Assembly: GCA_964629655.1 (NCBI GenBank)
Contig: CAZVQU010000001.1
Location: 356,056 to 420,055, forward strand
Source of the DNA: an uncultured Planctomycetia bacterium
GTDB lineage: Bacteria > Omnitrophota > Gorgyraeia > Duberdicusellales > 4484-171
Direction of reading: 5' to 3'
Length of the DNA stretch: 64,000 nucleotides
Part shown: one piece after another, positions 1-64,000 of the stretch
Position numbering within the stretch: position 1 is the first letter of the stretch
Layout: each line of letters opens with the position of its first letter
Notes under the pieces: generated by a model
The model's database searches: none
Told to the model about the DNA's origin: nothing
The model's input: the letters and a program-made list of their open reading frames with translations, nothing else
Program-made: the position numbers and the translations under genes

Positions 1-414
1 TTTGCAAGATGAATCGTTCTTAATAACGCGAAGATTTGTTCGGAAATCCTTTTCTTTAAAAACGCTTCAAATTTATCAGTTGAAAGTTTTTTATTCAGAT
101 AATTTAAGGCTGTCGCGAAACGGTTTACGTTTTTGTCATAAAACTCTTTAGTAAGCCTTATGGTAGACTCATGTATTTGGTACCATAGTCCTTCAAAGCC
201 ACTTATATTTTTATCATATTCTACAAATTTATTTTTAATAATATTTCCCACTAAAGGAAGCTTTTGAAGAAATGAGAGATAAGGCCTGGGTAAACGGTTA
301 TAAAAGAATTTTCCTTTTTTCAGCAAAAATCTAAATATAACAAAACTGCCTTCTATAGGATCTTGAGGCAGTAAAATAAACCAATATTTGTCTTGATTAT
401 TTTTTGACATCATT
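1..414 (-). CDS. Hypothetical protein, N-terminal part only; the ORF runs off the window start
   Basis: Open minus-strand frame from ATG at 412-414 (MMSKNNQDKYWFILLPQDPIEG...) with no stop before position 1. It lies directly downstream of the 632-aa gene. I recognise no family. Confidence 0.35.
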
Positions 415-426
415 TTTGATTCGTTT

Positions 427-2325
427 TTAAACATTAATCTTTAAATTTTCTATAATCTCAAGAAGATCGGGAGTTAAAAAATTATGTTCTACGGGAATAA
501 TGTATTCCTCAGGCTTAGAAGATAAGAATTTATCTATATGCCCTAAAGCCTCCTGGGTAGCCCTAAAAGGAACTAACGTCTTTCCGTAAGCTTCACGCGC
601 GCCGTCCCAAACGTCGATTGAATCATGATAAAGAGAAAGCAACGGTAATCCCATAAGCCTTGCTTCATAGGTAGGAGTTGAGGGAAAATCCGTAATAACT
701 CTATCGGCCTGCCTTAAATACGTCATGAGATTACCATCCTTATAGAAAATATTCGGCGCTTTTAAATCCTTTAAAAAATTTAAAAGGGATTTAGCAATCC
801 ACCTTTCCGTTGGCAGAACTTTAATAATAAAATCATACTGGGGTAATTCGGCAAAATACCTGCATAAATTACACTGAAGATGAAAATACCAGCTCAAAGG
901 ATAGGTGCATCGGAGCCTTTGAACACCTTGCGCGACAGGAAGGTAACACACCTTCTCTCTATGTTTGTTTAAACTCCTGCTAGCGGCGGATTTTAAAAAC
1001 CTACGTGCTGTCTTTTTTGCTTCACCGCTATATTTGCCTATCCAAACTCTCGAGGCGATTACTTCGATCTTGCCCTGGTTATTCTCATTAAAACACTTAT
1101 CATAAAAGACAGCCTCCTCGATTGAGGGAGTAGCATAGACATCGGTCGGCTGTTCGGAGAAATACTGCATGTGGTATTCAGCTTCACCGCCACCATGCTC
1201 AACATGTATAGAAAATACTTGAGGTAACAATTTGGCTATAGTCATAACTCCATATTCAGAAAGAAATATCTTATACGCAGTGGCAACATAGTTTATCTTC
1301 TCTTTCTGAAGAATCTTCTCATACTTTTTCGCGGTTATACTTATAATCGGACATATTTTCTGTAAGAAATACAAAAAACGAGGGTTTAATATCCGGCTCA
1401 GATCAATACCGGATTCACGGCTTATCCATTCGCAAGGATGAAATTCCCGAATACAACTTTCTCCTATTTCCTCCCATAAGGCCGATGTTTTTATATCAAC
1501 ACAAAAATCTTCTACTTTCTCTTCTTTTCTCTTGCGAAAAAAAAGATTTTTTTTAGGACCATGTATTGTATGATATAAAATTTGATGGCCTGCTTTTGTG
1601 GCGTTTTTATACAGATTGCCCAGCCAATCTTCTCTTAAAATAAGGATTTTTTTAAGTTTGCCTTCCTTCGCGAGCTGTTTTCTTTTGAGATAAAATAATA
1701 GATATATTATTTGAATATGTGCTCTTTTTATAACTCTGCCTATAGCTTTAAAGGCTCTGCTGGGGAAACGTCTTAATTTAAGATGAATAAAATTAACTTT
1801 AGAATTTTCTGGATTAACCATAATAACAGAATACGGTATACCCTTCTCCTCGCAAATAATGGGCAATAAATAAGAAGTTAAGTCGCTTTTGTCCGTAAAA
1901 AGCGTTGAATCAAATCCAACTCGTGGATGAGATGCTGTCACTAAACATACCTTTGAGGGTTTTTCTTTATCTAATACTGACAAAATATTTCTGCTGAATA
2001 TTATAAATGAATCAATCATGGTTATGATAGAATAGCCGTATAATTTTACGAAATTAATTTTTTTATCAAGAGGGTCTGTTAATTTAGTTCTTAAATAATT
2101 ATCAAAAGCATTAAACCAAGGGAGCTTTCGTTGATCACATTCTCTAGCATACTTTTCTCTTTCAAACATATCATAGAAATCTTCGTAAATTTGGTAATCT
2201 ATCACTTCTTTATCCAGCTTGCGGCAGACAGCGGGATTCAAAGCGATAATCTTACCCTTTAAACTATGTACTAAAGAATTAAACTCCTCTACAAAATATA
2301 TGCTTTCGGCATTACTATTTATCAT
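427..2325 (-). CDS. Large polysaccharide-biosynthesis enzyme of unknown family; candidate glycosyl- or phosphotransferase
   Basis: 632-aa ORF at the distal end of the glycan locus. C-terminal half has a His/Asp-rich segment (HVEHGGGEAEYH...DVYATPS...VLPTERW) reminiscent of TagF/KpsC-type capsule transferases. No firm motif match. Confidence 0.4.
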   Translation of the reverse strand: MINSNAESIYFVEEFNSLVHSLKGKIIALNPAVCRKLDKEVIDYQIYEDFYDMFEREKYARECDQRKLPWFNAFDNYLRTKLTDPLDKKINFVKLYGYSIITMIDSFIIFSRNILSVLDKEKPSKVCLVTASHPRVGFDSTLFTDKSDLTSYLLPIICEEKGIPYSVIMVNPENSKVNFIHLKLRRFPSRAFKAIGRVIKRAHIQIIYLLFYLKRKQLAKEGKLKKILILREDWLGNLYKNATKAGHQILYHTIHGPKKNLFFRKRKEEKVEDFCVDIKTSALWEEIGESCIREFHPCEWISRESGIDLSRILNPRFLYFLQKICPIISITAKKYEKILQKEKINYVATAYKIFLSEYGVMTIAKLLPQVFSIHVEHGGGEAEYHMQYFSEQPTDVYATPSIEEAVFYDKCFNENNQGKIEVIASRVWIGKYSGEAKKTARRFLKSAASRSLNKHREKVCYLPVAQGVQRLRCTYPLSWYFHLQCNLCRYFAELPQYDFIIKVLPTERWIAKSLLNFLKDLKAPNIFYKDGNLMTYLRQADRVITDFPSTPTYEARLMGLPLLSLYHDSIDVWDGAREAYGKTLVPFRATQEALGHIDKFLSSKPEEYIIPVEHNFLTPDLLEIIENLKINV

Positions 2326-2337
2326 ATCTTCTCCTAA

Positions 2338-3534
2338 TTAGACTCTTACTTGCTCTTTTTGAAAATTTGTCCTAGAAATAACTTCCTCTAGATTAATATT
2401 ACCGGCTGGCTTCTCCTGTTCCCAAATAGGATTTTTTAGTTTCCATTGATTGTTTGCGTCTTTCTTCCACATATCTCCGCGAAAAGAATTAGCAACTTTC
2501 CAAAATTCATCTAGGCTAATACCGATATAATCACAAAAAGCTTTAATGTATCTATCGGCGCATTTGCCATCATACTCTTTTACCAAGGCCATAGCTTCCG
2601 GACGAGTAATCAGCCCAGCATGGATATCATAACAGGCATGGTCAGTGCATTGGCCAAAACCAAATTTTACGTATTTAAGCATCTGGTTTATCTGGACCAG
2701 TTCAGAATCCATCTGAGCATAGCGCACGTAGGTGCCGATATCATGCAGATCTAAATCCTCAGGTTTCATCTTTAATCCGCGCGCGATAGAAAACTTAGCA
2801 TTATTAGAATATAGCCACTCCTTAACATAATATTGAAGCCAGACTCCTCTTGTCCCTTTGGCTCTCAAACTATTATCATTGTAACCAAACAAATAAAGAT
2901 CTCTATGGTCAAACCCGTCTTCTATATACTCGGCAATTCCGCTGGCCAACGTGTTGAGTTTATTAGCTTTTAACGCATCATCATCAGTTCCTACTCCGGT
3001 ATTACTGGCACCCATAGTAAGGCCTGGATTCTCACCCTGAATAATTAAAGGAATATCAAATTTATCAGCTATGATATAGGTCGAAGACCATAAAGAATAT
3101 TCAGTAATCTTAACCGGGTTAAGATTACTGTAAAAATCACGTTTTATAAGCCTGTGCATCACTTTAGGGTTAGGCCGGATAGCAATTACATCAAACCCTA
3201 GCTGTTTTAAATTCTCTATGTTGTGCCGGCCGACTTCGGTAAGTCCTTCCGGCTCGCTGTTTACCAAAACAGGGCGCAAACCTAATTCGTCCCGGGCATA
3301 AAGCGCCTGGAACGTTGAGTCTTTTCCTCCGCTAACACCAATGGCGCAATTATAATTGCCCTTTGCTTTTGCCTTTGCCTTATCAGCTATATCTTGCAAT
3401 TGCCTTCTGCGACCGGACCAATCAATTTCATTCTTCAGCCGGTCTTGATATAAACAAGCTCCGCAGACGCCCTGATTATTAAAATACACTCCCGGCCTTG
3501 TGTCCGGCTGAACACATCGCTTACAATATCGCAT
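2338..3534 (-). CDS. N-acetyl sugar amidotransferase (PP-loop ATP pyrophosphatase, WbuX/PseA family)
   Basis: N-terminal Cys-rich knuckle (CKRCVQPDTRPGVYFNNQGVCGAC) followed by PP-loop motif GVSGGKDST. Architecture matches LPS acetamidino-forming amidotransferases. Confidence 0.7.
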   Translation of the reverse strand: MRYCKRCVQPDTRPGVYFNNQGVCGACLYQDRLKNEIDWSGRRRQLQDIADKAKAKAKGNYNCAIGVSGGKDSTFQALYARDELGLRPVLVNSEPEGLTEVGRHNIENLKQLGFDVIAIRPNPKVMHRLIKRDFYSNLNPVKITEYSLWSSTYIIADKFDIPLIIQGENPGLTMGASNTGVGTDDDALKANKLNTLASGIAEYIEDGFDHRDLYLFGYNDNSLRAKGTRGVWLQYYVKEWLYSNNAKFSIARGLKMKPEDLDLHDIGTYVRYAQMDSELVQINQMLKYVKFGFGQCTDHACYDIHAGLITRPEAMALVKEYDGKCADRYIKAFCDYIGISLDEFWKVANSFRGDMWKKDANNQWKLKNPIWEQEKPAGNINLEEVISRTNFQKEQVRV

Positions 3535-3552
3535 AATTAACCCTATAATCTA

Positions 3553-4935
3553 TTATGAAATTACTAATTTTTTTTCACCTAAATTGCGATTAACAATTCG
3601 CGGAGTTAAAGTTAAATATTCTTTTTCAATTAAATATTTAACAATCCCTAAAATCCGATAATCGCTGTATTTAACCCCTGTTACTTGTAAACCAAACGGC
3701 ATACTGTCCGGCCCTCTAAATACTGGCACATTCAGTGCGGGAGCTCCTAACAATGACCAGATTAAACCAGTATCGTCTACTTCTTTGTAGTTATTTCTCA
3801 AGGGAGCGATATTCGCCGTCGCCGGCGTAAGGATTAAATCATAGCTATCATAGTTATAATCAAACTCTTTTTGCATCCTTTCCTGCTCCTTAAGGGAATT
3901 ATGAAACTCTTGCACTGTAATTTTTCTACCATGCTCAACCATGCTATAGAGAGTTGAGCTAATTACATTTTTATCCGCACTTTCTCGTTTAAAATAATAA
4001 GCTAAACTCTTATCGTATAAAGTCGAATGTATTCTATGGCTGCCATCAAAGAAACCATCATCTTTTATATCTAGCACCTTGATCTCTTCTTTAGTCCTTA
4101 AAAAATCAACTAAACCTTCAAATTGATTTTTGACATAATCCTGATATCCCTGCCAAAGATATTCAGGTCTTAAAATCCCAATTTTTATGCTATTGTAGCC
4201 TACAATGGAACGTTTCTTTAGCATCGTATTGCTTATAGGGTAATTTTCACCGCGTACTCTTAAGATATCAAAAAGTAAAATTATATCGTCAATATTATTG
4301 GCAAAAAACCCAACATGATCTAACGTATTGGTAGTTTTTAAAACTCCCGTTCGGGGCATAGTTCCGTAAGAAGGTTTGCATCCAAAAATACCGGTATAAC
4401 TAGCCGGCCTTACGATGGAAGATCCTGTCTGTGTACCTAACGAGGCTATGGACAACCCCGCCGCGACCGCAACTGCTGAACCCATTGAGGATGTTCCCGG
4501 AGAGTAATCGTTATTGTGCGGGTTTAGGGTTATGCCCGGATGATGTACGGCTAACTCTGCGGTAACTGTCTTACCCGTAACTACTCCATCCTCCCAAATG
4601 GCTTTCTCCACAACTCTTGCATTATTCCCTGCTACATATCCTTTCCAGTAAGGACTTCCTTTCTCAGTCGTAAGTTCAACAGTATTAAAAACATCTTTAA
4701 CGCCAATGGGGACGCCATACAACTCTCCATGCGTTTTCCCTTCTTTAATTCTCTTAATAATCTGCTGCACCCTGTCAAAAACAACACTCTCATCAAACAC
4801 CTGAAAAGCCATTAACTCACTATCCATGGCTTTAATAAAAGATGTTAACTTTTTATAAAACTCCTCAAGATCAATCTCTCTTGTTTTAATTAGTTTTATA
4901 AACTGTTTAATGTTAATTTGGGTTAAATTAATCAC
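3553..4935 (-). CDS. Amidase-signature (GatA-like) amidase
   Basis: AS-family signature GVPIGVKDVF...GTSSMGSAVAVAAGL...GTQTGSSIVRPAS, with the Ser-cisSer-Lys triad context. 460 aa. Confidence 0.7.
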   Translation of the reverse strand: MINLTQINIKQFIKLIKTREIDLEEFYKKLTSFIKAMDSELMAFQVFDESVVFDRVQQIIKRIKEGKTHGELYGVPIGVKDVFNTVELTTEKGSPYWKGYVAGNNARVVEKAIWEDGVVTGKTVTAELAVHHPGITLNPHNNDYSPGTSSMGSAVAVAAGLSIASLGTQTGSSIVRPASYTGIFGCKPSYGTMPRTGVLKTTNTLDHVGFFANNIDDIILLFDILRVRGENYPISNTMLKKRSIVGYNSIKIGILRPEYLWQGYQDYVKNQFEGLVDFLRTKEEIKVLDIKDDGFFDGSHRIHSTLYDKSLAYYFKRESADKNVISSTLYSMVEHGRKITVQEFHNSLKEQERMQKEFDYNYDSYDLILTPATANIAPLRNNYKEVDDTGLIWSLLGAPALNVPVFRGPDSMPFGLQVTGVKYSDYRILGIVKYLIEKEYLTLTPRIVNRNLGEKKLVIS

Positions 4936-6118
4936 TCTTTCTCCCTTTTAAGCAATCCTTGTACTTAGGTAATTTTTTGGCGTTCCCTTCCCGATGAGCC
5001 TCAAGAATTTCGTGGAATTCTTCTTCGCTAAATCCGGTCATCTTAAGATATTTATCTAATTGGTCAGGCCTTTCTCCATCAAGTTTATATATTAGCTCCA
5101 TCGCTTCTTTTCTTGTTAATAACCCTTGCCGGATATCTTCGCTAGCATGGTCAGTGGTTCTACCATACCCTCTTTTAATAAACTTAGCATAATCATGAAC
5201 TCCTACCATTTTACATTCAACGCTTTTATATCTTTTGTATGTACCTTCCATATAATTCTGCCGCCAGTTATATTCTTTTATGAGAAACTCTACCTGCCTC
5301 ATCTCATCCCAATAATAATAATCACCAAGATGTATACCCTTCACGCCAACCTCCTCTATCTCTTTATCAGAAGGCAATTCATAAGCTGCCATATCTTTCT
5401 TAGTCAACCGGCTTCTTTCATTTATCATCTCGCCAGGATACTTCTTCGCGGAAATTTTTGTATAATAATGCTTATCATACGGAATAATATCATCATAAGT
5501 GGCTCGGCCATCCATTTCTGCAACCGACTCACCATAAATCATTAAGGGTATCTTTAGCTTAACCGCGAGCTGCAAGGGAAAAGCTCCGACACCAGCATGG
5601 CAATGCCAACACGCGTCACCTATTTGATATAGTGATTCTTTTGCAATTTTGTTTATTGCTTCTCTATTGGGAGTAAACATCATATGGTCTATGTTCAATC
5701 GCTCCAAAATATTCCAAAGATTGTATTTGCCCGTCTCACTATACCAATTATGGTTAAACGTTACAGCCAGAATATGCATGTTATATATTTTTTTTAACAT
5801 ATGAAGCTGAAAGCAGCTGTCTTTCCCCCCGCTGATAGGCACCATTATGTCGTAGGTTCCTCTTTTCCTTCCTTCCTCCTTCGCTTCTTCCAATATCTGC
5901 CGCAATTGCTCTTCTCTTTGGGCCCAATTAATATGCATTTTAGTCTCTGACGAACGGCACGCTGTACACATTCCCATTTCATCAAAGCCTACACCTTCTT
6001 GCGTATCAGGTAAACAACAACGCACGCAATACCTTATTCCTTTAAATGGCCCTCCACCATAATATTTTGTTTTTTCTTTACCGGTTTCTTTAGAAACTGT
6101 CATCTTTTGCCTCCTCAA
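4928..6118 (-). CDS. N-acetyl sugar amidotransferase paralog (PP-loop)
   Basis: Same architecture as 2338-3534: Cys knuckle (CVRCCLPDT...GMCTAC) plus PP-loop ISGGKDSCFQ. Divergent paralog. Confidence 0.7.
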   Translation of the reverse strand: MRRQKMTVSKETGKEKTKYYGGGPFKGIRYCVRCCLPDTQEGVGFDEMGMCTACRSSETKMHINWAQREEQLRQILEEAKEEGRKRGTYDIMVPISGGKDSCFQLHMLKKIYNMHILAVTFNHNWYSETGKYNLWNILERLNIDHMMFTPNREAINKIAKESLYQIGDACWHCHAGVGAFPLQLAVKLKIPLMIYGESVAEMDGRATYDDIIPYDKHYYTKISAKKYPGEMINERSRLTKKDMAAYELPSDKEIEEVGVKGIHLGDYYYWDEMRQVEFLIKEYNWRQNYMEGTYKRYKSVECKMVGVHDYAKFIKRGYGRTTDHASEDIRQGLLTRKEAMELIYKLDGERPDQLDKYLKMTGFSEEEFHEILEAHREGNAKKLPKYKDCLKGRKSD

Positions 6119-6128
6119 ACATTTATCC

Positions 6129-6671
6129 TTAACTCTTAAATTCCTTTGAAAGAAGCCCCATCATAATGATATTTTTCCATTTGCCGTCTCTTAATAGGCC
6201 TTCCCGCGCTATACCTTCTTGTTTAAATCCTAATTTTTTATAAAGGAAGCGCGCTTTAGCATTACTTTCATTTACGCTAAGATAAACTCGGTGTAAATTT
6301 AGCGTTTTAAAAGTATGCCGCAGGATCAGCTTTGTTGCTTCTGTTCCGTAACCTTTACCGTGGTGCAGGCGATCAATAATTATTTTGAATCCAGCTCTTC
6401 TATGCGTGTAATCAATGCGGGCGATTTCTAAATTGCCGATATGCCTATTGCTCTTTTTTTCGATTATCGCAAGCCAGATACAAGAAGAATCTCTCCACTT
6501 ACTCTGAGCAAATCGCTCCAGTTCATCTAAACTGTGAGGAAATTGGGCATGCTCAGTAAATTCATCATTTGCCACGTCATTAATCCATCTGAAATAATCT
6601 CCCCCTAAATCTTGTCTTTCAACGGGACGCAGGTAAATCTTTTTGCCTTCCAAAAATTTAACTTTTCGCAT
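6129..6671 (-). CDS. GNAT-family N-acetyltransferase
   Basis: GNAT core motifs (HRRAGFKI...HGKGYGTEA...LHRVYLSVNESNAKARFLYKKLGF). 180 aa. Confidence 0.65.
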   Translation of the reverse strand: MRKVKFLEGKKIYLRPVERQDLGGDYFRWINDVANDEFTEHAQFPHSLDELERFAQSKWRDSSCIWLAIIEKKSNRHIGNLEIARIDYTHRRAGFKIIIDRLHHGKGYGTEATKLILRHTFKTLNLHRVYLSVNESNAKARFLYKKLGFKQEGIAREGLLRDGKWKNIIMMGLLSKEFKS

Positions 6672-6704
6672 TCTTTTCCTCCTTAAAAATACTTTATTTA
6701 AACT

Positions 6705-7916
6705 TTAAACATACCTCTGTCCTCTATCTCCGGGAAAAAAATAGATTTTTATACGTACAAGCATAGAATGTATAATTATACTTACAAATTTTATCGGCGC
6801 CGGTAAATATTTCCAGATAGTTTTTGCTATTTTACCATTTAAATTGCGGGAAACTTTTTTGAATTCCTCTAAGTTAGGGTAAGCTTTGAGCCATCTTTTA
6901 AATAATCCCCGATGCGGCAAGATAAATATAAAAAAGCCGCAGATTCGGTAAAAAAGATTATCGCCTGTCAGCCGGACATATCCGAATTCCTTCATTGATT
7001 TTCTAGTAATAAACTCGATCATGACAATTTCTTTAAAAGCTAATTCTTTCATCCAGCGTTTACGTACATTTTCTATTTGAAAAAATACTTCCTCAGGCTG
7101 AGGATATTTATTCTCAGCAGTCACATAAGCACTTTCGCCTTCCCAGTGCCTACCGGAAAAGGTGCATTTAAGAAGCGTCGGAGAAAAATCAATGCCTAAC
7201 CAGTCCGATAGGTTCCGCATTTGGTCCTCTAAGGATTCGTGCAGATCTTCGTTTCGGACTACCTTACATTTAGAATCCGGTTTGGAACTATATTTCTTCC
7301 AATTTTCAAATCCCTGCATCCAGTCTTCAATGTCAAAATTAAAATAATAGTCAGAAAGATAACCAAAGATCTTAGTCATCTGCCGCCAAGAGCCAGCCAT
7401 GCTTGCTCGAGGATCTCTTATTATCTGAAGAACGCCCGCCTTGGGAAAATCGGCTAAAGCTTCTGAAAGCTGGTAAGGCAGGTGTTCATGTACTACTAAA
7501 GCTCGGATATGAGAAATATCAATATTCATCGCAACAGAATATGCTTGGTGCAAAGCATAAAACACATTTATCCGGTTAATTCCCGAAAATTCTAAAGTCT
7601 TCTTAAAGCTAGAGTAAAATCTTTCCATTTCTTCTCGGCTATAAAACAATTTCTTTCTCGGTATCAGCAGTTTAAAGCGTTCCTCTATATAAATCCGCCA
7701 TATTGACAACATCTCTTGCGTATTCTTAACTTTATTGCAACCAGACATATTCCAATACCTATAAAAACTGAGCGTAGGCATAATCAATATCTGCTTATGA
7801 GAATCAAGCAAACTATGTAAATAATCTATCCCGCAATGACCAAAATTAGAAAGAAAATATATCGGTAAATTTCTTAGTTTTGACTCCATTGTCATATTAC
7901 TAGTTTTTAACTGCAT
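6705..7916 (-). CDS. Putative PAPS-dependent sulfotransferase
   Basis: RDPR 3'-phosphate-binding motif (QIIRDPRASMAG). C-terminal VVRNEDLHESLEDQMRNLSDWLGIDF matches the sulfotransferase V.YEDL....lgi pattern. P-loop-like N-terminal segment. Start overlaps the adjacent APS kinase. Confidence 0.55.
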   Translation of the reverse strand: MQLKTSNMTMESKLRNLPIYFLSNFGHCGIDYLHSLLDSHKQILIMPTLSFYRYWNMSGCNKVKNTQEMLSIWRIYIEERFKLLIPRKKLFYSREEMERFYSSFKKTLEFSGINRINVFYALHQAYSVAMNIDISHIRALVVHEHLPYQLSEALADFPKAGVLQIIRDPRASMAGSWRQMTKIFGYLSDYYFNFDIEDWMQGFENWKKYSSKPDSKCKVVRNEDLHESLEDQMRNLSDWLGIDFSPTLLKCTFSGRHWEGESAYVTAENKYPQPEEVFFQIENVRKRWMKELAFKEIVMIEFITRKSMKEFGYVRLTGDNLFYRICGFFIFILPHRGLFKRWLKAYPNLEEFKKVSRNLNGKIAKTIWKYLPAPIKFVSIIIHSMLVRIKIYFFPGDRGQRYV

Positions 7917-8490
7917 CTATCTCCTTCTCTCTGTCAAATACTGCATCTTTGGTCTTCTTGTGGATAAAGTTTAAAGAGGTTTCCAGCAAAGTCTGAAAAC
8001 ACTCATCAACGGTAATAGCGGAAGTATCTAATGCTAGCTCAACATGCTCAGATTCTTCATAAGCCTCAGTTACGCCAACAAAATTATCAAGCTCACCTGT
8101 AAATGCTCTCTTATACTGCCCCTTATAATCCCTTTTAGCGCAAATATCAACAGGGCATTTTAGATAAACCTCCATAAAGTTGCCAATATAATTACGAATT
8201 TTCTGACGAATATCTTTTTTGTGCGAAATGCTGGTGACAATAGCTATGTTTCCCGCTTTATTACTCTTTAAAGCCAATTTAGCCTTATAAAGATTCAAAG
8301 CGTCTCTATCCCTATTAATGTATCCGTAAACTTCTTTTAGCTTATGACGCACGTCTTCTCCGTCAAGAAACTCTACATTCTTAACACCTTCATTTATAAG
8401 GCCATTATAAAGGCTCTGGCCTAAAGTTGTTTTACCGGAAGCTGATAAACCGGTAATCCAAATAGTTACCGGTTTAAAAATAAAATTCAT
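7900..8490 (-). CDS. cysC: Adenylyl-sulfate (APS) kinase
   Basis: Walker A ITGLSASGKTTLG and APS-kinase length and fold signature. 196 aa. Confidence 0.8.
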   Translation of the reverse strand: MNFIFKPVTIWITGLSASGKTTLGQSLYNGLINEGVKNVEFLDGEDVRHKLKEVYGYINRDRDALNLYKAKLALKSNKAGNIAIVTSISHKKDIRQKIRNYIGNFMEVYLKCPVDICAKRDYKGQYKRAFTGELDNFVGVTEAYEESEHVELALDTSAITVDECFQTLLETSLNFIHKKTKDAVFDREKEIDAVKN

Positions 8491-9791
8491 TGGTCTAACT
8501 CCTTTAATTCTTTTAAATTGATAAATATTTTTTCAAACGCCATTACAACATCATCGATATCCTCCTTAGTGTGAGGATGTCTGCAAACCGGTATTAATAA
8601 TAGTTCTTTTTCGTACATTCTTTCAGCAACGGGACAAATACCTTTAGAATAGTTAACCTTTCCCTGATAGAAACTGCAGTTAAACGGACATCCTTGAACG
8701 CCATAGGCTATATTCTTCTGATAAAGAGGCTCAAGATATATAGGCCTCACGTAACCTAATCCGCAAGAAATTCCTTCCGCTTGTAATGCTTTCACAAAGC
8801 TGTTGCGCGATACACCAATTATTTCATCTTTAAACTTTATAGGATAGACAAAATATACATGAGTAAACTCTGCATCTTGTTTGGGTAAAATTAGCCCTTC
8901 AAAAATTGATAATTCCTTAGTCAAATATTCAGCTAATTCAATCCGATGGTTGTTTAAAGCATCGAGTCGCTTAAATTGTTCGATACTTACCGCGGCTTCC
9001 AGTTCAGTCATGCGATAATTGAACCCAACCATATTGCTAATATCATCCACCTTCATATCTTCAGTTATAACTTCTCCATGATTTCTTATAAGCTGCATTC
9101 TTAATGCTAACTCTTGACTATTAGTTATTGCTACGCCACCTTCGCCGGAAGTAATAGTTTTATGTTGATTAAAGCTAAATATACCTATATCCCCTAAGGT
9201 TCCTACAGGCTTACCTTTATATATTGCTCCCGGGGCTTGAGCGCAATCCTCAATTACTTTAAGCTTGTGTTTACGGGCAATTGCTATTATCTCATCCATC
9301 TTGGCTGGACAGCCGAATAAATGCACTATTATTATGGCCTTGGTTTGCGCTGTTATGCGTTCCTCAATTTTCTTAGGATCAATACAAAGCGAACCTTCTT
9401 CAATATCAACAAAAACAGGAATCGCGTTATTCATAATAATTGCTGTGGCCGAAGAACACATAGTATACGGGGTCACAATTACTTCATCGCCAGGGCCAAT
9501 TCCACATGCCCCAACCGCAACATGAAGCGCGGCAGTCGCGGAATTTAAAGCAACTGCGCATTTTACATCAAAATACTCTTTAATCATCGACTCAAGTTCT
9601 CTCAGCTGTTTTCCTCCCAGAAAATATTCTCCTGCCCTAGCAATAAAACCTGAAAGCATTCCCCCATCTAAAACCTCATTGACTCTTTTTTTCTCCTCTT
9701 GGCCAATTATAGCGTAATTGACAAAAGGCTTATTCCTTACCTTCTCTCCTCCTAAGATAGCAAGCTTACTCATTTTTTTCTTTCCTTCCAT
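8487..9791 (-). CDS. DegT/DnrJ/EryC1/StrS-family PLP-dependent sugar aminotransferase
   Basis: Family motifs (FNQHKTITSGEGG, catalytic Lys context). 434 aa. 4-nt overlap with cysC. Confidence 0.8.
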   Translation of the reverse strand: MEGKKKMSKLAILGGEKVRNKPFVNYAIIGQEEKKRVNEVLDGGMLSGFIARAGEYFLGGKQLRELESMIKEYFDVKCAVALNSATAALHVAVGACGIGPGDEVIVTPYTMCSSATAIIMNNAIPVFVDIEEGSLCIDPKKIEERITAQTKAIIIVHLFGCPAKMDEIIAIARKHKLKVIEDCAQAPGAIYKGKPVGTLGDIGIFSFNQHKTITSGEGGVAITNSQELALRMQLIRNHGEVITEDMKVDDISNMVGFNYRMTELEAAVSIEQFKRLDALNNHRIELAEYLTKELSIFEGLILPKQDAEFTHVYFVYPIKFKDEIIGVSRNSFVKALQAEGISCGLGYVRPIYLEPLYQKNIAYGVQGCPFNCSFYQGKVNYSKGICPVAERMYEKELLLIPVCRHPHTKEDIDDVVMAFEKIFINLKELKELDQ

Positions 9792-10750
9792 ATTCCTAAT
9801 TTTTCAAATATTTTCAAAGTCTCAATGGCTTTTTCTTTGTCCTTGACCTCTTTGTCCTTGCTTCGGGATAGCAAACAACTTAATTCATTTTCCATATAGT
9901 TTCTTTTAAAGTCTAAGGGAAGTTTTCGCGGCTTTAAAACTTTGACTTTTGGAAATCTAGAATCCCCGGCTTCATAATAATTGTAATCATATTCATTAAA
10001 GGGAAGACTTTTAATATCTATCCTTCCTTTGCTGCCTAAAATATCTATCTCAAAAATAGCATATCCGCCGGAGAGAAAGCTGCTTTGCTTATTCAACTCA
10101 AAACAATACGCGTTAAAGTTTTCAAAACTTAAAGAAAAGTCACCGTGAAAATCACCATTTGCGCCGGGTTCAATTTTAATCGGTTTAACCTTTTTAGGGG
10201 TGCCAAAATAAAAGAGAAAAAGATTCACTAAATGTGAACCGGCGTTAATGACTCCTCCGGAAAAATATGCCGTACATTTTTGGACATCTCCTACCAGTTC
10301 AGACAAGTGCTCTTTCACATAAAGGTAAAAACCGTCAAACCTTCGCTGATAATTAGTAATAAAGTGAATCTTATGTTGAGAAAAAAGTTCTAATTGCTTA
10401 TTAGCATTTCCCAGATTATCGCTAAAAGGTTTCTCTACCCAAGCCAACTTAACAGAGTTATAACTGGAAATTTTTCTTATAATATCTAAATTATACTTTA
10501 CGCCGGCGCATAGGCTCACGATATCCGGATGAAAATTCTCCATGGCCTCATCAACGGTATCAAAAGCATCCTTCACAGACCAAAAATCAACTGCTTGCTT
10601 TAATGCTTGTTTATTGGTATCACATATCGCAATACTTTTAATTTTTTTACTCTTTTTATACGCCCCAAGATGTGTATTAACCCACTCCTTTTCCTTAACC
10701 TGATCGAAGCTGCTACCGACTCTTCCTGCTCCAATAATAAGTGCTTTCAT
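9770..10750 (-). CDS. Gfo/Idh/MocA-family NAD(P)-dependent oxidoreductase
   Basis: N-terminal Rossmann MKALIIGAGRVGSS. Length and layout typical of sugar oxidoreductases. Confidence 0.55.
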   Translation of the reverse strand: MKALIIGAGRVGSSFDQVKEKEWVNTHLGAYKKSKKIKSIAICDTNKQALKQAVDFWSVKDAFDTVDEAMENFHPDIVSLCAGVKYNLDIIRKISSYNSVKLAWVEKPFSDNLGNANKQLELFSQHKIHFITNYQRRFDGFYLYVKEHLSELVGDVQKCTAYFSGGVINAGSHLVNLFLFYFGTPKKVKPIKIEPGANGDFHGDFSLSFENFNAYCFELNKQSSFLSGGYAIFEIDILGSKGRIDIKSLPFNEYDYNYYEAGDSRFPKVKVLKPRKLPLDFKRNYMENELSCLLSRSKDKEVKDKEKAIETLKIFEKLGIWKERKK

Positions 10751-10763
10751 GCTACAACTCCCC

Positions 10764-11522
10764 TTAATACCTAATTGGTTTCTGGGTTATGTTTTGATTA
10801 ATCACTGGGATATCTGGATTTTCCTTTATCAATTGCATAATATCCCAACTGCAGAAATTATTTCTTTTAGGGTAAAGTGAATCAAAAATTTTTTTTATCA
10901 ATTCAAAATCTTGCTCCGTATCAAGCGTCCATCTATGCTCGGGAAAATTGAGCCATGAGGGAGCTTTCACTGAACCCAACTTGTACCTACCCTCCTCCTC
11001 GTAAAAATATAATGAAACATGCTCACGCACAGCCGGATCACTAATATTCTCCGCTGTCCATTTTAAATCGCTGAATCTAAAAACCTTACAGTCAAGGCCA
11101 CGGGGAAAAGTCATAGGTATGCAATTAGAAACAAAATCATATTCATCTGATAAGAATTTTTCTATTGTCCTATCCACCCAATAAACATCAATTAAGGGGC
11201 AATCTCCAGTAAGCTCAACAATAATGTCAGAACCAGCTTTTTGGTGGCATCTAACAACTCTATCCAGAATATCATCTTCACTGCCTTGAAAACAACCCAC
11301 CCCTTCTTTTGATGCCAATTCACAGATCGCCTTATCTTTAATGCTTGTCGTTGTAGCAATAATAATCTCCCGAATAAAAGATGATTTCTTCAATCGCCGG
11401 ACCATATGGGCCAAAACAGGTATGTCACATACAGATAACAGTACCTTTCCCGGCAAACGGGAAGAAGACATCCTAGCTTCAATTGAAGCAACAATTTTTT
11501 CTTTCATTATATAACACTCCAT
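10764..11522 (-). CDS. CMP-nonulosonic acid synthetase-like cytidylyltransferase (NeuA/PseF/SpsF family)
   Basis: ARMSSSRLPGKVL...IIIATT cytidylyltransferase motifs. 252 aa. Sits next to a NeuB-like synthase. Confidence 0.65.
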   Translation of the reverse strand: MECYIMKEKIVASIEARMSSSRLPGKVLLSVCDIPVLAHMVRRLKKSSFIREIIIATTTSIKDKAICELASKEGVGCFQGSEDDILDRVVRCHQKAGSDIIVELTGDCPLIDVYWVDRTIEKFLSDEYDFVSNCIPMTFPRGLDCKVFRFSDLKWTAENISDPAVREHVSLYFYEEEGRYKLGSVKAPSWLNFPEHRWTLDTEQDFELIKKIFDSLYPKRNNFCSWDIMQLIKENPDIPVINQNITQKPIRY

Positions 11523-12313
11523 CCACCATCAACCATAAGATTATGTCCGGTGACATAAGAAGACGCATTAGAAAGTAGAAATAATAATGGCCCAGTTAAC
11601 TCTTCTTTTTGTGACATCCTTTTCATCGGTGAACGCGCGCTAAAGTTATCATTAAACTGTTTTTGATGATTATTGTATACGCCATGAGGGGTAATTGCGT
11701 TAACTCGAATATTATGCTTAGACCAATACACAGCAAGCTGTTTGGTAAGCATCACCACTCCACCTTTACTCGTCGAATAGGCTACCGGGCATCCTAGATT
11801 AGTTCCGGCATATATCTCGGGGTCAGGGCTTACGACACCATAAGTTGAAGCGAAATTTACGATATTTCCTTTCCTTCTTTTTATCATTTCTTTTCCAAAT
11901 ATTTGTGAACAAAGATAAACCCCTTTGACATTAACCCTCATTATATTATCCCAATCTCGATCTGAATATTTTTCAAAAGATTCAAAAAAATTAGCGGTTT
12001 TATTCTGCGCAGCGTTCACTAAAGCGTCTATTCTTTTATACTTTTTTATAATTTCCTTTTTTGCTCTATAAACTTCCTCCCTGTTTGATATATCAATACC
12101 CAGGCCTAAAGAGTCGCTTCCGAATTTTTTTTTGAGTGTCCGGGAAAATTCTTCACACTTTTTATGATTCACATCAATGATAACAAGCTTTGCCCCCAGC
12201 TCGGCAAGAGCTTCACATAGGGCCTTACCAATCAAACCCGTAGCCCCAGTATAAACAATGACCATATTACGAATATCAAAAAGGTTTTCGTATTTTCTTT
12301 TAAGTTTTTTCAT
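11507..12313 (-). CDS. Short-chain dehydrogenase/reductase (SDR)
   Basis: TGATGLIGKA Rossmann motif and classical SDR YxxxK context. 268 aa. Confidence 0.65.
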   Translation of the reverse strand: MKKLKRKYENLFDIRNMVIVYTGATGLIGKALCEALAELGAKLVIIDVNHKKCEEFSRTLKKKFGSDSLGLGIDISNREEVYRAKKEIIKKYKRIDALVNAAQNKTANFFESFEKYSDRDWDNIMRVNVKGVYLCSQIFGKEMIKRRKGNIVNFASTYGVVSPDPEIYAGTNLGCPVAYSTSKGGVVMLTKQLAVYWSKHNIRVNAITPHGVYNNHQKQFNDNFSARSPMKRMSQKEELTGPLLFLLSNASSYVTGHNLMVDGGWSVI

Positions 12314-12327
12314 ATATATCCCTCCGA

Positions 12328-13284
12328 TTAACTGTTACCTTTAGCATCAAGCGCCATCCTCAATGTCTTAATACCGTCATCAATCGGACATATTGTTTTC
12401 TTTCCTTTTCTTACACACTCAATGAAATGCAGCAACTCACAACAATATGTTTTTTCCATAACATTTTTTCCCACATTTAACAACACCGACCACTTCTTAT
12501 CTCTTTTATTATAAAATTTGAGTCCTCCTCTATAAAAATCGTAAAAAAGGGTACCTTTTTCTCCTACTATCTCAATGTATCTCTTGGAAGGCTCCTGAAC
12601 ATAGCTTAAATTGACCTCAGCCAATATTCCGCTTAGAAATTCGATATGAATAAGGGCCATATCTTCTGCACTAATGCCAAGATATTTTCCTTTGCTTATT
12701 GTAGAATTAATCTTCTTATATTTACCAAATAACCATAAAAGCGTATCCAGTTCATGGCTTGATGTTAAAACAACACCTCCTCCTAAGTCGCTACGTGAAG
12801 CATAGCTTTTTCTGTAATCTTCCCAAGGATGCCATGCCGGCAGATAAGAGGTAAATTGAAACCTGGCAAAATAAATATCTCCTAAAAAACCGGTAAGAAT
12901 AAGGTTCTTTATTCTACATATTACGGGATGAAAACGAAGATTATAAGCGATAAAGGCCGTTAGTTTTCTTTTTTTGATAACTGCCTGCAATTTCTTAATA
13001 TTTGTTAAGGAACAAGAAAGAGGTTTTTCTATAAAAACATGGCATCCCCGGCGGGCCGCTTCCAGCGCTGTGGGAATATGCAAACTCGTCGGATTACATA
13101 TTAATGCAGCATCAGGCTGTTCCCGGTAGGCCTTCACTGGATTTTGAAAGCACCTCACGGGAATATTGAAAGGTTTGGCCCCCTTTCTCGTACGGAGCGC
13201 GATTATATCTTTATATCCTAAATTGAGAAGATTCCTGGCATGCCTCTGTCCGATTGAACCCAAACCTATAATTAAAAATTTCAT
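12328..13284 (-). CDS. Gfo/Idh/MocA-family oxidoreductase
   Basis: MKFLIIGLGSIGQRH Rossmann motif and C-terminal Gfo/Idh/MocA alpha/beta domain. 318 aa. Confidence 0.55.
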   Translation of the reverse strand: MKFLIIGLGSIGQRHARNLLNLGYKDIIALRTRKGAKPFNIPVRCFQNPVKAYREQPDAALICNPTSLHIPTALEAARRGCHVFIEKPLSCSLTNIKKLQAVIKKRKLTAFIAYNLRFHPVICRIKNLILTGFLGDIYFARFQFTSYLPAWHPWEDYRKSYASRSDLGGGVVLTSSHELDTLLWLFGKYKKINSTISKGKYLGISAEDMALIHIEFLSGILAEVNLSYVQEPSKRYIEIVGEKGTLFYDFYRGGLKFYNKRDKKWSVLLNVGKNVMEKTYCCELLHFIECVRKGKKTICPIDDGIKTLRMALDAKGNS

Positions 13285-13994
13285 TATGCTCTGCTTGTTA
13301 ATAGCACGGTTTCCATTTTTCTCGCATAATAAGACAATTCTCTTAAATCTTTTGGATCCATGCTCCCAGCATGATCCGGGCCATGCATTTTTTTATCTAG
13401 TGTAAAATGCTTCTCTATAATACGCGCTCCGTTGCCTACGGCAACAAGCGCCGCTTCTACTCCAACCGTATGATCGCTAAAACCGGAATATTTTTTAAAA
13501 TCTACACGTCCAAAATCCAAATCTTGAGGCAATGTAGGATATTTAGAAACACAATAAAGAAAATCAACCTTCCCTCTTGTCTGAATATTAGGAAAACTTT
13601 CTTCTCGGTACATTCCCAATGACACAATGATATCCTTTCCAGTTTTCGCTATAGCGTCTACTAAACCCTTTTCATAGATACTGCGGCTTGCAATTTTATA
13701 TCTCTTTACGCCTACATCTTCGGCCCATTTGATTCTACCAGTATCAAAGACTGATACGAAAAACTCAATCCCAGCTTCATCACAGATCTGTTTGAGTAAT
13801 TTCAACTGCGCTCTGTTAATCTGAGACCATTTAGCCTCTTTGTACCACTGAAAATCTTTTGGAAAGATTGAGTCCACATCATAAAGCTGAAACTTTGCGA
13901 TATCGGCTCCATTCTCTTTTGCCGCATGGATAAGCTCCTTGGCTGTGTTCATATCCCCGTTATGGTTTTGTCCGATTTCTGCAATTATCAGCAT
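13284..13994 (-). CDS. Nonulosonic acid synthase (NeuB/PseI/LegI/SpsE family) lacking the C-terminal SAF domain
   Basis: MLIIAEIGQNHNGDMNTAKELIHAAKENGADIAKFQ is the canonical NeuB N-terminus. Only 236 aa, so the TIM barrel is present but no SAF/antifreeze-like domain. Confidence 0.7.
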   Translation of the reverse strand: MLIIAEIGQNHNGDMNTAKELIHAAKENGADIAKFQLYDVDSIFPKDFQWYKEAKWSQINRAQLKLLKQICDEAGIEFFVSVFDTGRIKWAEDVGVKRYKIASRSIYEKGLVDAIAKTGKDIIVSLGMYREESFPNIQTRGKVDFLYCVSKYPTLPQDLDFGRVDFKKYSGFSDHTVGVEAALVAVGNGARIIEKHFTLDKKMHGPDHAGSMDPKDLRELSYYARKMETVLLTSRA

Positions 13995-14692
13995 TTTTCT
14001 ATCACACTCTTTGTGTTTTTGTGGCCGTTGATTTGTCTTATAATATGTTTTGAATTATGCTTTACCTGCAATTTTTCCTTATAATATTTAATATTTTTTC
14101 TTTTCTTTGTAATATTACTCTTATGCATATGGTAACGATAAAGCGGCAATGTAATATTGTATATGTTGAACTTATCAAGATACCGCTTGCGTAAATCAAG
14201 GTCCTCAAGCGTTTTAAACTCTTCATCATATAAGCCGATTTTAATAAGACTATCTTTTCTAAACATAATCCCGCAGGCAATTGGTTTTTTTAAAGCACTC
14301 ACTCTTTCTATATGCTCTTCGTCCTCATCAACAAGAAAATAGTCACATGACACGGCATGAAAATGCGTATTTTCTCCCAAAAGAAACTGCTCAATGAAGA
14401 GACAATTCGTATGAAGATAATCGTCAGCGTCTAGATTAAGAATGTATTGCCCCATGGCGTTTTTGATACCTTCATTGCGTGCAGCCGGAAGACCACAATT
14501 ATTTTTTAATGTGATTGATCTTATTCTGTTCCCAAAAGATTTGATTACTGTGGGTGTATTATCGGTTGAACCATCATTAACAACAATAATTTCATATCTA
14601 TCTTTTGGAAAATACTGGTCCAAGGCACTTCGGATAGCTCTTGATAGATATCTTTCGCAATTATAAGTTGGTATTATTACTGAAACTTCCAT
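13988..14692 (-). CDS. Family 2 glycosyltransferase
   Basis: VSVIIPTYNCERYL...NDGSTDNT...DADD GT2 motifs. 234 aa. Confidence 0.7.
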   Translation of the reverse strand: MEVSVIIPTYNCERYLSRAIRSALDQYFPKDRYEIIVVNDGSTDNTPTVIKSFGNRIRSITLKNNCGLPAARNEGIKNAMGQYILNLDADDYLHTNCLFIEQFLLGENTHFHAVSCDYFLVDEDEEHIERVSALKKPIACGIMFRKDSLIKIGLYDEEFKTLEDLDLRKRYLDKFNIYNITLPLYRYHMHKSNITKKRKNIKYYKEKLQVKHNSKHIIRQINGHKNTKSVIEKC

Positions 14693-14751
14693 TTTTTTCT
14701 CCTTGCCGCTACTTAATAATAAAATATACTGAAAGTGTTTATAAAATCAGC

Positions 14752-15414
14752 TTACTTCTTTACTATAAAACAAGGGGTCGCAGAATAAGGAAACTTATTT
14801 ATCGTTATAGATTTATCTTTAAAGAATTCATCAACCGCTTTCGTCTCCCCTTCAAAAACTCCATAATTATCAAGCATAAGGATACCATTTTTCACTAATC
14901 TTGGATAAAGATATTCCAAAACAGTAACTGACGGCTTGTAAAAATCGCAATCTAAATTAAGAAGAGAAATCTTTAACTCCGTATGGGAAGCTATATAATC
15001 CGGCACTATTTCGGTGATATCCCCTTCTATTAGCTCACAACATTTATCAACACCTTTATGCTTTAGAATATCCATCAGCTGTTGCCTGGATATACTTTCT
15101 TCTCCTGCTGAAGCAACAAGTTTCTGCCGATGCTCTGAATCTTTTGAAAGTTCAGTTTCAGGAAATTTACCAAATACATCAAAACCGATGATTTTTTTAG
15201 AACAATGCGTGCTGAATAAATTACGAAACATCGCCAGCCTTGCGAAGGACGCCCCTTTAAAAACTCCGCACTCTACTATCTCACCGGCAAGGTCAACAGC
15301 CATTTTATACAATTCATACTGGGCGATTATTTTGCCTATCCTTGACGTTTCGCACGATAAATAAAAATTATTCTCATATTCATAGGCTCTTTTGAAATCC
15401 GGCAGCTCAATCAT
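14752..15414 (-). CDS. TylF/MycF-family SAM-dependent O-methyltransferase
   Basis: ECGVFKGASF...FDVFG motif set typical of macrocin-O-MT-like sugar O-methyltransferases. 220 aa. Confidence 0.6.
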   Translation of the reverse strand: MIELPDFKRAYEYENNFYLSCETSRIGKIIAQYELYKMAVDLAGEIVECGVFKGASFARLAMFRNLFSTHCSKKIIGFDVFGKFPETELSKDSEHRQKLVASAGEESISRQQLMDILKHKGVDKCCELIEGDITEIVPDYIASHTELKISLLNLDCDFYKPSVTVLEYLYPRLVKNGILMLDNYGVFEGETKAVDEFFKDKSITINKFPYSATPCFIVKK

Positions 15415-15473
15415 ACATAACCTCCCTTAAAACTTAGCTTATTAACAACAAATAAAAACTTTCATCGTCTAAT

Positions 15474-17246
15474 TCATTCAGCTACTCCTAGCAATTGAAG
15501 CTTTACCATCTGAGCAAAACGGCCATCCATCTTAATCAAGTCTGAATATGTTCCTTCCTCTACTACCTTACCGTCCTTGAATACGTATACGTAATCAGCA
15601 TTTACAATTGTAGAGAGACGGTGAGCTATAATAATAATTGTTGTTTGTTTAGCAATATTTTCTATAGCCTGCTGAATCAATCGTTCAGAATGAGTATCTA
15701 AGGAACTGGTAGCCTCGTCTAAAATAAGAAGTTCCGGCTTCCTAAGAATGGCTCTAGCTAATGCTACTCTCTGACGCTGGCCGCCTGATAAGCGTACACC
15801 CCGGTCACCTACTAAGGTATCGTATCCTTTAGGAAATTTTTCTATAAATTCATTGGCATTTGCCTGTATGCACGCCTGCTTAATTTCTTCCATAGTTACA
15901 TCTTTCTTTGACCAAAGCAAATTATCCAAAATGCTCATATTAAAGAGTGCACTATCTTGAGGCACATAACCAATCCTGCGGCGATACGACTCAATATTAA
16001 ATTCCTCCAAACTAATACCATCAAATGCAATGCGGCCAGTGGAAGATTCATTAAAACCCATAATCATATCAATAAATGTAGTCTTACCGGCTCCTGAAGA
16101 GCCCACAATGGCAATCATTTTCCCCTTTGGAATTACAATGTTAACATCCTTTAAGGCTGGGCTGTTCCCCGGATAAGCAAATGAAGCATTTTCAATACTA
16201 ATCTCTTTATTAAATCCGATAAATTTTTTATTACCTGAAATCTGCTTAAATTGCCGAGCTTGGCTGCTAAGATGCTTTATCTGTTCATAACTGGGGAAAA
16301 AATTATCTAAAGAGTTCTTTCGCGCGGCTAAGTCACCAATAGAAATAACAACCTGCAATAGTGCCAATAACAATACGGCTATTTCCGAAAGAGCCACTCC
16401 GAAGTGCCTCGCTGCCACTAAAGCGACTGCCAATACTATTACGCCAAAAGGACGGTATAATATAGGTATTGTAAGGCTTATGGTCTGAGATTTAACTGCT
16501 GCCTTACAATGGCCATCATAGGCCTTCGCAAGATTTTCAACACTTTTATTCTGATTACCAAAGCCCAAAATCTCTTTTGCCAACATAAAACTTTCCTGTA
16601 TTACCGTGCTTACTTGATTACTCGTAGAGGTATTTAACTGGCCCAATCGATAACTAATTCTTCCTAACAATAAGATAGGCCAGGTCAGTAAAAAGGCGGC
16701 AACAAGGCTTATGCAAGTAACCTGCCACGAAATATAAAAAGGTATTATTAAACAAAAAATTAGCCGCAAAGCACTGGCAAAAAAAATAGCTACAGCGCCA
16801 AAGGCATTCCCCACAATGTTAAGCTCACGAGTAAATGTATTCAGAAGCGTTCCCTGCTTACGACTGCTGAAAAAGTACCATCGTGCATTAAAAAAATCCT
16901 TAAACGTATCTACTATAATACTGCGGCATAGTATATATTTAGTCTTTAGAATTGAATGCCTGGCGAAAATACGAAAGCAGCTACTGAAAACAATAAACAG
17001 AACAAAAAAAGACAAGTATGTCTTGAGTGTTACCGGAAAACCTATACGGCTTATAGCCGCTACCATACGCTGAGTAAGCGGGCTCACATTTTGAAAATTA
17101 GGATGAACAAGGAAATCGACTAAGGGCCCAATAGTAAAAAGAGAAAGAGCCTCAATGAGGCTAACTAACGCCTGCAAAACTATATTGCTGATAAACAACA
17201 AAGGAAATTGCTTAAATATACCACGGATAAAATGTATAATTTTCAT
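15474..17246 (-). CDS. ABC exporter, fused permease/ATPase (MsbA/PglK/Wzk-like)
   Basis: Six-TM N-terminal domain plus Walker A GSSGAGKTT, ABC signature LSGGQRQR and Walker B ILDEATS. 590 aa. Confidence 0.8.
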   Translation of the reverse strand: MKIIHFIRGIFKQFPLLFISNIVLQALVSLIEALSLFTIGPLVDFLVHPNFQNVSPLTQRMVAAISRIGFPVTLKTYLSFFVLFIVFSSCFRIFARHSILKTKYILCRSIIVDTFKDFFNARWYFFSSRKQGTLLNTFTRELNIVGNAFGAVAIFFASALRLIFCLIIPFYISWQVTCISLVAAFLLTWPILLLGRISYRLGQLNTSTSNQVSTVIQESFMLAKEILGFGNQNKSVENLAKAYDGHCKAAVKSQTISLTIPILYRPFGVIVLAVALVAARHFGVALSEIAVLLLALLQVVISIGDLAARKNSLDNFFPSYEQIKHLSSQARQFKQISGNKKFIGFNKEISIENASFAYPGNSPALKDVNIVIPKGKMIAIVGSSGAGKTTFIDMIMGFNESSTGRIAFDGISLEEFNIESYRRRIGYVPQDSALFNMSILDNLLWSKKDVTMEEIKQACIQANANEFIEKFPKGYDTLVGDRGVRLSGGQRQRVALARAILRKPELLILDEATSSLDTHSERLIQQAIENIAKQTTIIIIAHRLSTIVNADYVYVFKDGKVVEEGTYSDLIKMDGRFAQMVKLQLLGVAE

Positions 17247-17276
17247 TTTAGCATCCCGCCTTTTCCTAATACACCA

Positions 17277-18368
17277 TCAATTGTTGCGCGCTGGAAGCAA
17301 AGTTTTTAAACAAATCTTCGCTAAATATTTAGGGTTAAATAAAATACTTGGCGACATAGCGCACTCAAATGTACAATAACAGCCATTTTTAACCCTCTTC
17401 CGTACAGTCTCGGCTTTAGCCGATGTCCAAAGTTTGGGTAAATCATAACCAAAATCTCGAATATTACCGAGACAGCAATCTCCAAGCACCTCACAAGGGA
17501 ACACTTTACCATCATCATATAGTATGCCCATTAATGAGCCTGCTTGACAAGGCAAAGTCCCATGACCGTGTTCTAAGACTTCCTTGACGCTTTTGTAAAC
17601 ATAGTAATCTTTTGAAGAAATAAATTTACTCATAAAAAAATTGAAATATTTAAGTTTTTTACTATTTACCACGCTCATCCTTAATTCAGTTAATTGCTTA
17701 TATTTGTTTAATGAAACTTCTTTTACCGTAGGATCTTTAGGATTACCGCGCACAAAAGCTATATTCACATTATCGGTTAGTCCTGATCCTATAAATTCAC
17801 TAAAGGTATCCTGCAAATAATCTTGATTGGTTTTGTTACAAGTCATGGAAATTGAAAGCCCCAAATTCTTAAATTGCTTACGTAATGGCTGTAACATTTC
17901 TAAGGTTTGAAGCGCTTTTGCGTAAGAACCTTTTCCTCTAATTTTATCATTAATTTCTTGAGGCCCGTCAATTGAAAGATAAATAAATAGATTAGTATCC
18001 GGAAAATCTGACAACATTTTGGGTATAAGCGCGTACATTCTTTCTTTGTAAAATCCATTAGTTGATATTGTGATAATATGCGCTCTTGTATTCTTAGCAA
18101 ATAGACTATATATCTCGCCGATATCCTCACGAATAAAAGGTTCTCCGCCAGTTAAAGATAAAGCAAGTAGACGCGGCAGAGATTTAGTAATTTTTTCTAT
18201 TTCATCAAGTGTCAACTCGTAATTATGTTCTGAATCCAGTTCTTTCCAGTAAAAACAGTGGCTACATCTCAGATTGCACCGGGAAGTTACAAAAAAGGTT
18301 AACTGAATTGGCGGGCCGTCTTTTCTAAATATCCGGCTCGCACAAGAAACCTTATCTCGCAGATTCAT
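17277..18368 (-). CDS. Radical SAM enzyme with C-terminal SPASM-like auxiliary cluster domain
   Basis: CNLRCSHCFY CxxxCxxC motif. C-terminal Cys cluster (PCQAG...PCEVLGDCCLGN...CYCTFEC). 363 aa. Confidence 0.7.
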   Translation of the reverse strand: MNLRDKVSCASRIFRKDGPPIQLTFFVTSRCNLRCSHCFYWKELDSEHNYELTLDEIEKITKSLPRLLALSLTGGEPFIREDIGEIYSLFAKNTRAHIITISTNGFYKERMYALIPKMLSDFPDTNLFIYLSIDGPQEINDKIRGKGSYAKALQTLEMLQPLRKQFKNLGLSISMTCNKTNQDYLQDTFSEFIGSGLTDNVNIAFVRGNPKDPTVKEVSLNKYKQLTELRMSVVNSKKLKYFNFFMSKFISSKDYYVYKSVKEVLEHGHGTLPCQAGSLMGILYDDGKVFPCEVLGDCCLGNIRDFGYDLPKLWTSAKAETVRKRVKNGCYCTFECAMSPSILFNPKYLAKICLKTLLPARNN

Positions 18369-19374
18369 ATAATTTACTCTCCATTCTAAAATTAAGATCC
18401 TTTCGCCCTAGGAAAAAAAACCGAATAATAGCCATTCCTATACCGGCTGCGGCAACGCTACTTTCCAATATGCACATGAAAAAAGTAAAAAAAGAAAACT
18501 TTAAGCCGAATCTTTTATAACAATATCTTAAAAAACCAGCCGTTGTGCACAAAAAACCCGCCAAAACAATAGCTGCAAGAAACAAAAAAACCGGGTTAAA
18601 AGTAAAGAACGCAGATAAAAACAAAAAGATAATTATTGGGGATAAAAATATACCTACTATTTGAGGCTTCCCCGCCCAAGCTTCTTTACCCTGTAATGGA
18701 CGGTTTTTTTTCATTTTCAAAAGCAATAAAGCGCTGGCAACCGAATTTTGAAAATGGTGTTTTATTAGCTCCAAAAAAGTAAATTTCTTGTAATGCACTC
18801 CTTTTACCTGCTTGTTCCGAATAATTTTCTTCTTTTTCCTTTCTAATCTTAAACCAATCTCTTTATCTTCTCCAACCAAAGAAGTTGAATTAAACCCCCC
18901 GACTTCTTCGAAAACCCGCCGTTTAATAGAAAAAATTGCTGTACAAACACTATATACACTTTGATCCAAAATCATTTGATTAAAATTCCAGTAAAGATTC
19001 TTGTAATCGCTAAAGAAATTGCTCCGTGGAAAATCAAGAGCATACATTCCCTGTACTGCGTCAACATTAGAATCTTCAAAAATTTGTCTTATTTTGCCAT
19101 AAGCATCTTTAGCCACCACAACATCAGAATCAACAAATAAAATAACATCCCCTTTAGTATGACTTACTCCTAAATTTCTTGCCCCGGCAGGACCAATATT
19201 ATTCTTACTCACTACAAGCTTTGTGTCTTGATCTTCAAGGCAAATTGCAGGATGAGAAAAATCATCAACAACTACAATTTCATAGTCACCATATGCACTT
19301 TCGCGTATCGCCCGAACACACTTATTCAGTAAATCATTTTGTCCATAGGCCGGAATTACTATAGAAATAAGCAT
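18352..19374 (-). CDS. Family 2 glycosyltransferase with C-terminal membrane anchor
   Basis: ISIVIPAYGQ...VVDDFS...DSD GT2 motifs. Hydrophobic C-terminal about 100 aa. 340 aa. Confidence 0.65.
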   Translation of the reverse strand: MLISIVIPAYGQNDLLNKCVRAIRESAYGDYEIVVVDDFSHPAICLEDQDTKLVVSKNNIGPAGARNLGVSHTKGDVILFVDSDVVVAKDAYGKIRQIFEDSNVDAVQGMYALDFPRSNFFSDYKNLYWNFNQMILDQSVYSVCTAIFSIKRRVFEEVGGFNSTSLVGEDKEIGLRLERKKKKIIRNKQVKGVHYKKFTFLELIKHHFQNSVASALLLLKMKKNRPLQGKEAWAGKPQIVGIFLSPIIIFLFLSAFFTFNPVFLFLAAIVLAGFLCTTAGFLRYCYKRFGLKFSFFTFFMCILESSVAAAGIGMAIIRFFFLGRKDLNFRMESKLYESAR

Positions 19375-19375
19375 A

Positions 19376-20251
19376 TTATTTACTTCTCAGAGCCTGCTTA
19401 GAAAAATCATTTATTACTTCCTGGATACCTTCTTCCAAAGCTACTTTAGAGACCCAGTTTAATTCCTTTCCGGCGCGCTGAACATCAGCACATACTGATT
19501 GCTGAGGGTCAACCTGACTCTCAAGTACTTTATATAAAATCGGGCTCTTCAACACCTGGTTGAGAATCTCAATAACATTTCTTACCGTATAAACTCGTCC
19601 TGAACCCACATTAAAAATACTAAATGATGATTTATCTTCTACAACACGCAGTAAGGCATCCACCACATCAGTGACATGGATAAAATCCCTAGCCGAATTT
19701 GGATGTTGTATTTCCGCAGTACGTTCTTCAAGGCCGCATCGAATAAGATAAGGAATGAGAAACTCTGATTTCTGTCTTGAACCATATACATTAAATAACC
19801 TTAATACTGTACACTTTACGCCATAATGATCAGCATAAGAATGACAAAGCATCTCTCCTGCCAATTTACTATAAGTATAAGGATTTTGAGCAGCCAGAAG
19901 GCTATCTTCAGAAAGTGAAGATCCCACCAAAGGCTGATAAACACCACAGGTTGAAGTAAAAATCATATGAGCTTTATTTCGGCGGCAAGCTTCCAACGCC
20001 TGCAATACCCCATCAATATTCACCGAAAAAGCATCAGCAGGAGAATCTTTGAAAATCCTACCTCTGACTGCAGCTAAGTGATAAAGCAAATCAAAATCCT
20101 GCTTCCAAGTATCACGACAGCGTACATCTGCTTCTATAGACAAAACCGATAAGCCCAATGATCTAAGAACATCCAAAAGGTGGCTGCCTATAAACCCTTT
20201 AGCTCCAGTTACTGCTATTTTAAGATTGGATAATTTAGTAAAAGTATTCAT
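19376..20251 (-). CDS. NAD-dependent sugar epimerase/reductase (extended SDR)
   Basis: VTGAKGFIGSHL Rossmann motif and YxxxK. 291 aa. Confidence 0.65.
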   Translation of the reverse strand: MNTFTKLSNLKIAVTGAKGFIGSHLLDVLRSLGLSVLSIEADVRCRDTWKQDFDLLYHLAAVRGRIFKDSPADAFSVNIDGVLQALEACRRNKAHMIFTSTCGVYQPLVGSSLSEDSLLAAQNPYTYSKLAGEMLCHSYADHYGVKCTVLRLFNVYGSRQKSEFLIPYLIRCGLEERTAEIQHPNSARDFIHVTDVVDALLRVVEDKSSFSIFNVGSGRVYTVRNVIEILNQVLKSPILYKVLESQVDPQQSVCADVQRAGKELNWVSKVALEEGIQEVINDFSKQALRSK

Positions 20252-20276
20252 TTTTTTAAAAGTAATCTAAAAAATT

Positions 20277-21272
20277 TTAGCTACCAAGCGTGCTCAAACG
20301 AACTAAAGGAGAATTGGTATCGCCATATTGCGCTAAGAAATTTCTATACCACTCAATAGTCCGCTTTAAGCCATCTGTAAAATCTATTTTGGGTTCCCAT
20401 CCAAGCAAGGATCTAGCCCGCTTATTGTCCGCAAACATCTGCCATATTTCTGTAGGCCTATATTTTAATTCTCCTATGCGCAATTCAGATTTAGAATTCG
20501 TCTCCTTATGTATGAACATAATTAAATCCCGAATAGAAATATCTTCCCCTGAACCAATATTAATTATCTGGCCTAAAGCCTTCTCGCATTGAGCGGCCAA
20601 AATGAAAGCATCAACAAGATTCTCCACATAATTAAATTCTCGTGTCTGTTTGCCTTCAGTGGACAATACCGGCTTTTGGCTTAAACAAGTCAACACCATC
20701 TCGGCAATTACTGCCTTAGGACTCTGATAAGGCCCAAAAGCATTAAACGGACGAAGTATGACTATGGGTTTACCTAAATTTTCCATTTTCATCCGACAAT
20801 ACAACTCTCCGGCATATTTACCTACTGAATAAGGTGAAACTGGTTTTGGACACATATCTTCTGAAAAAGGAACTTTAGCCTGATATCCATAAACTTCTGA
20901 AGAAGAAATATATATAAACTTTTCATAATCATCATAGGCCTCGATTAGATTTGCTGTGCCTTTAACATTACAATCAAGCGCTTCTGATACATGGATAAAG
21001 CTATCGCCAACGTGGTTGTAGGCTGCAAAATGATAAACTATATCCGGTTTAAATAAAGAAACCTGTTTTAAGGAATCTAAATTACGAATATCAGCTTCAA
21101 TTACCTCTATTTTGCTCCATACATCAACTAAACGAATGTTGTCTATAATGCTATTGTATTTGGTAATAATTCCTACTTGAGCGCCTTCAGCCACAAGCCG
21201 CCGTGTCAGATGTGACGCAATAAATCCTGAACCGCCGGTAACTAAAATTCGTTTATCTTTTATTTTATTCAT
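20277..21272 (-). CDS. NAD-dependent sugar nucleotide dehydratase/epimerase (CDP-sugar 4,6-dehydratase-like)
   Basis: VTGGSGFIASHL motif and extended-SDR layout. 331 aa. Immediately downstream of a G1P cytidylyltransferase-like gene. Confidence 0.6.
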   Translation of the reverse strand: MNKIKDKRILVTGGSGFIASHLTRRLVAEGAQVGIITKYNSIIDNIRLVDVWSKIEVIEADIRNLDSLKQVSLFKPDIVYHFAAYNHVGDSFIHVSEALDCNVKGTANLIEAYDDYEKFIYISSSEVYGYQAKVPFSEDMCPKPVSPYSVGKYAGELYCRMKMENLGKPIVILRPFNAFGPYQSPKAVIAEMVLTCLSQKPVLSTEGKQTREFNYVENLVDAFILAAQCEKALGQIINIGSGEDISIRDLIMFIHKETNSKSELRIGELKYRPTEIWQMFADNKRARSLLGWEPKIDFTDGLKRTIEWYRNFLAQYGDTNSPLVRLSTLGS

Positions 21273-21278
21273 ATTTCT

Positions 21279-22022
21279 TTATCCTCCCTCTGAAAAAGTA
21301 TAAAATTGTCCCAGATTTTCCTCAGCAAGCCGCCTTTCAGATTCAGTATTAAATGTGATCTGAGGCCCCTTATGCTCAAAAACAGCTAACTGCTTGCTGT
21401 CAACTAAAGACAAGAAGAAATTCACCAAACCCTGGCCGTCAGGTTCTTTGAGCATCTGCTTTGAAACTTTGCCTAATGCCGAGTGTTCCATCAAAAAAGA
21501 GCCTATATAGTAGGTTAATATAGGTTTCTCAAGAAATGATGTAACTCGCCCCCCTAAATCAGATGTTATCAATCCAAAAGGATTACGTATCTTTGCTGCA
21601 GTAATAGTAACTTGGGTATTAAGCTTTGAGTGAAAATTTATCATACCCTCTATATCCAAATCAATAAGTGTATCTCCATAAGAAACAAAAAATTTATCAT
21701 CTAGCTGTTCACGTAATGCCCAAATCCTTTCTAACATGCTTACCTTTTCTCCAAGATCAGAAAAACTGATTTCGACTTCAGGAAAAAAATCCTGATAGCG
21801 CTCTTTAATCATCTCTGCCTTATAACCTAGGCAAAGAATAATTTTAGAAAAACCTTTAGAACGGTAAAAATCAAGAATATGCTCTAAAATGGGCTTGCCG
21901 CCAAGCTCTACTAAAACCTTAGGTATCTCATCTGTAGCCGGCCTAAGTCGAATCCCTCTGCCGCCACACAAAATAACTACTTGTTTAATATCTTGGCTGA
22001 ACTTTTTTTCTGATTCCTGCAT
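21279..22022 (-). CDS. Sugar-1-phosphate nucleotidyltransferase (glucose-1-phosphate cytidylyltransferase RfbF-like)
   Basis: VVILCGGRGIRLRPATDEIPKVLVELGGKPIL nucleotidyltransferase N-terminus. 247 aa. Confidence 0.65.
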   Translation of the reverse strand: MQESEKKFSQDIKQVVILCGGRGIRLRPATDEIPKVLVELGGKPILEHILDFYRSKGFSKIILCLGYKAEMIKERYQDFFPEVEISFSDLGEKVSMLERIWALREQLDDKFFVSYGDTLIDLDIEGMINFHSKLNTQVTITAAKIRNPFGLITSDLGGRVTSFLEKPILTYYIGSFLMEHSALGKVSKQMLKEPDGQGLVNFFLSLVDSKQLAVFEHKGPQITFNTESERRLAEENLGQFYTFSEGG

Positions 22023-22041
22023 AAATTAATACTTCTATAGA

Positions 22042-23028
22042 TTATTCTTTACTGAATGAATCCTCTCTAATTATATAAAGCGGCCGACGTTTTACTTCAT
22101 CGTATACCCTGCCAAGATACTCACCTAATAATCCAATGCCAATTAGCTGTATTCCACCGAAAAAGAGCATAACAAAAACAAGAGTAACCCATCCTGGAGG
22201 AATCTGTCCATTACCTCCGGCTACAATAATGTATAGCTTTTGCAGTAAAAGATAAACTCCGTACAGGAATGAACCGCTGGATATCAATAAACCGACTACG
22301 GTAAAAATACGCAAAGGGATAATCGAAAAAGAAAATATACCATCAATGGCTAACTCTATTAAATGAATAAGCCGGAATTTTGACTTTCCTGCATGTCTTA
22401 AAGCAAGTTCATACTCAATGCCTGTCTGACGAAAACCAATCCAACTGGTCAATCCACGTAAGAATTTATTCCGTTCAGGCAAACTACAAAGTACATTTAC
22501 TACTTTTCGATCTAAGAGACGGAAATCAGACTGACCGTGTAACTCTATGCCTGATAGCCGCCTCATAATAGAATAGAAAAAGCGGTTAACTATTCTCCGT
22601 AAAACAAATTGTGATTTACGATCATGCTTATTAGTATAAACCACGTCATACCCTTTCTCCCATAACTTCACCATATCAGGAATCAACTCCGGCGGATGCT
22701 GAAGATCTGCATCCATAGAAATAACAACATCCCCTCTTGCATGTTCAAGCCCGGCAAGTAAAGCTCCTTGATGGCCGAAATTTCGGGTAAGGCTCAAATA
22801 ATGAACTCTGCCATCTTTGCGACGAAGCTCCCTAAGAATTTTTATAGAACTATCACTACTACCATTCTCTACAACAACCAACTCAAAATTCTTGCCTATT
22901 GTTTTCATGGCGACACATATCTTCTCATAGAGACAAAAAAGATTCTTTTCCTCGTTATAAGCCGGTGTAACTATTGATATAAGCTCTAAGGTACGCTGTA
23001 ATTGTGGTTGTGAAATGCTATTGTTCAT
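22042..23028 (-). CDS. Polyprenyl-phosphate sugar synthase (GtrB/ArnC/DPM1-like GT2)
   Basis: ISIVTPAYNEE...DADLQHPPELIP GT2 DxD context. Two C-terminal TM helices. 328 aa. Confidence 0.7.
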   Translation of the reverse strand: MNNSISQPQLQRTLELISIVTPAYNEEKNLFCLYEKICVAMKTIGKNFELVVVENGSSDSSIKILRELRRKDGRVHYLSLTRNFGHQGALLAGLEHARGDVVISMDADLQHPPELIPDMVKLWEKGYDVVYTNKHDRKSQFVLRRIVNRFFYSIMRRLSGIELHGQSDFRLLDRKVVNVLCSLPERNKFLRGLTSWIGFRQTGIEYELALRHAGKSKFRLIHLIELAIDGIFSFSIIPLRIFTVVGLLISSGSFLYGVYLLLQKLYIIVAGGNGQIPPGWVTLVFVMLFFGGIQLIGIGLLGEYLGRVYDEVKRRPLYIIREDSFSKE

Positions 23029-23597
23029 TTTGTGTTCCTCCCTACCTCTTCAGAAGAAGAAAAAACAGCCTTAAATTCATTAATCCATGGATGGAAAGCT
23101 TCTAAAAACTCACGAAACTTTCCTATTCTTATTTGTTTGTGGTAATCAGGAGTATTGGTGAATCTCTTAGCTTCTAAAACAATACCTCTGCTAATTTTCT
23201 TAACGACATCCGCACCAGAAATATTGGCTATTTTATTTTTTATTACTACTCCGCTAAATACAAGTGTAGTCCCTCCTAAAAAGCAAATAATTAAAAGCTT
23301 ATAAATAAACATTTTTAACTGATAAAATGTCTTCTTGCTCTGGCCCACTTTACGAGGAAGAACAATTTCATCTTCTGCTTCACAATCTAAAATTCTATTA
23401 AAAAAATCTTGTTTCCGCTTGTATAAATCCTTATAAGCCTGATTTAAATCTTCATCTGCAGCTACCAGAGAAATTTCTGGAATATATAAATAGAACTTAC
23501 CTTTTATTAGTTTTACTACAATATCATAAGGAAGCGAATTAAAGTGGTTTAGTTTACTTTGACGACTTTGCTCCTGAATACGATTTACCTTCATCAT
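23025..23597 (-). CDS. Hypothetical single-pass membrane protein
   Basis: 190 aa with a central hydrophobic helix (LLIICFLGGTTLVFSGVVI). Translationally coupled to neighbours. No recognisable family. Confidence 0.35.
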   Translation of the reverse strand: MMKVNRIQEQSRQSKLNHFNSLPYDIVVKLIKGKFYLYIPEISLVAADEDLNQAYKDLYKRKQDFFNRILDCEAEDEIVLPRKVGQSKKTFYQLKMFIYKLLIICFLGGTTLVFSGVVIKNKIANISGADVVKKISRGIVLEAKRFTNTPDYHKQIRIGKFREFLEAFHPWINEFKAVFSSSEEVGRNTK

Positions 23598-23613
23598 AAT
23601 AAAAAACCTCCTC

Positions 23614-25152
23614 TTACTTTTTGCTATTCAAAATTAATAGAGTGCTCTTTCTACCAGAATAAATTGAAAATCGTTTTATTATATAACAAACCCCACCTGC
23701 AATTAAAAAATAAATAAGTATAGTAAACAATAACGCTGTATCTGCTATCAAATAAAGCTCAGGCATGGCTAAGATAGACGGTAAAAGAGAAAATGCTAAG
23801 CATAAAATAAGCAGATAAAAATATTGAAACCACCTTTTGAGTAAGACTTCGCCTGTTAATAAACTGCCTGCAACTATTATTACGAGCAGTATCGGCCTAA
23901 ATAAATAACGAATTGCGCCAAAAAGGGGATTGAAATAATTTTTAATGAAAAGCGGAAATTTATATAAATAACTTTCTATAACGAATCGAGGATCTTTTTT
24001 AAAAATCTTGAAAAACTCTTTCTTAAGAACAGACTCCATCAATTCGGTGTCATAAGACACTTCTGTCCCATATTGCGCGACTAAATGTTTCTTCACTGCA
24101 TCATGAGCAATATGATCATCAAACTCAATTCCATACTTACTCATACTATCAGGATGGGCGGCTAACCCCAAATATACCGTATACCAAAAATAATGCTTTT
24201 CAGTCGCCGAAGTATAGGGATATTGCAAGTGTATTGCAAGGTACGCTTTTACAAGAAAGAAACCTATAAAAACTATTGCTAAAGGCCAAAAAATAACTCG
24301 CTTGAACACATACTTTCCAATTTTACGGTTATTGGCCCAAAACCAAAAAACAGACAAACTAAGTAGAAAACTTAAAAATATAATTTGATAAACTGCACTT
24401 GAGCGAATATGGATAATAAAAATTAAGATTGCTGCCTGCATTAATGTACAGGCAAATACTCTTTTCGTAAATCGATGCTGACCCAAAATTATTAATCCAA
24501 GGTATATCGCAGGCAAAATTGCAAGAACAGGCAAAAAACGAGCATTATGAACAGTTTGAAGTTCTATGCCAACTATCGGCGCAACCGCTACAATTACGAA
24601 ATGGCCGCACACAAATAGTAACAAAATCTGTAGTAAATCAAACCGCTTGTAAAATGTTATAAAAAAACTAAGGATTGACAACGCCAGCAATAAAAAATAA
24701 AGATGAAAAAAACTCTCTACTTTGTATCCAAATATCTTAAAAGCTGTCTTATAGTAATCAACTAAACCCTTATCCTCTCTGAACAAGTAATAGCGGCCGT
24801 CAGAAGAAACTTCTTCAACATTAGCAGCTTTTCTAATAGCCCTGTTTAATATACCCGCGTCGGCTAAAAGTTCCTCCTTATCTACTTTGTTGTACTTACT
24901 TATAATCTTCTGCACATTGGTAATTCCGTTGCTGGACAAAGTATTTGTAACCTTCCTGTATCCAGAATATTCACCCAAACCATATCGTAAACCAGAAATA
25001 GCGATCCCCAAAGAATTGACATGGCGATTAACGGCTTCGGGCATAACTTGATGCATTCCTCTCTGCACAGAATATACAAATGTATAAACAAAAATTCCCA
25101 GAATTAGGAGGATGAAAATTATAATTTTGTGATTTTTCTTGGCTATTTGCAT
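23614..25152 (-). CDS. Polytopic integral membrane protein (candidate GT-C-type glycosyltransferase or polymerase)
   Basis: 512 aa with at least 10 predicted TM helices and a large loop. Located after the GtrB-like gene. Confidence 0.4.
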   Translation of the reverse strand: MQIAKKNHKIIIFILLILGIFVYTFVYSVQRGMHQVMPEAVNRHVNSLGIAISGLRYGLGEYSGYRKVTNTLSSNGITNVQKIISKYNKVDKEELLADAGILNRAIRKAANVEEVSSDGRYYLFREDKGLVDYYKTAFKIFGYKVESFFHLYFLLLALSILSFFITFYKRFDLLQILLLFVCGHFVIVAVAPIVGIELQTVHNARFLPVLAILPAIYLGLIILGQHRFTKRVFACTLMQAAILIFIIHIRSSAVYQIIFLSFLLSLSVFWFWANNRKIGKYVFKRVIFWPLAIVFIGFFLVKAYLAIHLQYPYTSATEKHYFWYTVYLGLAAHPDSMSKYGIEFDDHIAHDAVKKHLVAQYGTEVSYDTELMESVLKKEFFKIFKKDPRFVIESYLYKFPLFIKNYFNPLFGAIRYLFRPILLVIIVAGSLLTGEVLLKRWFQYFYLLILCLAFSLLPSILAMPELYLIADTALLFTILIYFLIAGGVCYIIKRFSIYSGRKSTLLILNSKK

Positions 25153-25159
25153 ATATTTA

Positions 25160-26446
25160 CTACTCCTGTGCCAGCTTACTTTTCTTAGCTACTGGATAAT
25201 CACAACCACTCAGCAACTGCTGGTTTTGACGCAGGAACTTTGCACCAATACGCGGCAAAAAGATTTGATTCAGCTCACTTGACCTAAAAAATGACCGGGA
25301 ATGCCGTTGCAATTCTTCATCCTCTTCAGTTGCCTGCCATGTTCCTTCAAGCCGCTCATCCATTTCCGCAACCAGATCATTAATTTCTTCGGAAGTATTT
25401 TCAATCACTTCTATCCCCCGCTGTTGATATTGTTCGCCGTGAAGAAAACTTCCTACTCCACAACTAAGGGTTTCTCGAAAAGTTAGGAAACGTTTCTCCT
25501 CTTTTAACCATAACTTTTTAGGAATAACTAAACTATCAACAGCACAAATATCTTTTATCGTCTCGAGAGGAATAAAATTTACATAAACTACTGGTTTACG
25601 AAAAATCACTGCAACTGCATCAACCCCTGAACCGCAACCAATAAAAAATCGGCATTTGGCACTAAGGTATATATCAAGAAAATCACTTCTTGAATTTGTA
25701 GCATAATCAATAATCTTGGTATTGCTGGTATCTAATGCCTCTTTAATAATTTTACCCATTCTAATTGCGGAATACCCTCTACGCGTCAACTCTTCCACAG
25801 CAATAATATAGTTATAAATATTACAATCACGATAATCATGATAATGCCAATTACTATTAGGACGTAGATTATTTAGGTAGGCATCATCGCGCGCGTGGAA
25901 ACAAACAAAAGGATTACCTTTAGATATCCCTATCCTCTCTAGCTCTTTCCTTCCTAAGCGCTCCTCTTCTTCCGTAAAAGAAAGATGCGAAGGTAATCTT
26001 GTAAAAAGGCCGTGAGGATCTCTAACTGACGACAACGGGACCTCATGAACTCCGCCAGCCGGTAAAATACGGTTAACAATATCCATCCACTTAGCAAAAG
26101 AATAAACGCGTAGGGTTCTATCCCACATTTTTTTAAGCTGATAATTGGAAATAGTTGCATTGTAGTAAAAGATGTCAAAATTTCGCGGGCCATGTATTCC
26201 CGCGTCACGTTCATTAAGATATAACTCTACATCAACTGCGAAATGGCCTATCCTGTCACTAGGCAGAACACCAAATCGCACAATTACAAAAGGCCGTAAC
26301 ATGCGCACAAAAAAAACAACGGGAAAGGCTAAAAGAATCATTGGAATCGCGCGTAATTTCTTAAATAGAACACGTAAGCCTCCTCCACGAACCTGACTAA
26401 TTTGATTGATAATGTAGCTTGTAGTTTTCTTATTCATAACTACCAA
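25160..26446 (-). CDS. Hypothetical protein (possible GT-B-like glycosyltransferase); N-terminal TM
   Basis: 428 aa. N-terminal hydrophobic segment. C-terminal CRFFIGCGSG...VNFIP resembles donor-binding halves of GT-B enzymes. No firm family call. Confidence 0.3.
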   Translation of the reverse strand: MVVMNKKTTSYIINQISQVRGGGLRVLFKKLRAIPMILLAFPVVFFVRMLRPFVIVRFGVLPSDRIGHFAVDVELYLNERDAGIHGPRNFDIFYYNATISNYQLKKMWDRTLRVYSFAKWMDIVNRILPAGGVHEVPLSSVRDPHGLFTRLPSHLSFTEEEERLGRKELERIGISKGNPFVCFHARDDAYLNNLRPNSNWHYHDYRDCNIYNYIIAVEELTRRGYSAIRMGKIIKEALDTSNTKIIDYATNSRSDFLDIYLSAKCRFFIGCGSGVDAVAVIFRKPVVYVNFIPLETIKDICAVDSLVIPKKLWLKEEKRFLTFRETLSCGVGSFLHGEQYQQRGIEVIENTSEEINDLVAEMDERLEGTWQATEEDEELQRHSRSFFRSSELNQIFLPRIGAKFLRQNQQLLSGCDYPVAKKSKLAQE

Positions 26447-26555
26447 ATTGTATATCGATCTGAAGGGATATTTTCGCTTTTTAAGCCTGAACGTTTTTTA
26501 CGAGACGAGAATAAACGTCCGATGCTTCTAAAAATAAAAATAATAATTCTCCTTA

Positions 26556-27509
26556 TCATACTTTAACCTCTTGATCAAAGACCGCTACTTCTTGGGCAAT
26601 AGCCTCCGCTAAAGCTTTATTGCCGGAAGGAATAAGATGTTGCCAATCAATAAACTCGCTTGGGTCTAAGGAAACCTTCTCTGATAAATCACTCACCTCT
26701 GGACACCCTTTCGTGATATCTTTATATAGCATTTTTAGATAAGTGTGGCGATTATCAGTGGCTTGCTTCCAAGTATCCCAAAGCACTGGTTGCAAAAGAA
26801 ACTTTGTTTTTATATTCCAACCCTGGGCTAGCTTTCTAATTATCTCTTTTGTCATAATATAATACTGGGCTTGTTCACTAACAAATCTAAATGGATTTCC
26901 TGGTGTTTCGGGTCTTTTTTTCGATTCTTTCATTTTGGAAACAAATTTTTTTATCTTGCTGATAAAACTTTGTTGCTTTTTCCAGTCAAAAGTCATGTGA
27001 GGACGATGTTCTTTGATGAGTGTACTGAAATAGCCATACTGACAAGAAGTTTCTTGATAAGACTTATAGCCATTTAAAGATTGAAACCATCCTTGTTTTT
27101 CGTTAATACCATCAAGAAAAATTATCAAATCAGGAAGATAACCCCAACGAAGTAAATCAATCAGTAGGTACATTGAATATTTCAAGTCACAGCCACCCAA
27201 GCCAAAGTTAAACACTGCGGCGTTTCCAAGTAACTTCTCTAGATGGTGAGGATACGAATCAGCGTAGTCACAAAAAACACCCATCGTGGTTGAACCGCCA
27301 AAACAGAAAATTCGCTGTTGATCTCTAGATCTTTCGTATTTTTCTTTAAATGAACTAAAACCAGTGGGGATACGAATCCCCATTCCATCGCAAGGCATAA
27401 GCTCAGGGTGCGCCCAATAGATATAGATCCGATGTCTAGTAATTCCACAAGGGATATCCCATCGATCATCTACTTCAATATCTTTAGCCCAAGGTCTTTT
27501 GATAATCAT
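26556..27509 (-). CDS. Hypothetical protein, possibly SGNH/GDSL-like hydrolase or acyltransferase accessory
   Basis: FCFGGSTTMG (block I-like) and FLDGINE (block III-like) segments. AAGGAG SD upstream. 317 aa. Confidence 0.3.
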   Translation of the reverse strand: MIIKRPWAKDIEVDDRWDIPCGITRHRIYIYWAHPELMPCDGMGIRIPTGFSSFKEKYERSRDQQRIFCFGGSTTMGVFCDYADSYPHHLEKLLGNAAVFNFGLGGCDLKYSMYLLIDLLRWGYLPDLIIFLDGINEKQGWFQSLNGYKSYQETSCQYGYFSTLIKEHRPHMTFDWKKQQSFISKIKKFVSKMKESKKRPETPGNPFRFVSEQAQYYIMTKEIIRKLAQGWNIKTKFLLQPVLWDTWKQATDNRHTYLKMLYKDITKGCPEVSDLSEKVSLDPSEFIDWQHLIPSGNKALAEAIAQEVAVFDQEVKV

Positions 27510-27512
27510 TTC

Positions 27513-28337
27513 TCAATGCCCTCGTGAAAATTCACAAAATTTACTGCTACTTAATGAAGAGTTTTTAGGCTTTTTTTCCAAAAAATTTAATTCACAAAAC
27601 TTTATTGGCTTTATTAAATCTTTTTTAAAGTTGAATTCACGGGCAATATTTAATGCAAATTCGTAATATGTCATAGGGTTATTTTGAGTAAGATGAAATA
27701 CTCCTTGTGTATCTTTGAGCTTATAGATTCCTTTACATACAAAATTCACATCCGTAAAGTTACAGATCAAATCATCAATCATTCGCACTTCATGTTCGTG
27801 TTTCAAATTCTGATATATTTCTGTAAATATCCCTCCGTCCCCGATATCTCTACTGTATGTTTTGCTTAACCTGATAATTAGGCAATTTTTCGCGAAGTTT
27901 TTCGTTATGAATTTTTCAATTTCAAGCTTCATTTCTCCGTACTTATTCAGCGGATAAGATTTGTCTCCTTCTTCGTAATTCCCTTTTCTTCCGTCAAATA
28001 CTTGGCCGGAAGATAGAAAAATAGGCTTTATCTTTTTATCAATAAGATAAGTTATAAAGTCCTTTGTCTTTTCCACATTTATTCTCCTTGCCTCAGCTTC
28101 ATGCACGCGGCAATATTCCAATTTGCTCTTAGCAGAACATATTGCTACATATTTACAAGGCTCAAAGACATCAAAATGAGCATCCTCCAGATTGAAATAG
28201 ACAAAATCATCATGGCGATCAAGAGACCTACAGTAAGTCCCTCTTACTTTTTGTTTTTCTTCACTAAGGAATTTATAAAAATTCCTTCCGATTAGTCCTG
28301 TTGCCCCTGCTATTCCCCACATTTTGATTGAGTGCAA
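27513..28337 (-). CDS. RmlD-like NAD(P)H-dependent sugar nucleotide reductase/epimerase
   Basis: GIAGATGLIGRN Rossmann motif. 274 aa, the length of dTDP-4-dehydrorhamnose reductase-like enzymes. Confidence 0.5.
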   Translation of the reverse strand: MHSIKMWGIAGATGLIGRNFYKFLSEEKQKVRGTYCRSLDRHDDFVYFNLEDAHFDVFEPCKYVAICSAKSKLEYCRVHEAEARRINVEKTKDFITYLIDKKIKPIFLSSGQVFDGRKGNYEEGDKSYPLNKYGEMKLEIEKFITKNFAKNCLIIRLSKTYSRDIGDGGIFTEIYQNLKHEHEVRMIDDLICNFTDVNFVCKGIYKLKDTQGVFHLTQNNPMTYYEFALNIAREFNFKKDLIKPIKFCELNFLEKKPKNSSLSSSKFCEFSRGH

Positions 28338-28894
28338 GTTAATTTCTCTAATTTTAATAAATCCTTTTTTCTATCTTTTATCCGTCTTGCAGGGATACCT
28401 GCGTAAATACCCCAAGGCTCAAGGCTTTTTTTAACTAAAGATAACGCCCCCACGGAACAACCTTCAGCAATTATACAGTTAGGCATTACTATGCTTCCCG
28501 CTCCAATTATAGCGTATTTTTCTAAAATAACCTTCCCCCTGTCTCCACCTCTTAATTCAGGGGGAACCGCTACTCCGGTGAATTTATCTCCAGAAAAATC
28601 ACTGCTTGAAGAGTAAACTTTAGCTCCACAAGCTAAAGTTGAAAAATCTTTCAAAACTATTCCGAATTTAGAGCCGAGGAAGCAATGATTGTGTATACAA
28701 ATATAATTACCTAACTCAAGCTTCCCTGTGGCGATGATAACAACAAAATCATCAATGCGGACATTATTACCAATACTGATATTCTCCACGCCATATATGC
28801 TAGCACGAGTATGAATTTGAACATTCTTGCCAAGTTTTTGAAATCCAGCATCTTTTAAGTCACCTTCATTAAGATACCTTCCTCCTAACTGCAT
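28310..28894 (-). CDS. Hexapeptide-repeat (left-handed beta-helix) acyl/acetyltransferase
   Basis: Repeated [LIV]G..x..I hexapeptides (IGNNVRIDDFVVI...). 194 aa. Confidence 0.65.
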   Translation of the reverse strand: MQLGGRYLNEGDLKDAGFQKLGKNVQIHTRASIYGVENISIGNNVRIDDFVVIIATGKLELGNYICIHNHCFLGSKFGIVLKDFSTLACGAKVYSSSSDFSGDKFTGVAVPPELRGGDRGKVILEKYAIIGAGSIVMPNCIIAEGCSVGALSLVKKSLEPWGIYAGIPARRIKDRKKDLLKLEKLTCTQSKCGE

Positions 28895-28924
28895 TATTAC
28901 CTCCTGTTTTATAGTTTAAAATTA

Positions 28925-30097
28925 CTATACAAAACTTAGGTGTTCTTTGTCTGCGCTCAAATAATCTAAAATAATTCTATTCTTACCATCAGCCACGCAG
29001 TGATGATTACAGCATATTGATGGATTAATCTTAAAAAAATTATTCTTATCAGAAAACCAGAAATCTTTAAACCGTCTGTTTTTTGTTGAGCCGATAAATC
29101 CTTCTTCAAAATTATAAGCTTTATCTTGGCAAGAGTATATGTTGAGATCTGCTCCAATAATTGGTAATATCTGAAGATATGGGCACCAAGAATAGCTCTT
29201 TTCAAAAGTCTCTAGTTGTTCGTGGTAGGAATCAAATATTTCAAATTCTTCATTGCTAAACTCACTGATTGCTTTAGCAATCTGTTGTTTGACCTGATCA
29301 AATAACACCTTATGATATTCATTATTCTCCTTGCCGCTATTACTCACAATGCAAGGAGCAACCTTAACGCTGCTAACACCTTTGTCTCTTAATTTCTTTA
29401 TCAACTCATAAACATGAAAAGCGTTCTCTTTATCAACGATAATAGATACCCCTAAGTAACACTTTCCTTTATATTTATTGAACTTTTCTATATTCGTCAT
29501 TATCTTAGTAAATTCCCCATGAGGTACGCCTCTATAGGTACAATAGCTCTCATCATCCCAACCATCCATAGAAATCCGCAACCAAGCTCCATGGTGCGCG
29601 AAGAACTCCGCTACTTCACCCGTGACTCCTGCACCATTAGTTAGAGCAGCAAATTTAACTGGGCTCTTAGCAAGTTTCTTAATCGCTTCTAATAAATATG
29701 GGTAACAAAAAGGTTCTCCCCCTCCACTAAAAGTAATGGATTTTACTTTCATTTCTATTGCATCATCCAAAATCTCCATCATTTTATCTTTAGGAATTTG
29801 ATCTTTTATTACCATATCCTTACCTAGCTGCAAATTATCTGCCTTATAAGCACAATACCAACACTTGTGATTACAGACGTTTGTTGGTTTTATTCTTATA
29901 TGAATAGGTGGTGTTATTTTGTCTATGTCTAAAGAAAGTGAGTCTAGCTTCTCTTTAAAATGAAAAATCTTCATCTTTGTATACAGAAGTCTCTTTTTTC
30001 CTAAATTTTTACTCGAAATAGACGAACTCATAATCTCCCTTATAACCGAACTCGTTAAATAACCAAACCCATTCCTTATCGTTAAAGAATGCTTCAC
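28925..30097 (-). CDS. Radical SAM enzyme
   Basis: CNHKCWYCAY CxxxCxxC. Downstream GGGEPF glycine-rich SAM motif. Additional C-terminal Cys residues (CPYLQ...CQDK...CCNHHC). 390 aa. Confidence 0.65.
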   Translation of the reverse strand: MKHSLTIRNGFGYLTSSVIREIMSSSISSKNLGKKRLLYTKMKIFHFKEKLDSLSLDIDKITPPIHIRIKPTNVCNHKCWYCAYKADNLQLGKDMVIKDQIPKDKMMEILDDAIEMKVKSITFSGGGEPFCYPYLLEAIKKLAKSPVKFAALTNGAGVTGEVAEFFAHHGAWLRISMDGWDDESYCTYRGVPHGEFTKIMTNIEKFNKYKGKCYLGVSIIVDKENAFHVYELIKKLRDKGVSSVKVAPCIVSNSGKENNEYHKVLFDQVKQQIAKAISEFSNEEFEIFDSYHEQLETFEKSYSWCPYLQILPIIGADLNIYSCQDKAYNFEEGFIGSTKNRRFKDFWFSDKNNFFKINPSICCNHHCVADGKNRIILDYLSADKEHLSFV

Positions 30098-30668
30098 AGG
30101 TTAATGCCCAACATTGCAGATTAAAAAGTTCCCTCTCATTGCGATAACTTTCAACAGCAATATATTTATTTTTACCTACTCGCTCTATTTCTTGTACTGC
30201 CGCTTTAAGTTCGTTTATATAAAGATTATGCAAAGTTGTTATAGTTATTACCAAATCAAATTCTTTATCTTTAAATGGATAAGGATCTTGGGCTCGGTGG
30301 ATAAATGAACTACTCTTTATCTCATCTTTAGCATCCTCTATCCCGTGCTGCGATATATCAAATCCTTTAACTGTAGCGTTGGGTAAAAGCTTCTTAAGTT
30401 CATAAAGCAAATACCCTTTGCCACAACCTACATCTAATATCTTGGCATCGCTTTTAAGTCCATAATGCTCTATCATCTTTTTAGCAACGATTTCCCATCG
30501 GCCATCATATCTGTAGCCGCCATAGCCGTATCTTCTATCACCATCCCAATAATCTTTGCCGTATTTTCTAGCTACTATTGAGCAGGCTACCTTCTCGTCT
30601 GCCATCCGACCCACATAATCTCTGCTCGTTCTTTTATGTAATGGTGTTATGATATTTAATAATCCCAC
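30009..30668 (-). CDS. Class I SAM-dependent methyltransferase
   Basis: ILDVGCGKGYLL motif I. The listed N-terminus overlaps the upstream gene by about 90 nt, so the true start is probably the internal Met near 30605. Confidence 0.6.
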   Translation of the reverse strand: MGLLNIITPLHKRTSRDYVGRMADEKVACSIVARKYGKDYWDGDRRYGYGGYRYDGRWEIVAKKMIEHYGLKSDAKILDVGCGKGYLLYELKKLLPNATVKGFDISQHGIEDAKDEIKSSSFIHRAQDPYPFKDKEFDLVITITTLHNLYINELKAAVQEIERVGKNKYIAVESYRNERELFNLQCWALTCEAFFNDKEWVWLFNEFGYKGDYEFVYFE

Positions 30669-30670
30669 AT

Positions 30671-31630
30671 TTACCCCTTTATTAAATCTTTTATCTTTCT
30701 TTCCTTTTTGTCTCGATATAAATTTTCTGTCTCCTCTACGATATGTCTAAAAGAAAGACCATTCATCTCCTTCATCTCCTGATAAGAACCATAGCCAGAA
30801 GGGAAAACCCCCCCAAGCCCCATACGTTTAAACATAACCTTATCGCTACTCTCCTCAGATATTACTTCAGCTACTGCACTTCCCAAGCCTCCTATAATAC
30901 TATGCTCTTCTACAGTAAGAATAGCTCCTGTAGATGAGGCTGCTTGAATAATTATCTCTTTATCAATAGGCTTAATCGTAGGCATATTAATAAGAAGTGG
31001 CGAAATTCCTTTTTTTTCTAATTCATCTACTGCTTTAAGTACTTCATGAACAATGCCCCCGGTTGCAATAATAGTAACATCTTTCCCTTCACGCAGAATA
31101 ACTCCTTTACCTACCTGAAAATCATAATCCTGGGTATATACCTCAGGCCCACTGCCCGTAGCTAAACGTATGAATACTGGTCCATCAATAGCTGCGGCAG
31201 CAGAAGTTACTTTTCTTGCCTCAAGACCGTCAGCAGGAGAAAAAATAGTCATATTAGGCAATACTCGCATTACAGCAATATCCTCAGTTGCATGGTGAGT
31301 AGGGCCCAAATTGCTATAGACAAAACCGCCGCCGATTCCAACCAACTTTACATTCATTTTCTGCAAGCAAACATCATTTCTAACCTGCTCAAAAGCTCTC
31401 ATAGTAAGAAAACAAGAAATAGTATAAGTAAAAGGAATCTTACCGCAAGAAGCAAGCCCAGCAGCAACACTAATCATATTCGCTTCAGAAATACCAAAAT
31501 TGATGAAGCGGTCACCAAAATCCTTACGGTATCGATCATAGACAATAGCCCCATTATCTGCTACTAAAGCGAGGATGTTTTTGTCATCCTTAGCTAGATC
31601 ATATAATTGTGCTAGATAATCATTTCGCAT
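30671..31630 (-). CDS. Transketolase, C-terminal (pyrimidine-binding) subunit
   Basis: Split-TK C-terminal subunit signature (FGISEANMISVAAGLA..., C-terminal TK_C domain). 319 aa. Confidence 0.8.
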   Translation of the reverse strand: MRNDYLAQLYDLAKDDKNILALVADNGAIVYDRYRKDFGDRFINFGISEANMISVAAGLASCGKIPFTYTISCFLTMRAFEQVRNDVCLQKMNVKLVGIGGGFVYSNLGPTHHATEDIAVMRVLPNMTIFSPADGLEARKVTSAAAAIDGPVFIRLATGSGPEVYTQDYDFQVGKGVILREGKDVTIIATGGIVHEVLKAVDELEKKGISPLLINMPTIKPIDKEIIIQAASSTGAILTVEEHSIIGGLGSAVAEVISEESSDKVMFKRMGLGGVFPSGYGSYQEMKEMNGLSFRHIVEETENLYRDKKERKIKDLIKG

Positions 31631-32459
31631 TCAACTGCTCCTGAAAATCCTCAATGCCTAACTCTCGACAGGCAATCTTCATCTCCTGATCATTGGGCAG
31701 GCGATAATGCCAGAGGGCAACATCCTCCATAAATGATACACCTTTACCTTTAGTAGTATTTGCCACTATTAAATTCGGCTTACCCTTAGCAAAAGGAATG
31801 CTTTTAAAAGTATCCTGTAATTGAGAAATATTATGACCATCAACCTCTTTTGCCTCCCAACCAAAAGACTTCCATTTATCAACTAAAGGATCTAAAGAAA
31901 CGATCTCATCAAGCTTGTCCATAGCTTGAAATTTATTGTAATCTATTATGGCAACAAGGTTGTCTAACCTATGTTGAGGGGCAAACAAAGCTGCTTCCCA
32001 AATAGAGCCTTCCTGGCATTCACCGTCGCCTAATAAAACAAATACACGATAAACCTTCTTGTCAAACTTAGCAGCTAAAGCCATCCCTACCCCAAAAGGA
32101 AACCCGTGCCCTAAAGCTCCTGTTGAGGCCTCCACTCCGGGAACTTTATACATATCAGGATGCCCGCCCAGAATCGTTCCGCACTTACCAAAGGTATCAA
32201 GGTGTGCTTTTTTAAAAAATCCTCTATCAGCAAGTATAGAATACAAAGCAACACCGGCATGGCCTTTACTTAATATAAATCTATCCCTTGCCGGATCAGT
32301 AGGATTTTTAGGATTAATATTTAAAATTTCATAATAAAGAACAGCTAAAATTTCGGCAGTTGAAAGTGAACCGGTGATATGACCGCCGCCACCTTTACAA
32401 ATAGTCCTAAACATCAACCTTCTTAGCTCTTTAGCTTTTTCTTGTAAATCTATCTTCAT
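31620..32459 (-). CDS. Transketolase, N-terminal (ThDP-binding) subunit
   Basis: GHAGVALYS...GALGHGFPFGVGMA...LGDGECQEG ThDP-binding motifs. 279 aa. Confidence 0.8.
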   Translation of the reverse strand: MKIDLQEKAKELRRLMFRTICKGGGGHITGSLSTAEILAVLYYEILNINPKNPTDPARDRFILSKGHAGVALYSILADRGFFKKAHLDTFGKCGTILGGHPDMYKVPGVEASTGALGHGFPFGVGMALAAKFDKKVYRVFVLLGDGECQEGSIWEAALFAPQHRLDNLVAIIDYNKFQAMDKLDEIVSLDPLVDKWKSFGWEAKEVDGHNISQLQDTFKSIPFAKGKPNLIVANTTKGKGVSFMEDVALWHYRLPNDQEMKIACRELGIEDFQEQLNAK

Positions 32460-32460
32460 G

Positions 32461-33474
32461 CTACTTGAGATTAATTTCTTTCATTGTTTTTATATTGTAA
32501 TAACGACTATCTGTTAAAGAATCTTTCAACTTGCCCTCCCTAAAAGCCTTTATCAAATCGCTCACTCCGTCTTCAATGGTATGTTTAGGAATAAATTGTA
32601 ATTCCCGATTAATCTTCTCTGACGAAATGTGGTAAGACCGCGGATCATCCGAAGGAACTGTAGATATCTTGAGGTTTTTATGCTCAGAGCATTCTTTGCT
32701 TACAACATCACGGGCAACTTCAGCAATGTCAGCAATTGAACGATTCTGATACCCTGCGTTGAAAGTCTTTCCAGCAATTTTCTCACTAGGCAACTCAAGA
32801 AGCATGCAATATAAATCAGTTATATCCTCAATATGAATATTAGGGCGGGTTTGTTTGCCGCCAAAAACAGTAATCTTACCCTTATTGAAAGCGTGGTTAG
32901 TTAAAATATTCACTGTTAAATCAAAACGTTGACGCGGTGAATAACCGCAAACTGTAGCCGGCCGTATTACAACAGTGGTAAAATCCGGTGATTGATATTC
33001 AAGAAGGAGTGGTTCACAAAGGCCTTTATATTTATTATAATCAGTAATAGGCACTAATGGGTGGTCTTCGGTTACTTCCGGAGCATCGCTTAACCCGTAT
33101 ACACTACAAGTTGAAGCGTATATAAACCGTTTAACGCCGCTTTCTTTGCTAATACGGACTAGTGGTTTAAAAGCATCATAATTAATCGAACGGCTCAGTT
33201 CGGGATTAAGTTCAAAACAAGGATCATTAGAAATACAAGCAAGGTGAATAACCGCATCGCACCCCACCAAAAGATTTTTGAGCAATTTCTGGTCACGTAT
33301 ATCACCATTTATTTGTTTTAAGCAAGGGTTGTCCTTAACTGCGTCTAAAACATCTTTACCGTAAATATAAAGATCAAGCACCTTAACCTTGTAACCTTTA
33401 TCTAGTAATTTTGGAACTAAAACTGCTCCAACATACCCTGCCCCACCAGTAACTAAAATAGTCTTCTTACTCAC
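32461..33474 (-). CDS. NAD-dependent epimerase/dehydratase (extended SDR)
   Basis: VTGGAGYVGAVL Rossmann motif. 337 aa. Confidence 0.65.
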   Translation of the reverse strand: MSKKTILVTGGAGYVGAVLVPKLLDKGYKVKVLDLYIYGKDVLDAVKDNPCLKQINGDIRDQKLLKNLLVGCDAVIHLACISNDPCFELNPELSRSINYDAFKPLVRISKESGVKRFIYASTCSVYGLSDAPEVTEDHPLVPITDYNKYKGLCEPLLLEYQSPDFTTVVIRPATVCGYSPRQRFDLTVNILTNHAFNKGKITVFGGKQTRPNIHIEDITDLYCMLLELPSEKIAGKTFNAGYQNRSIADIAEVARDVVSKECSEHKNLKISTVPSDDPRSYHISSEKINRELQFIPKHTIEDGVSDLIKAFREGKLKDSLTDSRYYNIKTMKEINLK

Positions 33475-34072
33475 GACACTCTGCCCTTTCTACTAATTTA
33501 GCTTTATTCTTTATAATAATATCGACTAAACAATGGCAAATTGAATGGTGCGTTATTTCAACAAATCCATATTCTGATATTGGAACATAGAAATTAATAT
33601 CGCCTAACCTTCTTAAGGGATTATCTTGATTAAACCCTGATAGGGTTATAACTTTTAGGCCCCTCTCTTTTGCGGCGGCTGCAGCACATAAGATATTTTC
33701 TGATTGCCCTGAACTACTAATAGCTATCAAGATATCTTGGGGTTCACTAAACATTTCAATTGGTTTCTCAAAAACATGTCTATACCCAAAGTCATTGCTG
33801 ATACAAGTTAGAAGCGAGCTATCATTAAAGCTAAATGCTTTTATGCCGGCATTCTTCCAGAAATCAGTAGCCATATGGCTTGCTATCGAAGCACTTGCAC
33901 CATTACCGATTAAAAAGAGTTTTCTTCCTTGAGTTGCTCGTTCAATAATCAGGTCAATAGACACCTCGGCTGCTTCGTCGAATTCATACCTTTCATTGTT
34001 TGATCCAGTAACAATAGTTTTCTCGAGCAATCCGCCCAAAACTTCAAAATATTCTCTAATATCTTTTTTCAT
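33467..34072 (-). CDS. SIS-domain sedoheptulose-7-phosphate isomerase-like (GmhA-like)
   Basis: SIS phosphosugar-binding motifs (FLIGNGASASIASHMATDF...ISSSGQS). 201 aa. Confidence 0.7.
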   Translation of the reverse strand: MKKDIREYFEVLGGLLEKTIVTGSNNERYEFDEAAEVSIDLIIERATQGRKLFLIGNGASASIASHMATDFWKNAGIKAFSFNDSSLLTCISNDFGYRHVFEKPIEMFSEPQDILIAISSSGQSENILCAAAAAKERGLKVITLSGFNQDNPLRRLGDINFYVPISEYGFVEITHHSICHCLVDIIIKNKAKLVERAECRE

Positions 34073-35601
34073 TTTAATAACCTCGTTATAAATTTGACTA
34101 AATCGACAGATTTTACCGGCTCCCGGTTACATATTATCTGAACCGCTAATGAGCCTACCGCGTTTCCGATAAAAGATGCTAAATCCTGCGACATTCCGTC
34201 TGCAAAACACGGCCCCACAAAGGCAAAAAAAGCATCCCCTGCGCCAATGGCATCAACAACACGATAAGAAAAGGCCGGGGTTGCATGAAAGCCTTCTCTT
34301 TCACAATAACTTAGGGACCCCGTCGGTCCACGAGTAGTAATAATATTCTCACAGTTAAGTTGCTGATATACTTTTTTAATCTGCTTTCGTAAATCACTCG
34401 ATTTATCATGGGTAGCATAACGTAACTCTAGCTCATCAACACAAACACAATCGGCCCGGGGATACTTAGTTACTAAATTAAACCCGATATTGGCACTATT
34501 GGTTTGTACATTTAAAGCAAGATATTTTGCCTTTCGGCAAATAAGATTGATAATCCGTTTTGTCAATAAACCATGGCCAAAATCAGAGATAACAACCAGA
34601 TCATAATTTTTTATTGTCTTATCAAGAGATTCTACGATTCTTGTCTCAAGTTCACGGGAGATATAATCATCTTCCATATAACAGATCTCAAATAATTTTC
34701 TATTTGTCCCCTCGGTCACAAATCTCCGTTTTACAATCGTACCGACATCGCGCCTAGGGAAGAAAACCGGGTTAACATTAGGGCTTAACCGACTCTTGAT
34801 AAAATTCTCAAAAGGATTCTTTTCACCCAAAACAGTTAGTAAATCAACTTCCCCGCAAACACTGGCAACATTATTTGCTGTGGCTAAAGTTCCGCCGGCA
34901 AACGATTCTTCTGACCGATACCGATTAGCCACCAAATGCTCCTTGGAAGACTTTCCCATTGGTAAACAGTAGTGATATTGGTCAATAATTGTATCTCCGA
35001 TTACTAGCGCTTTTAAGCTTTTGAGTGAATGTAATTTCTCGGTTATAAAGTCTATTGAATACCTCTTTGAAATTGCTCTTAAATATTTAACTGTCCTGGG
35101 AGAAAAAGTATCAAGATAATCATTAATCAATTTAGAAGAACTAAAAGTAATGTCATCGGTAAAAACTAAACGCCCTCCTACCGACTTTACCGCCTCTTCT
35201 TCGTCGTGGATCTTACCGGTTACGTCCTTTTCTTTATCCCTATAATCAGAACCTTTTGCGTAAATATTAGGCTTAAGTACCTTAATGCATTCGATAGCAA
35301 CTGATGAATCAATAATCGATATATAATCAGTAACCGCCAAAGACGCCAGAGTTTCGGCTCGCAGATGTTCATTGAAGATCGGCCGGCCTGGACCGCGCTT
35401 CACATGCTTATCTTTGGTAATGGTAACTACAAGAATATCACCTTCTTTCTTGGCCAGATTAAAATGGCGTATATGCCCAAGATGAACGAGATCAAAGACA
35501 CCATGACATTGAACAACTTTCTTACCTTTAGCCTTATGACCTGCTACAATCTTGGCTAAACTGCTTACTGTTTTTATCTTTTTTGTAATCTTTGTGTCCA
35601 T
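34069..35601 (-). CDS. Bifunctional sugar-phosphate nucleotidyltransferase / PfkB-family sugar kinase (HldE/RfaE-like, domain order reversed)
   Basis: N-terminal cytidylyltransferase-like HxGH (CHGVFDLVHLGH). C-terminal PfkB motif DAIGAGDAF. The ORF track start 35712 overlaps the upstream gene by 110 nt. The internal Met (MDTKITKK) at 35601 removes the overlap. Confidence 0.6.
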   Translation of the reverse strand: MDTKITKKIKTVSSLAKIVAGHKAKGKKVVQCHGVFDLVHLGHIRHFNLAKKEGDILVVTITKDKHVKRGPGRPIFNEHLRAETLASLAVTDYISIIDSSVAIECIKVLKPNIYAKGSDYRDKEKDVTGKIHDEEEAVKSVGGRLVFTDDITFSSSKLINDYLDTFSPRTVKYLRAISKRYSIDFITEKLHSLKSLKALVIGDTIIDQYHYCLPMGKSSKEHLVANRYRSEESFAGGTLATANNVASVCGEVDLLTVLGEKNPFENFIKSRLSPNVNPVFFPRRDVGTIVKRRFVTEGTNRKLFEICYMEDDYISRELETRIVESLDKTIKNYDLVVISDFGHGLLTKRIINLICRKAKYLALNVQTNSANIGFNLVTKYPRADCVCVDELELRYATHDKSSDLRKQIKKVYQQLNCENIITTRGPTGSLSYCEREGFHATPAFSYRVVDAIGAGDAFFAFVGPCFADGMSQDLASFIGNAVGSLAVQIICNREPVKSVDLVKFITRLLK

Positions 35602-35602
35602 T

Positions 35603-36592
35603 CTACTCCTTTGCCAAACATTCAAACCATTCCTGGGTTGCCTCTTTAATTGACTCAGGTGTCCATACCGGAGCATCTTTCCAATAATCAATATTCTCAA
35701 TAATTTTTCCAATTCCCTCTTCGAAACTAATCCTTGGTTGCCAACCTAAAGCAGATTTAATCTTGTTTATGTCAGCATGGGTGCAATCCGGTTCGCCCGG
35801 CCTTTTGGGAATATGCACTTTTTCTCCTTTAAGAAGCGATACCAATCTATTTACACTTCGGGGATTGCCTGAACCAACATTAAAAACTTCATTTTTTACA
35901 TCCGAATATGCAGCTTGGATAAAAGCTTCTACTACATCAAAGACATGAATAAAATCCCGCCTCTGTTCTCCATCGCCAACAACTGTAAAGGGTTTACCGG
36001 CCAACTTTTGGGCTAAAAAAACACCAAAAACTGCTCCATATGTACCTGAGGTTCGTGAACGCGAGCCATAAACATTAAACAGCCTTAAAGAGATAACTGG
36101 CAATTTATATACCTGGCCCCAATGTAAAACAATTTCCTCGCCTAAATGCTTAGTGAGCGCATAAGGGTATTGAGGGTGAATTTCAGAAGTCTCCGGTGTA
36201 GGATATTTATCAGGAATACCGTAGCAAGATGAAGATGCAGTATAAACCAGTTTTTTAACCCCTGCTAACCTGGCAGCTTCTATGACAGAAAAAGTTCCGG
36301 TAACATTAGATTTATAATATTGGGCTGGGTTAACTATGGAAGGAACTATATCTGCTAAAGCCGCCATATGTATAACTATATCTATATCCTTAAAATGACC
36401 TTTTATAACCGAAAGTTCTGATATGTCTTTCTGGATAAACTCTAAATTCTTGTTATTTTTGTGATTATCTAGATTTTGTAATCTCCCGGTAGAAAGATTA
36501 TCAATAACTCTCACACTGTGGCTATCACAAAGCAAACGGTCAACCATATGGCTGCCAATAAAACCTGCTCCTCCAGTAACTAAATACCTCAT
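35603..36592 (-). CDS. NAD-dependent sugar nucleotide epimerase/dehydratase (GalE/WbpP-like)
   Basis: VTGGAGFIGSHMVDRL...YxxxK. 329 aa. Confidence 0.7.
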   Translation of the reverse strand: MRYLVTGGAGFIGSHMVDRLLCDSHSVRVIDNLSTGRLQNLDNHKNNKNLEFIQKDISELSVIKGHFKDIDIVIHMAALADIVPSIVNPAQYYKSNVTGTFSVIEAARLAGVKKLVYTASSSCYGIPDKYPTPETSEIHPQYPYALTKHLGEEIVLHWGQVYKLPVISLRLFNVYGSRSRTSGTYGAVFGVFLAQKLAGKPFTVVGDGEQRRDFIHVFDVVEAFIQAAYSDVKNEVFNVGSGNPRSVNRLVSLLKGEKVHIPKRPGEPDCTHADINKIKSALGWQPRISFEEGIGKIIENIDYWKDAPVWTPESIKEATQEWFECLAKE

Positions 36593-36936
36593 CTGCTTCC
36601 TTTCAGTGCCTCTTCGCTACTTCTTAGCTTTTCCCATTCGTCTTTAAGCTTATTGAATTCTGCCTCTTTTCTTTTTAAAAAATGATATGTAAGCTTCACC
36701 TTTTGCCCTAACCCTTTTCCGGTAAGAATGTATTTTACTTTTCCAAGTTTCCCTGGGTTATGGGAAAAGTTCTTCATTTTTACTACGCCCCTTTTGATCA
36801 ATTCCTTTATAAGATAATTAGTCTTGCCTAAAGACATATTAAGATTCTTAGACAGTTCTCTTTGGGTAAGATTTGGAGAATTATGGAGCTCTGAGAGAAG
36901 TCGAAAAGCCTCTTCGTTATGGGAATGTTGGTTCAT
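36589..36936 (-). CDS. Small winged-helix (MarR-like, EPS-locus-associated) transcriptional regulator
   Basis: 115 aa. HTH LTQRELSKNLNMSLGKTNYLIKELIKRGVV. Size and context match the EPS-associated MarR-type regulator family. Confidence 0.5.
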   Translation of the reverse strand: MNQHSHNEEAFRLLSELHNSPNLTQRELSKNLNMSLGKTNYLIKELIKRGVVKMKNFSHNPGKLGKVKYILTGKGLGQKVKLTYHFLKRKEAEFNKLKDEWEKLRSSEEALKGSR

Positions 36937-37077
36937 TGGTTATATAGTTAAAAAAAATTAAAGGTTATGGAAGCAGAAAAGGAGAGAAAAAGTTAGGACA
37001 AAGTTTGCTTTTTCTGAAAGTGTATTAGCCCAATCCTTCCTATCTTCTTAACCCCTCTAGATATCATAGCTATTGCT

Positions 37078-37809
37078 TTACCATTGGCTAACAATATAAT
37101 AAAATCCATTCTTTTTACCACTCACATCTTGCTCGAGAATTGTTTTTATAAACCTACCGCCGCCTTCTTTTATCATTGGTTTAAATATATCAGCGCTAGA
37201 ACCTCCACAACTTTCTAGCAATACAACATAACCATCCTTTTTCATAAACATTTTTATTTTATTGTAGAACCGTCTATGGACTCTCCAATCTTGGTCATAG
37301 ATTTTTATGTTAGTATGTGTTTTTTCGGTTACCAGGCAATGAGGAGGGTTCCCAACTACCAAATCCCACTGCTCACTTCGTGGAATTCCATCTAAGCAAT
37401 CGGATAAATAAATATTAACAAGGTTTTCAATTCCATTGTAAGAAGCAGTAGCTTTGGCTATTTCAACCGCTTTTGGATCTATGTCGGCTAATGTTAACTT
37501 TTCGCAAAAACCATTCGCCAAAAGGGAATATCCTATATACGCTGGCCCAGCACAAAACTCATAAATACTCTCACAGCGTTTTAATCCCAACATAAGCAAA
37601 CACTTTGAATAATCTTGCCCAAACTCACTCCCCCCGCCATCTAAGGAAGGTTTACCAAAAACACTTATTCCGTTGTAGATTACTTTACTGGTTTTATCAT
37701 CAATATAAGCTTTAGGTGAACTTTTCTTTCCCCTAATAACAATTCTTTTACAAACCTCTTTTAAAAGAAAAGAGCTTTTAAAATTAAGAAGCACAGGTGA
37801 TTTTTCCAT
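37078..37809 (-). CDS. SAM-dependent methyltransferase with NPPH (amino-methyltransferase-type motif IV)
   Basis: EFCAGPAYIG motif I-like. DLVVGNPPHC motif IV, the D/N-P-P-[YFH] type of N-directed MTases. AAGGAGG SD 4-5 nt upstream of the ATG. 243 aa. Confidence 0.5.
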   Translation of the reverse strand: MEKSPVLLNFKSSFLLKEVCKRIVIRGKKSSPKAYIDDKTSKVIYNGISVFGKPSLDGGGSEFGQDYSKCLLMLGLKRCESIYEFCAGPAYIGYSLLANGFCEKLTLADIDPKAVEIAKATASYNGIENLVNIYLSDCLDGIPRSEQWDLVVGNPPHCLVTEKTHTNIKIYDQDWRVHRRFYNKIKMFMKKDGYVVLLESCGGSSADIFKPMIKEGGGRFIKTILEQDVSGKKNGFYYIVSQW

Positions 37810-37990
37810 TTTCCCTCCTTATAATTATTTTCTTTTCTCTGTCTCTTAAACCTTTAGATATTGTGGCAAGTCCACCTTCACGCTATTTTTTCTGCCCGAA
37901 CGGACTCCGTCCCGCTCAGTCCCATTCATCTTTCTTCCATCCGAAAAGACGTTCTAACAAAAGGATACGGTATTAATAATTTATCTCTTC

Positions 37991-38539
37991 TTAAGCTACC
38001 TCAGCAAAACATGCATCAGTAACAAATTTAATCGATGATTGAATTGCATCAACTGAAATCACTATGGTAGTACTCTTGTCTCTTTTCTCTACAATATAAC
38101 CCTCTAATCCCTTCAAAGGCCCTGCTTTAATGAAGACTTTATCTCCCACATTTAAATAAGGATGATAATCAACCTCGATATCATTTGTGGCCAGAACTTT
38201 TAAGGAACTTATGACTAACTCCTCAACCGCTATATATTGCTTATTGAAATGCACTAATCCAGCTACGCCGAGTTGAGAAATAATCTTTATCTTATCTTTT
38301 AAATAGAATTTCGCAAAACAGTATCCTTTAAAAAGGGGCTCTTCAATTAATTTTATTCTGTCTGACCAACTTCTCCGTATATTTACCTTAGGAGTAAAAG
38401 CCTCAATCCCTTTCTGCAACAATTGGTTTTCAACAAACTTTTCGTGGCGAGATTTGGTATATAGAACTCTCCACTTCTTAGCATCAACTTCTTCGTTATG
38501 GGATTCGGGGAAATGGTCAAGATCAACATGTTCATTCAT
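37991..38539 (-). CDS. NusG-paralog transcription antiterminator (UpxY/RfaH/LoaP-like)
   Basis: NGN-domain signature KKWRVLYTKSRHEKFV. C-terminal KOW GDKVFIKAGPLKGLEGYIVEK. The ORF track start at 38680 overlaps the sat/cysC gene by 38 nt. The internal ATG at 38537-38539 gives a 183-aa protein typical of NusG paralogs. Confidence 0.6.
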   Translation of the reverse strand: MNEHVDLDHFPESHNEEVDAKKWRVLYTKSRHEKFVENQLLQKGIEAFTPKVNIRRSWSDRIKLIEEPLFKGYCFAKFYLKDKIKIISQLGVAGLVHFNKQYIAVEELVISSLKVLATNDIEVDYHPYLNVGDKVFIKAGPLKGLEGYIVEKRDKSTTIVISVDAIQSSIKFVTDACFAEVA

Positions 38540-38642
38540 TGAACATATTTTACCCCTTACCTTATATATGTCAATATGTTTTATAAACTGTTGGGGTAAA
38601 GACTCAAGGCCTCTAAGTCTTTGTGCAAGAAGAAGTAAGATA

Positions 38643-40532
38643 TCAAGAATATCTTCGCCTCTCAACATATCCTTTCTCAAGCAGATAATTTAAAATGGTT
38701 TGTGCTCCTTCTTCTCTAGTTAGATTTTGGGTATCAATAATTATTTCTGGATTCTCCGGCTCCTCATAAGGGGCTGAAACTCCGGTAAACTCCTTTATTT
38801 CTCCTTGACGGGCTTTTTTGTAAAGTCCCTTAGGGTCTCTTTTTTCACAAGTAGAAATATCTGCCTTGATGAAAACTTCTACAAAGTCGCCCTCGTGCAC
38901 TAGACTTCTTACTTTTGCTCTATCTTCTTTATAGGGAGAAATAAAGGCAGTGGTTATTAAACTCCCTGAGTCACAGAAAAGCTTTGCGACCTCACCTATT
39001 CTCCTTATATTTTCCTCCCTATCTTGGGGGGAAAACCCTAAGTCTTTATTTAAGCCATGTCTGATGTTGTCTCCGTCTAAAACGTAAGTATTGTGTCCTA
39101 GTTCAAATAATAAAGCTTGAAGTTCAACAGCAATTGTCGATTTACCTGAAGAAGGAAGACCGGTAAACCAAATAATAGCGCCTTTATGCCGGTTTCTTTT
39201 TTCCCGGTCTTGCTTTGATATGCCGGATTCATGCCAGGTTATATTCTTACTCTTTATCCCTTTATCTCTATTCTTCTCCTTGTAAAATTCGATCAAAATC
39301 TCTGCAACGGGTTTACGCATAATTCTTTCATCAACTTCTTCTGCATTTTCTAACTTTTTACGTAAACCTTTTCCGGAAATTGACACCTTACGATAACCCT
39401 TTTCCTTAAACTCCTTAACCAATCCTACCCTTCCTATTTCTTCAAAGTAAGCAGCAAAACCGACTTTAACCGGTTTTATAAAAAGTTCACCTGCTAGATC
39501 ATCAAACTTCTTGTGGGCATCAAAATCTCCCCAAACAACCTCCCCAGTATCAAAAGAAGCGTCAGCGTGCTTTCTGCCAATTACTATATCGCTAAACCCG
39601 TAATTCTGCCGATAAATTGCATGCATAACTGCTTCTTTTGGCCCGGCATAAAACATCTTCATATCAAGACCTATAAGTAAAAATTGATCATTTAGGTCGT
39701 AACCTTTACTCTTCCAAAAATCTAAATCTTTATCCCCATAACCTAATACTTTATTATCGATTAAAGCCTCATAAGACCTCATCCTCACTTCTGCAGGTAC
39801 ATCGTCAGACTTAGTAGCTCCTACTAAAGGATTTAACACTACCCCGGTAAAGAATCCTTCCTTTGTCAATTTTTCAACCGCATAAACAAGCGCGTATTCA
39901 TGAGCCCGATGCAAAGCATTCCTCGTCTGAAAAGCAACAATCCTTTCCCACCCTCGCTCCTCAAATAGAATTCTGGTTTCCTCCGGACTAAGCATATATT
40001 TACCATACACCGGATGGTCTAATGCCGGTAAAGCCCAGATCTTTCCCCCCAAAAGATGATTTCTCCCGTCCTCATTAACTATTCGAGGTCCGGGGTGATC
40101 GGCTCTTTCAGTGCCGTAAACGGATTTATTGTATTTAGCCTTATCAAAAAAGTAAGTATCCGAAACCTCTAAAGTCCCGATAATTACTCCATGTTCACTT
40201 TTTACAACAATGGTTTCACCAATTTTAAAATTGTTCGCTTCTTGGCCGGATATTGGAAAAGCTAATGGAATTGTCCATGCATATTTCTTACCATCTCTTT
40301 CTATAACTTCTTCATCCAAAACTCGGTTAAACTCATTGCTATCCATCGGTCCTTCCAGAGGCGACAAAGCTCCATCGGCAATCCGATAGAATATTGACAG
40401 ATCAGCATTACTGATAGTATAGGTTTTTAGCTTTAAAGCTTTTTGGACAAAAGATTCTCTTTCTACTTCTGGAACGACCCTGCTTATAAGCCCACACCCG
40501 CCATGAGCAGAAAGACTAGCCTTAGTTGTCAT
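38643..40532 (-). CDS. Bifunctional sulfate adenylyltransferase (ATP sulfurylase) / APS kinase
   Basis: ATP sulfurylase [13 protein letters not shown] and VIGRKHAD motifs in the N-terminal 400 aa. C-terminal APS kinase Walker [14 protein letters not shown]. 629 aa. Confidence 0.8.
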
Positions 40533-40571
40533 AGCATAACCCTCCTTGTTAAAATTAATTTTGCTTGCTCT

Positions 40572-41300
40572 CTAAATTAAATGCTTATTTCTTTGCAAAT
40601 AGTTTAATATCTTCCTTACGCACTCATCAACAGACATATCCTTAGTATTAATAGTTATTTCCGGAATTTCCGGCGGCTCATAGGGATCATTGATACCTGT
40701 AAAATTGTCTATTAATCCTTTTCTTGCTTTTTTATATAACCCCTTGGGATCTCTTTTTTCACATTCCTCTAATGGCGTGCTTACATATACCTCGATAAAA
40801 TTTCGGCATTTTTCCCTTACAAACTTTCTTGCTTCTTTGTAGGGGGATATAAAGGAAGCAACTACTGTAACTTTATTGCTCTCTAAGATGTTTGCTAACA
40901 AACTAATTCTTCTTATATGCGCATCCCTCTCGGATTTAGAGAATCCTGTTGCTGGCAGCATCATCCTCACCCTTTCCCCATCAAGCCTCTGAACATTACG
41001 AGACATTCTTAACAACTTCGTCCAAACAGCATCTGCCAATGTACTTTTTCCAGAAGCAGGAAGGCCAGTAAACCATAAAACAAAAGGAACTATTTCCTTC
41101 CTCCCGAAACTGATTTTATCCCACAGCCTCTCGTGGGAAAAATACAAAAGCATTTTTACAATAACTTCAAAAAAACCAATAGCCAAGGCTATTTTTATCT
41201 TTCCGGTAAAAATAAGGACTAAAGAGGCTGTTGTTAATGTCGCTAGCGTCCTCCATGAAACCGTCTTTGCTACCGACCTTGCTTTTGTTTCCTTAAACAT
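40572..41300 (-). CDS. cysC: APS kinase with N-terminal membrane-associated extension
   Basis: About 70-aa hydrophobic N-terminus (WRTLATLTTASLVLIFTGKIKIALAIGFFEVIVKMLLYF), then FTGLPASGKSTLA and an APS-kinase core. 242 aa. Confidence 0.7.
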   Translation of the reverse strand: MFKETKARSVAKTVSWRTLATLTTASLVLIFTGKIKIALAIGFFEVIVKMLLYFSHERLWDKISFGRKEIVPFVLWFTGLPASGKSTLADAVWTKLLRMSRNVQRLDGERVRMMLPATGFSKSERDAHIRRISLLANILESNKVTVVASFISPYKEARKFVREKCRNFIEVYVSTPLEECEKRDPKGLYKKARKGLIDNFTGINDPYEPPEIPEITINTKDMSVDECVRKILNYLQRNKHLI

Positions 41301-41321
41301 GGCTTGAAATATGGATTTAGA

Positions 41322-42461
41322 CTAACGCTTATTAAAAAACTGGCAGATATTTTTGATTATATATTGTGTTTCATTACTGGTTAAAAAAGGATGCATTGGC
41401 AGACTTAATACTTCCGACAAAACCTTCTCTGCCCTTCTCAAACTTCCTCTGCATTTTGCCTTCCTAAATGCCCTCATCTTATGAAGCAAAATGGGATAAT
41501 AGATGCGTGCTCCTATTCCCTTGGAATTTAAATACTTTAGAAGAGCATTTCTACCAGAGGAAACTTTTATAGTGTATTGGTGGTAAATGTGAACGGTATT
41601 GAGTTGAGGAGGTTGGATTTGGGGAATATTTTCAAAGGCTTGAGTGTATTTTTTGGCGACTTTCATCCGGACATTATTAAATTTATCAATATGCTTTAAC
41701 TTTGCCAGAAGAACTGCGGCTTGGATTGAATCAAGGCGAGAGTTGTAACCAATATAATCTGCTTTATATTGCCTAGTCTGGCCATGTTTTCTTAAAGCTT
41801 TTACCAGCTCTGCGATAGTTTTATTATTAGTAACAATAAGACCTCCATCACCAAAACCACCTAGATTCTTAGAAGGAAAAAAACTAAAAGCACCACAATC
41901 TGAAAATGAGCCGACTTTCTTCTTTCCAAGAGAAGCTCCAAAGCTCTGAGCACAATCTTCCACGGTAAATAAATTGTATTTTTTGGCAATTTTAGAAATC
42001 TTAATCAAATCGCAGGGAAAACCATATAGATGAACCGGTAGAATTCCGACAGTATTTTTAGTTATGGCTTTCTCTATACAGGAAGGGCTGATATTAAAAG
42101 TATCCGGGTCTATATCCACAAATACCGGAGTTGCCCCGCTTCTTACTATTGCCTCAGCCGTAGCAATAAAAGTAAAAGGAGTAGTAATAATTTCATTTTT
42201 TTTATCGAAATTTTCTTTGCCTTTTGACTTAAGGATTAAAGCTTTTAAGGACAGCAGCAAAGCATCAGTTCCTGAAGCAACACCTACCGCATATTTTATT
42301 CCTAAATACTTGGCTACTTTTTCTTCAAACTCGCTAACTTTCGGGCCTAAAATCCACTGTTGGCTACCAAAACAATCCTTAAGGTGTCTATTGATATCCT
42401 TTTTTAGGAAGTCAAATTCTCTCTTTAAGTCTAATATAGGAATATCCATTGTTTTCCGCAC
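41322..42461 (-). CDS. DegT/DnrJ/EryC1/StrS-family sugar aminotransferase
   Basis: PLP-aminotransferase motifs (GVASGTDALLLSL...FSFFPSKNLG). 379 aa. Confidence 0.8.
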   Translation of the reverse strand: MRKTMDIPILDLKREFDFLKKDINRHLKDCFGSQQWILGPKVSEFEEKVAKYLGIKYAVGVASGTDALLLSLKALILKSKGKENFDKKNEIITTPFTFIATAEAIVRSGATPVFVDIDPDTFNISPSCIEKAITKNTVGILPVHLYGFPCDLIKISKIAKKYNLFTVEDCAQSFGASLGKKKVGSFSDCGAFSFFPSKNLGGFGDGGLIVTNNKTIAELVKALRKHGQTRQYKADYIGYNSRLDSIQAAVLLAKLKHIDKFNNVRMKVAKKYTQAFENIPQIQPPQLNTVHIYHQYTIKVSSGRNALLKYLNSKGIGARIYYPILLHKMRAFRKAKCRGSLRRAEKVLSEVLSLPMHPFLTSNETQYIIKNICQFFNKR

Positions 42462-42462
42462 T

Positions 42463-43404
42463 TCAATCCTTATCCTTTATCCTTTCTCTGAAATACTCTA
42501 TTGTCTTCTTTAATCCTTCTTCAAGGGAAATTTTAGGCTGCCAACCGATCATTTTTTTAACCTTACTTATATCAGGCTGCCTCTGCTTAGGGTCATCTTC
42601 AGGCAAAGATAAGTATTCTATCTTTAATTCCGGATTAGTCAATTTTAAAACTAAATTGGCCAGTTCAATAACTGTAAACTCTACGGAATTGCCTAAATTC
42701 AAAGGCCATTTGTAATCAATATTCATCATATTTATAATCCCCTCCGCTAAATCGTCAATATAGCAAAAAGAACGGCTCTGTTGACCCTGGCCATAAACAG
42801 TTAAATTTTCCCCTTTTAAAGCCTGCACAATGAAATTTGAGACAACTCGTCCATCATCAGGATGCATATTCGGCCCATAAGTATTGAATATTCGTACCAC
42901 TCTTACATCAAGATTATGTTGACGCATATAAGCATAAGCTAAAGCTTCTGCCCCTCGCTTACTCTCGTCATAGCAGCTTCTTACTCCAATAGAATTTACA
43001 TTTCCCCAATACTCTTCCGGCTGAGGATGTACAAGAGGATCTCCGTAAACTTCAGAAGTAGAAGCTAAGAAAAATTTTGTTTTTTTCTCCTTAGCTATGC
43101 CTAAACAATTATGAGTACCCAGGAGTCCTGACTTTAAAGTTTTTATCGGATAATTTAAATAATGCTTAGGGGAAGCTAAAGAAGCAAAATGTAAAACCCA
43201 GTCCAAATCTTCCTCTATGTGCAAAGAGTTTGAAATATCCTGTTCTATTAACTTGAACTTTGGATTGTCTTCTAGTTCCTCAATATTCTTTCTAAAGCCG
43301 GTTATAAAATTGTCCACACAGATTACTCTATTCCCACCTTCAAGTAGCTTCCTACATAAATGCGAGCCAATGAAACCTGCTCCACCAGTTATTAAAATAT
43401 TCAC
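42463..43404 (-). CDS. UDP-glucuronate decarboxylase (UDP-xylose synthase)-like SDR
   Basis: ITGGAGFIGSHLCRKL...VDNFITGFRKNI is characteristic of the UXS/ArnA-decarboxylase subgroup. 313 aa. Confidence 0.6.
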   Translation of the reverse strand: MNILITGGAGFIGSHLCRKLLEGGNRVICVDNFITGFRKNIEELEDNPKFKLIEQDISNSLHIEEDLDWVLHFASLASPKHYLNYPIKTLKSGLLGTHNCLGIAKEKKTKFFLASTSEVYGDPLVHPQPEEYWGNVNSIGVRSCYDESKRGAEALAYAYMRQHNLDVRVVRIFNTYGPNMHPDDGRVVSNFIVQALKGENLTVYGQGQQSRSFCYIDDLAEGIINMMNIDYKWPLNLGNSVEFTVIELANLVLKLTNPELKIEYLSLPEDDPKQRQPDISKVKKMIGWQPKISLEEGLKKTIEYFRERIKDKD

Positions 43405-44357
43405 TTATCACCTCTCCTGAACCATTTCACTGCCTTTTCCAGCCCTTGAGAAAAGTCAACTTTAGGATGCCAGTTGAGAAGTTTCTTTGCTTTTCCAATA
43501 TCAGCATGGGTCTTTTTTACATCTCCAAGCCGAGGGGGGCAATAGTTAGGTTCGATATTGCTCTCGATAATCTTCTTTAAGCTATTAAACAAATTATTTA
43601 CAGAATTAGGTATTCCTAAGCCAACATTAAATACCTCTGGACCAATATTGTCCTTTTCAAGACACCGGATGTTTACATCAACTATATCCTCAACATAAAC
43701 CAAATCTCTTTCTTGTTTTCCATCCCCATACACAGGAGGAGCTTCCCCGTTTAATAGGCAATTTATGAATTTCGGAACAACAACCGCATATTCATCATCT
43801 AAAGATTGACGCGGACCATATACATTAAAATACCTTAAATTTACAACTTCCATATTATAAAGTTTGCTAAAAACATAGGAATATTGTTCAACGATCAGCT
43901 TTGTGGCCGCATAAGGTGAAATTGGCTTCGCAATCTCACTTTCCTTCTCTGGGAAACTATCTCTTTCTCCGTATACAGAACTTGAAGAAGCACAAACTAT
44001 CCTTCTTATACCCTTGGCCTTAGCCCGTAAAAAAAGTTTTAGTGTGCCTTCGACATTTACTTCATTATATTCCCAAGGCTTATCCACAGATTTAGGAATA
44101 CTTCTCCTTGCTGCCTGATGAGAAACAGCATCAATCCCATCTAAGGCTTCCTCTAAATCTTTTTCATCTCTAATATCACCCTTTATAAACTTTATTTTAT
44201 CTTGGCTCTGGCTTAAATTTTCTAATTTACCGCTTGATAAGTCATCTAGGACAATTATATCTGCTCCCAAACCCACCAATCTATCAACGATATGAGAGCC
44301 AATAAACCCCGCTCCTCCAGTAACCAATATTTTTTTGCCTTTAAGCCTGTCTTCCAT
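43401..44357 (-). CDS. NAD-dependent UDP-sugar 4-epimerase-like (extended SDR)
   Basis: VTGGAGFIGSHIVDRL...LDDLSSG. 318 aa. Confidence 0.65.
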   Translation of the reverse strand: MEDRLKGKKILVTGGAGFIGSHIVDRLVGLGADIIVLDDLSSGKLENLSQSQDKIKFIKGDIRDEKDLEEALDGIDAVSHQAARRSIPKSVDKPWEYNEVNVEGTLKLFLRAKAKGIRRIVCASSSSVYGERDSFPEKESEIAKPISPYAATKLIVEQYSYVFSKLYNMEVVNLRYFNVYGPRQSLDDEYAVVVPKFINCLLNGEAPPVYGDGKQERDLVYVEDIVDVNIRCLEKDNIGPEVFNVGLGIPNSVNNLFNSLKKIIESNIEPNYCPPRLGDVKKTHADIGKAKKLLNWHPKVDFSQGLEKAVKWFRRGDK

Positions 44358-44372
44358 TTAACTTTGTTTAAT

Positions 44373-45677
44373 TTAAAGTCTTACGATGTTACTATAGTCT
44401 TTCTTATAAACATTGCGAGTATCAAAGATTAACTTAGTATTTTTTCTCAAAAACTCATAATCAACCTTTGAATGGTTAGTGATAACTACTAAACAATCAT
44501 ATTTTTTTAATTTATCGCGACTCAAAAATACGCTTTTTAGATTAATACCATTAATCTTTAAGTAAGGTATGAGTGAATCAGAATAATCAACCTTAGCTTT
44601 TCTTTTCCTTAACCCTTCAATAATATCTAAAGCCGGTGATTCTCTTAAATCTTTTACATCCTTCTTGTAAGTAACCCCTAATATCAAGACCCTGGCTTTA
44701 CTTATAGGTATACCTTTAGTTTTGAGAAGTTTAACTACCCTGCTTACAGTATACTTAGGCATGAAATGATCCATATAGGCTGCTAGATCAATCATCTTTG
44801 TCTTAAAACCCAGTTTTTTTGACTTCCAGGACAAGTATAAAGGATCAGCCGGGATACAATGACCACCTATGCCGGGGCCGGGATAAAAAGGCATAAACCC
44901 AAAAGGTTTTGTCTTCGCTGCCCCTACTACTTCCCACATATTTATCCCTAATTTTTCAGCTACCATAGCAAACTCGTTAACTAAAGCAATGTTGACCAAT
45001 CTAAAGGTATTCTCAAGAAGCTTAGAACTTTCAGCGACTTCGGGACTTGATACCGTAAATACATCTTTAATAATCTTTGAATAGAAACTCTTTGCTAACT
45101 TATTTGACTTATTAGATAAGCCACCGACAATTTTAGGTATTTTTGTTAAAGGAAATTTCTTATCACCAGGGTTAACTCTCTCCGGGGAAAAACAAAGAAA
45201 GAAATCCTTCTCTTCCTTTAACCCTGTTTTCTTTAAAATCGGCAAGACTACTTCCCGGGTAGTGGTAGGATAAGAGGTGCTCTCTAAAATAACTAGCTGC
45301 CCCCTTCTTAAATACTTTCCTACTGTTTTGCTTGCTGCTACTACATAGGAAATATCAGGTATCTTTACCTTCCTTAAAGGTGTGGGTACGCAGATTATTA
45401 TAATGTCTGAGGTTTTGAGAACCTTTTGGTTTGTGGTAGGGAAAAACTTATTCTTCTTAATCAAAGAAAGAACCCCTTTAAAATCAACATCTACGATGTA
45501 TTGGTCCCCCTTCTTTAATCTAGCAATGCGCGATTTACCACTATCTAGGCCGATAACCGGATAGCCTTTGCGCCCAAAGGCAACTGCTAGCGGAAGACCC
45601 ACATATCCTAAGCCAATAATGCAGATTTTGGCCTTCTTTTTGTTAATCTTTTCCTCTAATCTTCGGTAATTATTCAT
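44373..45677 (-). CDS. UDP-N-acetyl-D-mannosamine/glucosamine 6-dehydrogenase (WecC/Cap5O/WbpA-like nucleotide sugar dehydrogenase)
   Basis: ICIIGLGYVGLPLAV N-terminal Rossmann and catalytic Cys region GGHCIPAD. 434 aa. Confidence 0.7.
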   Translation of the reverse strand: MNNYRRLEEKINKKKAKICIIGLGYVGLPLAVAFGRKGYPVIGLDSGKSRIARLKKGDQYIVDVDFKGVLSLIKKNKFFPTTNQKVLKTSDIIIICVPTPLRKVKIPDISYVVAASKTVGKYLRRGQLVILESTSYPTTTREVVLPILKKTGLKEEKDFFLCFSPERVNPGDKKFPLTKIPKIVGGLSNKSNKLAKSFYSKIIKDVFTVSSPEVAESSKLLENTFRLVNIALVNEFAMVAEKLGINMWEVVGAAKTKPFGFMPFYPGPGIGGHCIPADPLYLSWKSKKLGFKTKMIDLAAYMDHFMPKYTVSRVVKLLKTKGIPISKARVLILGVTYKKDVKDLRESPALDIIEGLRKRKAKVDYSDSLIPYLKINGINLKSVFLSRDKLKKYDCLVVITNHSKVDYEFLRKNTKLIFDTRNVYKKDYSNIVRL

Positions 45678-45771
45678 TTCTATATTCTACTTCAAAAGTC
45701 AAAGAATTAAAGAAATTTATTCCTAATGGCTTAGGCCTCTAGTATATGCATTAAATGGATGAACTGGCAGG

Positions 45772-47118
45772 CTATTTTCCCATCCCGATATAACCAAATC
45801 CCATCCGACGCAATTTATCCCGGTCAAACATATTCCTTCCATCGGCAATAAGCGGATAGTGCATTAGTTTTTTGACTCTTTTTAGGCCCAATTCCTTGAA
45901 TTCTTCCCACTCAGTTAATAAACAAAGACAATCACAACCCTTAACTGCTTGATAAGGATCTTTAGTAAACTTCACCTTTGCAGAAGATTTGAAGATTTTC
46001 TTTGCTTCTTCCAAACTTTGAGGATCACAAAGGCAAAGGTGAGAGCCCTCTTGAATAAAAGCCTTTACAATATCAACTGAGGGTGCAAATCGCATATCAT
46101 CTGTATCAGGCTTAAAGGAAAGTCCTAAGATGGCAATCTTTTTTTCCTTAAGAATCCATAGGTGCTCTTTTACCTTTTCTACAAAGCTAAGACGTTGTTG
46201 TTTGTTAATAGCCTTAACTTCTTTAAGCAAACCAAAATCATACCCTAGCTTCTTTGAAATATAGCTAAAGGCCTCAACATCTTTAGGAAAACAAAACCCA
46301 CCATAACCTATACCGGCCTGCAAGAACTCTTTACCGATTCTTCGATCTAACCCCATAGCTAAAGCTATCTTTTCGACATCAGCACCGGCCAAATCACACA
46401 CTTGCGAAACTGCATTAATAAAAGAAATCTTTGTAGCGAGAAAGGAGTTTGAAGCATGCTTAATAAGCTCAGATGTATTTATATCAGTAACTATTATCGG
46501 GGCTTTTACTGCTGCATATATATCTTTTAGTATCTCCTCAGCCCGTTTTGATTCTACACCAATAACAATTCTATCCGGGCAAAAGAAATCATAAATTGCC
46601 TTCCCTTCCCTTAAAAATTCAGGATTTGAAGCTACATCAAAATCATTGCCGTTCTTTTTGTAACGATGAATGGTCTCTTTTATCTTTCTGCCTGTCCATA
46701 CCGGAACAGTTGATTTACCTACTATTAACTTATAAGAATTAAGATTCTTGGCAATTGTATGGGCAACATTTCCTACTGAGGTCAAATCAGCAGAACCATC
46801 TGCTTGGGGAGGCGTACCAACAGCGATAAAAATAACCTGGGATTTCTTAATAGCCTCTGGCAAGGATGATGAAAAAACTAACCCCTTAGACTTAAGGCCT
46901 TTCTTAACTAGAGGATTTAGATCCGGCTCATAAAAGGGTATATATTTTTTCTTTAAAGACGCTACTCTCTTTTTATCTTTATCCACGCAGTATACCTTAT
47001 GCCCCAGCTCAGCAAAACAAGCCGCAGCAACAAGCCCCACATGCCCGGCGCCAATAACACAAATTTTATACCTTTTAGTATACTTTTTCTTAGCTATTCC
47101 CTTTCCTTTTTTCTTCAT
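45772..47118 (-). CDS. ugd: UDP-glucose 6-dehydrogenase
   Basis: ICVIGAGHVGLV...GGFCFPKD catalytic motif. 448 aa. Confidence 0.75.
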   Translation of the reverse strand: MKKKGKGIAKKKYTKRYKICVIGAGHVGLVAAACFAELGHKVYCVDKDKKRVASLKKKYIPFYEPDLNPLVKKGLKSKGLVFSSSLPEAIKKSQVIFIAVGTPPQADGSADLTSVGNVAHTIAKNLNSYKLIVGKSTVPVWTGRKIKETIHRYKKNGNDFDVASNPEFLREGKAIYDFFCPDRIVIGVESKRAEEILKDIYAAVKAPIIVTDINTSELIKHASNSFLATKISFINAVSQVCDLAGADVEKIALAMGLDRRIGKEFLQAGIGYGGFCFPKDVEAFSYISKKLGYDFGLLKEVKAINKQQRLSFVEKVKEHLWILKEKKIAILGLSFKPDTDDMRFAPSVDIVKAFIQEGSHLCLCDPQSLEEAKKIFKSSAKVKFTKDPYQAVKGCDCLCLLTEWEEFKELGLKRVKKLMHYPLIADGRNMFDRDKLRRMGFGYIGMGK

Positions 47119-47132
47119 CTCTACCCTTTTTT

Positions 47133-49277
47133 TTAGTATTCTGCCTTCGCTCCTTTATAAGTCTGATCAAAACCAGCACTTATATCCGGAAAGTCCTTTA
47201 AGGTAAATACAAACCAAAAACCAAAGTCCTTTCCTCCGCTCTGATGCCTATTCACATCTACACCGAAATCGAACCACCAGCAATGTAAATCCGATCTTAT
47301 TGAATATTGCTGGGTCTGAAAATCTCCGGTATTATACTCACATAGAGCATATCCTCTAAATTTCAGCTTAGGGGTAAGTTGGTAATTAAAATCAAATGTG
47401 CCTTGAGTGCTGCTTTGACGAGTGTATCGATTACCATAAGAAAAAGAATACTTCTGCTTCTCAACCTCTTCGCCCAATTCTATAACTTTCTCTCTTCCTG
47501 TAATCGTAAAATCAACATTAAATGAGGAAAATCTTCTGGTCTGAACATCAAAAGAAGTATCGGATGTCAGAGAGAACCCTTCCTTAGGATAAATTTCAAA
47601 ACTTCCGGTTATAGCATTAAAACGGCTAAAACTCCCCTCGGGATTAATAGTGTAGCTAACTGCCGGGCTAAAATATATAAAATCCCAGGTTCTCTCTTTG
47701 TTTCTAGCTTGTAATTTATTATTTAAGGTAAAAGTAACCAATTCGGCTCGAGTAAGACTATCATCGCCATCAAATTGGACAAGATTGTTATTAGAAACTG
47801 TAGGATCATGGACATAACTATAACTTATCTCCGGATTTAATATGTGACGCATTTGGTCTATTTCTTCGCCCAAAACATTCCAACCAGCATTATTAAAGTA
47901 TCTATAGAGTTTTGTACTCATAGTCATTCCAGCCTCAGGAGCTTCACGCCAAACATCATACTCATAGAAGCTATTTCGGGAATAAAAGGCCGAATAGGAA
48001 CCAACATAAGGATTTATGCTTAACCACTTTATCTTATCAATATAGCTTAAAACATTATGTGAATAAGCCCTAAAAGCCTTGCTGTAGACTTGAGTATTAG
48101 TTGTTCTGCTCTTTAAGAGTCCTGTTTTGCTATCCGACTCAAGATAAAAGTTAGTGGAGCCTAAGTTCTGTTTGAAGAAATTGTATTCTAATTGTGGTAA
48201 ATACTCCGTCTCGGAATCGAAGCGGTTTGCTCTTCTTTGCGTACGTAAAGATAAGGAAGAAGCAGGCAAGGTATATTGTATAAGATTATAGCTCTTAGTA
48301 TTCGGTGAAACCTCATACTCCTTCTCAAAAAAATCTTGCATAAAATATTGATCAGAAAACTTATTGAACTCACTGGTTATGGATAACTTATCATTAGGCT
48401 CCCACTGATGGGCAAGCTGTATTTTGTAACGGTCATCTTCCAAGCGTTTGGGTTCTTCACCACTTCTACCATACATATCTCCGAGCCTTTTTCTGCTATC
48501 CAATTTATAAAGATCATCAGCAATAGTGTAACAATTAATTAATGCATCCCCAAACTTTTCACTCTCTACCATATGGGTTACGCCAAACCCATAGCCTCTC
48601 TCTTCGTAGGTATCAATATGAATTTTACCTCTATTTTCATCATTTAAGTTATAACGCCAACGGCTCAAAAGAAACATCCCCCACTCGTTTTCCTTACCAG
48701 GAATTAGCTCTACCTTAAAAGCATTATCTTTTAAAGATTGAACAAAACGGGGGAAGTAAAAAATAGGAGTTGTTCCCACTCTCAAAACCATATTTCTGGC
48801 TATAATCTTATCTTCGGGATAAACAGTGACAGTTTTCGCTGTCAGCCGATAGTGCGGCACTTCTAAGTCACAAGTGGTCATATATGCTTTCTTCAGCACA
48901 TATTTTTCTTTCCCTACCTTAGCTCCTTCTTCGGCCTCTCCGTAAACCGGAGGGTCCTTAAGCCTTGCATTGACCATCTCGGCATTGTGGGTATTGAAGT
49001 TATAAACTACATCTCGACCATAAAGAATACTATCGCCCTTATTTATCCGCACATCCCCTTTTATGTGAGCAATACTGCTATTGGCATCATATAGAGCCTC
49101 CTGGCAGAAGAGCTCAGAACCTTCAGACTTTACCTCTACATTACCCTTGGCAAGAATCTTGCCCTTTTCCTTAAGATAGGTTATCTCATCACCATCAATA
49201 ACTACCGGCATTTTATCAGTCTCAGAAAAAGCACCCAGCGGTGCGAGAAGAAGGGAAAGCAGGATAATAAATCTCAT
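47133..49277 (-). CDS. lptD: LPS-assembly outer membrane protein LptD (OstA family)
   Basis: Signal peptide ([18 protein letters not shown]). OstA N-terminal domain (DGDEITY...KGNVEV...GDVRINKGD) and a large beta-barrel. Start set at the internal Met to avoid overlap with fsa. Confidence 0.7.
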
Positions 49278-49930
49278 TTCTTTAAGTTCGCTTTTAATTT
49301 TGCCCAATCATCTAAGAATCTATTCATACCCAAATCAGTTAAAGGATGTTTCATCAGCTTTTCAATCACAGCAAAAGGAACAGTTGCTATATCTGCCCCC
49401 AGACGGGCTGACTCTAGGAAATGAATTGGGTGACGAATTGAAGCAACAATTATCTGGGCAGAAATTCCGTAATTATCATAAATTTGCTTTATATCTGCTA
49501 TTAAGTTCATCCCTTCGGTAGAGATATCATCTAATCTACCGACAAAAGGAGAAACATAAGTTGCTCCGGCTTTAGCTACTAAGAGAGCTTGAGAGGAAGA
49601 AAAGCAGAGAGTAAGATTTGTCTTTATGCTTAAGGCACTGAGTTCTTTAGTTGCTCTTAGACCTTCAACAGTACAAGGAACCTTTATGACAATGTTTGAG
49701 GATATTTTCGCTAATTCCTTTGCCTCTGCCACCATCCCTTCACTATCTAAACTAGTAATCTCAGCACTAATCGGTCCCTTGACTACTTCACATATCTTCT
49801 TAAGCTGAGAACTAGGCTCAACTCCTTCCCTTGAAAGAAGAGTGGGATTTGTGGTTACCCCGTCTAAGACTCCATAAGAGTGGGCTTTTTTAATATCCTC
49901 TAAGTTAGCCGTATCGATGAACAATTTCAT
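49274..49930 (-). CDS. Fructose-6-phosphate aldolase / transaldolase (TalC/Fsa family)
   Basis: [15 protein letters not shown]...GVTTNPTL signature. 218 aa. Confidence 0.8.
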
Positions 49931-49958
49931 GCTTCCTCCTGACTAGATAAATATAATG

Positions 49959-50858
49959 TTATAGATTTTCTTTGACTAAAAGGGATGCTCCAATTATACC
50001 AGCATTTGAGAGCTTTGCCCTTACTAATTTTACGCCTAAATTTTGGGGCCACATTACTTGCTTTTTTATTTCTTTGGCAACTAATGGTTTAAATAATTTG
50101 AATGCTCCTGATACTCCTCCGCCAAATATAATAACTTGGGGATTAAATACATTTATCATTCCTGCCAAAAATTTTCCTAGATTATGGGAAAACTCATTCC
50201 AAACGATCAACGCCTCGGCCTCTTTGGCTAAACCTCTTTGGAAGAGTTGTTTTACTTCTTTTACTCTTGTTTTATTCTTCTTCAAACGCGTATAATGCGA
50301 AAGCAGATAGCGGTTGCCAACATAAGTTTCGATACAGCCCCGGCCTCCGCAACCGCAAAGCTTGCCCTTTAGATTTATCGGCACATGTCCTAACTCGGTA
50401 GCACTGGTCTTACCTTCAAGAAGCTTACCACCGCAGATCACTGCGCCTCCTAAGCCTGTACCTAGAGTTAAGAATATAGCTCTTCTTTTACCCTTGGCTG
50501 CACCAAAACGGGCTTCAGCCAAAGCAAAAGCATTCGCATCATTGTCGATGGACACCGGAAGTTTTAAGTTCTTTTTAAGTACACTCTGTAAGGGATACTT
50601 TTCCCATCCGGGAATATTCGGCAGATAGTAGATAAAACCTTTTTCTACGTCAACTATTCCTGGTACTCCGATGCCTACGCCTCTTATAGTAAAGGAAGAA
50701 AAACCTTTGAGAAGTGTCTTGAGATTCTTTATGAAGACTTGCTTTTGCCTAAGTTGGCTTGAACAGTAAACTTTCTTCTTTACTATCCTTCCCCGGCTAT
50801 CAACTAAACCTGCTTTTAAGTAAGTTCCTCCCCAATCAATACCTAAGAATACCTGCAT
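49959..50858 (-). CDS. ROK-family sugar kinase (glucokinase-like)
   Basis: LGIDWGGTYLKAG...DNDANAFALAE...C-x-CGxxGC zinc motif (CGCGGRGCIE). 299 aa. Confidence 0.7.
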   Translation of the reverse strand: MQVFLGIDWGGTYLKAGLVDSRGRIVKKKVYCSSQLRQKQVFIKNLKTLLKGFSSFTIRGVGIGVPGIVDVEKGFIYYLPNIPGWEKYPLQSVLKKNLKLPVSIDNDANAFALAEARFGAAKGKRRAIFLTLGTGLGGAVICGGKLLEGKTSATELGHVPINLKGKLCGCGGRGCIETYVGNRYLLSHYTRLKKNKTRVKEVKQLFQRGLAKEAEALIVWNEFSHNLGKFLAGMINVFNPQVIIFGGGVSGAFKLFKPLVAKEIKKQVMWPQNLGVKLVRAKLSNAGIIGASLLVKENL

Positions 50859-50900
50859 AATCCTATTGTAGCGAATAATCCTTATTTTTCAACTCAAAAA

Positions 50901-50978
50901 TGGTCGGGAGGGCGGGACTTGAACCCGCGGCCTCTTCGTCCCGAACGAAGCGCGCTAGCCAAACTGCGCTACCCCCCG
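50901..50978 (-). tRNA. tRNA-Pro (anticodon CGG), CCA encoded
   Basis: Hand-folded cloverleaf: acceptor CGGGGGG/CCTCCCG with one G-U, D-arm, anticodon stem CTTCG/CGAAG with loop TTCGGGA, T-arm GCGGG-TTCAAGT-CCCGC, 3' ACCA. Confidence 0.8.
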
Positions 50979-51547
50979 TTCTTCTGCTTAAGAAGATAAT
51001 CAAACTCTATATTTAAGAAGTCGCCTATTCTTTTATACCTTATAGTAGTATTCTCGTAAGTGAAAGGAACGATATCAACAGTAAATGTCCGGGGGAGAAG
51101 TTTTTTTATGGTAAGAGAGATTCCCTCTATTGCGATTGATCCATTAGCCAACACATTTTTTCTAAACATAGAAGGTAAATCTATCTCTAATTGCCAATGG
51201 CCGGATTTTTTAATCAGTCTTCTTAATTTCAACTCGGTATCAATATGGCCTAAGACAAAATGTCCTCCTACTTTTTCTCCTAAACTTAAAGCCGGTTCTA
51301 GATTTACATAGTCGCCTTTTTTGAGTCGTTTAAGATTAGTATTCTTTAGGGTAGAACTTATTGCATCAAAGAAAAAAGAATTCTTGTCCTTTGAGGATAA
51401 AGTAAGGCAGACTCCGTTTACCGAAATGCTATCTGAGAGATTAGCTGCGCCTAAAACAACACTAGACTCTACTCCTAAGTTTATAGAAGAGCTTCCCTTA
51501 GTAATCTTTTTAACCTTACCGATTTCTCTTACTATTCCTGTAAACAT
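50969..51547 (-). CDS. ribE: Riboflavin synthase alpha chain
   Basis: MFTGIV N-terminus and two lumazine-binding repeats. 192 aa. The 3' end overlaps the tRNA-Pro 5' end by 10 nt. Confidence 0.8.
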   Translation of the reverse strand: MFTGIVREIGKVKKITKGSSSINLGVESSVVLGAANLSDSISVNGVCLTLSSKDKNSFFFDAISSTLKNTNLKRLKKGDYVNLEPALSLGEKVGGHFVLGHIDTELKLRRLIKKSGHWQLEIDLPSMFRKNVLANGSIAIEGISLTIKKLLPRTFTVDIVPFTYENTTIRYKRIGDFLNIEFDYLLKQKNGG

Positions 51548-51696
51548 AAGGGGATTATATCATAGAGAGGATAAAAATCTATAAAGAAATAGCTCTTACG
51601 AATACGATAAATATTGAATATTGTAGCAGCATAAAACCCTCTGCTCCAAGCCCTTGTATCTTTTAGCTAAAGTAACTAGCTCCTTAAATGAAGACA

Positions 51697-51727
51697 CCCC
51701 GCGCTTTTCGGCGCGGGGTTTATATTC
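51697..51727 (+). terminator. GC-rich hairpin plus T-tract, oriented for the plus strand
   Basis: CCCCGCGC-ttttcg-GCGCGGGG perfect 8-bp stem followed by TTTATATT. On the minus strand the hairpin is followed by no U-tract. Confidence 0.45.
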
Positions 51728-51759
51728 TCAAGGTGTTTTCTTTTACCTTCGTAAAACTC

Positions 51760-51825
51760 TTATTTCTTTTTCTTCTTTGCTACTTTCTTCTTTGCTGCTT
51801 TTTTCTTTGCTTTCTTCTTTGCCAT
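51760..51825 (-). CDS. Lys-rich 21-codon micro-ORF (MAKKKAKKKAAKKKVAKKKKK)
   Basis: ATG preceded by AGGAGG at 7-nt spacing and a near-consensus promoter 55 nt upstream. TAA stop. Too short for the ORF track. Confidence 0.35.
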   Translation of the reverse strand: MAKKKAKKKAAKKKVAKKKKK

Positions 51826-51875
51826 CTGTACACCTCCTATTATTTTTGCTCCCAACCCAATGCTGGGATACCCTC

Positions 51876-51910
51876 TATATCTAATTTACCAAAATTATCA
51901 GACTTGTCAA
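51876..51910 (-). promoter_or_regulatory. Sigma70-type promoter: TTGACA, 16-nt spacer, TGgTAAATT
   Basis: Perfect -35 hexamer (minus 51910-51905) and extended -10 (TG plus TAAATT, minus 51888-51883). Drives the micro-ORF and possibly ribE. Confidence 0.5.
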
Positions 51911-52022
51911 TACTTTTTCACATTTTTTTTGAAATTTTTTCAATGAGACTTATGTTTTTAAAAATAAATTAAAAACATTTAGTCGAATTGGTCTCGAGCG
52001 TAGGCGAGGGATCTAAAGTGGC

Positions 52023-52304
52023 TTATTTGGCTTTAAGGCTAGAAGGTACTCTTACTTTCTTGGCTTTGCTCCATAGATGTTCGAGGTTATAAAATTCTCG
52101 TGCCTCTTCAATGAATATGTGAAGAATGACATCGAAAAGGTCAACAAGCATCCAGCGTGAAGATTCATCGTATTGATGAGAACGAACTCCTATCTTTTCT
52201 TTCCTGCACAGCTTTACCGTCTCTTGGGCAATTGCATCTACTTGCCTTGATGACTCGGCGGAACAAATGACAAAATAATCACACAAACCGCTCTGGCTCC
52301 CCAC
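52023..52304 (-). CDS. rsfS: Ribosomal silencing factor RsfS (Iojap family)
   Basis: DYFVICSAESSRQVDAIA...LVDLFDVILHIFIEEAREFYNLEHLW Iojap motifs. The in-frame open sequence extends to about 52415 with no ATG, so the true N-terminus may use a non-ATG start upstream of the listed GTG. Confidence 0.7.
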   Translation of the reverse strand: MGSQSGLCDYFVICSAESSRQVDAIAQETVKLCRKEKIGVRSHQYDESSRWMLVDLFDVILHIFIEEAREFYNLEHLWSKAKKVRVPSSLKAK

Positions 52305-52389
52305 ATCTAAGACAACTACATCTCTGGCTTTTCTGGCTAAGATAAACTCTACTACCTTTAAGGCTTTTACCTTACTGGCTATAGGCTTT

Positions 52390-53667
52390 TTAGGAATGAG
52401 AAACCCCCTTCTTTGCTATTTTTCTTATTAGCTCCTCAGACCCATCCTTAATGTTACCGACATAAGAAATACGCATATTCTTAAATTTGAATATATCTTT
52501 AGCTAGGCTCTTGATATCTCTTGGGTTGATAGTCTCGACTTTTTCTTTAATCTGATTAAAGCTATAGATCTTATCCAGAGTTAAAAAACTCTCAGCAAGA
52601 TAAAACATTCGGCCCTGAGGACGCTCTAAACTCATCGCCACTTGCCCAAGAAAATAATCTTTCGCTCGGGATAACTCGCGGCTGGAAACTTCTTTTCTCT
52701 TTATCTTATCTAGCTCTCTAAGAAGGGTACCTAGAGCTACGGTTAACTTACTCTTATCCAACCCCAGGTGTATTGAGAAGGCGCCGCTATCTCTATACTT
52801 TCTAATCTCAGTAGAAATATCATAGCATAAAGATCTTTTCTCCCTTAGCTCTTCAAATAAACGGCTACTCATATTGGCGCCTAAAATCACATTTAGCAGT
52901 TGCGCAGTTACCCTCTTCTGGCTTTGATAGGAGATACTTTGAAAACCTAAACAAAGATGTGACTGCTCAAGACTCTTTTTTTCACACTTAACTTCCAGGC
53001 CCTGGCAAAGAGAAGGGCTAGAGCACCTAAGGTTAACTTTCTGTTTAGCTTTTCTTATCTTCTTAGTCAATAAATCGACTATTCTGTCTTTATCGTATGC
53101 TCCGCTAAAAGAAATAACTATATTAGAAGGTGTATAGTATTGTTTCCGAAAATTGTCTAGGTCCCTGCGGCCTATTCCTTTAACTGTAGCTACCTGCCCT
53201 ATAATCTCCTCACCCAAAGGGTGATTCTTCCAAAGTAAGTGGTCTAAGAGCGTGCCGGCCCGCGAAGAAGGAAGATCATTATACATCTTTATCTCTTCTA
53301 AAATTACATTCCTTTCTTTGTTAACCTCTGCCTCCTTTAGCAAGGGATTAAATACCATATCAAGAAGGATATCTAAAGCTCGGGGAAGATTTTTATTTAG
53401 AAAGTGTGCATAATAAGCAGTTATCTCCTGGGCAGTGAAAGCATTTAGAGAACCTCCTCTACCCTCAATCTCTCTTTTTATCTGCCGATGCGAATAGCTT
53501 CGACTCCCTTTAAAAAGCATATGCTCCAAGAAATGAGCAATACCTTTTACCTTTCTGTCCTCAAAACGAGCTCCGCCCCGCAAAAATACTCCTAAAGATG
53601 CAGTCTCTATATTTTGAAATGGTGAGAATATGAAATCTGCACCATTAATATTTATTACTTCATGCAT
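52390..53667 (-). CDS. M16-family zinc peptidase (insulinase/pitrilysin-like)
   Basis: Inverted zincin HFLEHMLFKGS plus downstream Glu. 425 aa. Confidence 0.75.
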   Translation of the reverse strand: MHEVININGADFIFSPFQNIETASLGVFLRGGARFEDRKVKGIAHFLEHMLFKGSRSYSHRQIKREIEGRGGSLNAFTAQEITAYYAHFLNKNLPRALDILLDMVFNPLLKEAEVNKERNVILEEIKMYNDLPSSRAGTLLDHLLWKNHPLGEEIIGQVATVKGIGRRDLDNFRKQYYTPSNIVISFSGAYDKDRIVDLLTKKIRKAKQKVNLRCSSPSLCQGLEVKCEKKSLEQSHLCLGFQSISYQSQKRVTAQLLNVILGANMSSRLFEELREKRSLCYDISTEIRKYRDSGAFSIHLGLDKSKLTVALGTLLRELDKIKRKEVSSRELSRAKDYFLGQVAMSLERPQGRMFYLAESFLTLDKIYSFNQIKEKVETINPRDIKSLAKDIFKFKNMRISYVGNIKDGSEELIRKIAKKGVSHS

Positions 53668-53707
53668 GGTTTTATTGAATATGGATTAGCAAAAGGAGTG
53701 ACCCCTA

Positions 53708-54496
53708 TCATCTACCCTTTAATGATCTTACGTAATCTTTAAGTTTTCCTAAGAAATCTTTTTCTCGATGGTGTGCTTCTATAAACTTTACCACACTGCT
53801 GCCAACAATTACTCCATCACTAAAGGTATTGATTTTGGCAACCTGCTTCTTACTGTGAATACCAAAGCCTACGCATACAGGCACCTCGGTTATTCGTTTT
53901 ATACTCTTAACATGGGATGCTAGCGAGGCATATTTCAAATCTTTAGGGCCGGTTATACCAGTTACCGATATATAATAAATAAACCCTCGAGATTTCTTTG
54001 CTATTTTCTTAATCCGTTTAGCTGAAGTAACCGGCGTAACAAAAAAAATAGTATCTATATTGAATTTCCTGGCTTCTTTTATATATTCAACACCTTCTTC
54101 TATCGGCAAGTCGACGTTTATCAAAGCACTCGCACCTAGTTGTTTCGTTTTTTTAAGAAATTTTTCCAAACCAAACTTAAAGATAGGGTTGTAGTAAGAC
54201 ATGACTGCTACAGGAATTTTTAAAGATTGTTTTAGCCTTGATAGTTCTTTAAAAAAATTATCTAGATTTGCTCCTTTTGACAATGCAGCAGTAGTTGCTT
54301 TTTGGATAATCGGGCCATCAGCCAAAGGGTCTGAGAAAGGAATACCTAACTCAATTACATCTACTCCGGCTTCCTGTAGACTCAAGCAAATACCTTTGGT
54401 AGCTTTGATGCTGGGAAAACCAAAAGGAACATAAACGATAAAAGCCTTTTTTTTCTTTTTCCTTAGCTCTTTGAATTTATCTACTAGCCTAATCAT
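53708..54496 (-). CDS. trpA: Tryptophan synthase alpha chain
   Basis: TrpA TIM-barrel motifs (ELGIPFSDPLADGP...GFGI). 262 aa. Confidence 0.8.
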   Translation of the reverse strand: MIRLVDKFKELRKKKKKAFIVYVPFGFPSIKATKGICLSLQEAGVDVIELGIPFSDPLADGPIIQKATTAALSKGANLDNFFKELSRLKQSLKIPVAVMSYYNPIFKFGLEKFLKKTKQLGASALINVDLPIEEGVEYIKEARKFNIDTIFFVTPVTSAKRIKKIAKKSRGFIYYISVTGITGPKDLKYASLASHVKSIKRITEVPVCVGFGIHSKKQVAKINTFSDGVIVGSSVVKFIEAHHREKDFLGKLKDYVRSLKGR

Positions 54497-54497
54497 C

Positions 54498-55676
54498 TTA
54501 TTTTATTGCCTTATGCTTATTAATGATCTCTAGATCCTTATCGCCTCTTCCCGAGAGACAAACTAAAGCTGTCTTGCCCTTCCCTCTTTTAGCCAGTTTC
54601 TTTAAGTAATAGATAGCATGGGAAGTCTCAAGAGCCGGGATTATTCCCTCAAGCTCTGAAAGCATCTTAAATCCTTCTATCGCCTCTTTATCACTTACCG
54701 CTACGTACTCAGCCCTCTTGGTTACCTTATAAAAAGAGTGCTCAGGCCCTACCCCGGGATAATCTAAACCCGGCGCTATAGAATGGGCATTCTTTATCTG
54801 GCCAAATTTATCCTGTAAAACATAGGATTTTGAACCTTGGAATACTCCCGGTTGGCCTTTAAGCAAAGAGGCTGCATTATAGGAACCCAGCCCGAACCCA
54901 GCAGCTTCAACACCAATAAATTTAACCTTTTTATCTCTATAAAAAGGGGAAAAAAGCCCCATGGAATTACTTCCTCCGCCAACACAAGCAACCAAATAAT
55001 CAGGAAGTTTTCCTCCCTTATTTAAGATTTGTGTTCTTGATTCTCCTCCGATAACAGCCTGAAAATCCCTAACAATCATCGGGTAAGGATGAGGGCCGAC
55101 AACTGAACCAAGAAGATAATATGTGCCGCGTACATTTGTTACCCAATCTCTAAAAGCTTCGTTGCAAGCGTCTTTCAAAGTCTTAGAACCACTTTTAACC
55201 GGGACTACTCTTGCCCCTAAAATCTTCATCCGGAATACATTCATGCTCTGCCTAGCTACGTCTTCTTGACCCATATAGATATCACACTCTAAACCCAGAA
55301 GACTAGCAATAGTAGCTACGGCAACTCCATGTTGGCCAGCTCCAGTCTCAGCGATTATTCTCTTCTTGCCCATAAACTCTGCCAAGAAACCTTGGCCTAA
55401 AGAATTATTTATCTTATGGGCACCGGTATGAAGAAGGTCTTCTCTTTTAAGGTAAACTTTAATCCCCAAATATTTACTTAAATTCTCGGCAAAATAAAGA
55501 GAGGAAGGTCTGCCGGCGTATTCACGAAGATAAAAATCTAACCTTTTTTTAAACTTCTTATCCTTTTTAGCCTTACTATATGCTTTCTCCAGTTCCTCTA
55601 AACACAGAGAAATAGTCTCAGGGATAAACTTTCCACCGAAGGCTCCAAAATATCCTCTTCTGTCAGGCAGTTTCAT
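54498..55676 (-). CDS. trpB: Tryptophan synthase beta chain
   Basis: PLP-fold motifs (HTGAHKINN...GGGSN). 392 aa. Confidence 0.85.
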
Positions 55677-56293
55677 ATTTTTACCTTGTTTATGAATGTC
55701 TTTATTAACTGGCTGTCTTTTTTGCCGACCATGCTTTCTAGGCCACTAGCCACATCTAAAGCATAAGGCTTTAGTTTCTTAGCATTACCTACATTGTTTA
55801 TGCTAAGGCCACCGGATATGATAACTCTTTTGCCATTTTTTATAAGGCCGGTTACCTCTCTCAAGGCTTCAGCTGGCAACATTTTTTTACCTTTTGTCTT
55901 TTGCTCATAGTTCATATCAAACATAAAAGCGTCGATTTTGTAGCGTGAGATTTTTCCCTCATAAGGACTATCCTCAGGAAAAAATACCTTTATAACTTTA
56001 AACCTTGGTTTAAAGAAGTGACAATATGCCGGAGCTTCTCTTCCGTGAAATTGCAAAATATCGAGGTGGAGAGAAGAGGCAATATCTAGAACCTCTTGTT
56101 TTTCTTGGTCGAGGAAAACACCTACTTTAGCCAAAAAAGGGTCTAAGTGCTGAATGATTTCCCCAGCTTTCCTTTTATTAATGTAACGCGGGCTTTTCTT
56201 TGAAAAGATAAATCCTAAGGCGTCAGCGCCAGCAGAAGAAGCTAGGAGAGCGTCTTCTAAATTAGTGATGCCACAAATCTTTACTTTCATCAT
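55673..56293 (-). CDS. trpF: Phosphoribosylanthranilate isomerase
   Basis: KICGIT...ADALGFIF...TrpF barrel. 206 aa. Confidence 0.75.
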
Positions 56294-56311
56294 TCTCCAA
56301 TACAGGATTAA

Positions 56312-57097
56312 TTACTTGCCGGCGTCAATATTCAGTTCTTTTATTTTTTCCTCAAGATTATTTGCCTTCATCAGGGCTTCTCCGATAAGCACTGCATTTG
56401 CTCCTAAACCTTTTAGAAGCAAAACATCTTTTAAGGTTCCTATCCCGCTTTCGCTAACTTTGACTATATCTTCGGGAATAAACGGAAGAAGTTTTTTTGT
56501 CCGTTGGAGATTAACTTGAAACGTATGCAGGTTACGGCTATTTATTCCAATAATATCTACGCCTATCTTAAGAACTTTTTTCAATTCCTTCTCGGTGTGC
56601 ACTTCAACCAAAACATCCATACCCAAATCCTTGGCTACCTTGTAAAGGTTTTTTATTTTCTCCTCATCTAAAACACCCATTATAAGTAAGATCGCATCAG
56701 CCCCTGCTGCTCTTGACTCTAGAACCTGAACTTCATCGAGTATGAAATCCTTACGCAATATGGGTAAATTGACCCGTTTCTTAATTTCTCCAATATAATT
56801 AATCTTTCCTAAAAAGAAATCTTCCTCGGTAACTACTGATATAGCACTAGCCTTTAATCTCTTAAATGTTTTGGCTAGATCTAGGTGAGAAAAGCCCTTA
56901 CGCAATACTCCTGCCGAAGGCGAAGCTTGTTTTACCTCCGCAATAAGGGAGATTTTTCCTTCTCTATTTATGGCATTTTTAAAAGATACCGGGGCCGGAG
57001 CTTTTTTTATTAAAGAGAGAAAAGCTTGACGGTTCTTTTTTAAAACTTTAACCCGTTTTTTCTTAGCATCTAGAATAAGTGAGAGTACTTCATGCAT
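56312..57097 (-). CDS. trpC: Indole-3-glycerol phosphate synthase
   Basis: IAEVKQASPSAG...ILRKDFI motifs. 261 aa. Confidence 0.8.
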   Translation of the reverse strand: MHEVLSLILDAKKKRVKVLKKNRQAFLSLIKKAPAPVSFKNAINREGKISLIAEVKQASPSAGVLRKGFSHLDLAKTFKRLKASAISVVTEEDFFLGKINYIGEIKKRVNLPILRKDFILDEVQVLESRAAGADAILLIMGVLDEEKIKNLYKVAKDLGMDVLVEVHTEKELKKVLKIGVDIIGINSRNLHTFQVNLQRTKKLLPFIPEDIVKVSESGIGTLKDVLLLKGLGANAVLIGEALMKANNLEEKIKELNIDAGK

Positions 57098-58133
57098 TTT
57101 CTTCTAAAAACTCCTTGAGCTCTGAAAGCTTATGCTTTGCTCTTTGGGTATCTATTAACTCAGCTGCCATCTTAACGCCCTGCTTAAAATTGCTTACCTT
57201 ACCTAGAATGTAAAAGCAAACACTAGCGTTAGCCAAGACAATATCCCGAGCAGCTCCTCCTTTACCGGCAAATATATCTTTTATGAGACTGGCACTTGCC
57301 TTTGCGTCCTTAACCAATATATCTTTTAACTTAATCCTCTTCAAACCAAAGGCAGAAGGACTTAGAGTCAAAGTGCTGATTTTTTTATTATTCAAAAAAG
57401 CTGCTGCAGTTGTTCCGGTAAGAGAAACCTCATCACAAACATCCTTACCATAAACAACAAAAGCTTTTCTTACCCCTAATCTCCTTAAAACTCTGGCCAG
57501 AGGAAGAATTAAGCCAGAATCGTAGACTCCAAGAAGCTGATAATTAGCCAGGGCCGGATTACAAAGAGGACCTAAGATGTTAAAAATCGTCCTTATGCCC
57601 ATCTCTCTTCTTATCTTGGCCACCTTGCCTAAAGATGGGTGGTATAAAGGAGCGAACAGAAAACCTATACCGATTCTTTTTATTGCCTCTTCCATAACCA
57701 AAGCTGGAAGGCCGACATTTATTCCTAAAGCCTCTAAAACATCAGCGCTTCCGCAGCTTGAAGACATTGCCCTATTGCCATGTTTAGCCAGTTTTATACC
57801 CGCAGCACTGACAATAAAGGCTGTAGCCGTAGAAACATTGAATTTGTTAAGTCCTGAACCACCGGTACCGCAAGTATCCATAATCGGCTCATTGTCATCG
57901 CTTATCATTAGAAATCCCTCTCTGACATTTATCTTTTTAGCCTTTGCTCTGACTACGGTAGCTGCAGCTAGAATCTCTTCTTCACTCTCACCTTTCATCT
58001 TTAAAGAAGTTAAGAAAGAAGCGATTTGAACCGGTGTAACATCAGAGTCAAAGATCTCCTCAAAAGCCTCTTTCATCTGGACAAAAGGGATATCCTTACC
58101 CTTAGTAAATTTATCAATGGCTTCTCTAATCAT
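57090..58133 (-). CDS. trpD: Anthranilate phosphoribosyltransferase
   Basis: DTCGTGGSGLNKFNVSTA...HGNRA motifs. 347 aa. Confidence 0.8.
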   Translation of the reverse strand: MIREAIDKFTKGKDIPFVQMKEAFEEIFDSDVTPVQIASFLTSLKMKGESEEEILAAATVVRAKAKKINVREGFLMISDDNEPIMDTCGTGGSGLNKFNVSTATAFIVSAAGIKLAKHGNRAMSSSCGSADVLEALGINVGLPALVMEEAIKRIGIGFLFAPLYHPSLGKVAKIRREMGIRTIFNILGPLCNPALANYQLLGVYDSGLILPLARVLRRLGVRKAFVVYGKDVCDEVSLTGTTAAAFLNNKKISTLTLSPSAFGLKRIKLKDILVKDAKASASLIKDIFAGKGGAARDIVLANASVCFYILGKVSNFKQGVKMAAELIDTQRAKHKLSELKEFLEENA

Positions 58134-58708
58134 AATTCTAAAAAATTCTTCAATATCTTCTTGCCTTCAGTAGTCAAGATAGATTCTGGATGAAATTGCA
58201 CCCCATATAAAGGAAAATTTTTATCTCTTATCCCCATTATTATACCATTTTTAGTATCAGCGGTAATAGCTAAATTTTTGGGCAAACTTTTTCTTTCAAT
58301 AATCAAAGAGTGATACCTTGTGGCTGGAAAAGGATTCTTAACTCCTTTAAATAGATCACGCCGGTTATGATGGATAAGAGAAATCTTGCCATGCATAATT
58401 TCCCCAGCATTTATAATTCTTCCGCCGAATAAAGAACCAATGCATTGATGTCCCAGACAAACTCCCAAAATTGGTACTTTTTTATAGAATTTACCTATTA
58501 AAGAACGACTTATGCCGGCATCCTTTGGCCTTCCTGGGCCCGGAGAAATAACAATCTTGTTAAATCGTAATCCGGCAAGTTTCTTTAAGCTAATTTTGTC
58601 ATTACGAAAAACAATAGTATCAGCTCCTAATTCCTCTAGATATTGAACAAGATTGTAGGTAAATGAATCGTAATTATCTATAACTAATACTCTCACTTTT
58701 CTCTTCAT
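58130..58708 (-). CDS. trpG: Anthranilate synthase component II / aminodeoxychorismate synthase glutamine amidotransferase subunit
   Basis: Class I GATase (GVCLGHQ...HPES triad). 192 aa. No trpE adjacent. Confidence 0.75.
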   Translation of the reverse strand: MKRKVRVLVIDNYDSFTYNLVQYLEELGADTIVFRNDKISLKKLAGLRFNKIVISPGPGRPKDAGISRSLIGKFYKKVPILGVCLGHQCIGSLFGGRIINAGEIMHGKISLIHHNRRDLFKGVKNPFPATRYHSLIIERKSLPKNLAITADTKNGIIMGIRDKNFPLYGVQFHPESILTTEGKKILKNFLEL

Positions 58709-59971
58709 CTACTGCTTTTCCCTTCTTATCTTTGCTCCTAATTTCCCGAATTTACTCCTTATTTTCTCATAACCGCGATCAATATGGTAAACTCTTAGGA
58801 TCTGACTCTTACCCTTAGCAGCTAAACCAGCAATCACTAGAGCTGCTGATGCCCGCAAGTCAGAAGCCATAATCTCTGCTCCGTATAATCTCTCTTTTCC
58901 TTCAATTATAGCATAAGGGCCATTTCTTTGGATAGATGCGCCCATGCGATTAAGTTCAGCTACATGCATAAACCGATCAGGATAAATCTTCTCAGTTATT
59001 AGAGAAATACCCTTGGCTAAACAGAGACAGGCCATAAATTGGGCCTGCAAATCTGTAGGAAAACCCGGAAAGGGAAGGGTCGTTATATTAACTGGCTTTA
59101 ATTTCTTTGCTGGTTTTACAAAAATAGTAGAATCTTTATCTATCTTAATTACAGCACCAATCCTTCTTGCCGTCTCTATTACTGAGGTAAGATGAAGAGG
59201 ATTTGCACCCTTTATAGTAATAGGAGACTTAGTGGCTAAGCTGGCTGCGATAAAAGTTCCGGCTTCAATCCTATCAGGAATAATTTTAAATTCACAACCT
59301 GATAATTCTTTTACGCCTTTTATTCTTAATATCGGAGTTCCTTCTCCCTCTATCTTTGCCCCGATCTTCTTTAGAAATAAAGCTAAGCACTCTATCTCTG
59401 GCTCACAGGCTGCATGCTCAATAACGCTCTCACCCTCTGCTAAAACAGCAGCCATTAAAATATTGGCAGTAGCAAGAACTGACGAGCCAAAAGCCCCACC
59501 TAAATAAATATGGGCTCCTTTTAACTTCCTTGTCTTAGCCTGACAATAACCTTTTTCAACAGTAATCTCTGCGCCTAAATCACGTAATCCTTTTATGTGC
59601 AAATCTACCGGCCTTGGCCCGATAACGCAGCCACCGGGTAAAGCAACCTTAGCTTTTTTTAGTTTTGCTAAAAGGGGCCCTAGACAACAGAAAGATGCCC
59701 GCATTGTTCTGACCAACCGATAAGGAGCGACAAAGCTCTTATTCTTTTTACTCTTTATAGTAAGAGTATTCCGGATAAACTTAATTTTCTTACCTAAGCC
59801 TTCGAGTATCCCGATCATTGTCTTTATATCTCTTAAATCGGGAACATTACCTATTACACAAGTATGTTCAGTTAGCAAGGTTGCAGCCATAATCGGAAGG
59901 GCAGTATTTTTAGAACCGCTTACTTTAACCTGACCGGATAACCGAGATTGATAAACAACGAATTTATCCAT
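58709..59971 (-). CDS. murA: UDP-N-acetylglucosamine 1-carboxyvinyltransferase
   Basis: VSGSKNTALPIMAA...catalytic Cys loop (LPGGCVIGPRPVD). 420 aa. Confidence 0.85.
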   Translation of the reverse strand: MDKFVVYQSRLSGQVKVSGSKNTALPIMAATLLTEHTCVIGNVPDLRDIKTMIGILEGLGKKIKFIRNTLTIKSKKNKSFVAPYRLVRTMRASFCCLGPLLAKLKKAKVALPGGCVIGPRPVDLHIKGLRDLGAEITVEKGYCQAKTRKLKGAHIYLGGAFGSSVLATANILMAAVLAEGESVIEHAACEPEIECLALFLKKIGAKIEGEGTPILRIKGVKELSGCEFKIIPDRIEAGTFIAASLATKSPITIKGANPLHLTSVIETARRIGAVIKIDKDSTIFVKPAKKLKPVNITTLPFPGFPTDLQAQFMACLCLAKGISLITEKIYPDRFMHVAELNRMGASIQRNGPYAIIEGKERLYGAEIMASDLRASAALVIAGLAAKGKSQILRVYHIDRGYEKIRSKFGKLGAKIRREKQ

Positions 59972-59981
59972 TTTATCTTCC

Positions 59982-60842
59982 TTAAACCTTTTTTAGGATG
60001 AACCCTCTAAAAATTTCTGAATAATCTTTAATCCACTCTTCTAATTTATAAAAAAAAGCTTCTCTTTCAAGGAGTCTATCTACTGCCTGCTTATGCTGAT
60101 AGCCTACCTCGACAACAAGATACCCTTGATCCTTAATGTAATGATGAGCTTCTTTTAATATCTTGTTTATAAGGTCTAAGCCATCTCCTCCCCCGTCTAA
60201 GGCTACTTTTGGCTCAAACAAAAGAGAACCTTTAATATGTTCACTCTCTACGTAAGGAGGATTAGAAATTATTAAATCAAAACTCTTCGGCCCAAATGCA
60301 TCTAGCAAATCTGTATTGATTATCGAGATATCAACCTGATTAAGCTCGGCATTATCTCTGGTAACTTCTGCAGCCTGGGGACTAATGTCTGAGGCAAAGA
60401 TAGATACATCGCAAGCTACTCCTTTTTTAACACTTATCGCAATATTACCTGAACCACACCCTAAATCTAAGACTGATTTTAGATTATTTTTATTGATAAT
60501 CTCTATTGCTCTCTCAACGATCAATTCAGTCTCGGGCCGAGGAATCAAAGTATTCCTGTCAACTCTAAACTCATACCCGAAGAATTCTTCTCTACCGAAA
60601 ATATAAGCAAGAGGCATGCCGCTAATGCAAAGTTCTTTTATCTCATCTAAGTATTGCAAATTCTGCAAATCTATATAGATATCACTACCCAAAGCTTCCA
60701 AATGCTCAAGGTTAAATACATTCTTAATAAGAAAACGTAAATCGCTATCACCGAAAAAGGACCGATTAGTCTTAAGCCAATCCTTTAGCTTCATAAATCT
60801 TTTTTCTCTCCTCACGTATGAGTGCACTTGTGACCTCATCAA
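59982..60842 (-). CDS. prmC: Release factor glutamine N5-methyltransferase
   Basis: [12 protein letters not shown] motif I and ISNPPY motif IV. The listed start overlaps prfA by 71 nt, so the true start is probably an internal Met. Confidence 0.75.
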
Positions 60843-61842
60843 GATCTCCCTCTAGCACTTCTTCCAAACGGTAAATAGTAAAATTTATCCTGTGATCAGT
60901 TACCCTTCTTTCGGAATAATTATATGTTCTTATCTTCTCGCTTCTATCTCCGGTTCCCACCTGAATACGGCGACTCTGGCTAACCTTACTAGCCTCCTCT
61001 TCAATCATCTTCTCCATAATCCGGGCCTTGATAACTCTTAAAGCTTTGGCTCTGTTTTTAATCTGAGAACGCTCATCTTGACAAGTGACCACAGCGCCGG
61101 TAGGTAAATGAGTCATTCTTACTGCTGAATCAGTAACATTGACATGCTGACCGCCAGCTCCTGAAGCCCGAAAGGTATCAATTTTGAGATCTTCGGGATT
61201 AATCTTTAGCTCTACCTCTTTAGGTTCAATTAATACTGCCACAGTAACTGTTGAAGTATGCACCCGCCCACCAGACTCAGTAACCGGAACTCTTTGAACG
61301 CGATGTACACCACTCTCAAACTTCAAGCGCCCATAAGAGCCTCTGCCTCTTACAGAGAATACTATCTCCTTAAAACCACCTATTCCTGTAAGGGAAGAAC
61401 TTAAAACTTCCACCTTCCAACCATTGTTCTCAGCATACTTAGAATACATCTTAAACAAAGATGCAGCAAAAAGGGCTGATTCTTCTCCTCCGGCAGCCGA
61501 ACGTATTTCAATGATAAGATCATGGTCGAGAGTCTCGGCGGCGAAAATTTTATCTTCTACCTGCCGATCGATCTTCTCGATCTTAACTACTAGGCTGTCT
61601 AGTTCTTCTTGAGCTAGATTTCTCATCTCTTGGTCTTCTCCAGTATCAGAAATAACACTGGTTAAATGTTCCTTTTCCTTAAGGTAGCTATCTCTTTTAT
61701 CGAGAAGCTTAATAATCTTCTCTAAATAAGAGAACCTTTTGGCAAGCTGAGCGTATTTCTCTCTGTCTTTAAGGACACCCTCGGAAGATAGCTGCTGAGA
61801 AATCTCGGCGTACTCTTCTTTAAGTTTTTCAGAATTAATCAT
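60772..61842 (-). CDS. prfA: Peptide chain release factor 1
   Basis: GGQHVN motif and PxT-type decoding region. 356 aa. Confidence 0.85.
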
Positions 61843-61848
61843 CTGAAC

Positions 61849-62052
61849 TTATTTTTTCTTGCCGTATTTCTTAATAAACTTATCAACCCTTCCTTCGGAA
61901 TCAACAAACTTCTGTTTTCCAGTAAAAAAAGGATGACATTTAGAGCAAATTTCCACATTAATAGTCTTTCTTGTGGAACGAGTATGTACTACATTTCCAC
62001 AAGCACACATAACTGTGGCTGCTTCATATTTAGGATGAATCTTTTCCTTCAT
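61849..62052 (-). CDS. rpmE: 50S ribosomal protein L31
   Basis: MKEKIHPKY...CxC...CxxCHPFF zinc-ribbon L31 signature. 67 aa. Confidence 0.8.
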
Positions 62053-62143
62053 GTTAAACCTCCTTAATTTCCTTCAATTCTCTTAACCTTCTGGACCTTG
62101 ACAACTCCAACCATCCTCCCCAAGGCCTTAAAAACGAGGTGTT

Positions 62144-62190
62144 ATTATATCACTATTTATTTAGAGTAAGGAGAAATTCTACATTGTTCT
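62144..62190 (-). promoter_or_regulatory. Candidate rpmE promoter embedded in the 3' end of rho (extended -10 TGaTATAAT)
   Basis: On the minus strand, TGATATAAT follows the rho TAG stop directly (62152-62144). A 90-nt leader with an imperfect GGCCTTGG/CCAAGGTCC hairpin precedes the AGGAGG SD of rpmE. The -35 is weak (TTACTC). Confidence 0.35.
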
Positions 62191-63454
62191 TGGTCTTAGA
62201 CAATTTCTCCATTAGAAGCTCTAAAGCCTCAACGGAACTAAGCTCATTTAGGGCTTTTCTCAATACCCATATTCTCTTAAGCTCATCAGGATGGATAAGC
62301 AACTCTTCTCTTCGGGTGTTAGAGCGTTTTATATCGATAGAAGGGTAAATCCTCTTCTGGAAGATACTTCGATCTAAGGTAATCTCCATATTGCCGGTTC
62401 CTTTAAACTCCTCAAAGATTACATCATCCATGCGCGAACCAGTATCAACTAAACCAGTAGCGATTATGGTTAAAGAACCACCCTCTTCCTGAGCCCTGGC
62501 TGCACCAAAGAATCTTTTAGGTTTATGCAAAGCATTAGAATCAATTCCTCCTGAAAGAATTCTTCCCGAGTGAGGCTCAACAAGATTATAGGCTCGAGCT
62601 AGACGAGTAATACTATCTAGGAGTATAACCACATCCTTCTTATGTTCTACAAGTTTTTTGGCTTTCTCTAAAACCATCTCGGCTACCTGTACATGCCGTT
62701 GGGCCGGCTCATCAAAGGTAGAGCTAATTACCTCTCCTTTTACCGTATTTTTCATCTCAGTAACCTCTTCAGGCCGCTCATCAATGAGCAACACCATAAA
62801 AATAACATCGGGATAGTTCGTTGTTATGGCGTTAGCTATTTTTTGCAAAAGTACTGTCTTGCCGCTATAAGGAGGAGCAACTATTAAACCTCGTTGCCCC
62901 TTGCCGATAGGACAAAGAAGATCGAGTATGCGCGTAGATAGCTCATCAGGGATAGTTTCTAAGATAAACCTCTCCTTAGGATAAATAGGAGTTAAGTTAT
63001 CGAAAAGAATCCTGTTTCTTGACTCCTCAGGATTCTCAAGATTAACTGCCTCAACCTTAAGAAGGGCAAAATACTTCTCATTATCCTTAGGTGGTCTTAT
63101 TTGACCACTAACAGTATCTCCTGTACGCAGAGAAAACTTCCTAATCTGCGAAGGTGAAACGTAAATGTCATCGGGAGAAGGCAAATAATTATAATTACTT
63201 GCTCTCAAAAATCCGAAACCTTCGGACAAAACCTCCAAGACCCCATCACCAAACATAAGCCCCTTCTTTTCTGCTTGAGCTTGTAAAATCTTAAAGATAA
63301 GGTCTTGCTTCTTTAATCCGCTTACCCCATTAACTTTAAGGTCCTTAGATATCCTGTTTAGCTCTGATATCTTCATCCCTTTAAGGGTTCCGATATCACC
63401 GCTATCGTCCACTGTTACTGACTTACTTTTTAATTTTGCTTTATCTTTTTCCAC
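62153..63454 (-). CDS. rho: Transcription termination factor Rho
   Basis: N-terminal RNA-binding CSD-like domain. Walker A APPYSGKT and RecA-like core. 433 aa. Confidence 0.85.
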
Positions 63455-64000
63455 AGCAAATCAACCTCCTTTTTTAACCGGCTAAAATTCAAACCATTAT
63501 TTACAACAAAATCTGACCCTTTTATTTTTTCTCTAACAGGTCTATACAAAGATAATCTATTTAGGGCCTTACTTTTGCTAAGGCCATACTTTTTAATAAT
63601 CCTATTAATTAAAACCTCCTTTTTTACTACAATTAAAATTATTCTATCAAAATACCGAGTGAGCCTTTTCTCAAAAAGAAGAGGAACCTCAGCAATATAG
63701 ATTTTATTCTTATTACTCTTACCCTGCTTTAGCCACTTTGATAAGTCCTCGGTAACTATTGGGTGAACTATTTTTTCAAGCTTCTTTAACTTACCATTAT
63801 TAGAAAAAACAATACTGCCAAGTTTTTTCCGTGAAACCAAGCCTCCCCTTAAGCATTCCGGAAATACAGCTCTGATCTTCTCATAAACAGGGCCTCTTTT
63901 ATTCCTGTAATAACTGTGGATCTTCTCATCAGCATCGAAAACTTTGGCTCCCTTTCTTTTTAGAAGTTTAAGAACCGTGCTTTTACCTGTAGCTAAATTT
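63430..64000 (-). CDS. coaE: Dephospho-CoA kinase, 5' part runs off the window end
   Basis: The frame stays open to position 64000. Its last codons read [12 protein letters not shown], a P-loop fragment, followed by a CoaE core. The ORF track lists only the 136-aa segment from an internal start. Confidence 0.7.

What the first reader, a model, noticed from the sequence alone, without database searches (positions are those of the whole stretch)
2338..6118. Two PP-loop N-acetyl-sugar amidotransferase paralogs flanking an amidase-signature enzyme, with no HisH/HisF-type partners
Described acetamidino-sugar systems (WbuX with WbuY/WbuZ, PseA) pair the PP-loop amidotransferase with imidazole-glycerol-phosphate-synthase-like glutaminase and cyclase subunits. 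Here neither is present. Instead a GatA-type amidase (Ser-cisSer-Lys family) is wedged between two divergent PP-loop paralogs. All three genes are translationally coupled, with 7-18 nt gaps or overlaps. The arrangement suggests an uncharacterised ammonia-delivery solution: an amidase generates NH3 for two amidotransferases. The two paralogs could serve two amidination steps, for example on the nonulosonic acid and on a uronic or amino sugar made elsewhere in the locus.
Basis: partly seen in the sequence, partly recalled or inferred. Interest (0 to 1): 0.75.

Follow-up and report, generated by a model that had tools for sequence, protein, structure and literature searches.

The report
Amidase-coupled acetamidino-sugar amidotransferase module
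In a giant surface-sugar gene cluster, an amidase sits fused-or-adjacent (here adjacent) to one particular subtype of the enzyme that turns sugar N-acetyl groups into positively charged acetamidino groups, and comparison with about 170 other genomes indicates the amidase is that enzyme's dedicated ammonia supplier, a pairing that is widespread but apparently undescribed.

Summary
On the minus strand lie WbuX-A (4928-6103; true start ATG 6103), an amidase-signature (AS) enzyme (3553-4935) and WbuX-B (2338-3534). Both PP-loop proteins pass the TIGR03573 cutoff. No HisH/HisF-like gene occurs in the 64 kb; the only class-I glutaminase is TrpG in a trp operon.

The amidase is specifically the partner of WbuX-A:
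- In 81 of 82 loci from more than 20 bacterial and archaeal phyla, a WbuX-A ortholog lies directly beside an amidase of this clade (median gap 3 nt, 29 of 76 overlapping).
- About 60 protein clusters are natural WbuX-A::amidase fusions. An AlphaFold model of one has pLDDT 89 and pTM 0.83.
- The two genes co-evolve (r = 0.85, against about 0.5 for neighbouring DegT).
- HisH/HisF are nearly absent from these loci. Where present, they flank a different NASAT type.

WbuX-B belongs to a stand-alone subfamily: 0 of 83 loci have an amidase or HisH/HisF nearby. "One amidase feeding two paralogs" is therefore not supported.

Best reading: a two-subunit amidotransferase in which an AS-type amidase replaces the HisH/HisF-type donor. 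I found no literature on it. It is a new variant of a known kind. No activity has been tested.

The parts
4928..6103 (-). WbuX-A: PP-loop N-acetyl-sugar amidotransferase (NASAT) of the amidase-coupled subfamily, 391 aa from ATG 6103.
   Evidence: TIGR03573 327.2 bits against a 203.2 cutoff. Matches the solved NASAT 8WEX at E = 1e-39. PP-loop SGGKDS and the N-terminal CxxC...CxxC motif are visible in the sequence. Orthologs at 47-64% identity lie beside the amidase in 81 of 82 loci. Start codon read.
3553..4935 (-). Amidase-signature (Ser-cisSer-Lys) enzyme, 460 aa: the inferred ammonia-generating subunit for WbuX-A.
   Evidence: PF01425 at 196.9 bits. gatA model 186 bits against a 481 cutoff. 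K80, S149 and S173 align with malonamidase E2 K62, S131 and S155 and are invariant in 40 clade members. The GTG start overlaps the WbuX-A stop by 8 nt.
2338..3534 (-). WbuX-B: second NASAT paralog, a member of a stand-alone subfamily typical of nonulosonic-acid clusters.
   Evidence: TIGR03573 326.8 bits. 29% identical to WbuX-A. Homologs at 60-70% identity are numerous. 0 of 83 such loci have an amidase or HisH/HisF within 10 kb; 28 of 30 well-flanked loci carry NeuB and 28 of 30 carry CTP_transf_3.
6129..6671 (-). GNAT N-acetyltransferase: the likely maker of the N-acetyl group that WbuX-A amidinates.
   Evidence: PF13302 at 75 bits; weak PseH match at 50.9 bits. A homolog lies directly upstream of WbuX-A in 32 of 61 loci and within 5 kb in 46 of 61. 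GNAT::WbuX-A fusion proteins exist, such as P0343.
8487..9791 (-). DegT/PseC/LegC-type sugar aminotransferase, a conserved neighbour of the pair.
   Evidence: PF01041 at 329 bits; PseC model 260 bits. Within 5 kb of the pair in 54 of 61 loci.
9770..10750 (-). GFO/IDH/MocA-family oxidoreductase, a frequent neighbour.
   Evidence: PF01408. Within 5 kb in 41 of 61 loci.
10764..11522 (-). CTP_transf_3 cytidylyltransferase (CMP-sugar synthetase type), a frequent neighbour.
   Evidence: PF02348 at 77.9 bits. Present in 29 of 61 loci. Same gene order in L004 and L006.
13284..13994 (-). NeuB-family nonulosonic acid synthase (short form, 236 aa), which marks the pathway context.
   Evidence: TIGR03569 at 189 bits, below its 399.65 cutoff; profile positions 2-258 of 329 are matched. 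A NeuB homolog lies within 10 kb of the pair in 45 of 61 loci.
427..2325 (-). 632-aa protein with no family match, 12 nt downstream of WbuX-B. Its role is unknown and its membership in the module is uncertain.
   Evidence: No Pfam or NCBIfam hit. tblastn homologs lie just downstream of the amidase in L006 (130 bits) and near it in L032 and L014.

Best explanation
WbuX-A (4928-6103) and the amidase (3553-4935) form one two-subunit amidotransferase.

Proposed mechanism:
1. The amidase-signature subunit hydrolyses a small primary amide. L-glutamine is most likely, by analogy with GatA; asparagine or a similar carboxy-amide is possible. This releases ammonia.
2. The ammonia passes to the PP-loop subunit.
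3. The PP-loop subunit uses ATP to adenylate the carbonyl oxygen of a sugar N-acetyl group, and ammonia displaces AMP to give an acetamidino group.

The N-acetyl group is probably the one installed by the adjacent GNAT (6129-6671) on an amine introduced by the DegT aminotransferase (8487-9791), on a nonulosonic-acid precursor or its CMP-activated form. In this scheme the amidase does the job that the HisH/HisF-like pair WbuY/WbuZ does for classical WbuX/PseA/WbpG enzymes.

WbuX-B (2338-3534) is a separate, stand-alone NASAT. It probably amidinates another N-acetyl position without a dedicated donor, using free ammonia or an unlinked source.

Shown here: family memberships, intact catalytic motifs, conserved adjacency and coupling, fusions, co-evolution, near-complete separation from HisH/HisF, and a confident two-domain fusion model.

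Inferred: ammonia transfer itself, the identity of the amide donor, the sugar substrate, and the independence of WbuX-B.
For: 1. Adjacency. In 80 of 82 loci anchored on amidase-clade members, a WbuX-A ortholog (47-64% identity) lies directly beside the amidase on the same strand. ORF analysis found a WbuX-A fragment at the cut edge of one further contig, giving 81 of 82. The loci come from Verrucomicrobiota, Chloroflexota, Omnitrophota, Bacteroidota, Patescibacteria, Planctomycetota, Cyanobacteria, Actinomycetota, Campylobacterota, alpha-, beta- and gamma-Proteobacteria, Nanoarchaeota, Halobacteriales and others.

2. Coupling. In 76 loci the distance from the WbuX-A stop to the amidase start has a median of 3 nt; 29 overlap, and none exceeds 50 nt. 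In the window the overlap is 8 nt, with a Shine-Dalgarno sequence.

3. Fusions. L009, L046, L051 and L062 encode single 855-869-aa WbuX-A::amidase proteins with no stops or Ns. A database search with one of them found about 60 clusters of full-length fusions (797-922 aa) and 8 longer forms, including one from the isolate Solidesulfovibrio alcoholivorans.

4. Reverse direction. WbuX-A-type proteins found through their WbuX part alone also have an amidase directly downstream.

5. Equivalence to HisH/HisF. Only 2 of 82 loci have HisH/HisF nearby, and there they flank a different NASAT of 27-34% identity. In L174, whose amidase is 63% identical to the window's, the order is third-type NASAT, HisH, HisF, WbuX-A, amidase.

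6. Co-evolution. The Mantel correlation of WbuX-A against amidase distances is r = 0.85 (p = 0.001). Against neighbouring DegT it is 0.52 and 0.50. The partial correlation controlling for DegT is 0.80.

7. Catalytic competence. K80, S149 and S173 are invariant, as are T168 and (in at least 90% of members) R176. These align with malonamidase E2 K62, S131, S155, T150 and R158.

8. Structure. The AlphaFold2 model of a natural fusion has pLDDT 89.2 and pTM 0.83 over 875 residues. That is higher than I would expect for two freely hinged ~400-aa domains, which is my inference. The amidase domain superposes on malonamidase E2, AtzE and GatA.

9. Pathway logic. GNAT::WbuX-A fusions and conserved GNAT/DegT neighbours fit the sequence amination, N-acetylation, amidination.
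Against: - No biochemical evidence exists for any member: neither hydrolysis of glutamine or another amide, nor ammonia transfer, nor the product.
- The closest solved relative is malonamidase E2, not GatA. The donor could therefore be something other than glutamine.
- I could not compare the substrate pocket with the glutamine-binding residues of GatA.
- The structure tool returns no coordinates. An ammonia tunnel, and the distance between the two active sites, could not be examined.
- Gene adjacency and fusion also occur between enzymes of consecutive pathway steps, as the GNAT::WbuX-A fusions themselves show. Fusion alone therefore does not prove a glutaminase/synthetase relationship.
- The 82 loci were chosen as the best matches to the amidase clade, so more divergent clade members without a NASAT neighbour could exist.
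Confidence: 0.72

Rival explanations
1. One reading: the single amidase supplies ammonia to both flanking NASAT paralogs, WbuX-A and WbuX-B.
For: In the window all three genes are contiguous; the gap between the amidase and WbuX-B is only 18 nt. WbuX-B has no other obvious donor within the 64 kb.
Against: The WbuX-B subfamily never sits next to an amidase: 0 of 83 loci, of which 30 have at least 3 kb on both sides. No amidase-anchored locus carries a B-type NASAT: 0 of 61. All fusions and the co-evolution signal involve WbuX-A only. The triple arrangement is confined to this organism.
Confidence: 0.12
2. The amidase is a pathway enzyme rather than an ammonia donor. It would hydrolyse an amide on the sugar intermediate, for example by removing an N-acyl group or a carboxamide, in a step next to the WbuX-A reaction. 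The fusion would then reflect consecutive steps.
For: Consecutive-step fusions do occur in this very system, namely GNAT::WbuX-A, APS-kinase::WbuX-A and formyltransferase::WbuX-A. The nearest solved relative, malonamidase E2, is a catabolic amidase and not a glutaminase subunit.
Against: Adjacency of 81 in 82 with 1:1 stoichiometry and a tight junction is much stricter than for any other neighbour; GNAT is directly upstream in 32 of 61 and DegT is within 5 kb in 54 of 61. HisH/HisF are almost never nearby: 2 of 82 loci, and there beside another NASAT. That pattern is what replacement of the donor predicts. An amide hydrolase acting on N-acetyl or acetamidino groups would oppose the NASAT reaction.
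Confidence: 0.12
3. The amidase is the housekeeping GatA subunit of tRNA-dependent GatCAB and lies in the cluster by chance.
For: GatA is the top NCBIfam model by E-value, and some sources label homologs as 'GatA family amidase'.
Against: It scores 186 bits against the gatA cutoff of 481. The window has no gatB or gatC. The clade is fixed next to NASAT genes across phyla and is fused to them.
Confidence: 0.01
4. WbuX-A does not make an amidine. Its subfamily-specific Cys motif (C-x2-C-H plus a later Cys/His) would bind a metal or Fe-S centre for different chemistry, such as sulfur insertion as in TtuA-type PP-loop enzymes. The amidase would then serve another role.
For: The motif is invariant in WbuX-A orthologs and fusions and absent from WbuX-B, from HisH/HisF-linked NASATs and from the solved Legionella NASAT. 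TtuA is the next PDB relative of the family (PMC10607449).
Against: WbuX-A clears the NASAT model cutoff as well as WbuX-B does. The profile alignment to TtuA covers only the PP-loop region, so the Cys correspondence is unproven. No sulfur-carrier or cysteine desulfurase gene was noticed beside the pair.
Confidence: 0.04

Closest known systems
WbuX/WbuY/WbuZ-type acetamidino-sugar systems (E. coli O145 WbuXYZ, P. aeruginosa WbpG with HisH2/HisF2, C. jejuni PseA/PtmG)
   Same: The same PP-loop NASAT family, TIGR03573, with PP-loop and Zn tetracysteine. The same presumed reaction, N-acetyl to acetamidino (PMC10607449; PMC13317340). The same kind of glycan cluster context.
   Different: The ammonia donor is an amidase-signature enzyme rather than a class-I glutaminase (HisH-like) with a HisF-like barrel. 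The NASAT is a distinct subfamily, about 35% identical or less to HisH/HisF-linked copies, with an extra Cys/His motif. That WbuY/WbuZ are the usual partners is from my own knowledge of the TIGRFAM descriptions. I confirmed it here only for L063, L073, L173 and L174.
GatCAB tRNA-dependent amidotransferase (GatA subunit)
   Same: An amidase-signature protein acting as the ammonia-generating subunit of an ATP-dependent amidotransferase. The fold of the amidase domain matches GatA with a target TM-score of 0.78-0.80.
   Different: The protein is not a GatA ortholog: 186 bits against a 481 cutoff. Its partner is a PP-loop adenylating enzyme acting on a sugar, not GatB acting on tRNA. No GatC-like gene was identified.
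Glutamine-dependent PP-loop amidotransferases (NAD+ synthetase NadE, GMP synthetase GuaA, asparagine synthetase B)
   Same: The overall design: a PP-loop ATP pyrophosphatase that adenylates an oxygen, plus a fused or associated glutaminase that delivers ammonia. This is established knowledge, not tested here.
   Different: Those enzymes use nitrilase-type, class-I (triad) or Ntn glutaminase domains. Here the recruited hydrolase is amidase-signature type, which would be a further glutaminase class for PP-loop enzymes.
Malonamidase E2 (Bradyrhizobium japonicum; PDB 1OCL and related entries)
   Same: The closest solved relative by sequence (E = 1e-40) and by fold (target TM-score 0.88, 32% identity). 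The catalytic and substrate-contact residues probed by its mutants (K62, S131, T150, S155, R158) are conserved.
   Different: Malonamidase E2 is a free-standing catabolic enzyme with no amidotransferase partner. Its physiological substrate, malonamate, has no known link to glycan synthesis.

Membership tests
N-acetyl sugar amidotransferase (NASAT; TIGR03573 WbuX/PseA/WbpG) | Score above the curated family HMM cutoff | tested here: met
   WbuX-A 327.2 bits and WbuX-B 326.8 bits against a cutoff of 203.2. Both match the solved NASAT 8WEX, at E = 1e-39 and 8.5e-36.
N-acetyl sugar amidotransferase (NASAT; TIGR03573 WbuX/PseA/WbpG) | PP-loop SGGxDS motif and N-terminal Zn-binding tetracysteine (PMC10607449) | tested here: met
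   SGGKDS is present in both. CxxC...CxxC is present in both: A has YCVRCC...MCTAC and B has YCKRC...VCGAC.
N-acetyl sugar amidotransferase (NASAT; TIGR03573 WbuX/PseA/WbpG) | Catalyses the ATP-dependent conversion of a sugar N-acetyl group to acetamidino | not testable with these tools
   Needs an enzyme assay or glycan mass spectrometry.
Classical WbuX-WbuY-WbuZ three-gene system | HisH-like glutaminase and HisF-like protein encoded beside the NASAT | tested here: not met
   No HisH/HisF-like ORF in the 64 kb; the only GATase is TrpG in the trp operon. Among amidase-linked loci, 2 of 82 have HisH/HisF nearby, and there they sit beside another NASAT.
Amidase signature family (PF01425) | Pfam HMM above the gathering score | tested here: met
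   196.9 bits against 27.
Amidase signature family (PF01425) | Ser-cisSer-Lys catalytic triad | tested here: met
   K80, S149 and S173 align with malonamidase E2 K62, S131 and S155. They are invariant in 40 clade members and in 58 fusions.
GatA (TIGR00132), glutaminase subunit of GatCAB | Equivalog HMM score above the cutoff | tested here: not met
   185.9 bits against 481.1.
GatA (TIGR00132), glutaminase subunit of GatCAB | Genomic or physical association with GatB and GatC | tested here: not met
   No gatB or gatC in the window or in the examined loci. The partner gene is a NASAT.
Glutamine-dependent amidotransferase (functional class) | Hydrolysis of glutamine by one subunit, stimulated by the synthetase subunit | not testable with these tools
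   Needs biochemistry. The GatA glutamine-pocket comparison could not be made because no GatA sequence was at hand.
Glutamine-dependent amidotransferase (functional class) | Physical complex with an intramolecular ammonia path between the two active sites | tested here: inconclusive
   Natural fusions exist and one models as a single confident body with pTM 0.83. No coordinates are returned, so no tunnel or distance could be measured.

The most novel reading that the evidence does not exclude
WbuX-A plus amidase is a previously unrecognised, phylogenetically very widespread class of ammonia-channelling amidotransferase. It would be the second known use of an amidase-signature enzyme as a glutaminase subunit, after GatCAB, and a further glutaminase type recruited by PP-loop enzymes. 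The subfamily-specific C-x2-C-H...C...H motif of WbuX-A would form an extra metal site tied to docking or ammonia entry. It would define how many uncultured bacteria and archaea (Omnitrophota, Patescibacteria, Nanoarchaeota and others) put positive charge on their surface nonulosonic acids.
Probability: 0.55. Interest if true: 0.72.

Novelty: new variant of a known kind. Interest (0 to 1): 0.66.

Why it matters
Acetamidino groups give bacterial surface and flagellar sugars a positive charge. They affect phage recognition, autoagglutination and immune recognition in organisms such as Campylobacter, Legionella and Pseudomonas.

The textbook picture has the PP-loop amidotransferase fed by a HisH/HisF-like pair. 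This analysis shows a second, equally organised solution: an amidase-signature enzyme, encoded next to or fused with a dedicated NASAT subfamily. It occurs in hundreds of species-level genomes across more than 20 phyla, and current annotation leaves it as a generic "amidase".

Practical consequences:
- It gives a specific, testable function to a large orphan amidase clade.
- It extends the short list of glutaminase types used by amidotransferases.
- It offers natural single-chain fusions as convenient material for structural and enzymological work.
- It separates three NASAT types (HisH/HisF-linked, amidase-linked and stand-alone), which should improve prediction of glycan chemistry from genomes.

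Tried and rejected
- **HisH-like hit in the window.** A tblastn hit at 58133-58474 looked as if it might overturn the "no HisH/HisF" claim. It is TrpG within a complete trp operon, so I rejected it as a partner.
- **TtuA Fe-S site.** I tried to map the WbuX-A-specific Cys motif onto the TtuA Fe-S site with a subfamily profile against the PDB. The alignment covers only the PP-loop region, so the result is inconclusive.
- **GatA pocket comparison.** I looked for a genuine GatA in the 174 fetched loci to compare glutamine-pocket residues. None is present.
- **Plasmid annotation.** A search of annotated plasmids, to see how curators name the pair, gave no match at E = 1e-40.
- **Source genome.** The exact-protein look-up of PrfA failed. 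The organism is inferred only from a TrpB cluster at 90% identity or more that contains an Omnitrophota MAG protein.
- **Promoter and terminator scans.** Over 1-14 kb they were no better than shuffled sequence: 54 against 45 ± 7.6, and 13 against 10.6 ± 3.6. They were uninformative.
- **Representative-library search.** It showed that the fusions collapse to a few clusters at 50% identity. I do not claim many independent fusion events.
- **Literature.** Eight literature look-ups (six full-text searches and two papers read for terms) combining amidase, GatA, acetamidino, acetimidoyl, PseA, PtmG, pseudaminic, legionaminic and NASAT found no paper linking an AS amidase to this reaction. Subscription-only papers are not covered.

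Full report
**What is in the window**

The 64-kb window has about 37% G+C, and essentially all its genes lie on the minus strand. From about 52 to 64 kb it carries housekeeping genes: rho, prfA, prmC, murA, a trpG-D-C-F-B-A operon and an M16 peptidase. From about 51 kb down to position 1 it is a single very large glycan-biosynthesis cluster. That cluster holds sugar dehydratases and epimerases, aminotransferases, glycosyltransferases, an ABC exporter, radical SAM enzymes, sulfate-activation genes and a NeuB-type synthase. A TrpB cluster at 90% identity or more contains a protein from a Candidatus Omnitrophota MAG, so the source is probably a member of that phylum. The exact record could not be retrieved.

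**Checking the observation**

The three ORFs are real.
- ORF 2338-3534 (WbuX-B) and ORF 4928-6118 (WbuX-A) score 326.8 and 327.2 bits on TIGR03573, whose cutoff is 203.2.
- They are 29% identical to each other.
- Both match the one solved NASAT, Legionella 8WEX.
- Both carry the PP-loop SGGKDS and the N-terminal tetracysteine motif described for that structure (PMC10607449).
- ORF 3553-4935 is a PF01425 amidase at 196.9 bits. Its K80, S149 and S173 align with the Lys-cisSer-Ser triad of malonamidase E2. It is not GatA: 186 bits against a cutoff of 481.

Reading the junctions gave three results:
- The amidase GTG follows GGGAGA and overlaps the WbuX-A stop codon by 8 nt.
- WbuX-B starts 18 nt after the amidase stop.
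- The real WbuX-A start is almost certainly the ATG at 6103, which follows AGGAGG. That gives 391 aa, as in public gene calls.

The claim of no HisH/HisF holds for the window:
- A six-frame search with E. coli HisH/HisF, and with NASAT-linked HisH/HisF homologs from other loci, finds only TrpG.
- No ORF of at least 120 aa is a GATase, HisF-like or AsnB-like protein.

**The amidase and WbuX-A are a conserved unit**

The amidase has thousands of homologs. A tight group shares 59-71% identity with it, and a very broad group shares about 40%. The first three contexts I inspected already showed the same order: cytidylyltransferase, GFO/IDH/MocA oxidoreductase, DegT aminotransferase, GNAT, an unannotated ~350-390-aa protein, then the amidase. 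One of these was a Firmicutes flagellin-glycosylation island between flagellin and FliD.

A scan of species-representative genomes with an alignment of the clade returned at least 572 related loci. I analysed the best 80 together with two of the context loci already fetched.
- In 80 of the 82 loci, a WbuX-A ortholog (47-64% identity) lies directly next to the amidase on the same strand: upstream in 78 and downstream in 2. The NASAT is thus more conserved than the amidase itself, which shares 34-44%.
- The two exceptions are contigs cut off just upstream of the amidase. One of them still shows a WbuX-A fragment at its edge, giving 81 of 82.
- The loci come from more than 20 phyla, including Nanoarchaeota and Halobacteriales.
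- The junction is tight: median gap 3 nt, 29 of 76 overlapping (most often by 4 or 8 nt), and none above 50 nt.

**Fusions**

In four loci the two genes form one uninterrupted reading frame of 855-869 codons. These are L009 (Dehalococcoidia), L046 (a Desulfarculia chromosome), L051 and L062 (the isolate Thalassospira sp. MCCC 1A01148). Each has a ~50-residue linker with a conserved ILPFxQQ(L/I)(I/L)E(R/K)L motif.

A database search with one fusion returned about 60 clusters (at 90% identity) of full-length fusions of 797-922 aa, and 8 longer forms of 1123-1183 aa. One comes from Solidesulfovibrio alcoholivorans. Where named at all, these are labelled only "N-acetyl sugar amidotransferase". At 50% identity the fusions collapse to a few representatives, so they probably stem from one or a few fusion events.

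An AlphaFold2 model of the S. alcoholivorans fusion, built with 58 homologs, has mean pLDDT 89.2 and pTM 0.83. Only the linker is of low confidence. I take the high pTM as indirect evidence for a defined domain-domain arrangement. The tool gives no coordinates, so I could not look for a tunnel.

The amidase domain superposes best on malonamidase E2 (target TM 0.88), then AtzE and GatA.

**Other fusions fit the pathway logic**

The same search found several other architectures:
- GNAT::WbuX-A fusions (551-592 aa)
- an APS-kinase::WbuX-A fusion
- a formyltransferase::WbuX fusion

One GNAT::WbuX-A gene is again followed directly by an amidase.

In 61 loci with at least 4 kb upstream of the pair, the neighbours are as follows:

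| Neighbour | Loci out of 61 |
|---|---|
| DegT homolog within 5 kb | 54 |
| GNAT within 5 kb | 46 |
| GNAT directly upstream of WbuX-A | 32 |
| GFO/IDH/MocA oxidoreductase within 5 kb | 41 |
| NeuB within 10 kb | 45 |
| CTP_transf_3 cytidylyltransferase within 10 kb | 29 |

This fits a sequence of amination, N-acetylation and amidination on a nonulosonic-acid pathway intermediate. The exact substrate is inferred, not shown.

**Relation to HisH/HisF**

HisH/HisF homologs occur in only 2 of the 82 loci, and there they flank a different, distant NASAT of 27-34% identity. Two further loci are especially informative.
- In L174, whose amidase is 63% identical to the window's, the order is third-type NASAT, HisH-like, HisF-like, WbuX-A ortholog (66% identity), amidase.
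- L173 likewise has WbuX-A plus amidase next to a separate NASAT plus HisH plus HisF.

Each NASAT therefore keeps its own partner. That is what one expects if the amidase and the HisH/HisF pair are alternative, non-interchangeable donors.

A mirror-tree test on 58 loci gives r = 0.85 between WbuX-A and amidase distances (Mantel p = 0.001). Either gene against the neighbouring DegT gives 0.52 and 0.50, and the partial correlation is 0.80.

**WbuX-B is a different case**

WbuX-B has a large family of homologs at 60-70% identity. Three inspected contexts, plus 80 loci from a metagenome scan, give these results:
- 0 of 83 have an amidase within 10 kb.
- 0 of 83 have HisH/HisF within 10 kb.
- Of the 30 loci with at least 3 kb on both sides, 28 carry NeuB and 28 carry a CTP_transf_3 cytidylyltransferase.

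Conversely, none of 61 amidase-anchored loci carries a B-type NASAT. The relative L174 lacks one as well. The A-amidase-B arrangement is therefore specific to this organism (L001-L003). It is best read as two independent amidination functions that happen to be neighbours, not as one amidase serving two enzymes. That the amidase also helps WbuX-B cannot be excluded, but nothing supports it.

**Mechanism proposed**

By analogy with GatCAB and with the glutamine-dependent PP-loop enzymes NadE, GuaA and AsnB (established knowledge), the amidase hydrolyses a small amide and hands the ammonia to WbuX-A. WbuX-A adenylates the acetamido oxygen and forms the amidine.

The donor is most likely glutamine. 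However, the nearest solved relative is malonamidase E2. Conservation of the residue aligned with its carboxylate-binding Arg158 (R176 here) says only that the substrate probably bears a carboxylate near the amide. I could not compare the pocket with that of GatA.

**Novelty**

Eight literature look-ups (six full-text searches and two papers read for terms) found nothing connecting an amidase-signature enzyme with NASAT or acetamidino formation.
- The structural paper on LpNASAT does not discuss the ammonia source beyond "ligation of ammonia".
- No NCBIfam model reaches its cutoff on the amidase.
- Public names are generic.

I therefore rate this a new variant of a known kind: an amidotransferase of familiar overall design with an unexpected glutaminase-type partner. 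The evidence is entirely comparative and predictive. No activity has been measured.

**Verdict**

- Observation: confirmed.
- Interpretation: partly supported. It is right about the amidase replacing HisH/HisF and wrong about the amidase serving both paralogs.
- Confidence that the amidase is the dedicated ammonia-supplying partner of WbuX-A: about 0.72.
- Interest: 0.66.

Noticed in passing
window 4928-6103 (-), WbuX-A residues ~162-169 and ~297-304; also alignments A3, A4, A5: Amidase-coupled NASATs carry an invariant GD(A/S)C-W-(H/Q)-C-H motif and a later E-C-x-M-x-G-x-H-D motif. Both are absent from WbuX-B, from HisH/HisF-linked NASATs and from the solved Legionella NASAT. This may be a second metal site specific to this subfamily. 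The spacing recalls the 3-Cys Fe-S site of TtuA-type PP-loop enzymes (my recollection), but the profile alignment to TtuA covers only the PP-loop.
   Followed up: partly
L173:6001-7836; proteins P0325, P0339, P0347 (600-650 aa); P0253-P0258, P0275, P0283 (1123-1183 aa): Some WbuX-A proteins have an extra N-terminal partial PP-loop domain: residues 8-184 of the L173 protein resemble WbuX-A 73-267 at 24% identity. Some fusions with the amidase are about 300 aa longer than the standard ~870 aa. Pfam recognises only the amidase part.
   Followed up: partly
proteins P0335, P0343, P0348, P0350, P0353, P0357, P0360, P0338; locus L172: Other domain fusions to WbuX-A exist: GNAT::WbuX-A (six clusters), APS-kinase::WbuX-A and formyltransferase::WbuX. 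In the window an APS kinase and a sulfotransferase are inserted between DegT and the GNAT, so the link with an APS-kinase-like domain recurs.
   Followed up: partly
window 6705-7916, 7900-8490, 38643-40532, 40572-41300 (all -): The cluster holds a sulfotransferase, three APS-kinase domains (one fused to ATP sulfurylase, one to a DUF2061 membrane segment) and an ATP sulfurylase. This suggests that the glycan is sulfated.
   Followed up: no
window 37991-38680 (-): A NusG-family paralog (229 aa, PF02357) sits next to the sulfate-activation genes and upstream of about 36 kb of same-strand glycan genes. This recalls RfaH/LoaP-type operon-specific antiterminators.
   Followed up: no
window 13284-13994 (-): The NeuB-type synthase ORF is only 236 aa. 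It matches profile positions 2-258 of 329 and scores 189 bits against a cutoff of 399.65, so it lacks the usual C-terminal SAF domain. The next gene starts at its stop codon.
   Followed up: no
window 427-2325 (-); L006, L032, L014: A 632-aa protein with no Pfam or NCBIfam match follows WbuX-B after 12 nt. tblastn homologs lie just downstream of the amidase in L006 and near it in L032 and L014. Unannotated proteins of 600-670 aa also occur beside NASATs in L089, L090 and L172. This may be a transferase for the modified sugar.
   Followed up: partly
window 17277-18368 and 28925-30097 (-): Two radical SAM enzymes, one with SPASM-type matches, lie within the glycan cluster. L001 shows a B12-binding radical SAM enzyme just beyond the window start. 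These point to unusual sugar modifications.
   Followed up: no
L174:4306-9374 and L173:6001-11859: Single clusters carry both donor systems side by side: NASAT plus HisH plus HisF, and WbuX-A plus amidase. L173 also has an AsnB-type amidotransferase immediately after them.
   Followed up: yes
window 53708-58708 (-): A complete trpG-D-C-F-B-A operon lies about 2 kb beyond the end of the glycan cluster. Its TrpG is the only class-I glutamine amidotransferase in the window and produced the only HisH-like hit.
   Followed up: yes

What the first reader, a model, noticed from the sequence alone, without database searches (positions are those of the whole stretch)
6705..8490. Sulfotransferase-APS kinase pair inside the glycan locus, implying a sulfated surface polysaccharide
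A 403-aa protein with RDPR and V.NEDL....LGI sulfotransferase motifs overlaps an APS kinase gene. Together with the PAPS-synthesis genes 30 kb further on (38643-41300), this argues that PAPS is made in situ to sulfate the glycan built by this locus. Sulfated LPS, capsule or EPS is rare and functionally interesting in bacteria, with roles in host mimicry, phage resistance and marine polysaccharides.
Basis: partly seen in the sequence, partly recalled or inferred. Interest (0 to 1): 0.65.

Follow-up and report, generated by a model that had tools for sequence, protein, structure and literature searches.

The report
Sulfotransferase-fold enzyme with its own kinase
A sulfotransferase-like gene and an overlapping APS-kinase-like gene really do sit inside a large sialic-acid-type surface-sugar locus of an uncultured Omnitrophota-like bacterium. 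They most likely add sulfate to that sugar, but relatives of this gene pair usually travel with phosphonate genes, so the transferred group is not yet certain.

Summary
ORF 6705-7916(-) passes both Pfam sulfotransferase models. Its AlphaFold model (pLDDT 92) matches only PAPS-dependent sulfotransferases in the PDB. ORF 7900-8490(-), overlapping it by 17 nt, is an APS-kinase-family protein. A bifunctional ATP-sulfurylase/APS-kinase and a second APS kinase lie at 38643-41300 in the same lptD-adjacent glycan locus, and the window holds no cysH, cysDN or cysIJ.

New points:
- The pair is a conserved module: adjacent, within a few kb, or fused into one protein in relatives from several phyla.
- The sulfotransferase family sits next to NeuB/CMP-transferase genes in 19 of 21 loci, so the acceptor is probably a nonulosonic acid or its glycan.
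- The family replaces the canonical 5'-phosphosulfate loop (P-K/R-S-G-T-T) with an invariant G-H-x-G-x-D.
- The kinase subfamily lacks a polar residue kept in four reference APS kinases. In 8 of 12 lineages it is linked to PEP-mutase or phosphonate-importer genes, and in 10 of 12 to a nucleotidyltransferase. Only in this window is ATP sulfurylase in reach.

Best reading: PAPS-dependent sulfation of a nonulosonic-acid glycan (about 0.55). Main rival: a PAPS-like donor carrying another group, as in Campylobacter Cj1415 (about 0.2).

The parts
6705..7916 (-). 403-aa sulfotransferase-fold protein. It has a variant 5'-PSB loop (G26-H27-C28-G29-I30-D31), a 3'-phosphate motif (R167-D-P-R170-A-S172), an invariant E144-H145, and a C-terminal extension of about 100 aa made of amphipathic or hydrophobic helices.
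   Evidence: Pfam Sulfotransfer_3 and Sulfotransfer_1 above cutoff. No NCBIfam hit. AF2 model pLDDT 92.2, pTM 0.90. The top 50 Foldseek PDB hits are all PAPS-dependent sulfotransferases. Family invariants. Hydropathy maximum 1.52 at residues 377-395.
7900..8490 (-). 196-aa APS-kinase-family P-loop kinase of a distinct subfamily linked to sulfotransferase-fold genes (LDGE, ISH and RDYKG in place of LDGD, ISP and RDPKG).
   Evidence: PF01583, 127 bits. TIGR00455, 141 bits against a 138.7 cutoff. Solved APS kinases 7yq0 and 8a8h at E 1e-29 and 4e-27. Subfamily column analysis. Fused to the sulfotransferase domain in P0008, P0009, P0011 and P0012.
38643..40532 (-). 629-aa bifunctional ATP sulfurylase (Sat) plus canonical APS kinase domain. 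It is the probable APS/PAPS source.
   Evidence: NCBIfam NF004040 at E 1e-121. The apsK domain scores 265 bits. The sopT domain scores 258 bits, below its 323 cutoff. Motifs are [10 protein letters not shown], and GRKHAD in place of GRDHAG.
40572..41300 (-). 242-aa second APS kinase with a hydrophobic N-terminal extension of about 65 aa (probably membrane-anchored).
   Evidence: TIGR00455, 196 bits. Alignment. Hydropathy 1.96 at residues 37-55.
37991..38680 (-). UpxY/RfaH-like antiterminator. It marks the start of the roughly 38-kb operon that holds the pair.
   Evidence: NF033644 at 95.9 bits and RfaH at 69 bits, with the match starting at residue 70. Sequence.
8487..13994 (-). Nonulosonic-acid-type sugar module just upstream of the pair: DegT aminotransferase, MocA oxidoreductase, KdsB/NeuA-like cytidylyltransferase, PtmA-like SDR, a second MocA, and a short NeuB (236 aa).
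   Evidence: Pfam and NCBIfam. The same genes accompany the sulfotransferase family elsewhere.
427..6671 (-). Downstream tailoring genes: a GNAT, two WbuX N-acetyl-sugar amidotransferases flanking an amidase-signature protein, and a 632-aa protein with weak similarity to LIC12162-family putative transferases.
   Evidence: The order is syntenic in L010.

Best explanation
The pair is a dedicated sulfation module of a nonulosonic-acid (sialic-acid-like) branch within a large LPS/O-antigen-type glycan locus.

The proposed steps are:
1. ATP sulfurylase (38643-40532) makes APS.
2. An APS kinase 3'-phosphorylates APS to PAPS. This could be the adjacent, translationally coupled 196-aa enzyme, the two canonical domains upstream, or both.
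3. The 403-aa sulfotransferase-fold enzyme transfers the sulfuryl group to a hydroxyl of the nonulosonic acid, its CMP-activated form, or the glycan that carries it.
4. In this transfer, R167/S172 would hold the 3'-phosphate, H27 would take the place of the usual Lys/Arg at the 5'-phosphosulfate, and H145 (or E144) would act as catalytic base.

Shown: gene identities, the fold, the conserved motifs, the conserved or fused pairing, and the sugar context. Inferred: the donor, the acceptor, the residue roles, and that the product reaches the cell surface.
For: - Fold and family: Pfam hits above cutoff. A confident model whose 50 best PDB matches are all PAPS-dependent sulfotransferases, including TPST2 at E 1.5e-7 and the CurM and OLS sulfotransferase domains at TM 0.62-0.64. 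The family profile matches TPST1 at E 1e-7 across the 3'-phosphate-binding region.
- Kinase: it keeps the P-loop, the DG(E/D) motif, both substrate-binding arginines (R48, R62), K123 and the two aromatic residues, and it matches solved APS kinases at E 1e-29.
- Coupling: there is a 17-nt overlap with its own Shine-Dalgarno sequence. The pair is adjacent in L003, L013, L020 and L050, and fused in P0008/9/11/12.
- Sulfate supply: Sat/CysC and a second CysC lie in the same locus, between the sugar-nucleotide genes and the antiterminator, with no assimilatory genes. This protein is the only sulfotransferase-like protein found in the 47-kb locus.
- Independent links between the family and real ATP sulfurylase: PK-PUA_2-ATP-sulfurylase fusions in L048 and the P0042 locus, and CysC-like genes next to L028, L037 and L047.
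- The kinase subfamily also pairs with a sulfotransferase that has a fully canonical PRSGKT loop (L050) and with an Arg-type paralogue (L011, L049).
- Acceptor: NeuB and/or a CMP-transferase lie near the family in 19 of 21 loci with enough flank.
Against: - The 5'-PSB loop is G-H-C-G-I-D rather than P-K/R-S-G-T-T, with H27, D31 and S35 invariant and H34 over 90% conserved.
- There is no NCBIfam model for the protein.
- The kinase only just passes the apsK cutoff.
- Its subfamily has V/L/F/I in 103 of 111 members where four reference APS kinases have Asn or His, and it lacks the Arg two positions further on.
- It would be the third APS kinase domain in the window.
- Of 12 lineages carrying this kinase subfamily, 8 have PEP mutase or a Phosphonate-bd ABC importer beside it, 10 have a PntC- or TagD-type nucleotidyltransferase, and only this window has ATP sulfurylase in reach.
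- The Sat domain is itself divergent: it scores below the equivalog cutoffs and has GRKHAD in place of GRDHAG.
- No biochemical data exist.
Confidence: 0.55

Rival explanations
1. PAPS-like donor carrying another group. The kinase is not an APS kinase. It 3'-phosphorylates a different nucleotide-activated group, such as a CMP-phosphonate. The precedent is Campylobacter Cj1415, an APS-kinase homologue that 3'-phosphorylates CDP-amidate. The sulfotransferase-fold enzyme then recognises the 3'-phosphate and transfers that group, not sulfate, to the nonulosonic-acid glycan.
For: - The kinase subfamily is linked to phosphonate genes and a nucleotidyltransferase in several arrangements:
  - Ppm-NTP_transf_3, Ppd, B12-rSAM, kinase, ST in L003, L013 and L007.
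  - ST, Ppm-NTP, Ppd, Fe-ADH, kinase in L012.
  - kinase, ST, CyTase-Ppm, MT, CyTase in L020.
  - Ppm, Ppd, Fe-ADH, NTP-transferase, kinase, ST in L050.
  - kinase, NTP_transf_3, Ppm in L051.
  - A Phosphonate-bd ABC importer with a cytidylyltransferase and a methyltransferase between or beside the kinase and ST in L010 and L049.
- Of 5 kinases sampled without regard to context, 5 had a nucleotidyltransferase nearby, 3 had Ppm, and none had ATP sulfurylase within 8 kb.
- A polar position in the substrate pocket is hydrophobic across the subfamily.
- The 5'-PSB loop of the transferase is altered, with invariant His, Asp and Glu residues that could bind a metal.
- PMC8942020 notes uncharacterised Campylobacter ppm-ppd clusters flanked by rSAM and 'adenylsulfate kinase' genes.
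- PMC11800397 states that Cj1415-Cj1418 make CDP-phosphoramidate 3'-phosphate.
- This reading removes the redundancy of a third APS kinase in the window.
Against: - The window has no PEP mutase, Ppd, PhnD-type importer or PntC-like gene beside the pair, and no Cj1416-1418 homologues.
- It does have Sat/CysC, with no other sulfotransferase to consume the PAPS.
- Members of the same His-type family, with identical invariant residues, sit beside genuine ATP sulfurylase and lack Ppm (L048, P0042).
- A sulfotransferase with a canonical PRSGKT loop also pairs with this kinase (L050).
- To my knowledge every characterised enzyme of this fold uses PAPS.
- No Cj1415, Cj1421 or Cj1422 sequence was available for comparison.
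Confidence: 0.2
2. Transient, activating sulfation. PAPS is the donor, but the sulfate ester is not the final decoration. It turns a hydroxyl into a leaving group for elimination or substitution during precursor synthesis, as in the CurM and OLS sulfotransferase domains. The hydroxyl could be on the nonulosonic-acid precursor or, in relatives, on 2-hydroxyethylphosphonate.
For: - The CurM and OLS sulfotransferase domains give the best TM-scores of all PDB matches, 0.62-0.64.
- The pair sits among precursor-modifying enzymes (aminotransferase, oxidoreductases, GNAT, amidotransferases), not among glycosyltransferases.
- In relatives, an Fe-ADH or aldo-keto reductase that would make a hydroxy-phosphonate lies beside the kinase (L009, L011, L012, L050).
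Against: No partner enzyme for elimination or displacement was identified. The E-values favour TPST over CurM. Nothing in the sequence distinguishes a transient sulfate from a stable one.
Confidence: 0.1
3. Housekeeping assimilatory sulfate activation that merely happens to lie near glycan genes, with the 403-aa protein unrelated to it.
For: Sat/CysC genes are also used in assimilation in some bacteria (general knowledge).
Against: - The window has no cysH, cysDN, cysIJ or sir.
- The kinase overlaps the sulfotransferase gene and is fused to it in relatives.
- The pair recurs in glycan loci across phyla.
Confidence: 0.03

Closest known systems
NodH with NodPQ (rhizobial Nod-factor sulfation), LpsS, and mycobacterial Stf0 with CysC: bacterial carbohydrate sulfotransferases with dedicated PAPS supply (from general knowledge)
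   Same: A PAPS-type sulfotransferase fold is paired with locus-encoded sulfate activation, outside assimilation, and acts on a glycoconjugate.
   Different: There is no detectable close sequence relationship and no NCBIfam hit. His replaces the Arg of the NodH-like PRTGT loop. There is a C-terminal extension of about 100 aa. The kinase is a separate subfamily that can be fused to the transferase. The context is nonulosonic-acid genes.
Tyrosylprotein sulfotransferases TPST1/2 (PDB 3ap3, 5wri) and the CurM/OLS sulfotransferase domains (4gbm, 4gox)
   Same: These are the best structural and profile matches. The 3'-phosphate motif RD(G/P)RAS is shared.
   Different: Identity is 14-19% and TM only 0.5-0.64. 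The acceptors are unrelated (peptide tyrosine, ACP-bound acyl chain). Their canonical PRSGTT loop is not kept.
Vertebrate sialate:O-sulfotransferases Wscd1/Wscd2 (PMC9304399)
   Same: If the acceptor is a nonulosonic acid, the reaction would be analogous: O-sulfation of a sialic-acid-type sugar.
   Different: No homology was tested or shown. They are eukaryotic Golgi enzymes. No bacterial sulfated nonulosonic acid was found in the held literature.
Campylobacter jejuni MeOPN pathway: Cj1416 (cytidylyltransferase) and Cj1415 (APS-kinase homologue, CDP-amidate 3'-kinase) (PMC11800397)
   Same: An APS-kinase-family enzyme sits in a glycan locus, works with a nucleotidyltransferase, and makes a PAPS-like 3'-phosphorylated donor. 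Relatives of the window's kinase show the same gene logic.
   Different: The window has no Cj1416-1418 homologues. No sequence comparison with Cj1415, Cj1421 or Cj1422 was possible. The linked genes in relatives are for phosphonates, not phosphoramidate.
Sulfated O-polysaccharide of Poseidonocella sedimentorum (Kokoulin et al. 2018, cited in PMC9912281)
   Same: It shows that sulfated O-polysaccharides exist in marine bacteria.
   Different: Only the citation was seen. The structure and genes were not examined. My recollection that the sulfated sugar is Kdo is from memory and unverified.

Membership tests
PAPS-dependent sulfotransferase superfamily (Pfam Sulfotransfer_1 / Sulfotransfer_3) | Sulfotransferase alpha/beta fold | tested here: met
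   AF2 model pLDDT 92.2. All 50 top Foldseek PDB hits are PAPS sulfotransferases, best E 1.5e-7. Both Pfam models are above cutoff.
PAPS-dependent sulfotransferase superfamily (Pfam Sulfotransfer_1 / Sulfotransfer_3) | 5'-phosphosulfate-binding loop P-K/R-S/T-G-T/S-T after strand 1 | tested here: not met
   The position and length of the loop are kept, but the sequence is F-G-H-C-G-I-D. H27, G29 and D31 are invariant in 37 sequences. Paralogues in L011 and L049 have G/A-R-T/S-G-S-D.
PAPS-dependent sulfotransferase superfamily (Pfam Sulfotransfer_1 / Sulfotransfer_3) | 3'-phosphate-binding motif (Arg ... Ser) | tested here: met
   R167-D-P-R170 is invariant and is followed by A171 (over 90% conserved) and S172. 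It aligns to RDGRAS of TPST1 at profile E 1e-7.
PAPS-dependent sulfotransferase superfamily (Pfam Sulfotransfer_1 / Sulfotransfer_3) | Catalytic base (His or Glu) at the end of the central strand | tested here: inconclusive
   Invariant E144-H145 follow strand 139-143. The spatial position could not be checked because model coordinates are not exported.
PAPS-dependent sulfotransferase superfamily (Pfam Sulfotransfer_1 / Sulfotransfer_3) | Transfers sulfate from PAPS | not testable with these tools
   Needs an enzyme assay.
Adenylyl-sulfate (APS) kinase, CysC (PF01583 / TIGR00455) | Family score above the curated cutoff | tested here: met
   PF01583 at 127 bits against 21.1. TIGR00455 at 141 against 138.7, which is marginal. 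The two other domains in the window score 196 and 265.
Adenylyl-sulfate (APS) kinase, CysC (PF01583 / TIGR00455) | P-loop, DGD-type motif, two substrate arginines, Lys of RDPKG, aromatic base-stacking pair | tested here: met
   GLSASGKTT, LDGE (E in 97 of 111 members), R48, R62 and K123 invariant, Y/F/H57 and F137.
Adenylyl-sulfate (APS) kinase, CysC (PF01583 / TIGR00455) | Polar Asn/His three residues after the second Arg, and the following Arg (the ENIRR / MHNR region) | tested here: not met
   The window kinase has Leu at this column. The subfamily has V75, L15, F7 and I6 of 111. Arg is present in only 11 of 111 two columns on. All four reference kinases have H/N and R. The assignment of this Asn as a sulfate contact is from memory of PAPSS1 and Penicillium structures.
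Adenylyl-sulfate (APS) kinase, CysC (PF01583 / TIGR00455) | Phosphorylates APS to PAPS | not testable with these tools
   Needs an enzyme assay.
MeOPN-type pathway (Cj1415-Cj1418) | Glutamine kinase, phosphoglutamine cytidylyltransferase and gamma-glutamyl-CDP-amidate hydrolase beside the kinase | tested here: not met
   No PEP-utilising kinase or class-I GATase lies in the glycan locus. The only GATase belongs to the trp operon at 58130-58708.
Phosphonate tailoring (Ppm/Ppd/PntC) cluster | PEP mutase in the locus | tested here: not met
   None among the annotated ORFs at or above the 120-aa listing threshold across the glycan locus (427-47118). PEP mutase is present beside the orthologous kinase in L003, L007, L012, L013, L020, L050 and L051.
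Assimilatory sulfate reduction operon | cysH, cysDN, cysIJ or sir adjacent | tested here: not met
   Absent from the annotated ORFs, which cover the glycan locus and housekeeping genes up to 59971. Four ORFs at 59982-63840 were not scanned.

The most novel reading that the evidence does not exclude
The pair belongs to an undescribed family of 'PAPS-mimic' pathways. An APS-kinase-family enzyme 3'-phosphorylates a nucleotide-activated phosphonate (or another non-sulfate group). That group is made by a PntC- or TagD-type nucleotidyltransferase. A sulfotransferase-fold enzyme with a remodelled 5' loop (G-H-x-G-x-D) then transfers the group onto a nonulosonic-acid glycan. This would be the first non-sulfuryl transfer by this fold, and a generalisation of the Campylobacter Cj1415 logic.
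Probability: 0.2. Interest if true: 0.85.

Novelty: new variant of a known kind. Interest (0 to 1): 0.5.

Why it matters
If the plain reading holds, this is a recognisable genetic marker for sulfated sialic-acid-like sugars in bacteria. I found no report of such a modification in the held literature. The marker comprises about 100 clusters at 50% identity with E up to 1e-30. It would appear in uncultured Omnitrophota, Planctomycetota, SAR11-like and other marine lineages, where surface charge affects phage, grazer and host interactions. It would also help explain why reference-based searches under-detect sulfotransferases in communities whose polymers are chemically sulfated (PMC10483923).

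If the rival holds, the fold that has so far been synonymous with sulfate transfer has been recruited for another group. The unexplained 'adenylsulfate kinase' genes in ppm-ppd clusters (PMC8942020) would then gain a role. Either way, both genes are likely to be named too confidently by automatic annotation.

Tried and rejected
- NCBIfam gave no family for the 403-aa protein.
- A single-sequence PDB search was only marginal, E 0.15. The family profile was needed.
- tblastn against plasmids found nothing.
- The promoter and terminator scan was at chance level and uninformative.
- The genome-contig scan returned only 4 loci and not the source genome. The organism was inferred only from a MurA cluster at 90% identity or more that contains Candidatus Omnitrophota proteins.
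- The Cj1415 paper (PMC5938747) is not held. No Cj1415 or Cj1421/22 sequences were available, so a direct comparison with the MeOPN system could not be made.
- PMC8942020 has no held supplements.
- No paper links a MeOPN transferase to the sulfotransferase fold.
- I considered and rejected an MeOPN-type pathway in the window (its genes are absent) and an assimilatory context (its genes are absent).
- I considered predicting the fused kinase-sulfotransferase protein to look for substrate channelling. I dropped it because coordinates and PAE are not returned.
- A transmembrane anchor in the sulfotransferase C-terminus is not supported. The hydropathy maximum is 1.52, below the usual 1.6.
Full report
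**1. Observation**

ORF 6705-7916(-) encodes 403 aa, and ORF 7900-8490(-) encodes 196 aa. They overlap by 17 nt. An AAGGAG ribosome-binding site lies 4 nt before the ATG at 7916, which supports that start codon and translational coupling.

Pfam places the 403-aa protein in Sulfotransfer_3 (41.4 bits) and Sulfotransfer_1 (31.2 bits). Both are above their cutoffs, but the matches cover only the C-terminal two thirds of the profiles. Pfam places the 196-aa protein in APS_kinase at 127 bits. NCBIfam has no model for the 403-aa protein. It scores the kinase at 141 bits against a TIGR00455 cutoff of 138.7.

**2. Layout of the window**

Every gene is on the minus strand.
- Positions 49-64 kb are housekeeping: the trp operon, MurA, an M16 peptidase, riboflavin synthase, a ROK kinase and transaldolase.
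- LptD lies at 47133-49307.
- A glycan locus of at least 47 kb follows, running to the left edge of the window. In order, it holds:
  - two UDP-sugar dehydrogenases, epimerases and a PseC-like aminotransferase
  - an APS kinase with a hydrophobic N-terminal extension (40572-41300)
  - a bifunctional ATP sulfurylase/APS kinase (38643-40532)
  - a UpxY/RfaH-like antiterminator (37991-38680)
  - heptose-type genes, a split transketolase, radical-SAM enzymes, methyltransferases, glycosyltransferases and an ABC exporter
  - a nonulosonic-acid module: short NeuB, MocA, PtmA-like SDR, KdsB/NeuA-like cytidylyltransferase, MocA and DegT
  - the kinase and the sulfotransferase
  - a GNAT, a WbuX amidotransferase, an amidase, a second WbuX, and a 632-aa protein weakly similar to LIC12162-family transferases

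None of the annotated ORFs is cysH, cysDN or cysIJ (four ORFs at 59982-63840 were not scanned), and no second sulfotransferase-like protein was found in the locus. A MurA cluster at 90% identity or more points to Candidatus Omnitrophota.

**3. The transferase**

- 60 homologues were found. Four of them (P0008, P0009, P0011, P0012) are single proteins with an N-terminal APS-kinase domain fused to the sulfotransferase domain.
- An AlphaFold model built on 37 sequences is confident, with pLDDT 92.2 and pTM 0.90.
- The 50 best Foldseek matches in the PDB are all PAPS-dependent sulfotransferases. They include TPST2 at E 1.5e-7 and the CurM and OLS sulfotransferase domains at TM 0.62-0.64, followed by Stf9, Stf1, cytosolic SULTs and heparan sulfate 3-OST.
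- The family profile matches TPST1 at E 1e-7 over the 3'-phosphate-binding region, where RDPRAS aligns with RDGRAS.
- The 5'-phosphosulfate loop is not canonical. Where TPST has V-P-R-S-G-T-T, this family has F-G-H-C-G-I-D. G26 is over 90% conserved, and H27, G29, D31 and S35 are invariant. H34 is over 90% conserved, and E144-H145 are also invariant.
- Paralogues in L011, L029 and L049 keep Arg but share the Asp (G/A-R-T/S-G-S-D-F-F). The His form therefore looks like a variant within a wider clade.
- A C-terminal region of about 100 residues forms amphipathic or hydrophobic helices. Its hydropathy stays below the usual transmembrane threshold.
- A profile search of 1.84 billion representative proteins gives 103 clusters at E up to 1e-30 and 1502 at E up to 1e-10.

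**4. The kinase**

- It matches solved APS kinases: 7yq0 at E 1.4e-29 and the Methanothermococcus enzyme 8a8h at E 4e-27.
- It keeps the P-loop, D43-G44-E45, R48, R62, K123 and both aromatic residues.
- It belongs to a distinct subfamily. 111 members were aligned, at about 50% identity to one another and 34-36% to the two canonical domains in the window.
- The subfamily has systematic changes: ISH for ISP, RDYKG for RDPKG, and a hydrophobic residue (V, L, F or I in 103 of 111) three positions after R62.
- At that position all four reference kinases have Asn or His. The Arg two positions further on is also lost.
- From memory of PAPSS1 and Penicillium structures, this Asn contacts the sulfate of APS. 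That role was not verified here.

**5. Comparative context of the transferase family**

- Loci came from genome contigs, metagenome contigs and exact-protein look-ups.
- They were scored by BLASTP against reference proteins or read from precomputed Pfam hits.
- In 19 of 21 loci with usable flanks, the family lies near NeuB and/or a CMP-type cytidylyltransferase. MocA, SDR, TylF, DegT, WbuX and LIC12162/PFTS-type proteins often accompany them.
- The taxa named for these loci are Phycisphaerae, Planctomycetaceae, a marine gammaproteobacterium and Pelagibacteraceae.
- Locus L010, whose sulfotransferase is 72% identical, is syntenic with the window.
- The acceptor is therefore most likely a nonulosonic acid or the glycan carrying it.
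- I found no report of a bacterial sulfated nonulosonic acid, or of a sulfotransferase in such clusters, in the held literature.
- Vertebrate sialate O-sulfotransferases are known.

**6. Comparative context of the kinase subfamily**

This is where the simple story becomes less secure. Twelve lineages carry this subfamily. Eleven have a sulfotransferase-fold gene adjacent, fused or within a few kb.

| Locus | Genes beside the kinase |
|---|---|
| L003, L013, L007 | PEP mutase fused to NTP_transf_3, Ppd, B12-rSAM |
| L012 | ST, Ppm-NTP, Ppd, Fe-ADH, kinase |
| L020 | kinase, ST, cytidylyltransferase-Ppm fusion, methyltransferase, cytidylyltransferase |
| L050 | Ppm, Ppd, Fe-ADH, NTP-transferase, kinase, ST, then CMP-transferase, MocA, SDR, NeuB |
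| L051 | kinase, sulfatase-family protein, NTP_transf_3, Ppm |
| L010, L049 | cytidylyl/nucleotidyltransferase, Phosphonate-bd ABC importer, methyltransferase |
| L011 | NTP-transferase, MFS transporter, DUF2490 |
| L017 | asparagine synthase, cytidylyltransferase |

All five had a nucleotidyltransferase nearby, three had Ppm, and none had ATP sulfurylase within 8 kb. Only the window and L009 lack such neighbours.

A published inventory notes uncharacterised Campylobacter ppm-ppd clusters flanked by radical-SAM and 'adenylsulfate kinase' genes (PMC8942020). In C. jejuni the APS-kinase homologue Cj1415 makes CDP-phosphoramidate 3'-phosphate (PMC11800397).

**7. Weighing the readings for this window**

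For sulfate:
- The locus encodes ATP sulfurylase and two canonical APS kinase domains.
- The 403-aa protein is the only sulfotransferase-fold protein found in the locus that could use the PAPS.
- No phosphonate source is visible.
- Family members with the same invariant residues sit beside genuine ATP sulfurylase in L048 and the P0042 locus. These are PK-PUA_2-ATP-sulfurylase fusions with a GRDHTG motif. Others sit beside CysC-like genes in L028, L037 and L047.
- The kinase subfamily also partners a sulfotransferase with a fully canonical PRSGKT loop in L050.

Against sulfate:
- The third kinase is redundant.
- The 5' loop and the kinase pocket are both altered.
- The phosphonate and nucleotidyltransferase linkage in relatives is very strong.
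- The Sat domain in the window is itself divergent. It has GRKHAD for GRDHAG and scores below the equivalog cutoffs.

I assign the following probabilities:
- About 0.55 to stable PAPS-dependent sulfation of a nonulosonic-acid glycan.
- About 0.2 to a PAPS-like donor carrying another group.
- About 0.1 to transient, activating sulfation of the CurM type.
- About 0.03 to an assimilatory role.
- The remainder is unassigned.

**8. Verdict**

The finding is real. The system is a new variant of a known kind: a carbohydrate sulfotransferase with dedicated sulfate activation. Four features set it apart:
- a remodelled donor loop
- a dedicated and sometimes fused kinase subfamily
- a consistent nonulosonic-acid context
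- an unexplained association with phosphonate genes in relatives

I score interest at 0.5.

Noticed in passing
window 40572-41300 (-): The second APS kinase carries an N-terminal hydrophobic extension of about 65 aa (hydropathy 1.96, probably two membrane helices). A membrane-anchored APS kinase is unusual.
   Followed up: partly
window 38643-40532 (-): The ATP sulfurylase domain is divergent. It has [10 protein letters not shown], and GRKHAD in place of the usual GRDHAG, and scores below the NCBIfam equivalog cutoffs. Its fused APS kinase domain is fully canonical.
   Followed up: partly
window 37991-38680 (-): A UpxY/RfaH-like antiterminator. The called TTG start overlaps the upstream gene, and the family match begins at residue 70, so the true start is probably near 38539. 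A small MarR-type HTH gene lies at 36589-36936 in the same operon.
   Followed up: partly
window 2338-6118 (-): Two WbuX-type N-acetyl-sugar amidotransferases flank an amidase-signature (GatA-like) protein. The amidase may supply ammonia in place of the usual HisH/HisF-like WbuY/WbuZ partners. The same trio occurs in L010.
   Followed up: no
window 13284-13994 (-): The NeuB homologue is short (236 aa) and lacks the C-terminal SAF domain. Equally short NeuB genes accompany the sulfotransferase family in L003, L006, L007 and L008.
   Followed up: no
window 34069-35712 (-): An HldE-like bifunctional protein has its domains in reversed order: cytidylyltransferase-like at the N-terminus and PfkB kinase at the C-terminus.
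   Followed up: no
window 427-2325 (-): A 632-aa protein with no Pfam or NCBIfam hit. It has weak BLAST similarity to LIC12162-family proteins that follow the sulfotransferase in L007 and L008, and a 60%-identical orthologue in L010. It is a candidate nonulosonic-acid transferase.
   Followed up: partly
L048 7550-9739; also the P0042 locus: A pyruvate-kinase barrel, a PUA_2 domain and an ATP sulfurylase are fused in one protein of about 729 aa, in marine loci carrying the sulfotransferase family. I do not know of this architecture being described.
   Followed up: partly
L010 4128-11200; L049 6781-13396: A cassette lies between or beside the kinase and the sulfotransferase. It holds a methyltransferase, a small cytidylyl/nucleotidyltransferase and a Phosphonate-bd ABC importer, plus DUF2490 in L010. 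Its position suggests import and nucleotide activation of a small anion feeding this pair.
   Followed up: partly
L007 18160-18879; the P0033 and P0042 loci: Several related loci carry a second, shorter sulfotransferase-like gene (239-330 aa). In the P0033 and P0042 loci it lies next to a methyltransferase.
   Followed up: no
window 28925-32459 (-): A split transketolase (N-terminal and pyrimidine/C-terminal subunits) sits next to a radical-SAM enzyme and a methyltransferase. This suggests two-carbon branching or chain extension of a sugar in the same operon.
   Followed up: no

Follow-up and report, generated by a model that had tools for sequence, protein, structure and literature searches.

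Within the 64-kb stretch of DNA analysed here (the window), upxY, the gene of a NusG paralog, lies in the middle of a polysaccharide biosynthesis locus, recognisable as such from the UDP-glucose dehydrogenases, epimerases, DegT, sat/cysC and HldE-like genes that flank upxY on the same strand. Co-oriented genes for sugar precursors and sulfation occupy about 8.5 kb upstream of it and glycan genes about 37 kb downstream, with some 40 genes following upxY on one strand. The features discussed below are collected in Table 1. For the methyltransferase, the NCBIfam matches are HemK/PrmC-like and all sub-threshold.

Table 1. Genes and sequence elements around upxY, with their positions in the window.
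Feature	Coordinates	Strand	Evidence or remark
sat/cysC, bifunctional ATP sulfurylase / APS kinase, final gene ahead of upxY	38643..40532	(-)	Pfam PUA_2, ATP-sulfurylase, APS_kinase
Promoter-like site TTGACA-16-TAAAAT	38547..38574	(-)	11/12 consensus positions; ends 7 nt before the upxY ATG
upxY, UpxY-family NusG paralog, 182 aa	37991..38539	(-)	NGN domain and beta-rich, KOW-like C-terminal domain
Conserved 25-nt motif AUGGGACUGAGCGGGACGGAGUCCG, candidate ops-like pause/recruitment element	37901..37925	(-)	Comparative
Mini-hairpin GGAC-GGA-GUCC within the motif, CG-N-AG core	37902..37912	(-)	Putative pause at C37902 (-1), with G37901 as +1
Window-specific 3' part of the GC-rich island (GUUCGGGCAGAAAAAAUAGCGUGAAGGUGGACUUGCCAC)	37862..37900	(-)	5' edge of the extra segment, outside the conserved element
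Extra segment of ~932 bp: methyltransferase gene and both flanking spacers	36967..37898	(-)	Absent from the closest relatives
SAM-dependent methyltransferase (HemK/PrmC-like small MTase domain, NPPH motif)	37078..37809	(-)	Pfam MTS, E 8e-10
marR_EPS, MarR family EPS-associated regulator gene	36589..36936	(-)	NCBIfam TIGR04176, 109 bits vs cutoff 88

The protein encoded by upxY contains an NGN domain (Pfam NusG PF02357, E 4e-14, profile positions 1-90 of 93). Its top NusG-type NCBIfam model is UpxY (NF033644), with 96.9 bits for a cutoff of 100; RfaH, LoaP and NusG all score lower (70, 53 and 21 bits, respectively). Homologues with 54-60% identity, from Omnitrophota and Nitrospirae metagenome-assembled genomes, carry the NCBI name 'UpxY family transcription antiterminator'. 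The closest PDB entry by sequence is RfaH, in an alignment that covers both the NGN and the KOW domain. An AlphaFold (AF2) model (pLDDT 78) has the NGN fold and a beta-rich C-terminal domain, with five beta strands at residues 134-181. Pfam reports no KOW domain at E up to 0.001, and the domain was recognised through the RfaH alignment and the AF2 model. Its net charge is 0 in the window protein and between -1 and +3 in relatives, while the NGN domain is basic. The mid-locus UpxY/RfaH-like NusG paralog described in the earlier note is thus supported by the Pfam NGN match, by UpxY and then RfaH as the best models and by co-oriented genes on both sides. An SRHEK block, considered as a set of distinctive DNA-contact residues, was discarded; a Brocadiaceae protein whose locus lacks the motif described below carries SRHEK too, so the block cannot discriminate.

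The longer open reading frame of the paralog (37991..38680 (-), TTG start, 229 aa) overlaps sat/cysC by 38 nt, as had been noticed before, and an internal ATG had been proposed as the true start. Homologues are mostly 168-190 aa long, conserved sequence starts near residue 21 of the 182-aa form, and the paralog of relative L003 begins in the same ATG context; these observations and the overlap make the internal ATG at position 38539 the best start, in agreement with the proposal. The promoter-like site in front of it is the top match in a 5-kb scan and is kept in L001 and L003. Judging from its position, it would produce a leaderless or near-leaderless upxY mRNA if it functions as a promoter. 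A similar unit, TTGACA-17-TATAAT-8 nt-ATGAATGAAC, precedes marR_EPS in L013.

The spacer between upxY and the methyltransferase gene (37810..37990) is exactly 181 nt long, the length stated in the earlier note, and the transcript string quoted there is found at 37892..37923 (-). The GC content of its 32-nt core is 71.9%, which only 0.06% of the 32-nt stretches in the 64 kb reach; those that do form 8 clusters, one of them a tRNA. Elsewhere the GC content is 28% (spacer flanks) and 37.5% (whole window). The core value of about 70% claimed earlier was therefore accurate, but the 90-nt stretch described as GC-rich has a GC content of only about 50%, and 61 nt of the island reach 55.7%. The island is bipartite: its 5' part is a conserved motif, and its 3' part is the edge of the extra segment. 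Identity between the window and L001-L006 ends after ...AGUCCGUU (alignment A1). Conservation thus holds for the core, but of the 90-nt island it covers no more than about 25 nt, the remainder being window-specific.

Folding of the whole spacer is no better than that of shuffled sequence (z = -0.48), and the 9-bp extended stem in the minimum free energy fold of the window uses non-conserved, window-specific sequence. In searches against Rfam, a tRNA is the sole match in the window at gathering score, and nothing credible was found in 37700..38100 at E up to 10. A larger structured RNA, one of the possibilities raised before, is not supported: there is no Rfam match, the folding z is not significant and no covariation was detected. 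The core is conserved in related as well as distant genomes, and it is not the remnant of a gene, as shown by L010 and L011, where the motif has AUG-UGA. For the same reason, we rejected a tiny open reading frame starting at the AUG of the motif (MGL[R/S]GT[K/E]S...).

The motif is deeply conserved, in a fixed position and on a fixed strand. In all 12 lineages examined, which belong to two protein clades, a NusG-paralog gene is followed by the motif on the same strand at a distance of 26-300 nt; the second clade shares only 30% identity with the window protein. Each of the nine lineages sampled among homologues with 53-90% identity to the window protein contains it (P0001, P0003, P0010, P0013, P0021, P0071, P0072, P0080 and P0107). 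An exact-pattern scan of a metagenome collection returned two loci; in one of these, L007, the motif lies 34 nt past the stop codon of the 30% identical paralog, which scores 124.8 bits with the UpxY model, and the motif is likewise present in L065, the locus of a relative of the L007 protein. In L008, it occurs without a NusG paralog in the 3-kb contig. Brocadiaceae and Bryobacteraceae loci with more distant UpxY-like proteins lack the motif, and none of the examined loci has a copy upstream of upxY. No pattern of co-evolution was apparent when motif variants were compared with the protein tree of 10 lineages.

The motif is also specific. In the window, it scores 46.8 bits (E 8e-12) with covariance model CM R1 and 39.4 bits with CM R2 with filters off; under the latter settings the runner-up in the 64 kb, where the motif has a single copy, scores 9.3 bits. 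Scores at true sites range from 30 to 54 bits, whereas nothing above 14 bits was found in 355 kb of unrelated DNA chosen beforehand for partial matches. In viral contigs, used as a negative control, a strict pattern had 0 matches and a loose pattern 37, all at 14 bits or less. An exact-pattern scan of species-representative genomes (596 Gb) gave one match, in Variovorax, which looks like chance, and a multi-copy repeat is disfavoured because there was only this match. A repeat, REP or MITE was rejected, given the single copy in 64 kb, the two metagenome loci and the one chance-like genome match.

In the closest relatives (the window, L001/2 and L003-6, representing three lineages), the motif is kept while its flank changes by insertion or deletion. 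L001-L006 have the order upxY, a 122-nt spacer and marR_EPS, which is thus the first gene past the motif; the segment of about 932 bp with the methyltransferase gene is missing. This segment may be an insertion in the window or a deletion in the relatives; its GC and GC3 content are like those of the neighbouring genes, and its composition looks native. It starts 3 nt past the motif and carries GCAGAAAA / TTTTCTGC at its ends, an 8-nt inverted pair. Such an arrangement would be expected if the motif were a recombination or mobile-element site and the GC-rich island a hot spot for the insertion of accessory genes. L010, where two copies of the motif bracket HEPN/nucleotidyltransferase toxin-antitoxin genes, and L008, where an unrelated small gene comes after the motif, could be interpreted in the same way. 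However, the motif otherwise has one copy per locus and none elsewhere in the 64 kb, its exact pattern is, unlike repeat families, essentially absent from the 596 Gb of representative genomes, there is no integrase or transposase nearby, and the motif is conserved also at loci without the indel. We consider a recombination site very unlikely.

Within the motif, a mini-hairpin can be formed, the general form of which across lineages is GG(A)CG-R-AG(U)CC, with GGAC-GRA-GUCC as the conserved pairing. The hairpin cells are paired in 97.7% of cases, compared to 48% or less with slid partners. In three lineages (L010, L013 and L021), the A and U of the stem are lost jointly, with short-stem variants reading GCGAAGC in L010 and GCGGAGC in L013 and L021. 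We did not find base-pair substitution covariation in the hairpin; since all four pairs are essentially invariant, the support for it consists of one co-deletion plus analogy. The thermodynamic stability of the mini-hairpin is not significant with either DNA or RNA parameters, although generic energy parameters may miss any special stability of GNA triloops. The GGACU/AGUCC hairpin put forward in the earlier note can be drawn in the window, but its outer stem is broken by a C-to-G change in four lineages (L011, L014, L017 and L020, which read GGGAGU), leaving the inner GGAC-GRA-GUCC as the conserved pairing.

Of 13 sites, 11 fit a pause register with G at -10, a pyrimidine at -1 and G at +1, a three-position consensus that is easily met in a G-rich motif. 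In the short-stem variants, the YG is shifted, so that the pause spacing is maintained. Pairing of the 5' half of the motif with upstream RNA, as in an upstream RNA pause hairpin, is not above that of shuffled sequence (summed z = 0.58). The site could instead be an intrinsic terminator or attenuator between two operons, and GUUUUAACCUUUGUUUUUUU does directly follow the hairpin in L001 and L003. In the window, an A-run (GCAGAAAAAAU) follows it, and a scan finds no terminator in the spacer, which speaks against the attenuator included among the earlier suggestions. The sequence 3' of the hairpin is unconserved and not U-rich in most loci, and a stem of 4 bp lacks the strength required. Only in L010 was a terminator-like hairpin flagged in the interval from upxY to the motif, so this is not a general feature. 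Altogether, we find a terminator or attenuator scarcely credible.

It is also conceivable that the motif acts as RNA, with the hairpin and the preceding purine-rich strand bound by the paralog (through its KOW domain, in the manner of LoaP) or by another RNA-binding protein, or that it is an RNase processing site or a 5' stabiliser of the downstream mRNA. The genes at motif loci are co-oriented, and the motif invariably has their sense orientation; the hairpin is able to form in RNA, and use of a hairpin in the leader RNA has been proposed for LoaP. In L020, only 4 nt separate the end of the motif from the following start codon, which places it within the translation-initiation region there; among loci, however, this distance ranges from 4 to 373 nt, so the motif is no general translation element. 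As RNA, a stem of 4 bp with a 3-nt loop is marginal, and the sequence does not fold better than shuffled sequence. The CG-N-AG core is a signature of known non-template DNA hairpins, the KOW domains of the family are near neutral, and recognition in Bacteroides is of DNA, via the NGN domain (PMC11685472). These points make a role as RNA rather unlikely.

As double-stranded DNA, the motif might be an operator or promoter element, for example a binding site for MarR_EPS or part of an alternative-sigma promoter. Its location ahead of the downstream block suits such a role, marR_EPS adjoins it in the relatives of the window and in L013, and it has two directly oriented copies of GGGAC as well as an inverted GTCC. 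Nevertheless, most motif loci have no MarR_EPS gene within 3 kb, whereas all but one have a NusG paralog, and the dyad symmetry does not exceed 4 bp. No sigma-70-like promoter overlaps the motif in the window. A sigma-54 or ECF promoter was rejected by eye, the invariant promoter dinucleotides being unconserved; for sigma-54, L010 and L011 have lost the -24 GG and there is no -12 GC. An operator or promoter element is therefore quite improbable.

Few recruitment sites of NusG paralogs have been defined experimentally: ops of E. coli and, since 2024, opsX of Bacteroides; for LoaP, a leader RNA hairpin has been proposed. The E. coli ops sequence is GCGGTAGC, and Bacteroides opsX has the consensus YGCGNAGCR, placed at -11 to +1 (Saba et al. 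2024, Nat Commun, PMC11685472); Bacteroides UpxY also reads upstream duplex DNA via its NGN domain (PMC11685472). The hairpin of the motif matches these known ops hairpins at the sequence level. Features in common with opsX and UpxY are a putative cognate factor of the UpxY family, encoded in the polysaccharide locus that it would control, and an element of more than 12 nt, in which a CG-N-AG-type hairpin is combined with conserved sequence directly upstream. The GCGNAGC hairpin core is read exactly in three lineages here, and, with the hairpin occupying -11 to +1, the sequence would accommodate a consensus elemental pause.

There are also differences from opsX. It is located in the leader before upxY, while the motif is downstream of upxY; it is about 40 bp long, compared to about 25 nt here, where an upstream RNA pause hairpin is undetectable; and most of the lineages studied here have an extra A-U pair in the stem. 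Bacteroides genomes contain many locus-specific variants each, whereas here one near-invariant sequence extends across lineages. Bacteroides upxY is the first gene of its operon and is followed by the UpxZ inhibitor; in the window, upxY is mid-locus and is followed by the motif, the methyltransferase gene and marR_EPS, and a gene for an UpxZ-like partner was not noticed.

With the E. coli ops/RfaH system, the locus shares a specialised NusG paralog and long envelope-polysaccharide operons, and the hairpin core GGCGGTAGCGTG of ops resembles UGGCGGAGCCCUG in L013. The loop has 4 nt with a flipped-out T6 in ops and 3 nt without T6 here, and the motif has 13 further conserved nucleotides upstream. 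Both ops and opsX are in leaders upstream of the first gene, while the motif is past the factor gene and ahead of the remaining genes. The RfaH gene is elsewhere in the E. coli genome; here, the factor gene adjoins the site. The paralog itself differs from RfaH, scoring 70.1 bits vs 144.5 (TIGR01955) and 63.3 vs 124 (NF006534), and its C-terminal domain is predicted to be a beta-barrel, rather than the alpha-hairpin of RfaH (AF2, a weak test given the shallow alignment).

LoaP of Bacillus velezensis is likewise a NusG paralog whose gene is within or beside its long biosynthetic target operon, and its recruitment, too, has been proposed to depend on a small hairpin. The paralog scores only 53 bits with the LoaP model, for a cutoff of 125 (NF033641), and the hairpin has a DNA-type CG-N-AG core, in contrast to the leader RNA hairpin of LoaP. 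For the RNA-binding LoaP, a basic KOW domain has been proposed, from which the near-neutral KOW domain sets the paralog apart. JUMPstart (Rfam RF01707) is also a conserved non-coding element of polysaccharide operons that contains a NusG-paralog loading site, but the spacer matches neither it nor other Rfam cis-regulatory families, even at E up to 10.

Among the options listed in the earlier note, the comparative data favour the ops-like recruitment element. We estimate a probability of about 0.5 that 37925..37901 (-) is a cis-acting loading site of the ops/opsX type for the UpxY-family paralog encoded just upstream. From the sequence comparisons, we infer pausing, DNA-level recognition and antitermination at the motif, which would proceed as follows. 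RNA polymerase would cross upxY, coming from the promoter-like site (38574..38547) or from the upstream sulfation genes, and pause at ...GAG-C-GGGACGGAGUCC|G, in a register with G at -11 and -10, C at -1 and G at +1. The non-template strand in the open bubble would fold into the GGAC-GGA-GUCC mini-hairpin with its CG-N-AG core. The NGN domain of the paralog would then read the hairpin and, as upstream duplex DNA, the invariant 13 nt upstream (AUGGGACUGAGNG). The bound factor would stay on the polymerase, making it resistant to pausing and termination over the approximately 37 kb of co-oriented glycan-assembly genes; a one-strand block of about 40 genes is a setting that needs processivity. Because the site lies after the factor gene, synthesis of the factor itself would be independent of it.

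Slightly below even, in our estimate, are the odds that the motif represents a new class of NusG-paralog loading site: an extended ops of about 25 nt, with a non-template hairpin that has a GNA triloop and a position behind the factor gene, shared by UpxY-like factors of uncultured lineages, among them Omnitrophota and Nitrospirae-labelled ones. It would be a candidate third ops-type site, coming from uncultured phyla, and the near-invariant 25-mer and the small protein make up a precise and directly testable pair. In the annotation of metagenome-assembled genomes, the covariance model could mark where factor-dependent transcription units start. If the loading-site reading is correct, the operon logic differs from that of the known systems: with the factor gene first and the loading site second, synthesis of the factor would be site-independent and expression of the long glycan operon site-dependent, separating basal expression of the factor from factor-dependent glycan expression. 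Recognition of the CG-N-AG hairpin would then be an ancient principle that specialised NusG paralogs share across phyla, well beyond Proteobacteria and Bacteroidota.

The genes around upxY in the window all lie on the minus strand, and the mid-locus position reported in the earlier note was borne out by same-orientation genes on both sides. On the 5' side these are an LptD-like gene, two UDP-sugar dehydrogenases, two epimerases, DegT, a DUF2061-APS kinase and sat/cysC; on the 3' side about 40 more co-oriented genes extend as far as position ~430. The two APS-kinase domains point to a PAPS supply for a sulfated glycan. Just 5' of the ROK, transaldolase and LptD-like genes, which precede the glycan locus, is a tRNA gene. 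Downstream, the HldE-like reading frame and the epimerase gene share 110 nt and the protein is called at 512–518 amino acids in relatives, so its true start is probably internal.

The assignment of the upxY product as a UpxY/RfaH/LoaP-like NusG paralog holds. Its best NCBIfam match is UpxY (96.9 bits, cutoff 100), followed by RfaH (70), LoaP (53) and housekeeping NusG (21), and the closest PDB structure by sequence is RfaH, with the alignment spanning both domains. The AlphaFold (AF2) model (pLDDT 78) has a beta-rich C-terminal domain beside the NGN fold, unlike RfaH, in which this domain is alpha-helical. Databases contain 172 homologues, mostly of 168–190 amino acids; those named are "UpxY family transcription antiterminator", from Candidatus Omnitrophota and in one case Nitrospirae. 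The ATG at 38539 is favoured as the start by these lengths, by conservation that begins near residue 21 of the 182-residue version and by the 38 nt that the longer TTG-start frame runs into sat/cysC; the internal start proposed earlier is thus sound. A 26-nt direct repeat (85% identical) shared by the upxY 3' end and the 5' part of a UDP-glucose dehydrogenase gene is probably due to chance, since both copies encode an ...ACFAE-like peptide.

The 181-nt spacer 3' of upxY had been described as containing a GC-rich island. Its 32-nt core is indeed 72% GC, which places it among the highest 0.06% of windows of that length across the 64 kb, between flanks of 28% GC, but the 90 nt originally delimited average only about 50%. 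The closest relatives (L001 and L002, 90% identical at the protein level; L003–L006, 82%) have the gene order sat/cysC, upxY, a 122-nt spacer, a MarR-type gene (a MarR_EPS regulator; TIGR04176, 109 bits, cutoff 88), epimerase and HldE-like gene, with no methyltransferase. The window and these relatives align from the upxY stop through ...AAUGGGACUGAG-N-GGGACG-R-AGUCCGUU, diverge after the motif and match again at AACCUUU...UAACUAUAUAACCAAUG, where the MarR gene starts, so that the window has about 932 bp more. This segment begins 3 nt past the motif, has 8-nt inverted ends (GCAGAAAA / TTTTCTGC) and holds a HemK/PrmC-like SAM methyltransferase gene (NPPH motif) and the 3' part of the island; its GC and GC3 match those of neighbouring genes. 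Its absence also from L013 and the other loci examined mildly favours insertion in the window over deletion in the relatives. The island is thus composite: the conserved core of about 25 nt at its 5' side stands as an element, but the remainder is the edge of a lineage-specific indel.

An exact-pattern scan for GGGACTGAGNGGGACGNAGTCC in metagenomes and species-representative genomes matched two metagenome loci. In L007, from a higher-GC organism, the motif lies 34 nt past the stop of another NusG paralog, 30% identical to that of the window; in L008 it follows a Wzy_C/TPR gene. The single match in species-representative genomes, within overlapping ORFs of a 67%-GC Variovorax, is about the chance expectation, which speaks against a repeat family. 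All seven further homologues examined (53–68% identical) have a recognisable copy on the same strand, 26–300 nt past the stop, and L065, whose protein is 63% identical to that of L007, carries the variant CUGGGGCUCAGAGGGACGAAGUCCA. The motif is absent at two more distant UpxY-like genes, in Brocadiaceae (beside murD) and Bryobacteraceae (exosortase locus). With covariance models built from the motif sites, true copies score 30–54 bits; the window holds one (39.4 bits with filters off; next best 9.3), and nothing exceeded 14 bits in 355 kb of unrelated viral-contig DNA pre-selected for partial matches. No alignment of the spacers is possible beyond the motif, and no copy occurs 5' of upxY in any locus examined. 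No Rfam family matches the motif or spacer, nor did we find the element described in the searchable literature.

Coordinates of features in the window and in compared loci
Feature	Locus	Coordinates	Strand	Remark
Spacer 3' of upxY	window	37810..37990		
Extra segment	window	36967..37898	(-)	~932 bp; missing from closest relatives
Methyltransferase gene	window	37078..37809		in extra segment
ORF with NusG NGN domain (Pfam)	window	37991..38680		
Promoter-like unit 5' of upxY	window	38537..38574	(-)	
Promoter-like unit 5' of marR_EPS	L013	2516..2555		
Tandem APS-kinase genes	window	38643..41300	(-)	DUF2061-CysC and Sat/CysC fusions; both kept in relatives
HldE-like ORF	window	34069..35712	(-)	TTG start
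Epimerase gene	window	35603..36592	(-)	
tRNA gene	window	50904..50978	(-)	sole Rfam match at gathering score in window
26-nt repeat	window	38000..38025; 47008..47033		
Chimeric ORF	L001	3810..3989		59 aa
Motif	L008	1190..1214	(-)	3-kb contig, no NusG paralog
123-aa ORF	L008	762..1133	(-)	
Motif copies	L010	3706..3742; 6109..6144		second degenerate, 12 bits
Cys-rich small ORF	L014; L017	3776..3900; 3836..4030		64 aa as called in L017
Leader hairpin	L062	2930..3003		

Several loci have features of their own. The L008 motif sits between the Wzy_C/TPR-like gene and an ORF that resembles the four-helix-bundle '23S rRNA intervening-sequence protein' family. The two L010 copies, 3' of upxY, have about 12 nt of upstream flank in common (GCAGUCCAUG) and enclose HEPN/nucleotidyltransferase toxin-antitoxin pairs and small ORFs. 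Similar Cys-rich small ORFs, not found in the window, follow the motif in L014 and L017. In L062, the Brocadiaceae locus, a strong leader hairpin (CCUCCCGCAGGCUGCAAGCCUGCGGGAGG) and then AAGGCGUAGACAUG come right before the UpxY-like start codon; the two may correspond to an upstream pause hairpin and an ops-like sequence of the Bacteroides type. Three features hint at a recombination hot spot, namely the indel boundary 3 nt from the motif, the toxin-antitoxin genes enclosed in L010 and the different small gene that follows in L008, but the motif is single-copy and conserved at loci without the indel. A duplex operator read by MarR_EPS is an unlikely alternative, since the regulator gene is missing from the vicinity of the motif at most loci and the paralog is present at nearly all of them.

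The motif consensus is wAUGGGA[C/G]UGAGAG-GG(A)CG-R-AG(U)CC-G. The outer GGACU/AGUCC stem proposed earlier cannot form in four lineages owing to a C-to-G change, and the sole pairing to survive comparison is an inner mini-hairpin, GGAC-GRA-GUCC, with 97.7% of cells paired versus at most 48% when the 3' partners are slid. Its third pair, A with U, is jointly lost in L010, L013 and L021, giving GGC-GRA-GC[C/U]. As no pair is substituted on both sides among the aligned sites, the mini-hairpin is supported, not proven, and the element appears to be conserved mainly as primary sequence; RNA and DNA energy models gave no significant signal for the hairpin. A terminator or attenuator at the spacer is not supported. 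A small ORF from the motif AUG is ruled out by AUG-UGA in L010 and L011. The variants do not form lineage-specific classes. With the last C of GUCC as -1, G occurs at -11/-10 and at +1 in 11 of 13 sites, and in the short-stem variants a YG two bases further on restores the GG-N8-YG spacing. By this loose criterion, the spacing would match the elemental pause consensus, G-10/Y-1/G+1.

The short-stem variants, GCGAAGC (L010) and GCGGAGC (L013 and L021), are exact GCGNAGC, and adding one A-U pair to this hairpin gives the common form, GGACGRAGUCC. In the 1990s, Hirao and colleagues reportedly found unusual stability in DNA for d(GCGAAGC) and other hairpins of the GNA-triloop kind, which would fit a DNA-level role. 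The main alternative is a role in the RNA, as a LoaP-like recruitment site, processing site or stabiliser. For LoaP, which binds RNA, a basic KOW has been proposed, whereas UpxY-like paralogs such as that of the window have near-neutral KOW domains and basic NGN domains.

In Bacteroides, recruitment of UpxY proteins takes place at opsX sites, elements of about 40 bp in which the NGN domain reads a non-template-strand hairpin at -11 to +1 of the consensus pause and upstream duplex DNA; the hairpins are 5'-GCGGTAGC in E. coli ops and 5'-YGCGNAGCR in Bacteroides (Saba et al. 2024, PMC11685472). The GCGNAGC core of opsX is that of the short-stem variants, and the upstream-duplex part would have its counterpart in the 13 invariant nucleotides 5' of the hairpin. 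The systems also differ. Both opsX and ops are leader elements, 5' of the first gene, whereas the motif follows the factor gene and precedes the remaining genes of the locus; opsX has an upstream RNA pause hairpin, but none is conserved at the motif loci (z = 0.58); and no partner like UpxZ was noticed here.

In the window and close relatives, a strong promoter-like site, TTGACA-16-TAAAAT (11/12 consensus positions), ends 7 nt 5' of the upxY ATG. Units of TTGACA-16/17-TA(A/T)AAT, 7–8 nt and then ATGAATGAAC occur 5' of both upxY in the window and marR_EPS in L013, as would be expected of leaderless mRNAs. The N-terminus of the window UpxY (MNEH...HNEE) is similar to that of MarR_EPS, and in L001 a chimeric ORF, a UpxY-type start joined to the MarR_EPS N-terminal part, precedes a upxY with a different start; together with the shared promoter units, these look like scars left when marR and upxY exchanged places. 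In other lineages upxY comes directly after Wzc and Wzy_C/TPR genes. In both arrangements RNA polymerase transcribes the factor gene first and meets the motif afterwards; there it would pause, and the paralog would board and antiterminate.

Motif conservation, the hairpin match to ops/opsX and a loose fit to the pause consensus make the ops-like element suggested in the earlier note the best-supported reading. From this comparative sequence evidence, we give a loading site for the adjacent UpxY-family factor a probability of roughly one half; that the motif has a function in cis and is linked to the NusG paralog is much more probable. As such, the motif would belong with the known ops/opsX-type sites for UpxY-family factors, as a variant form.
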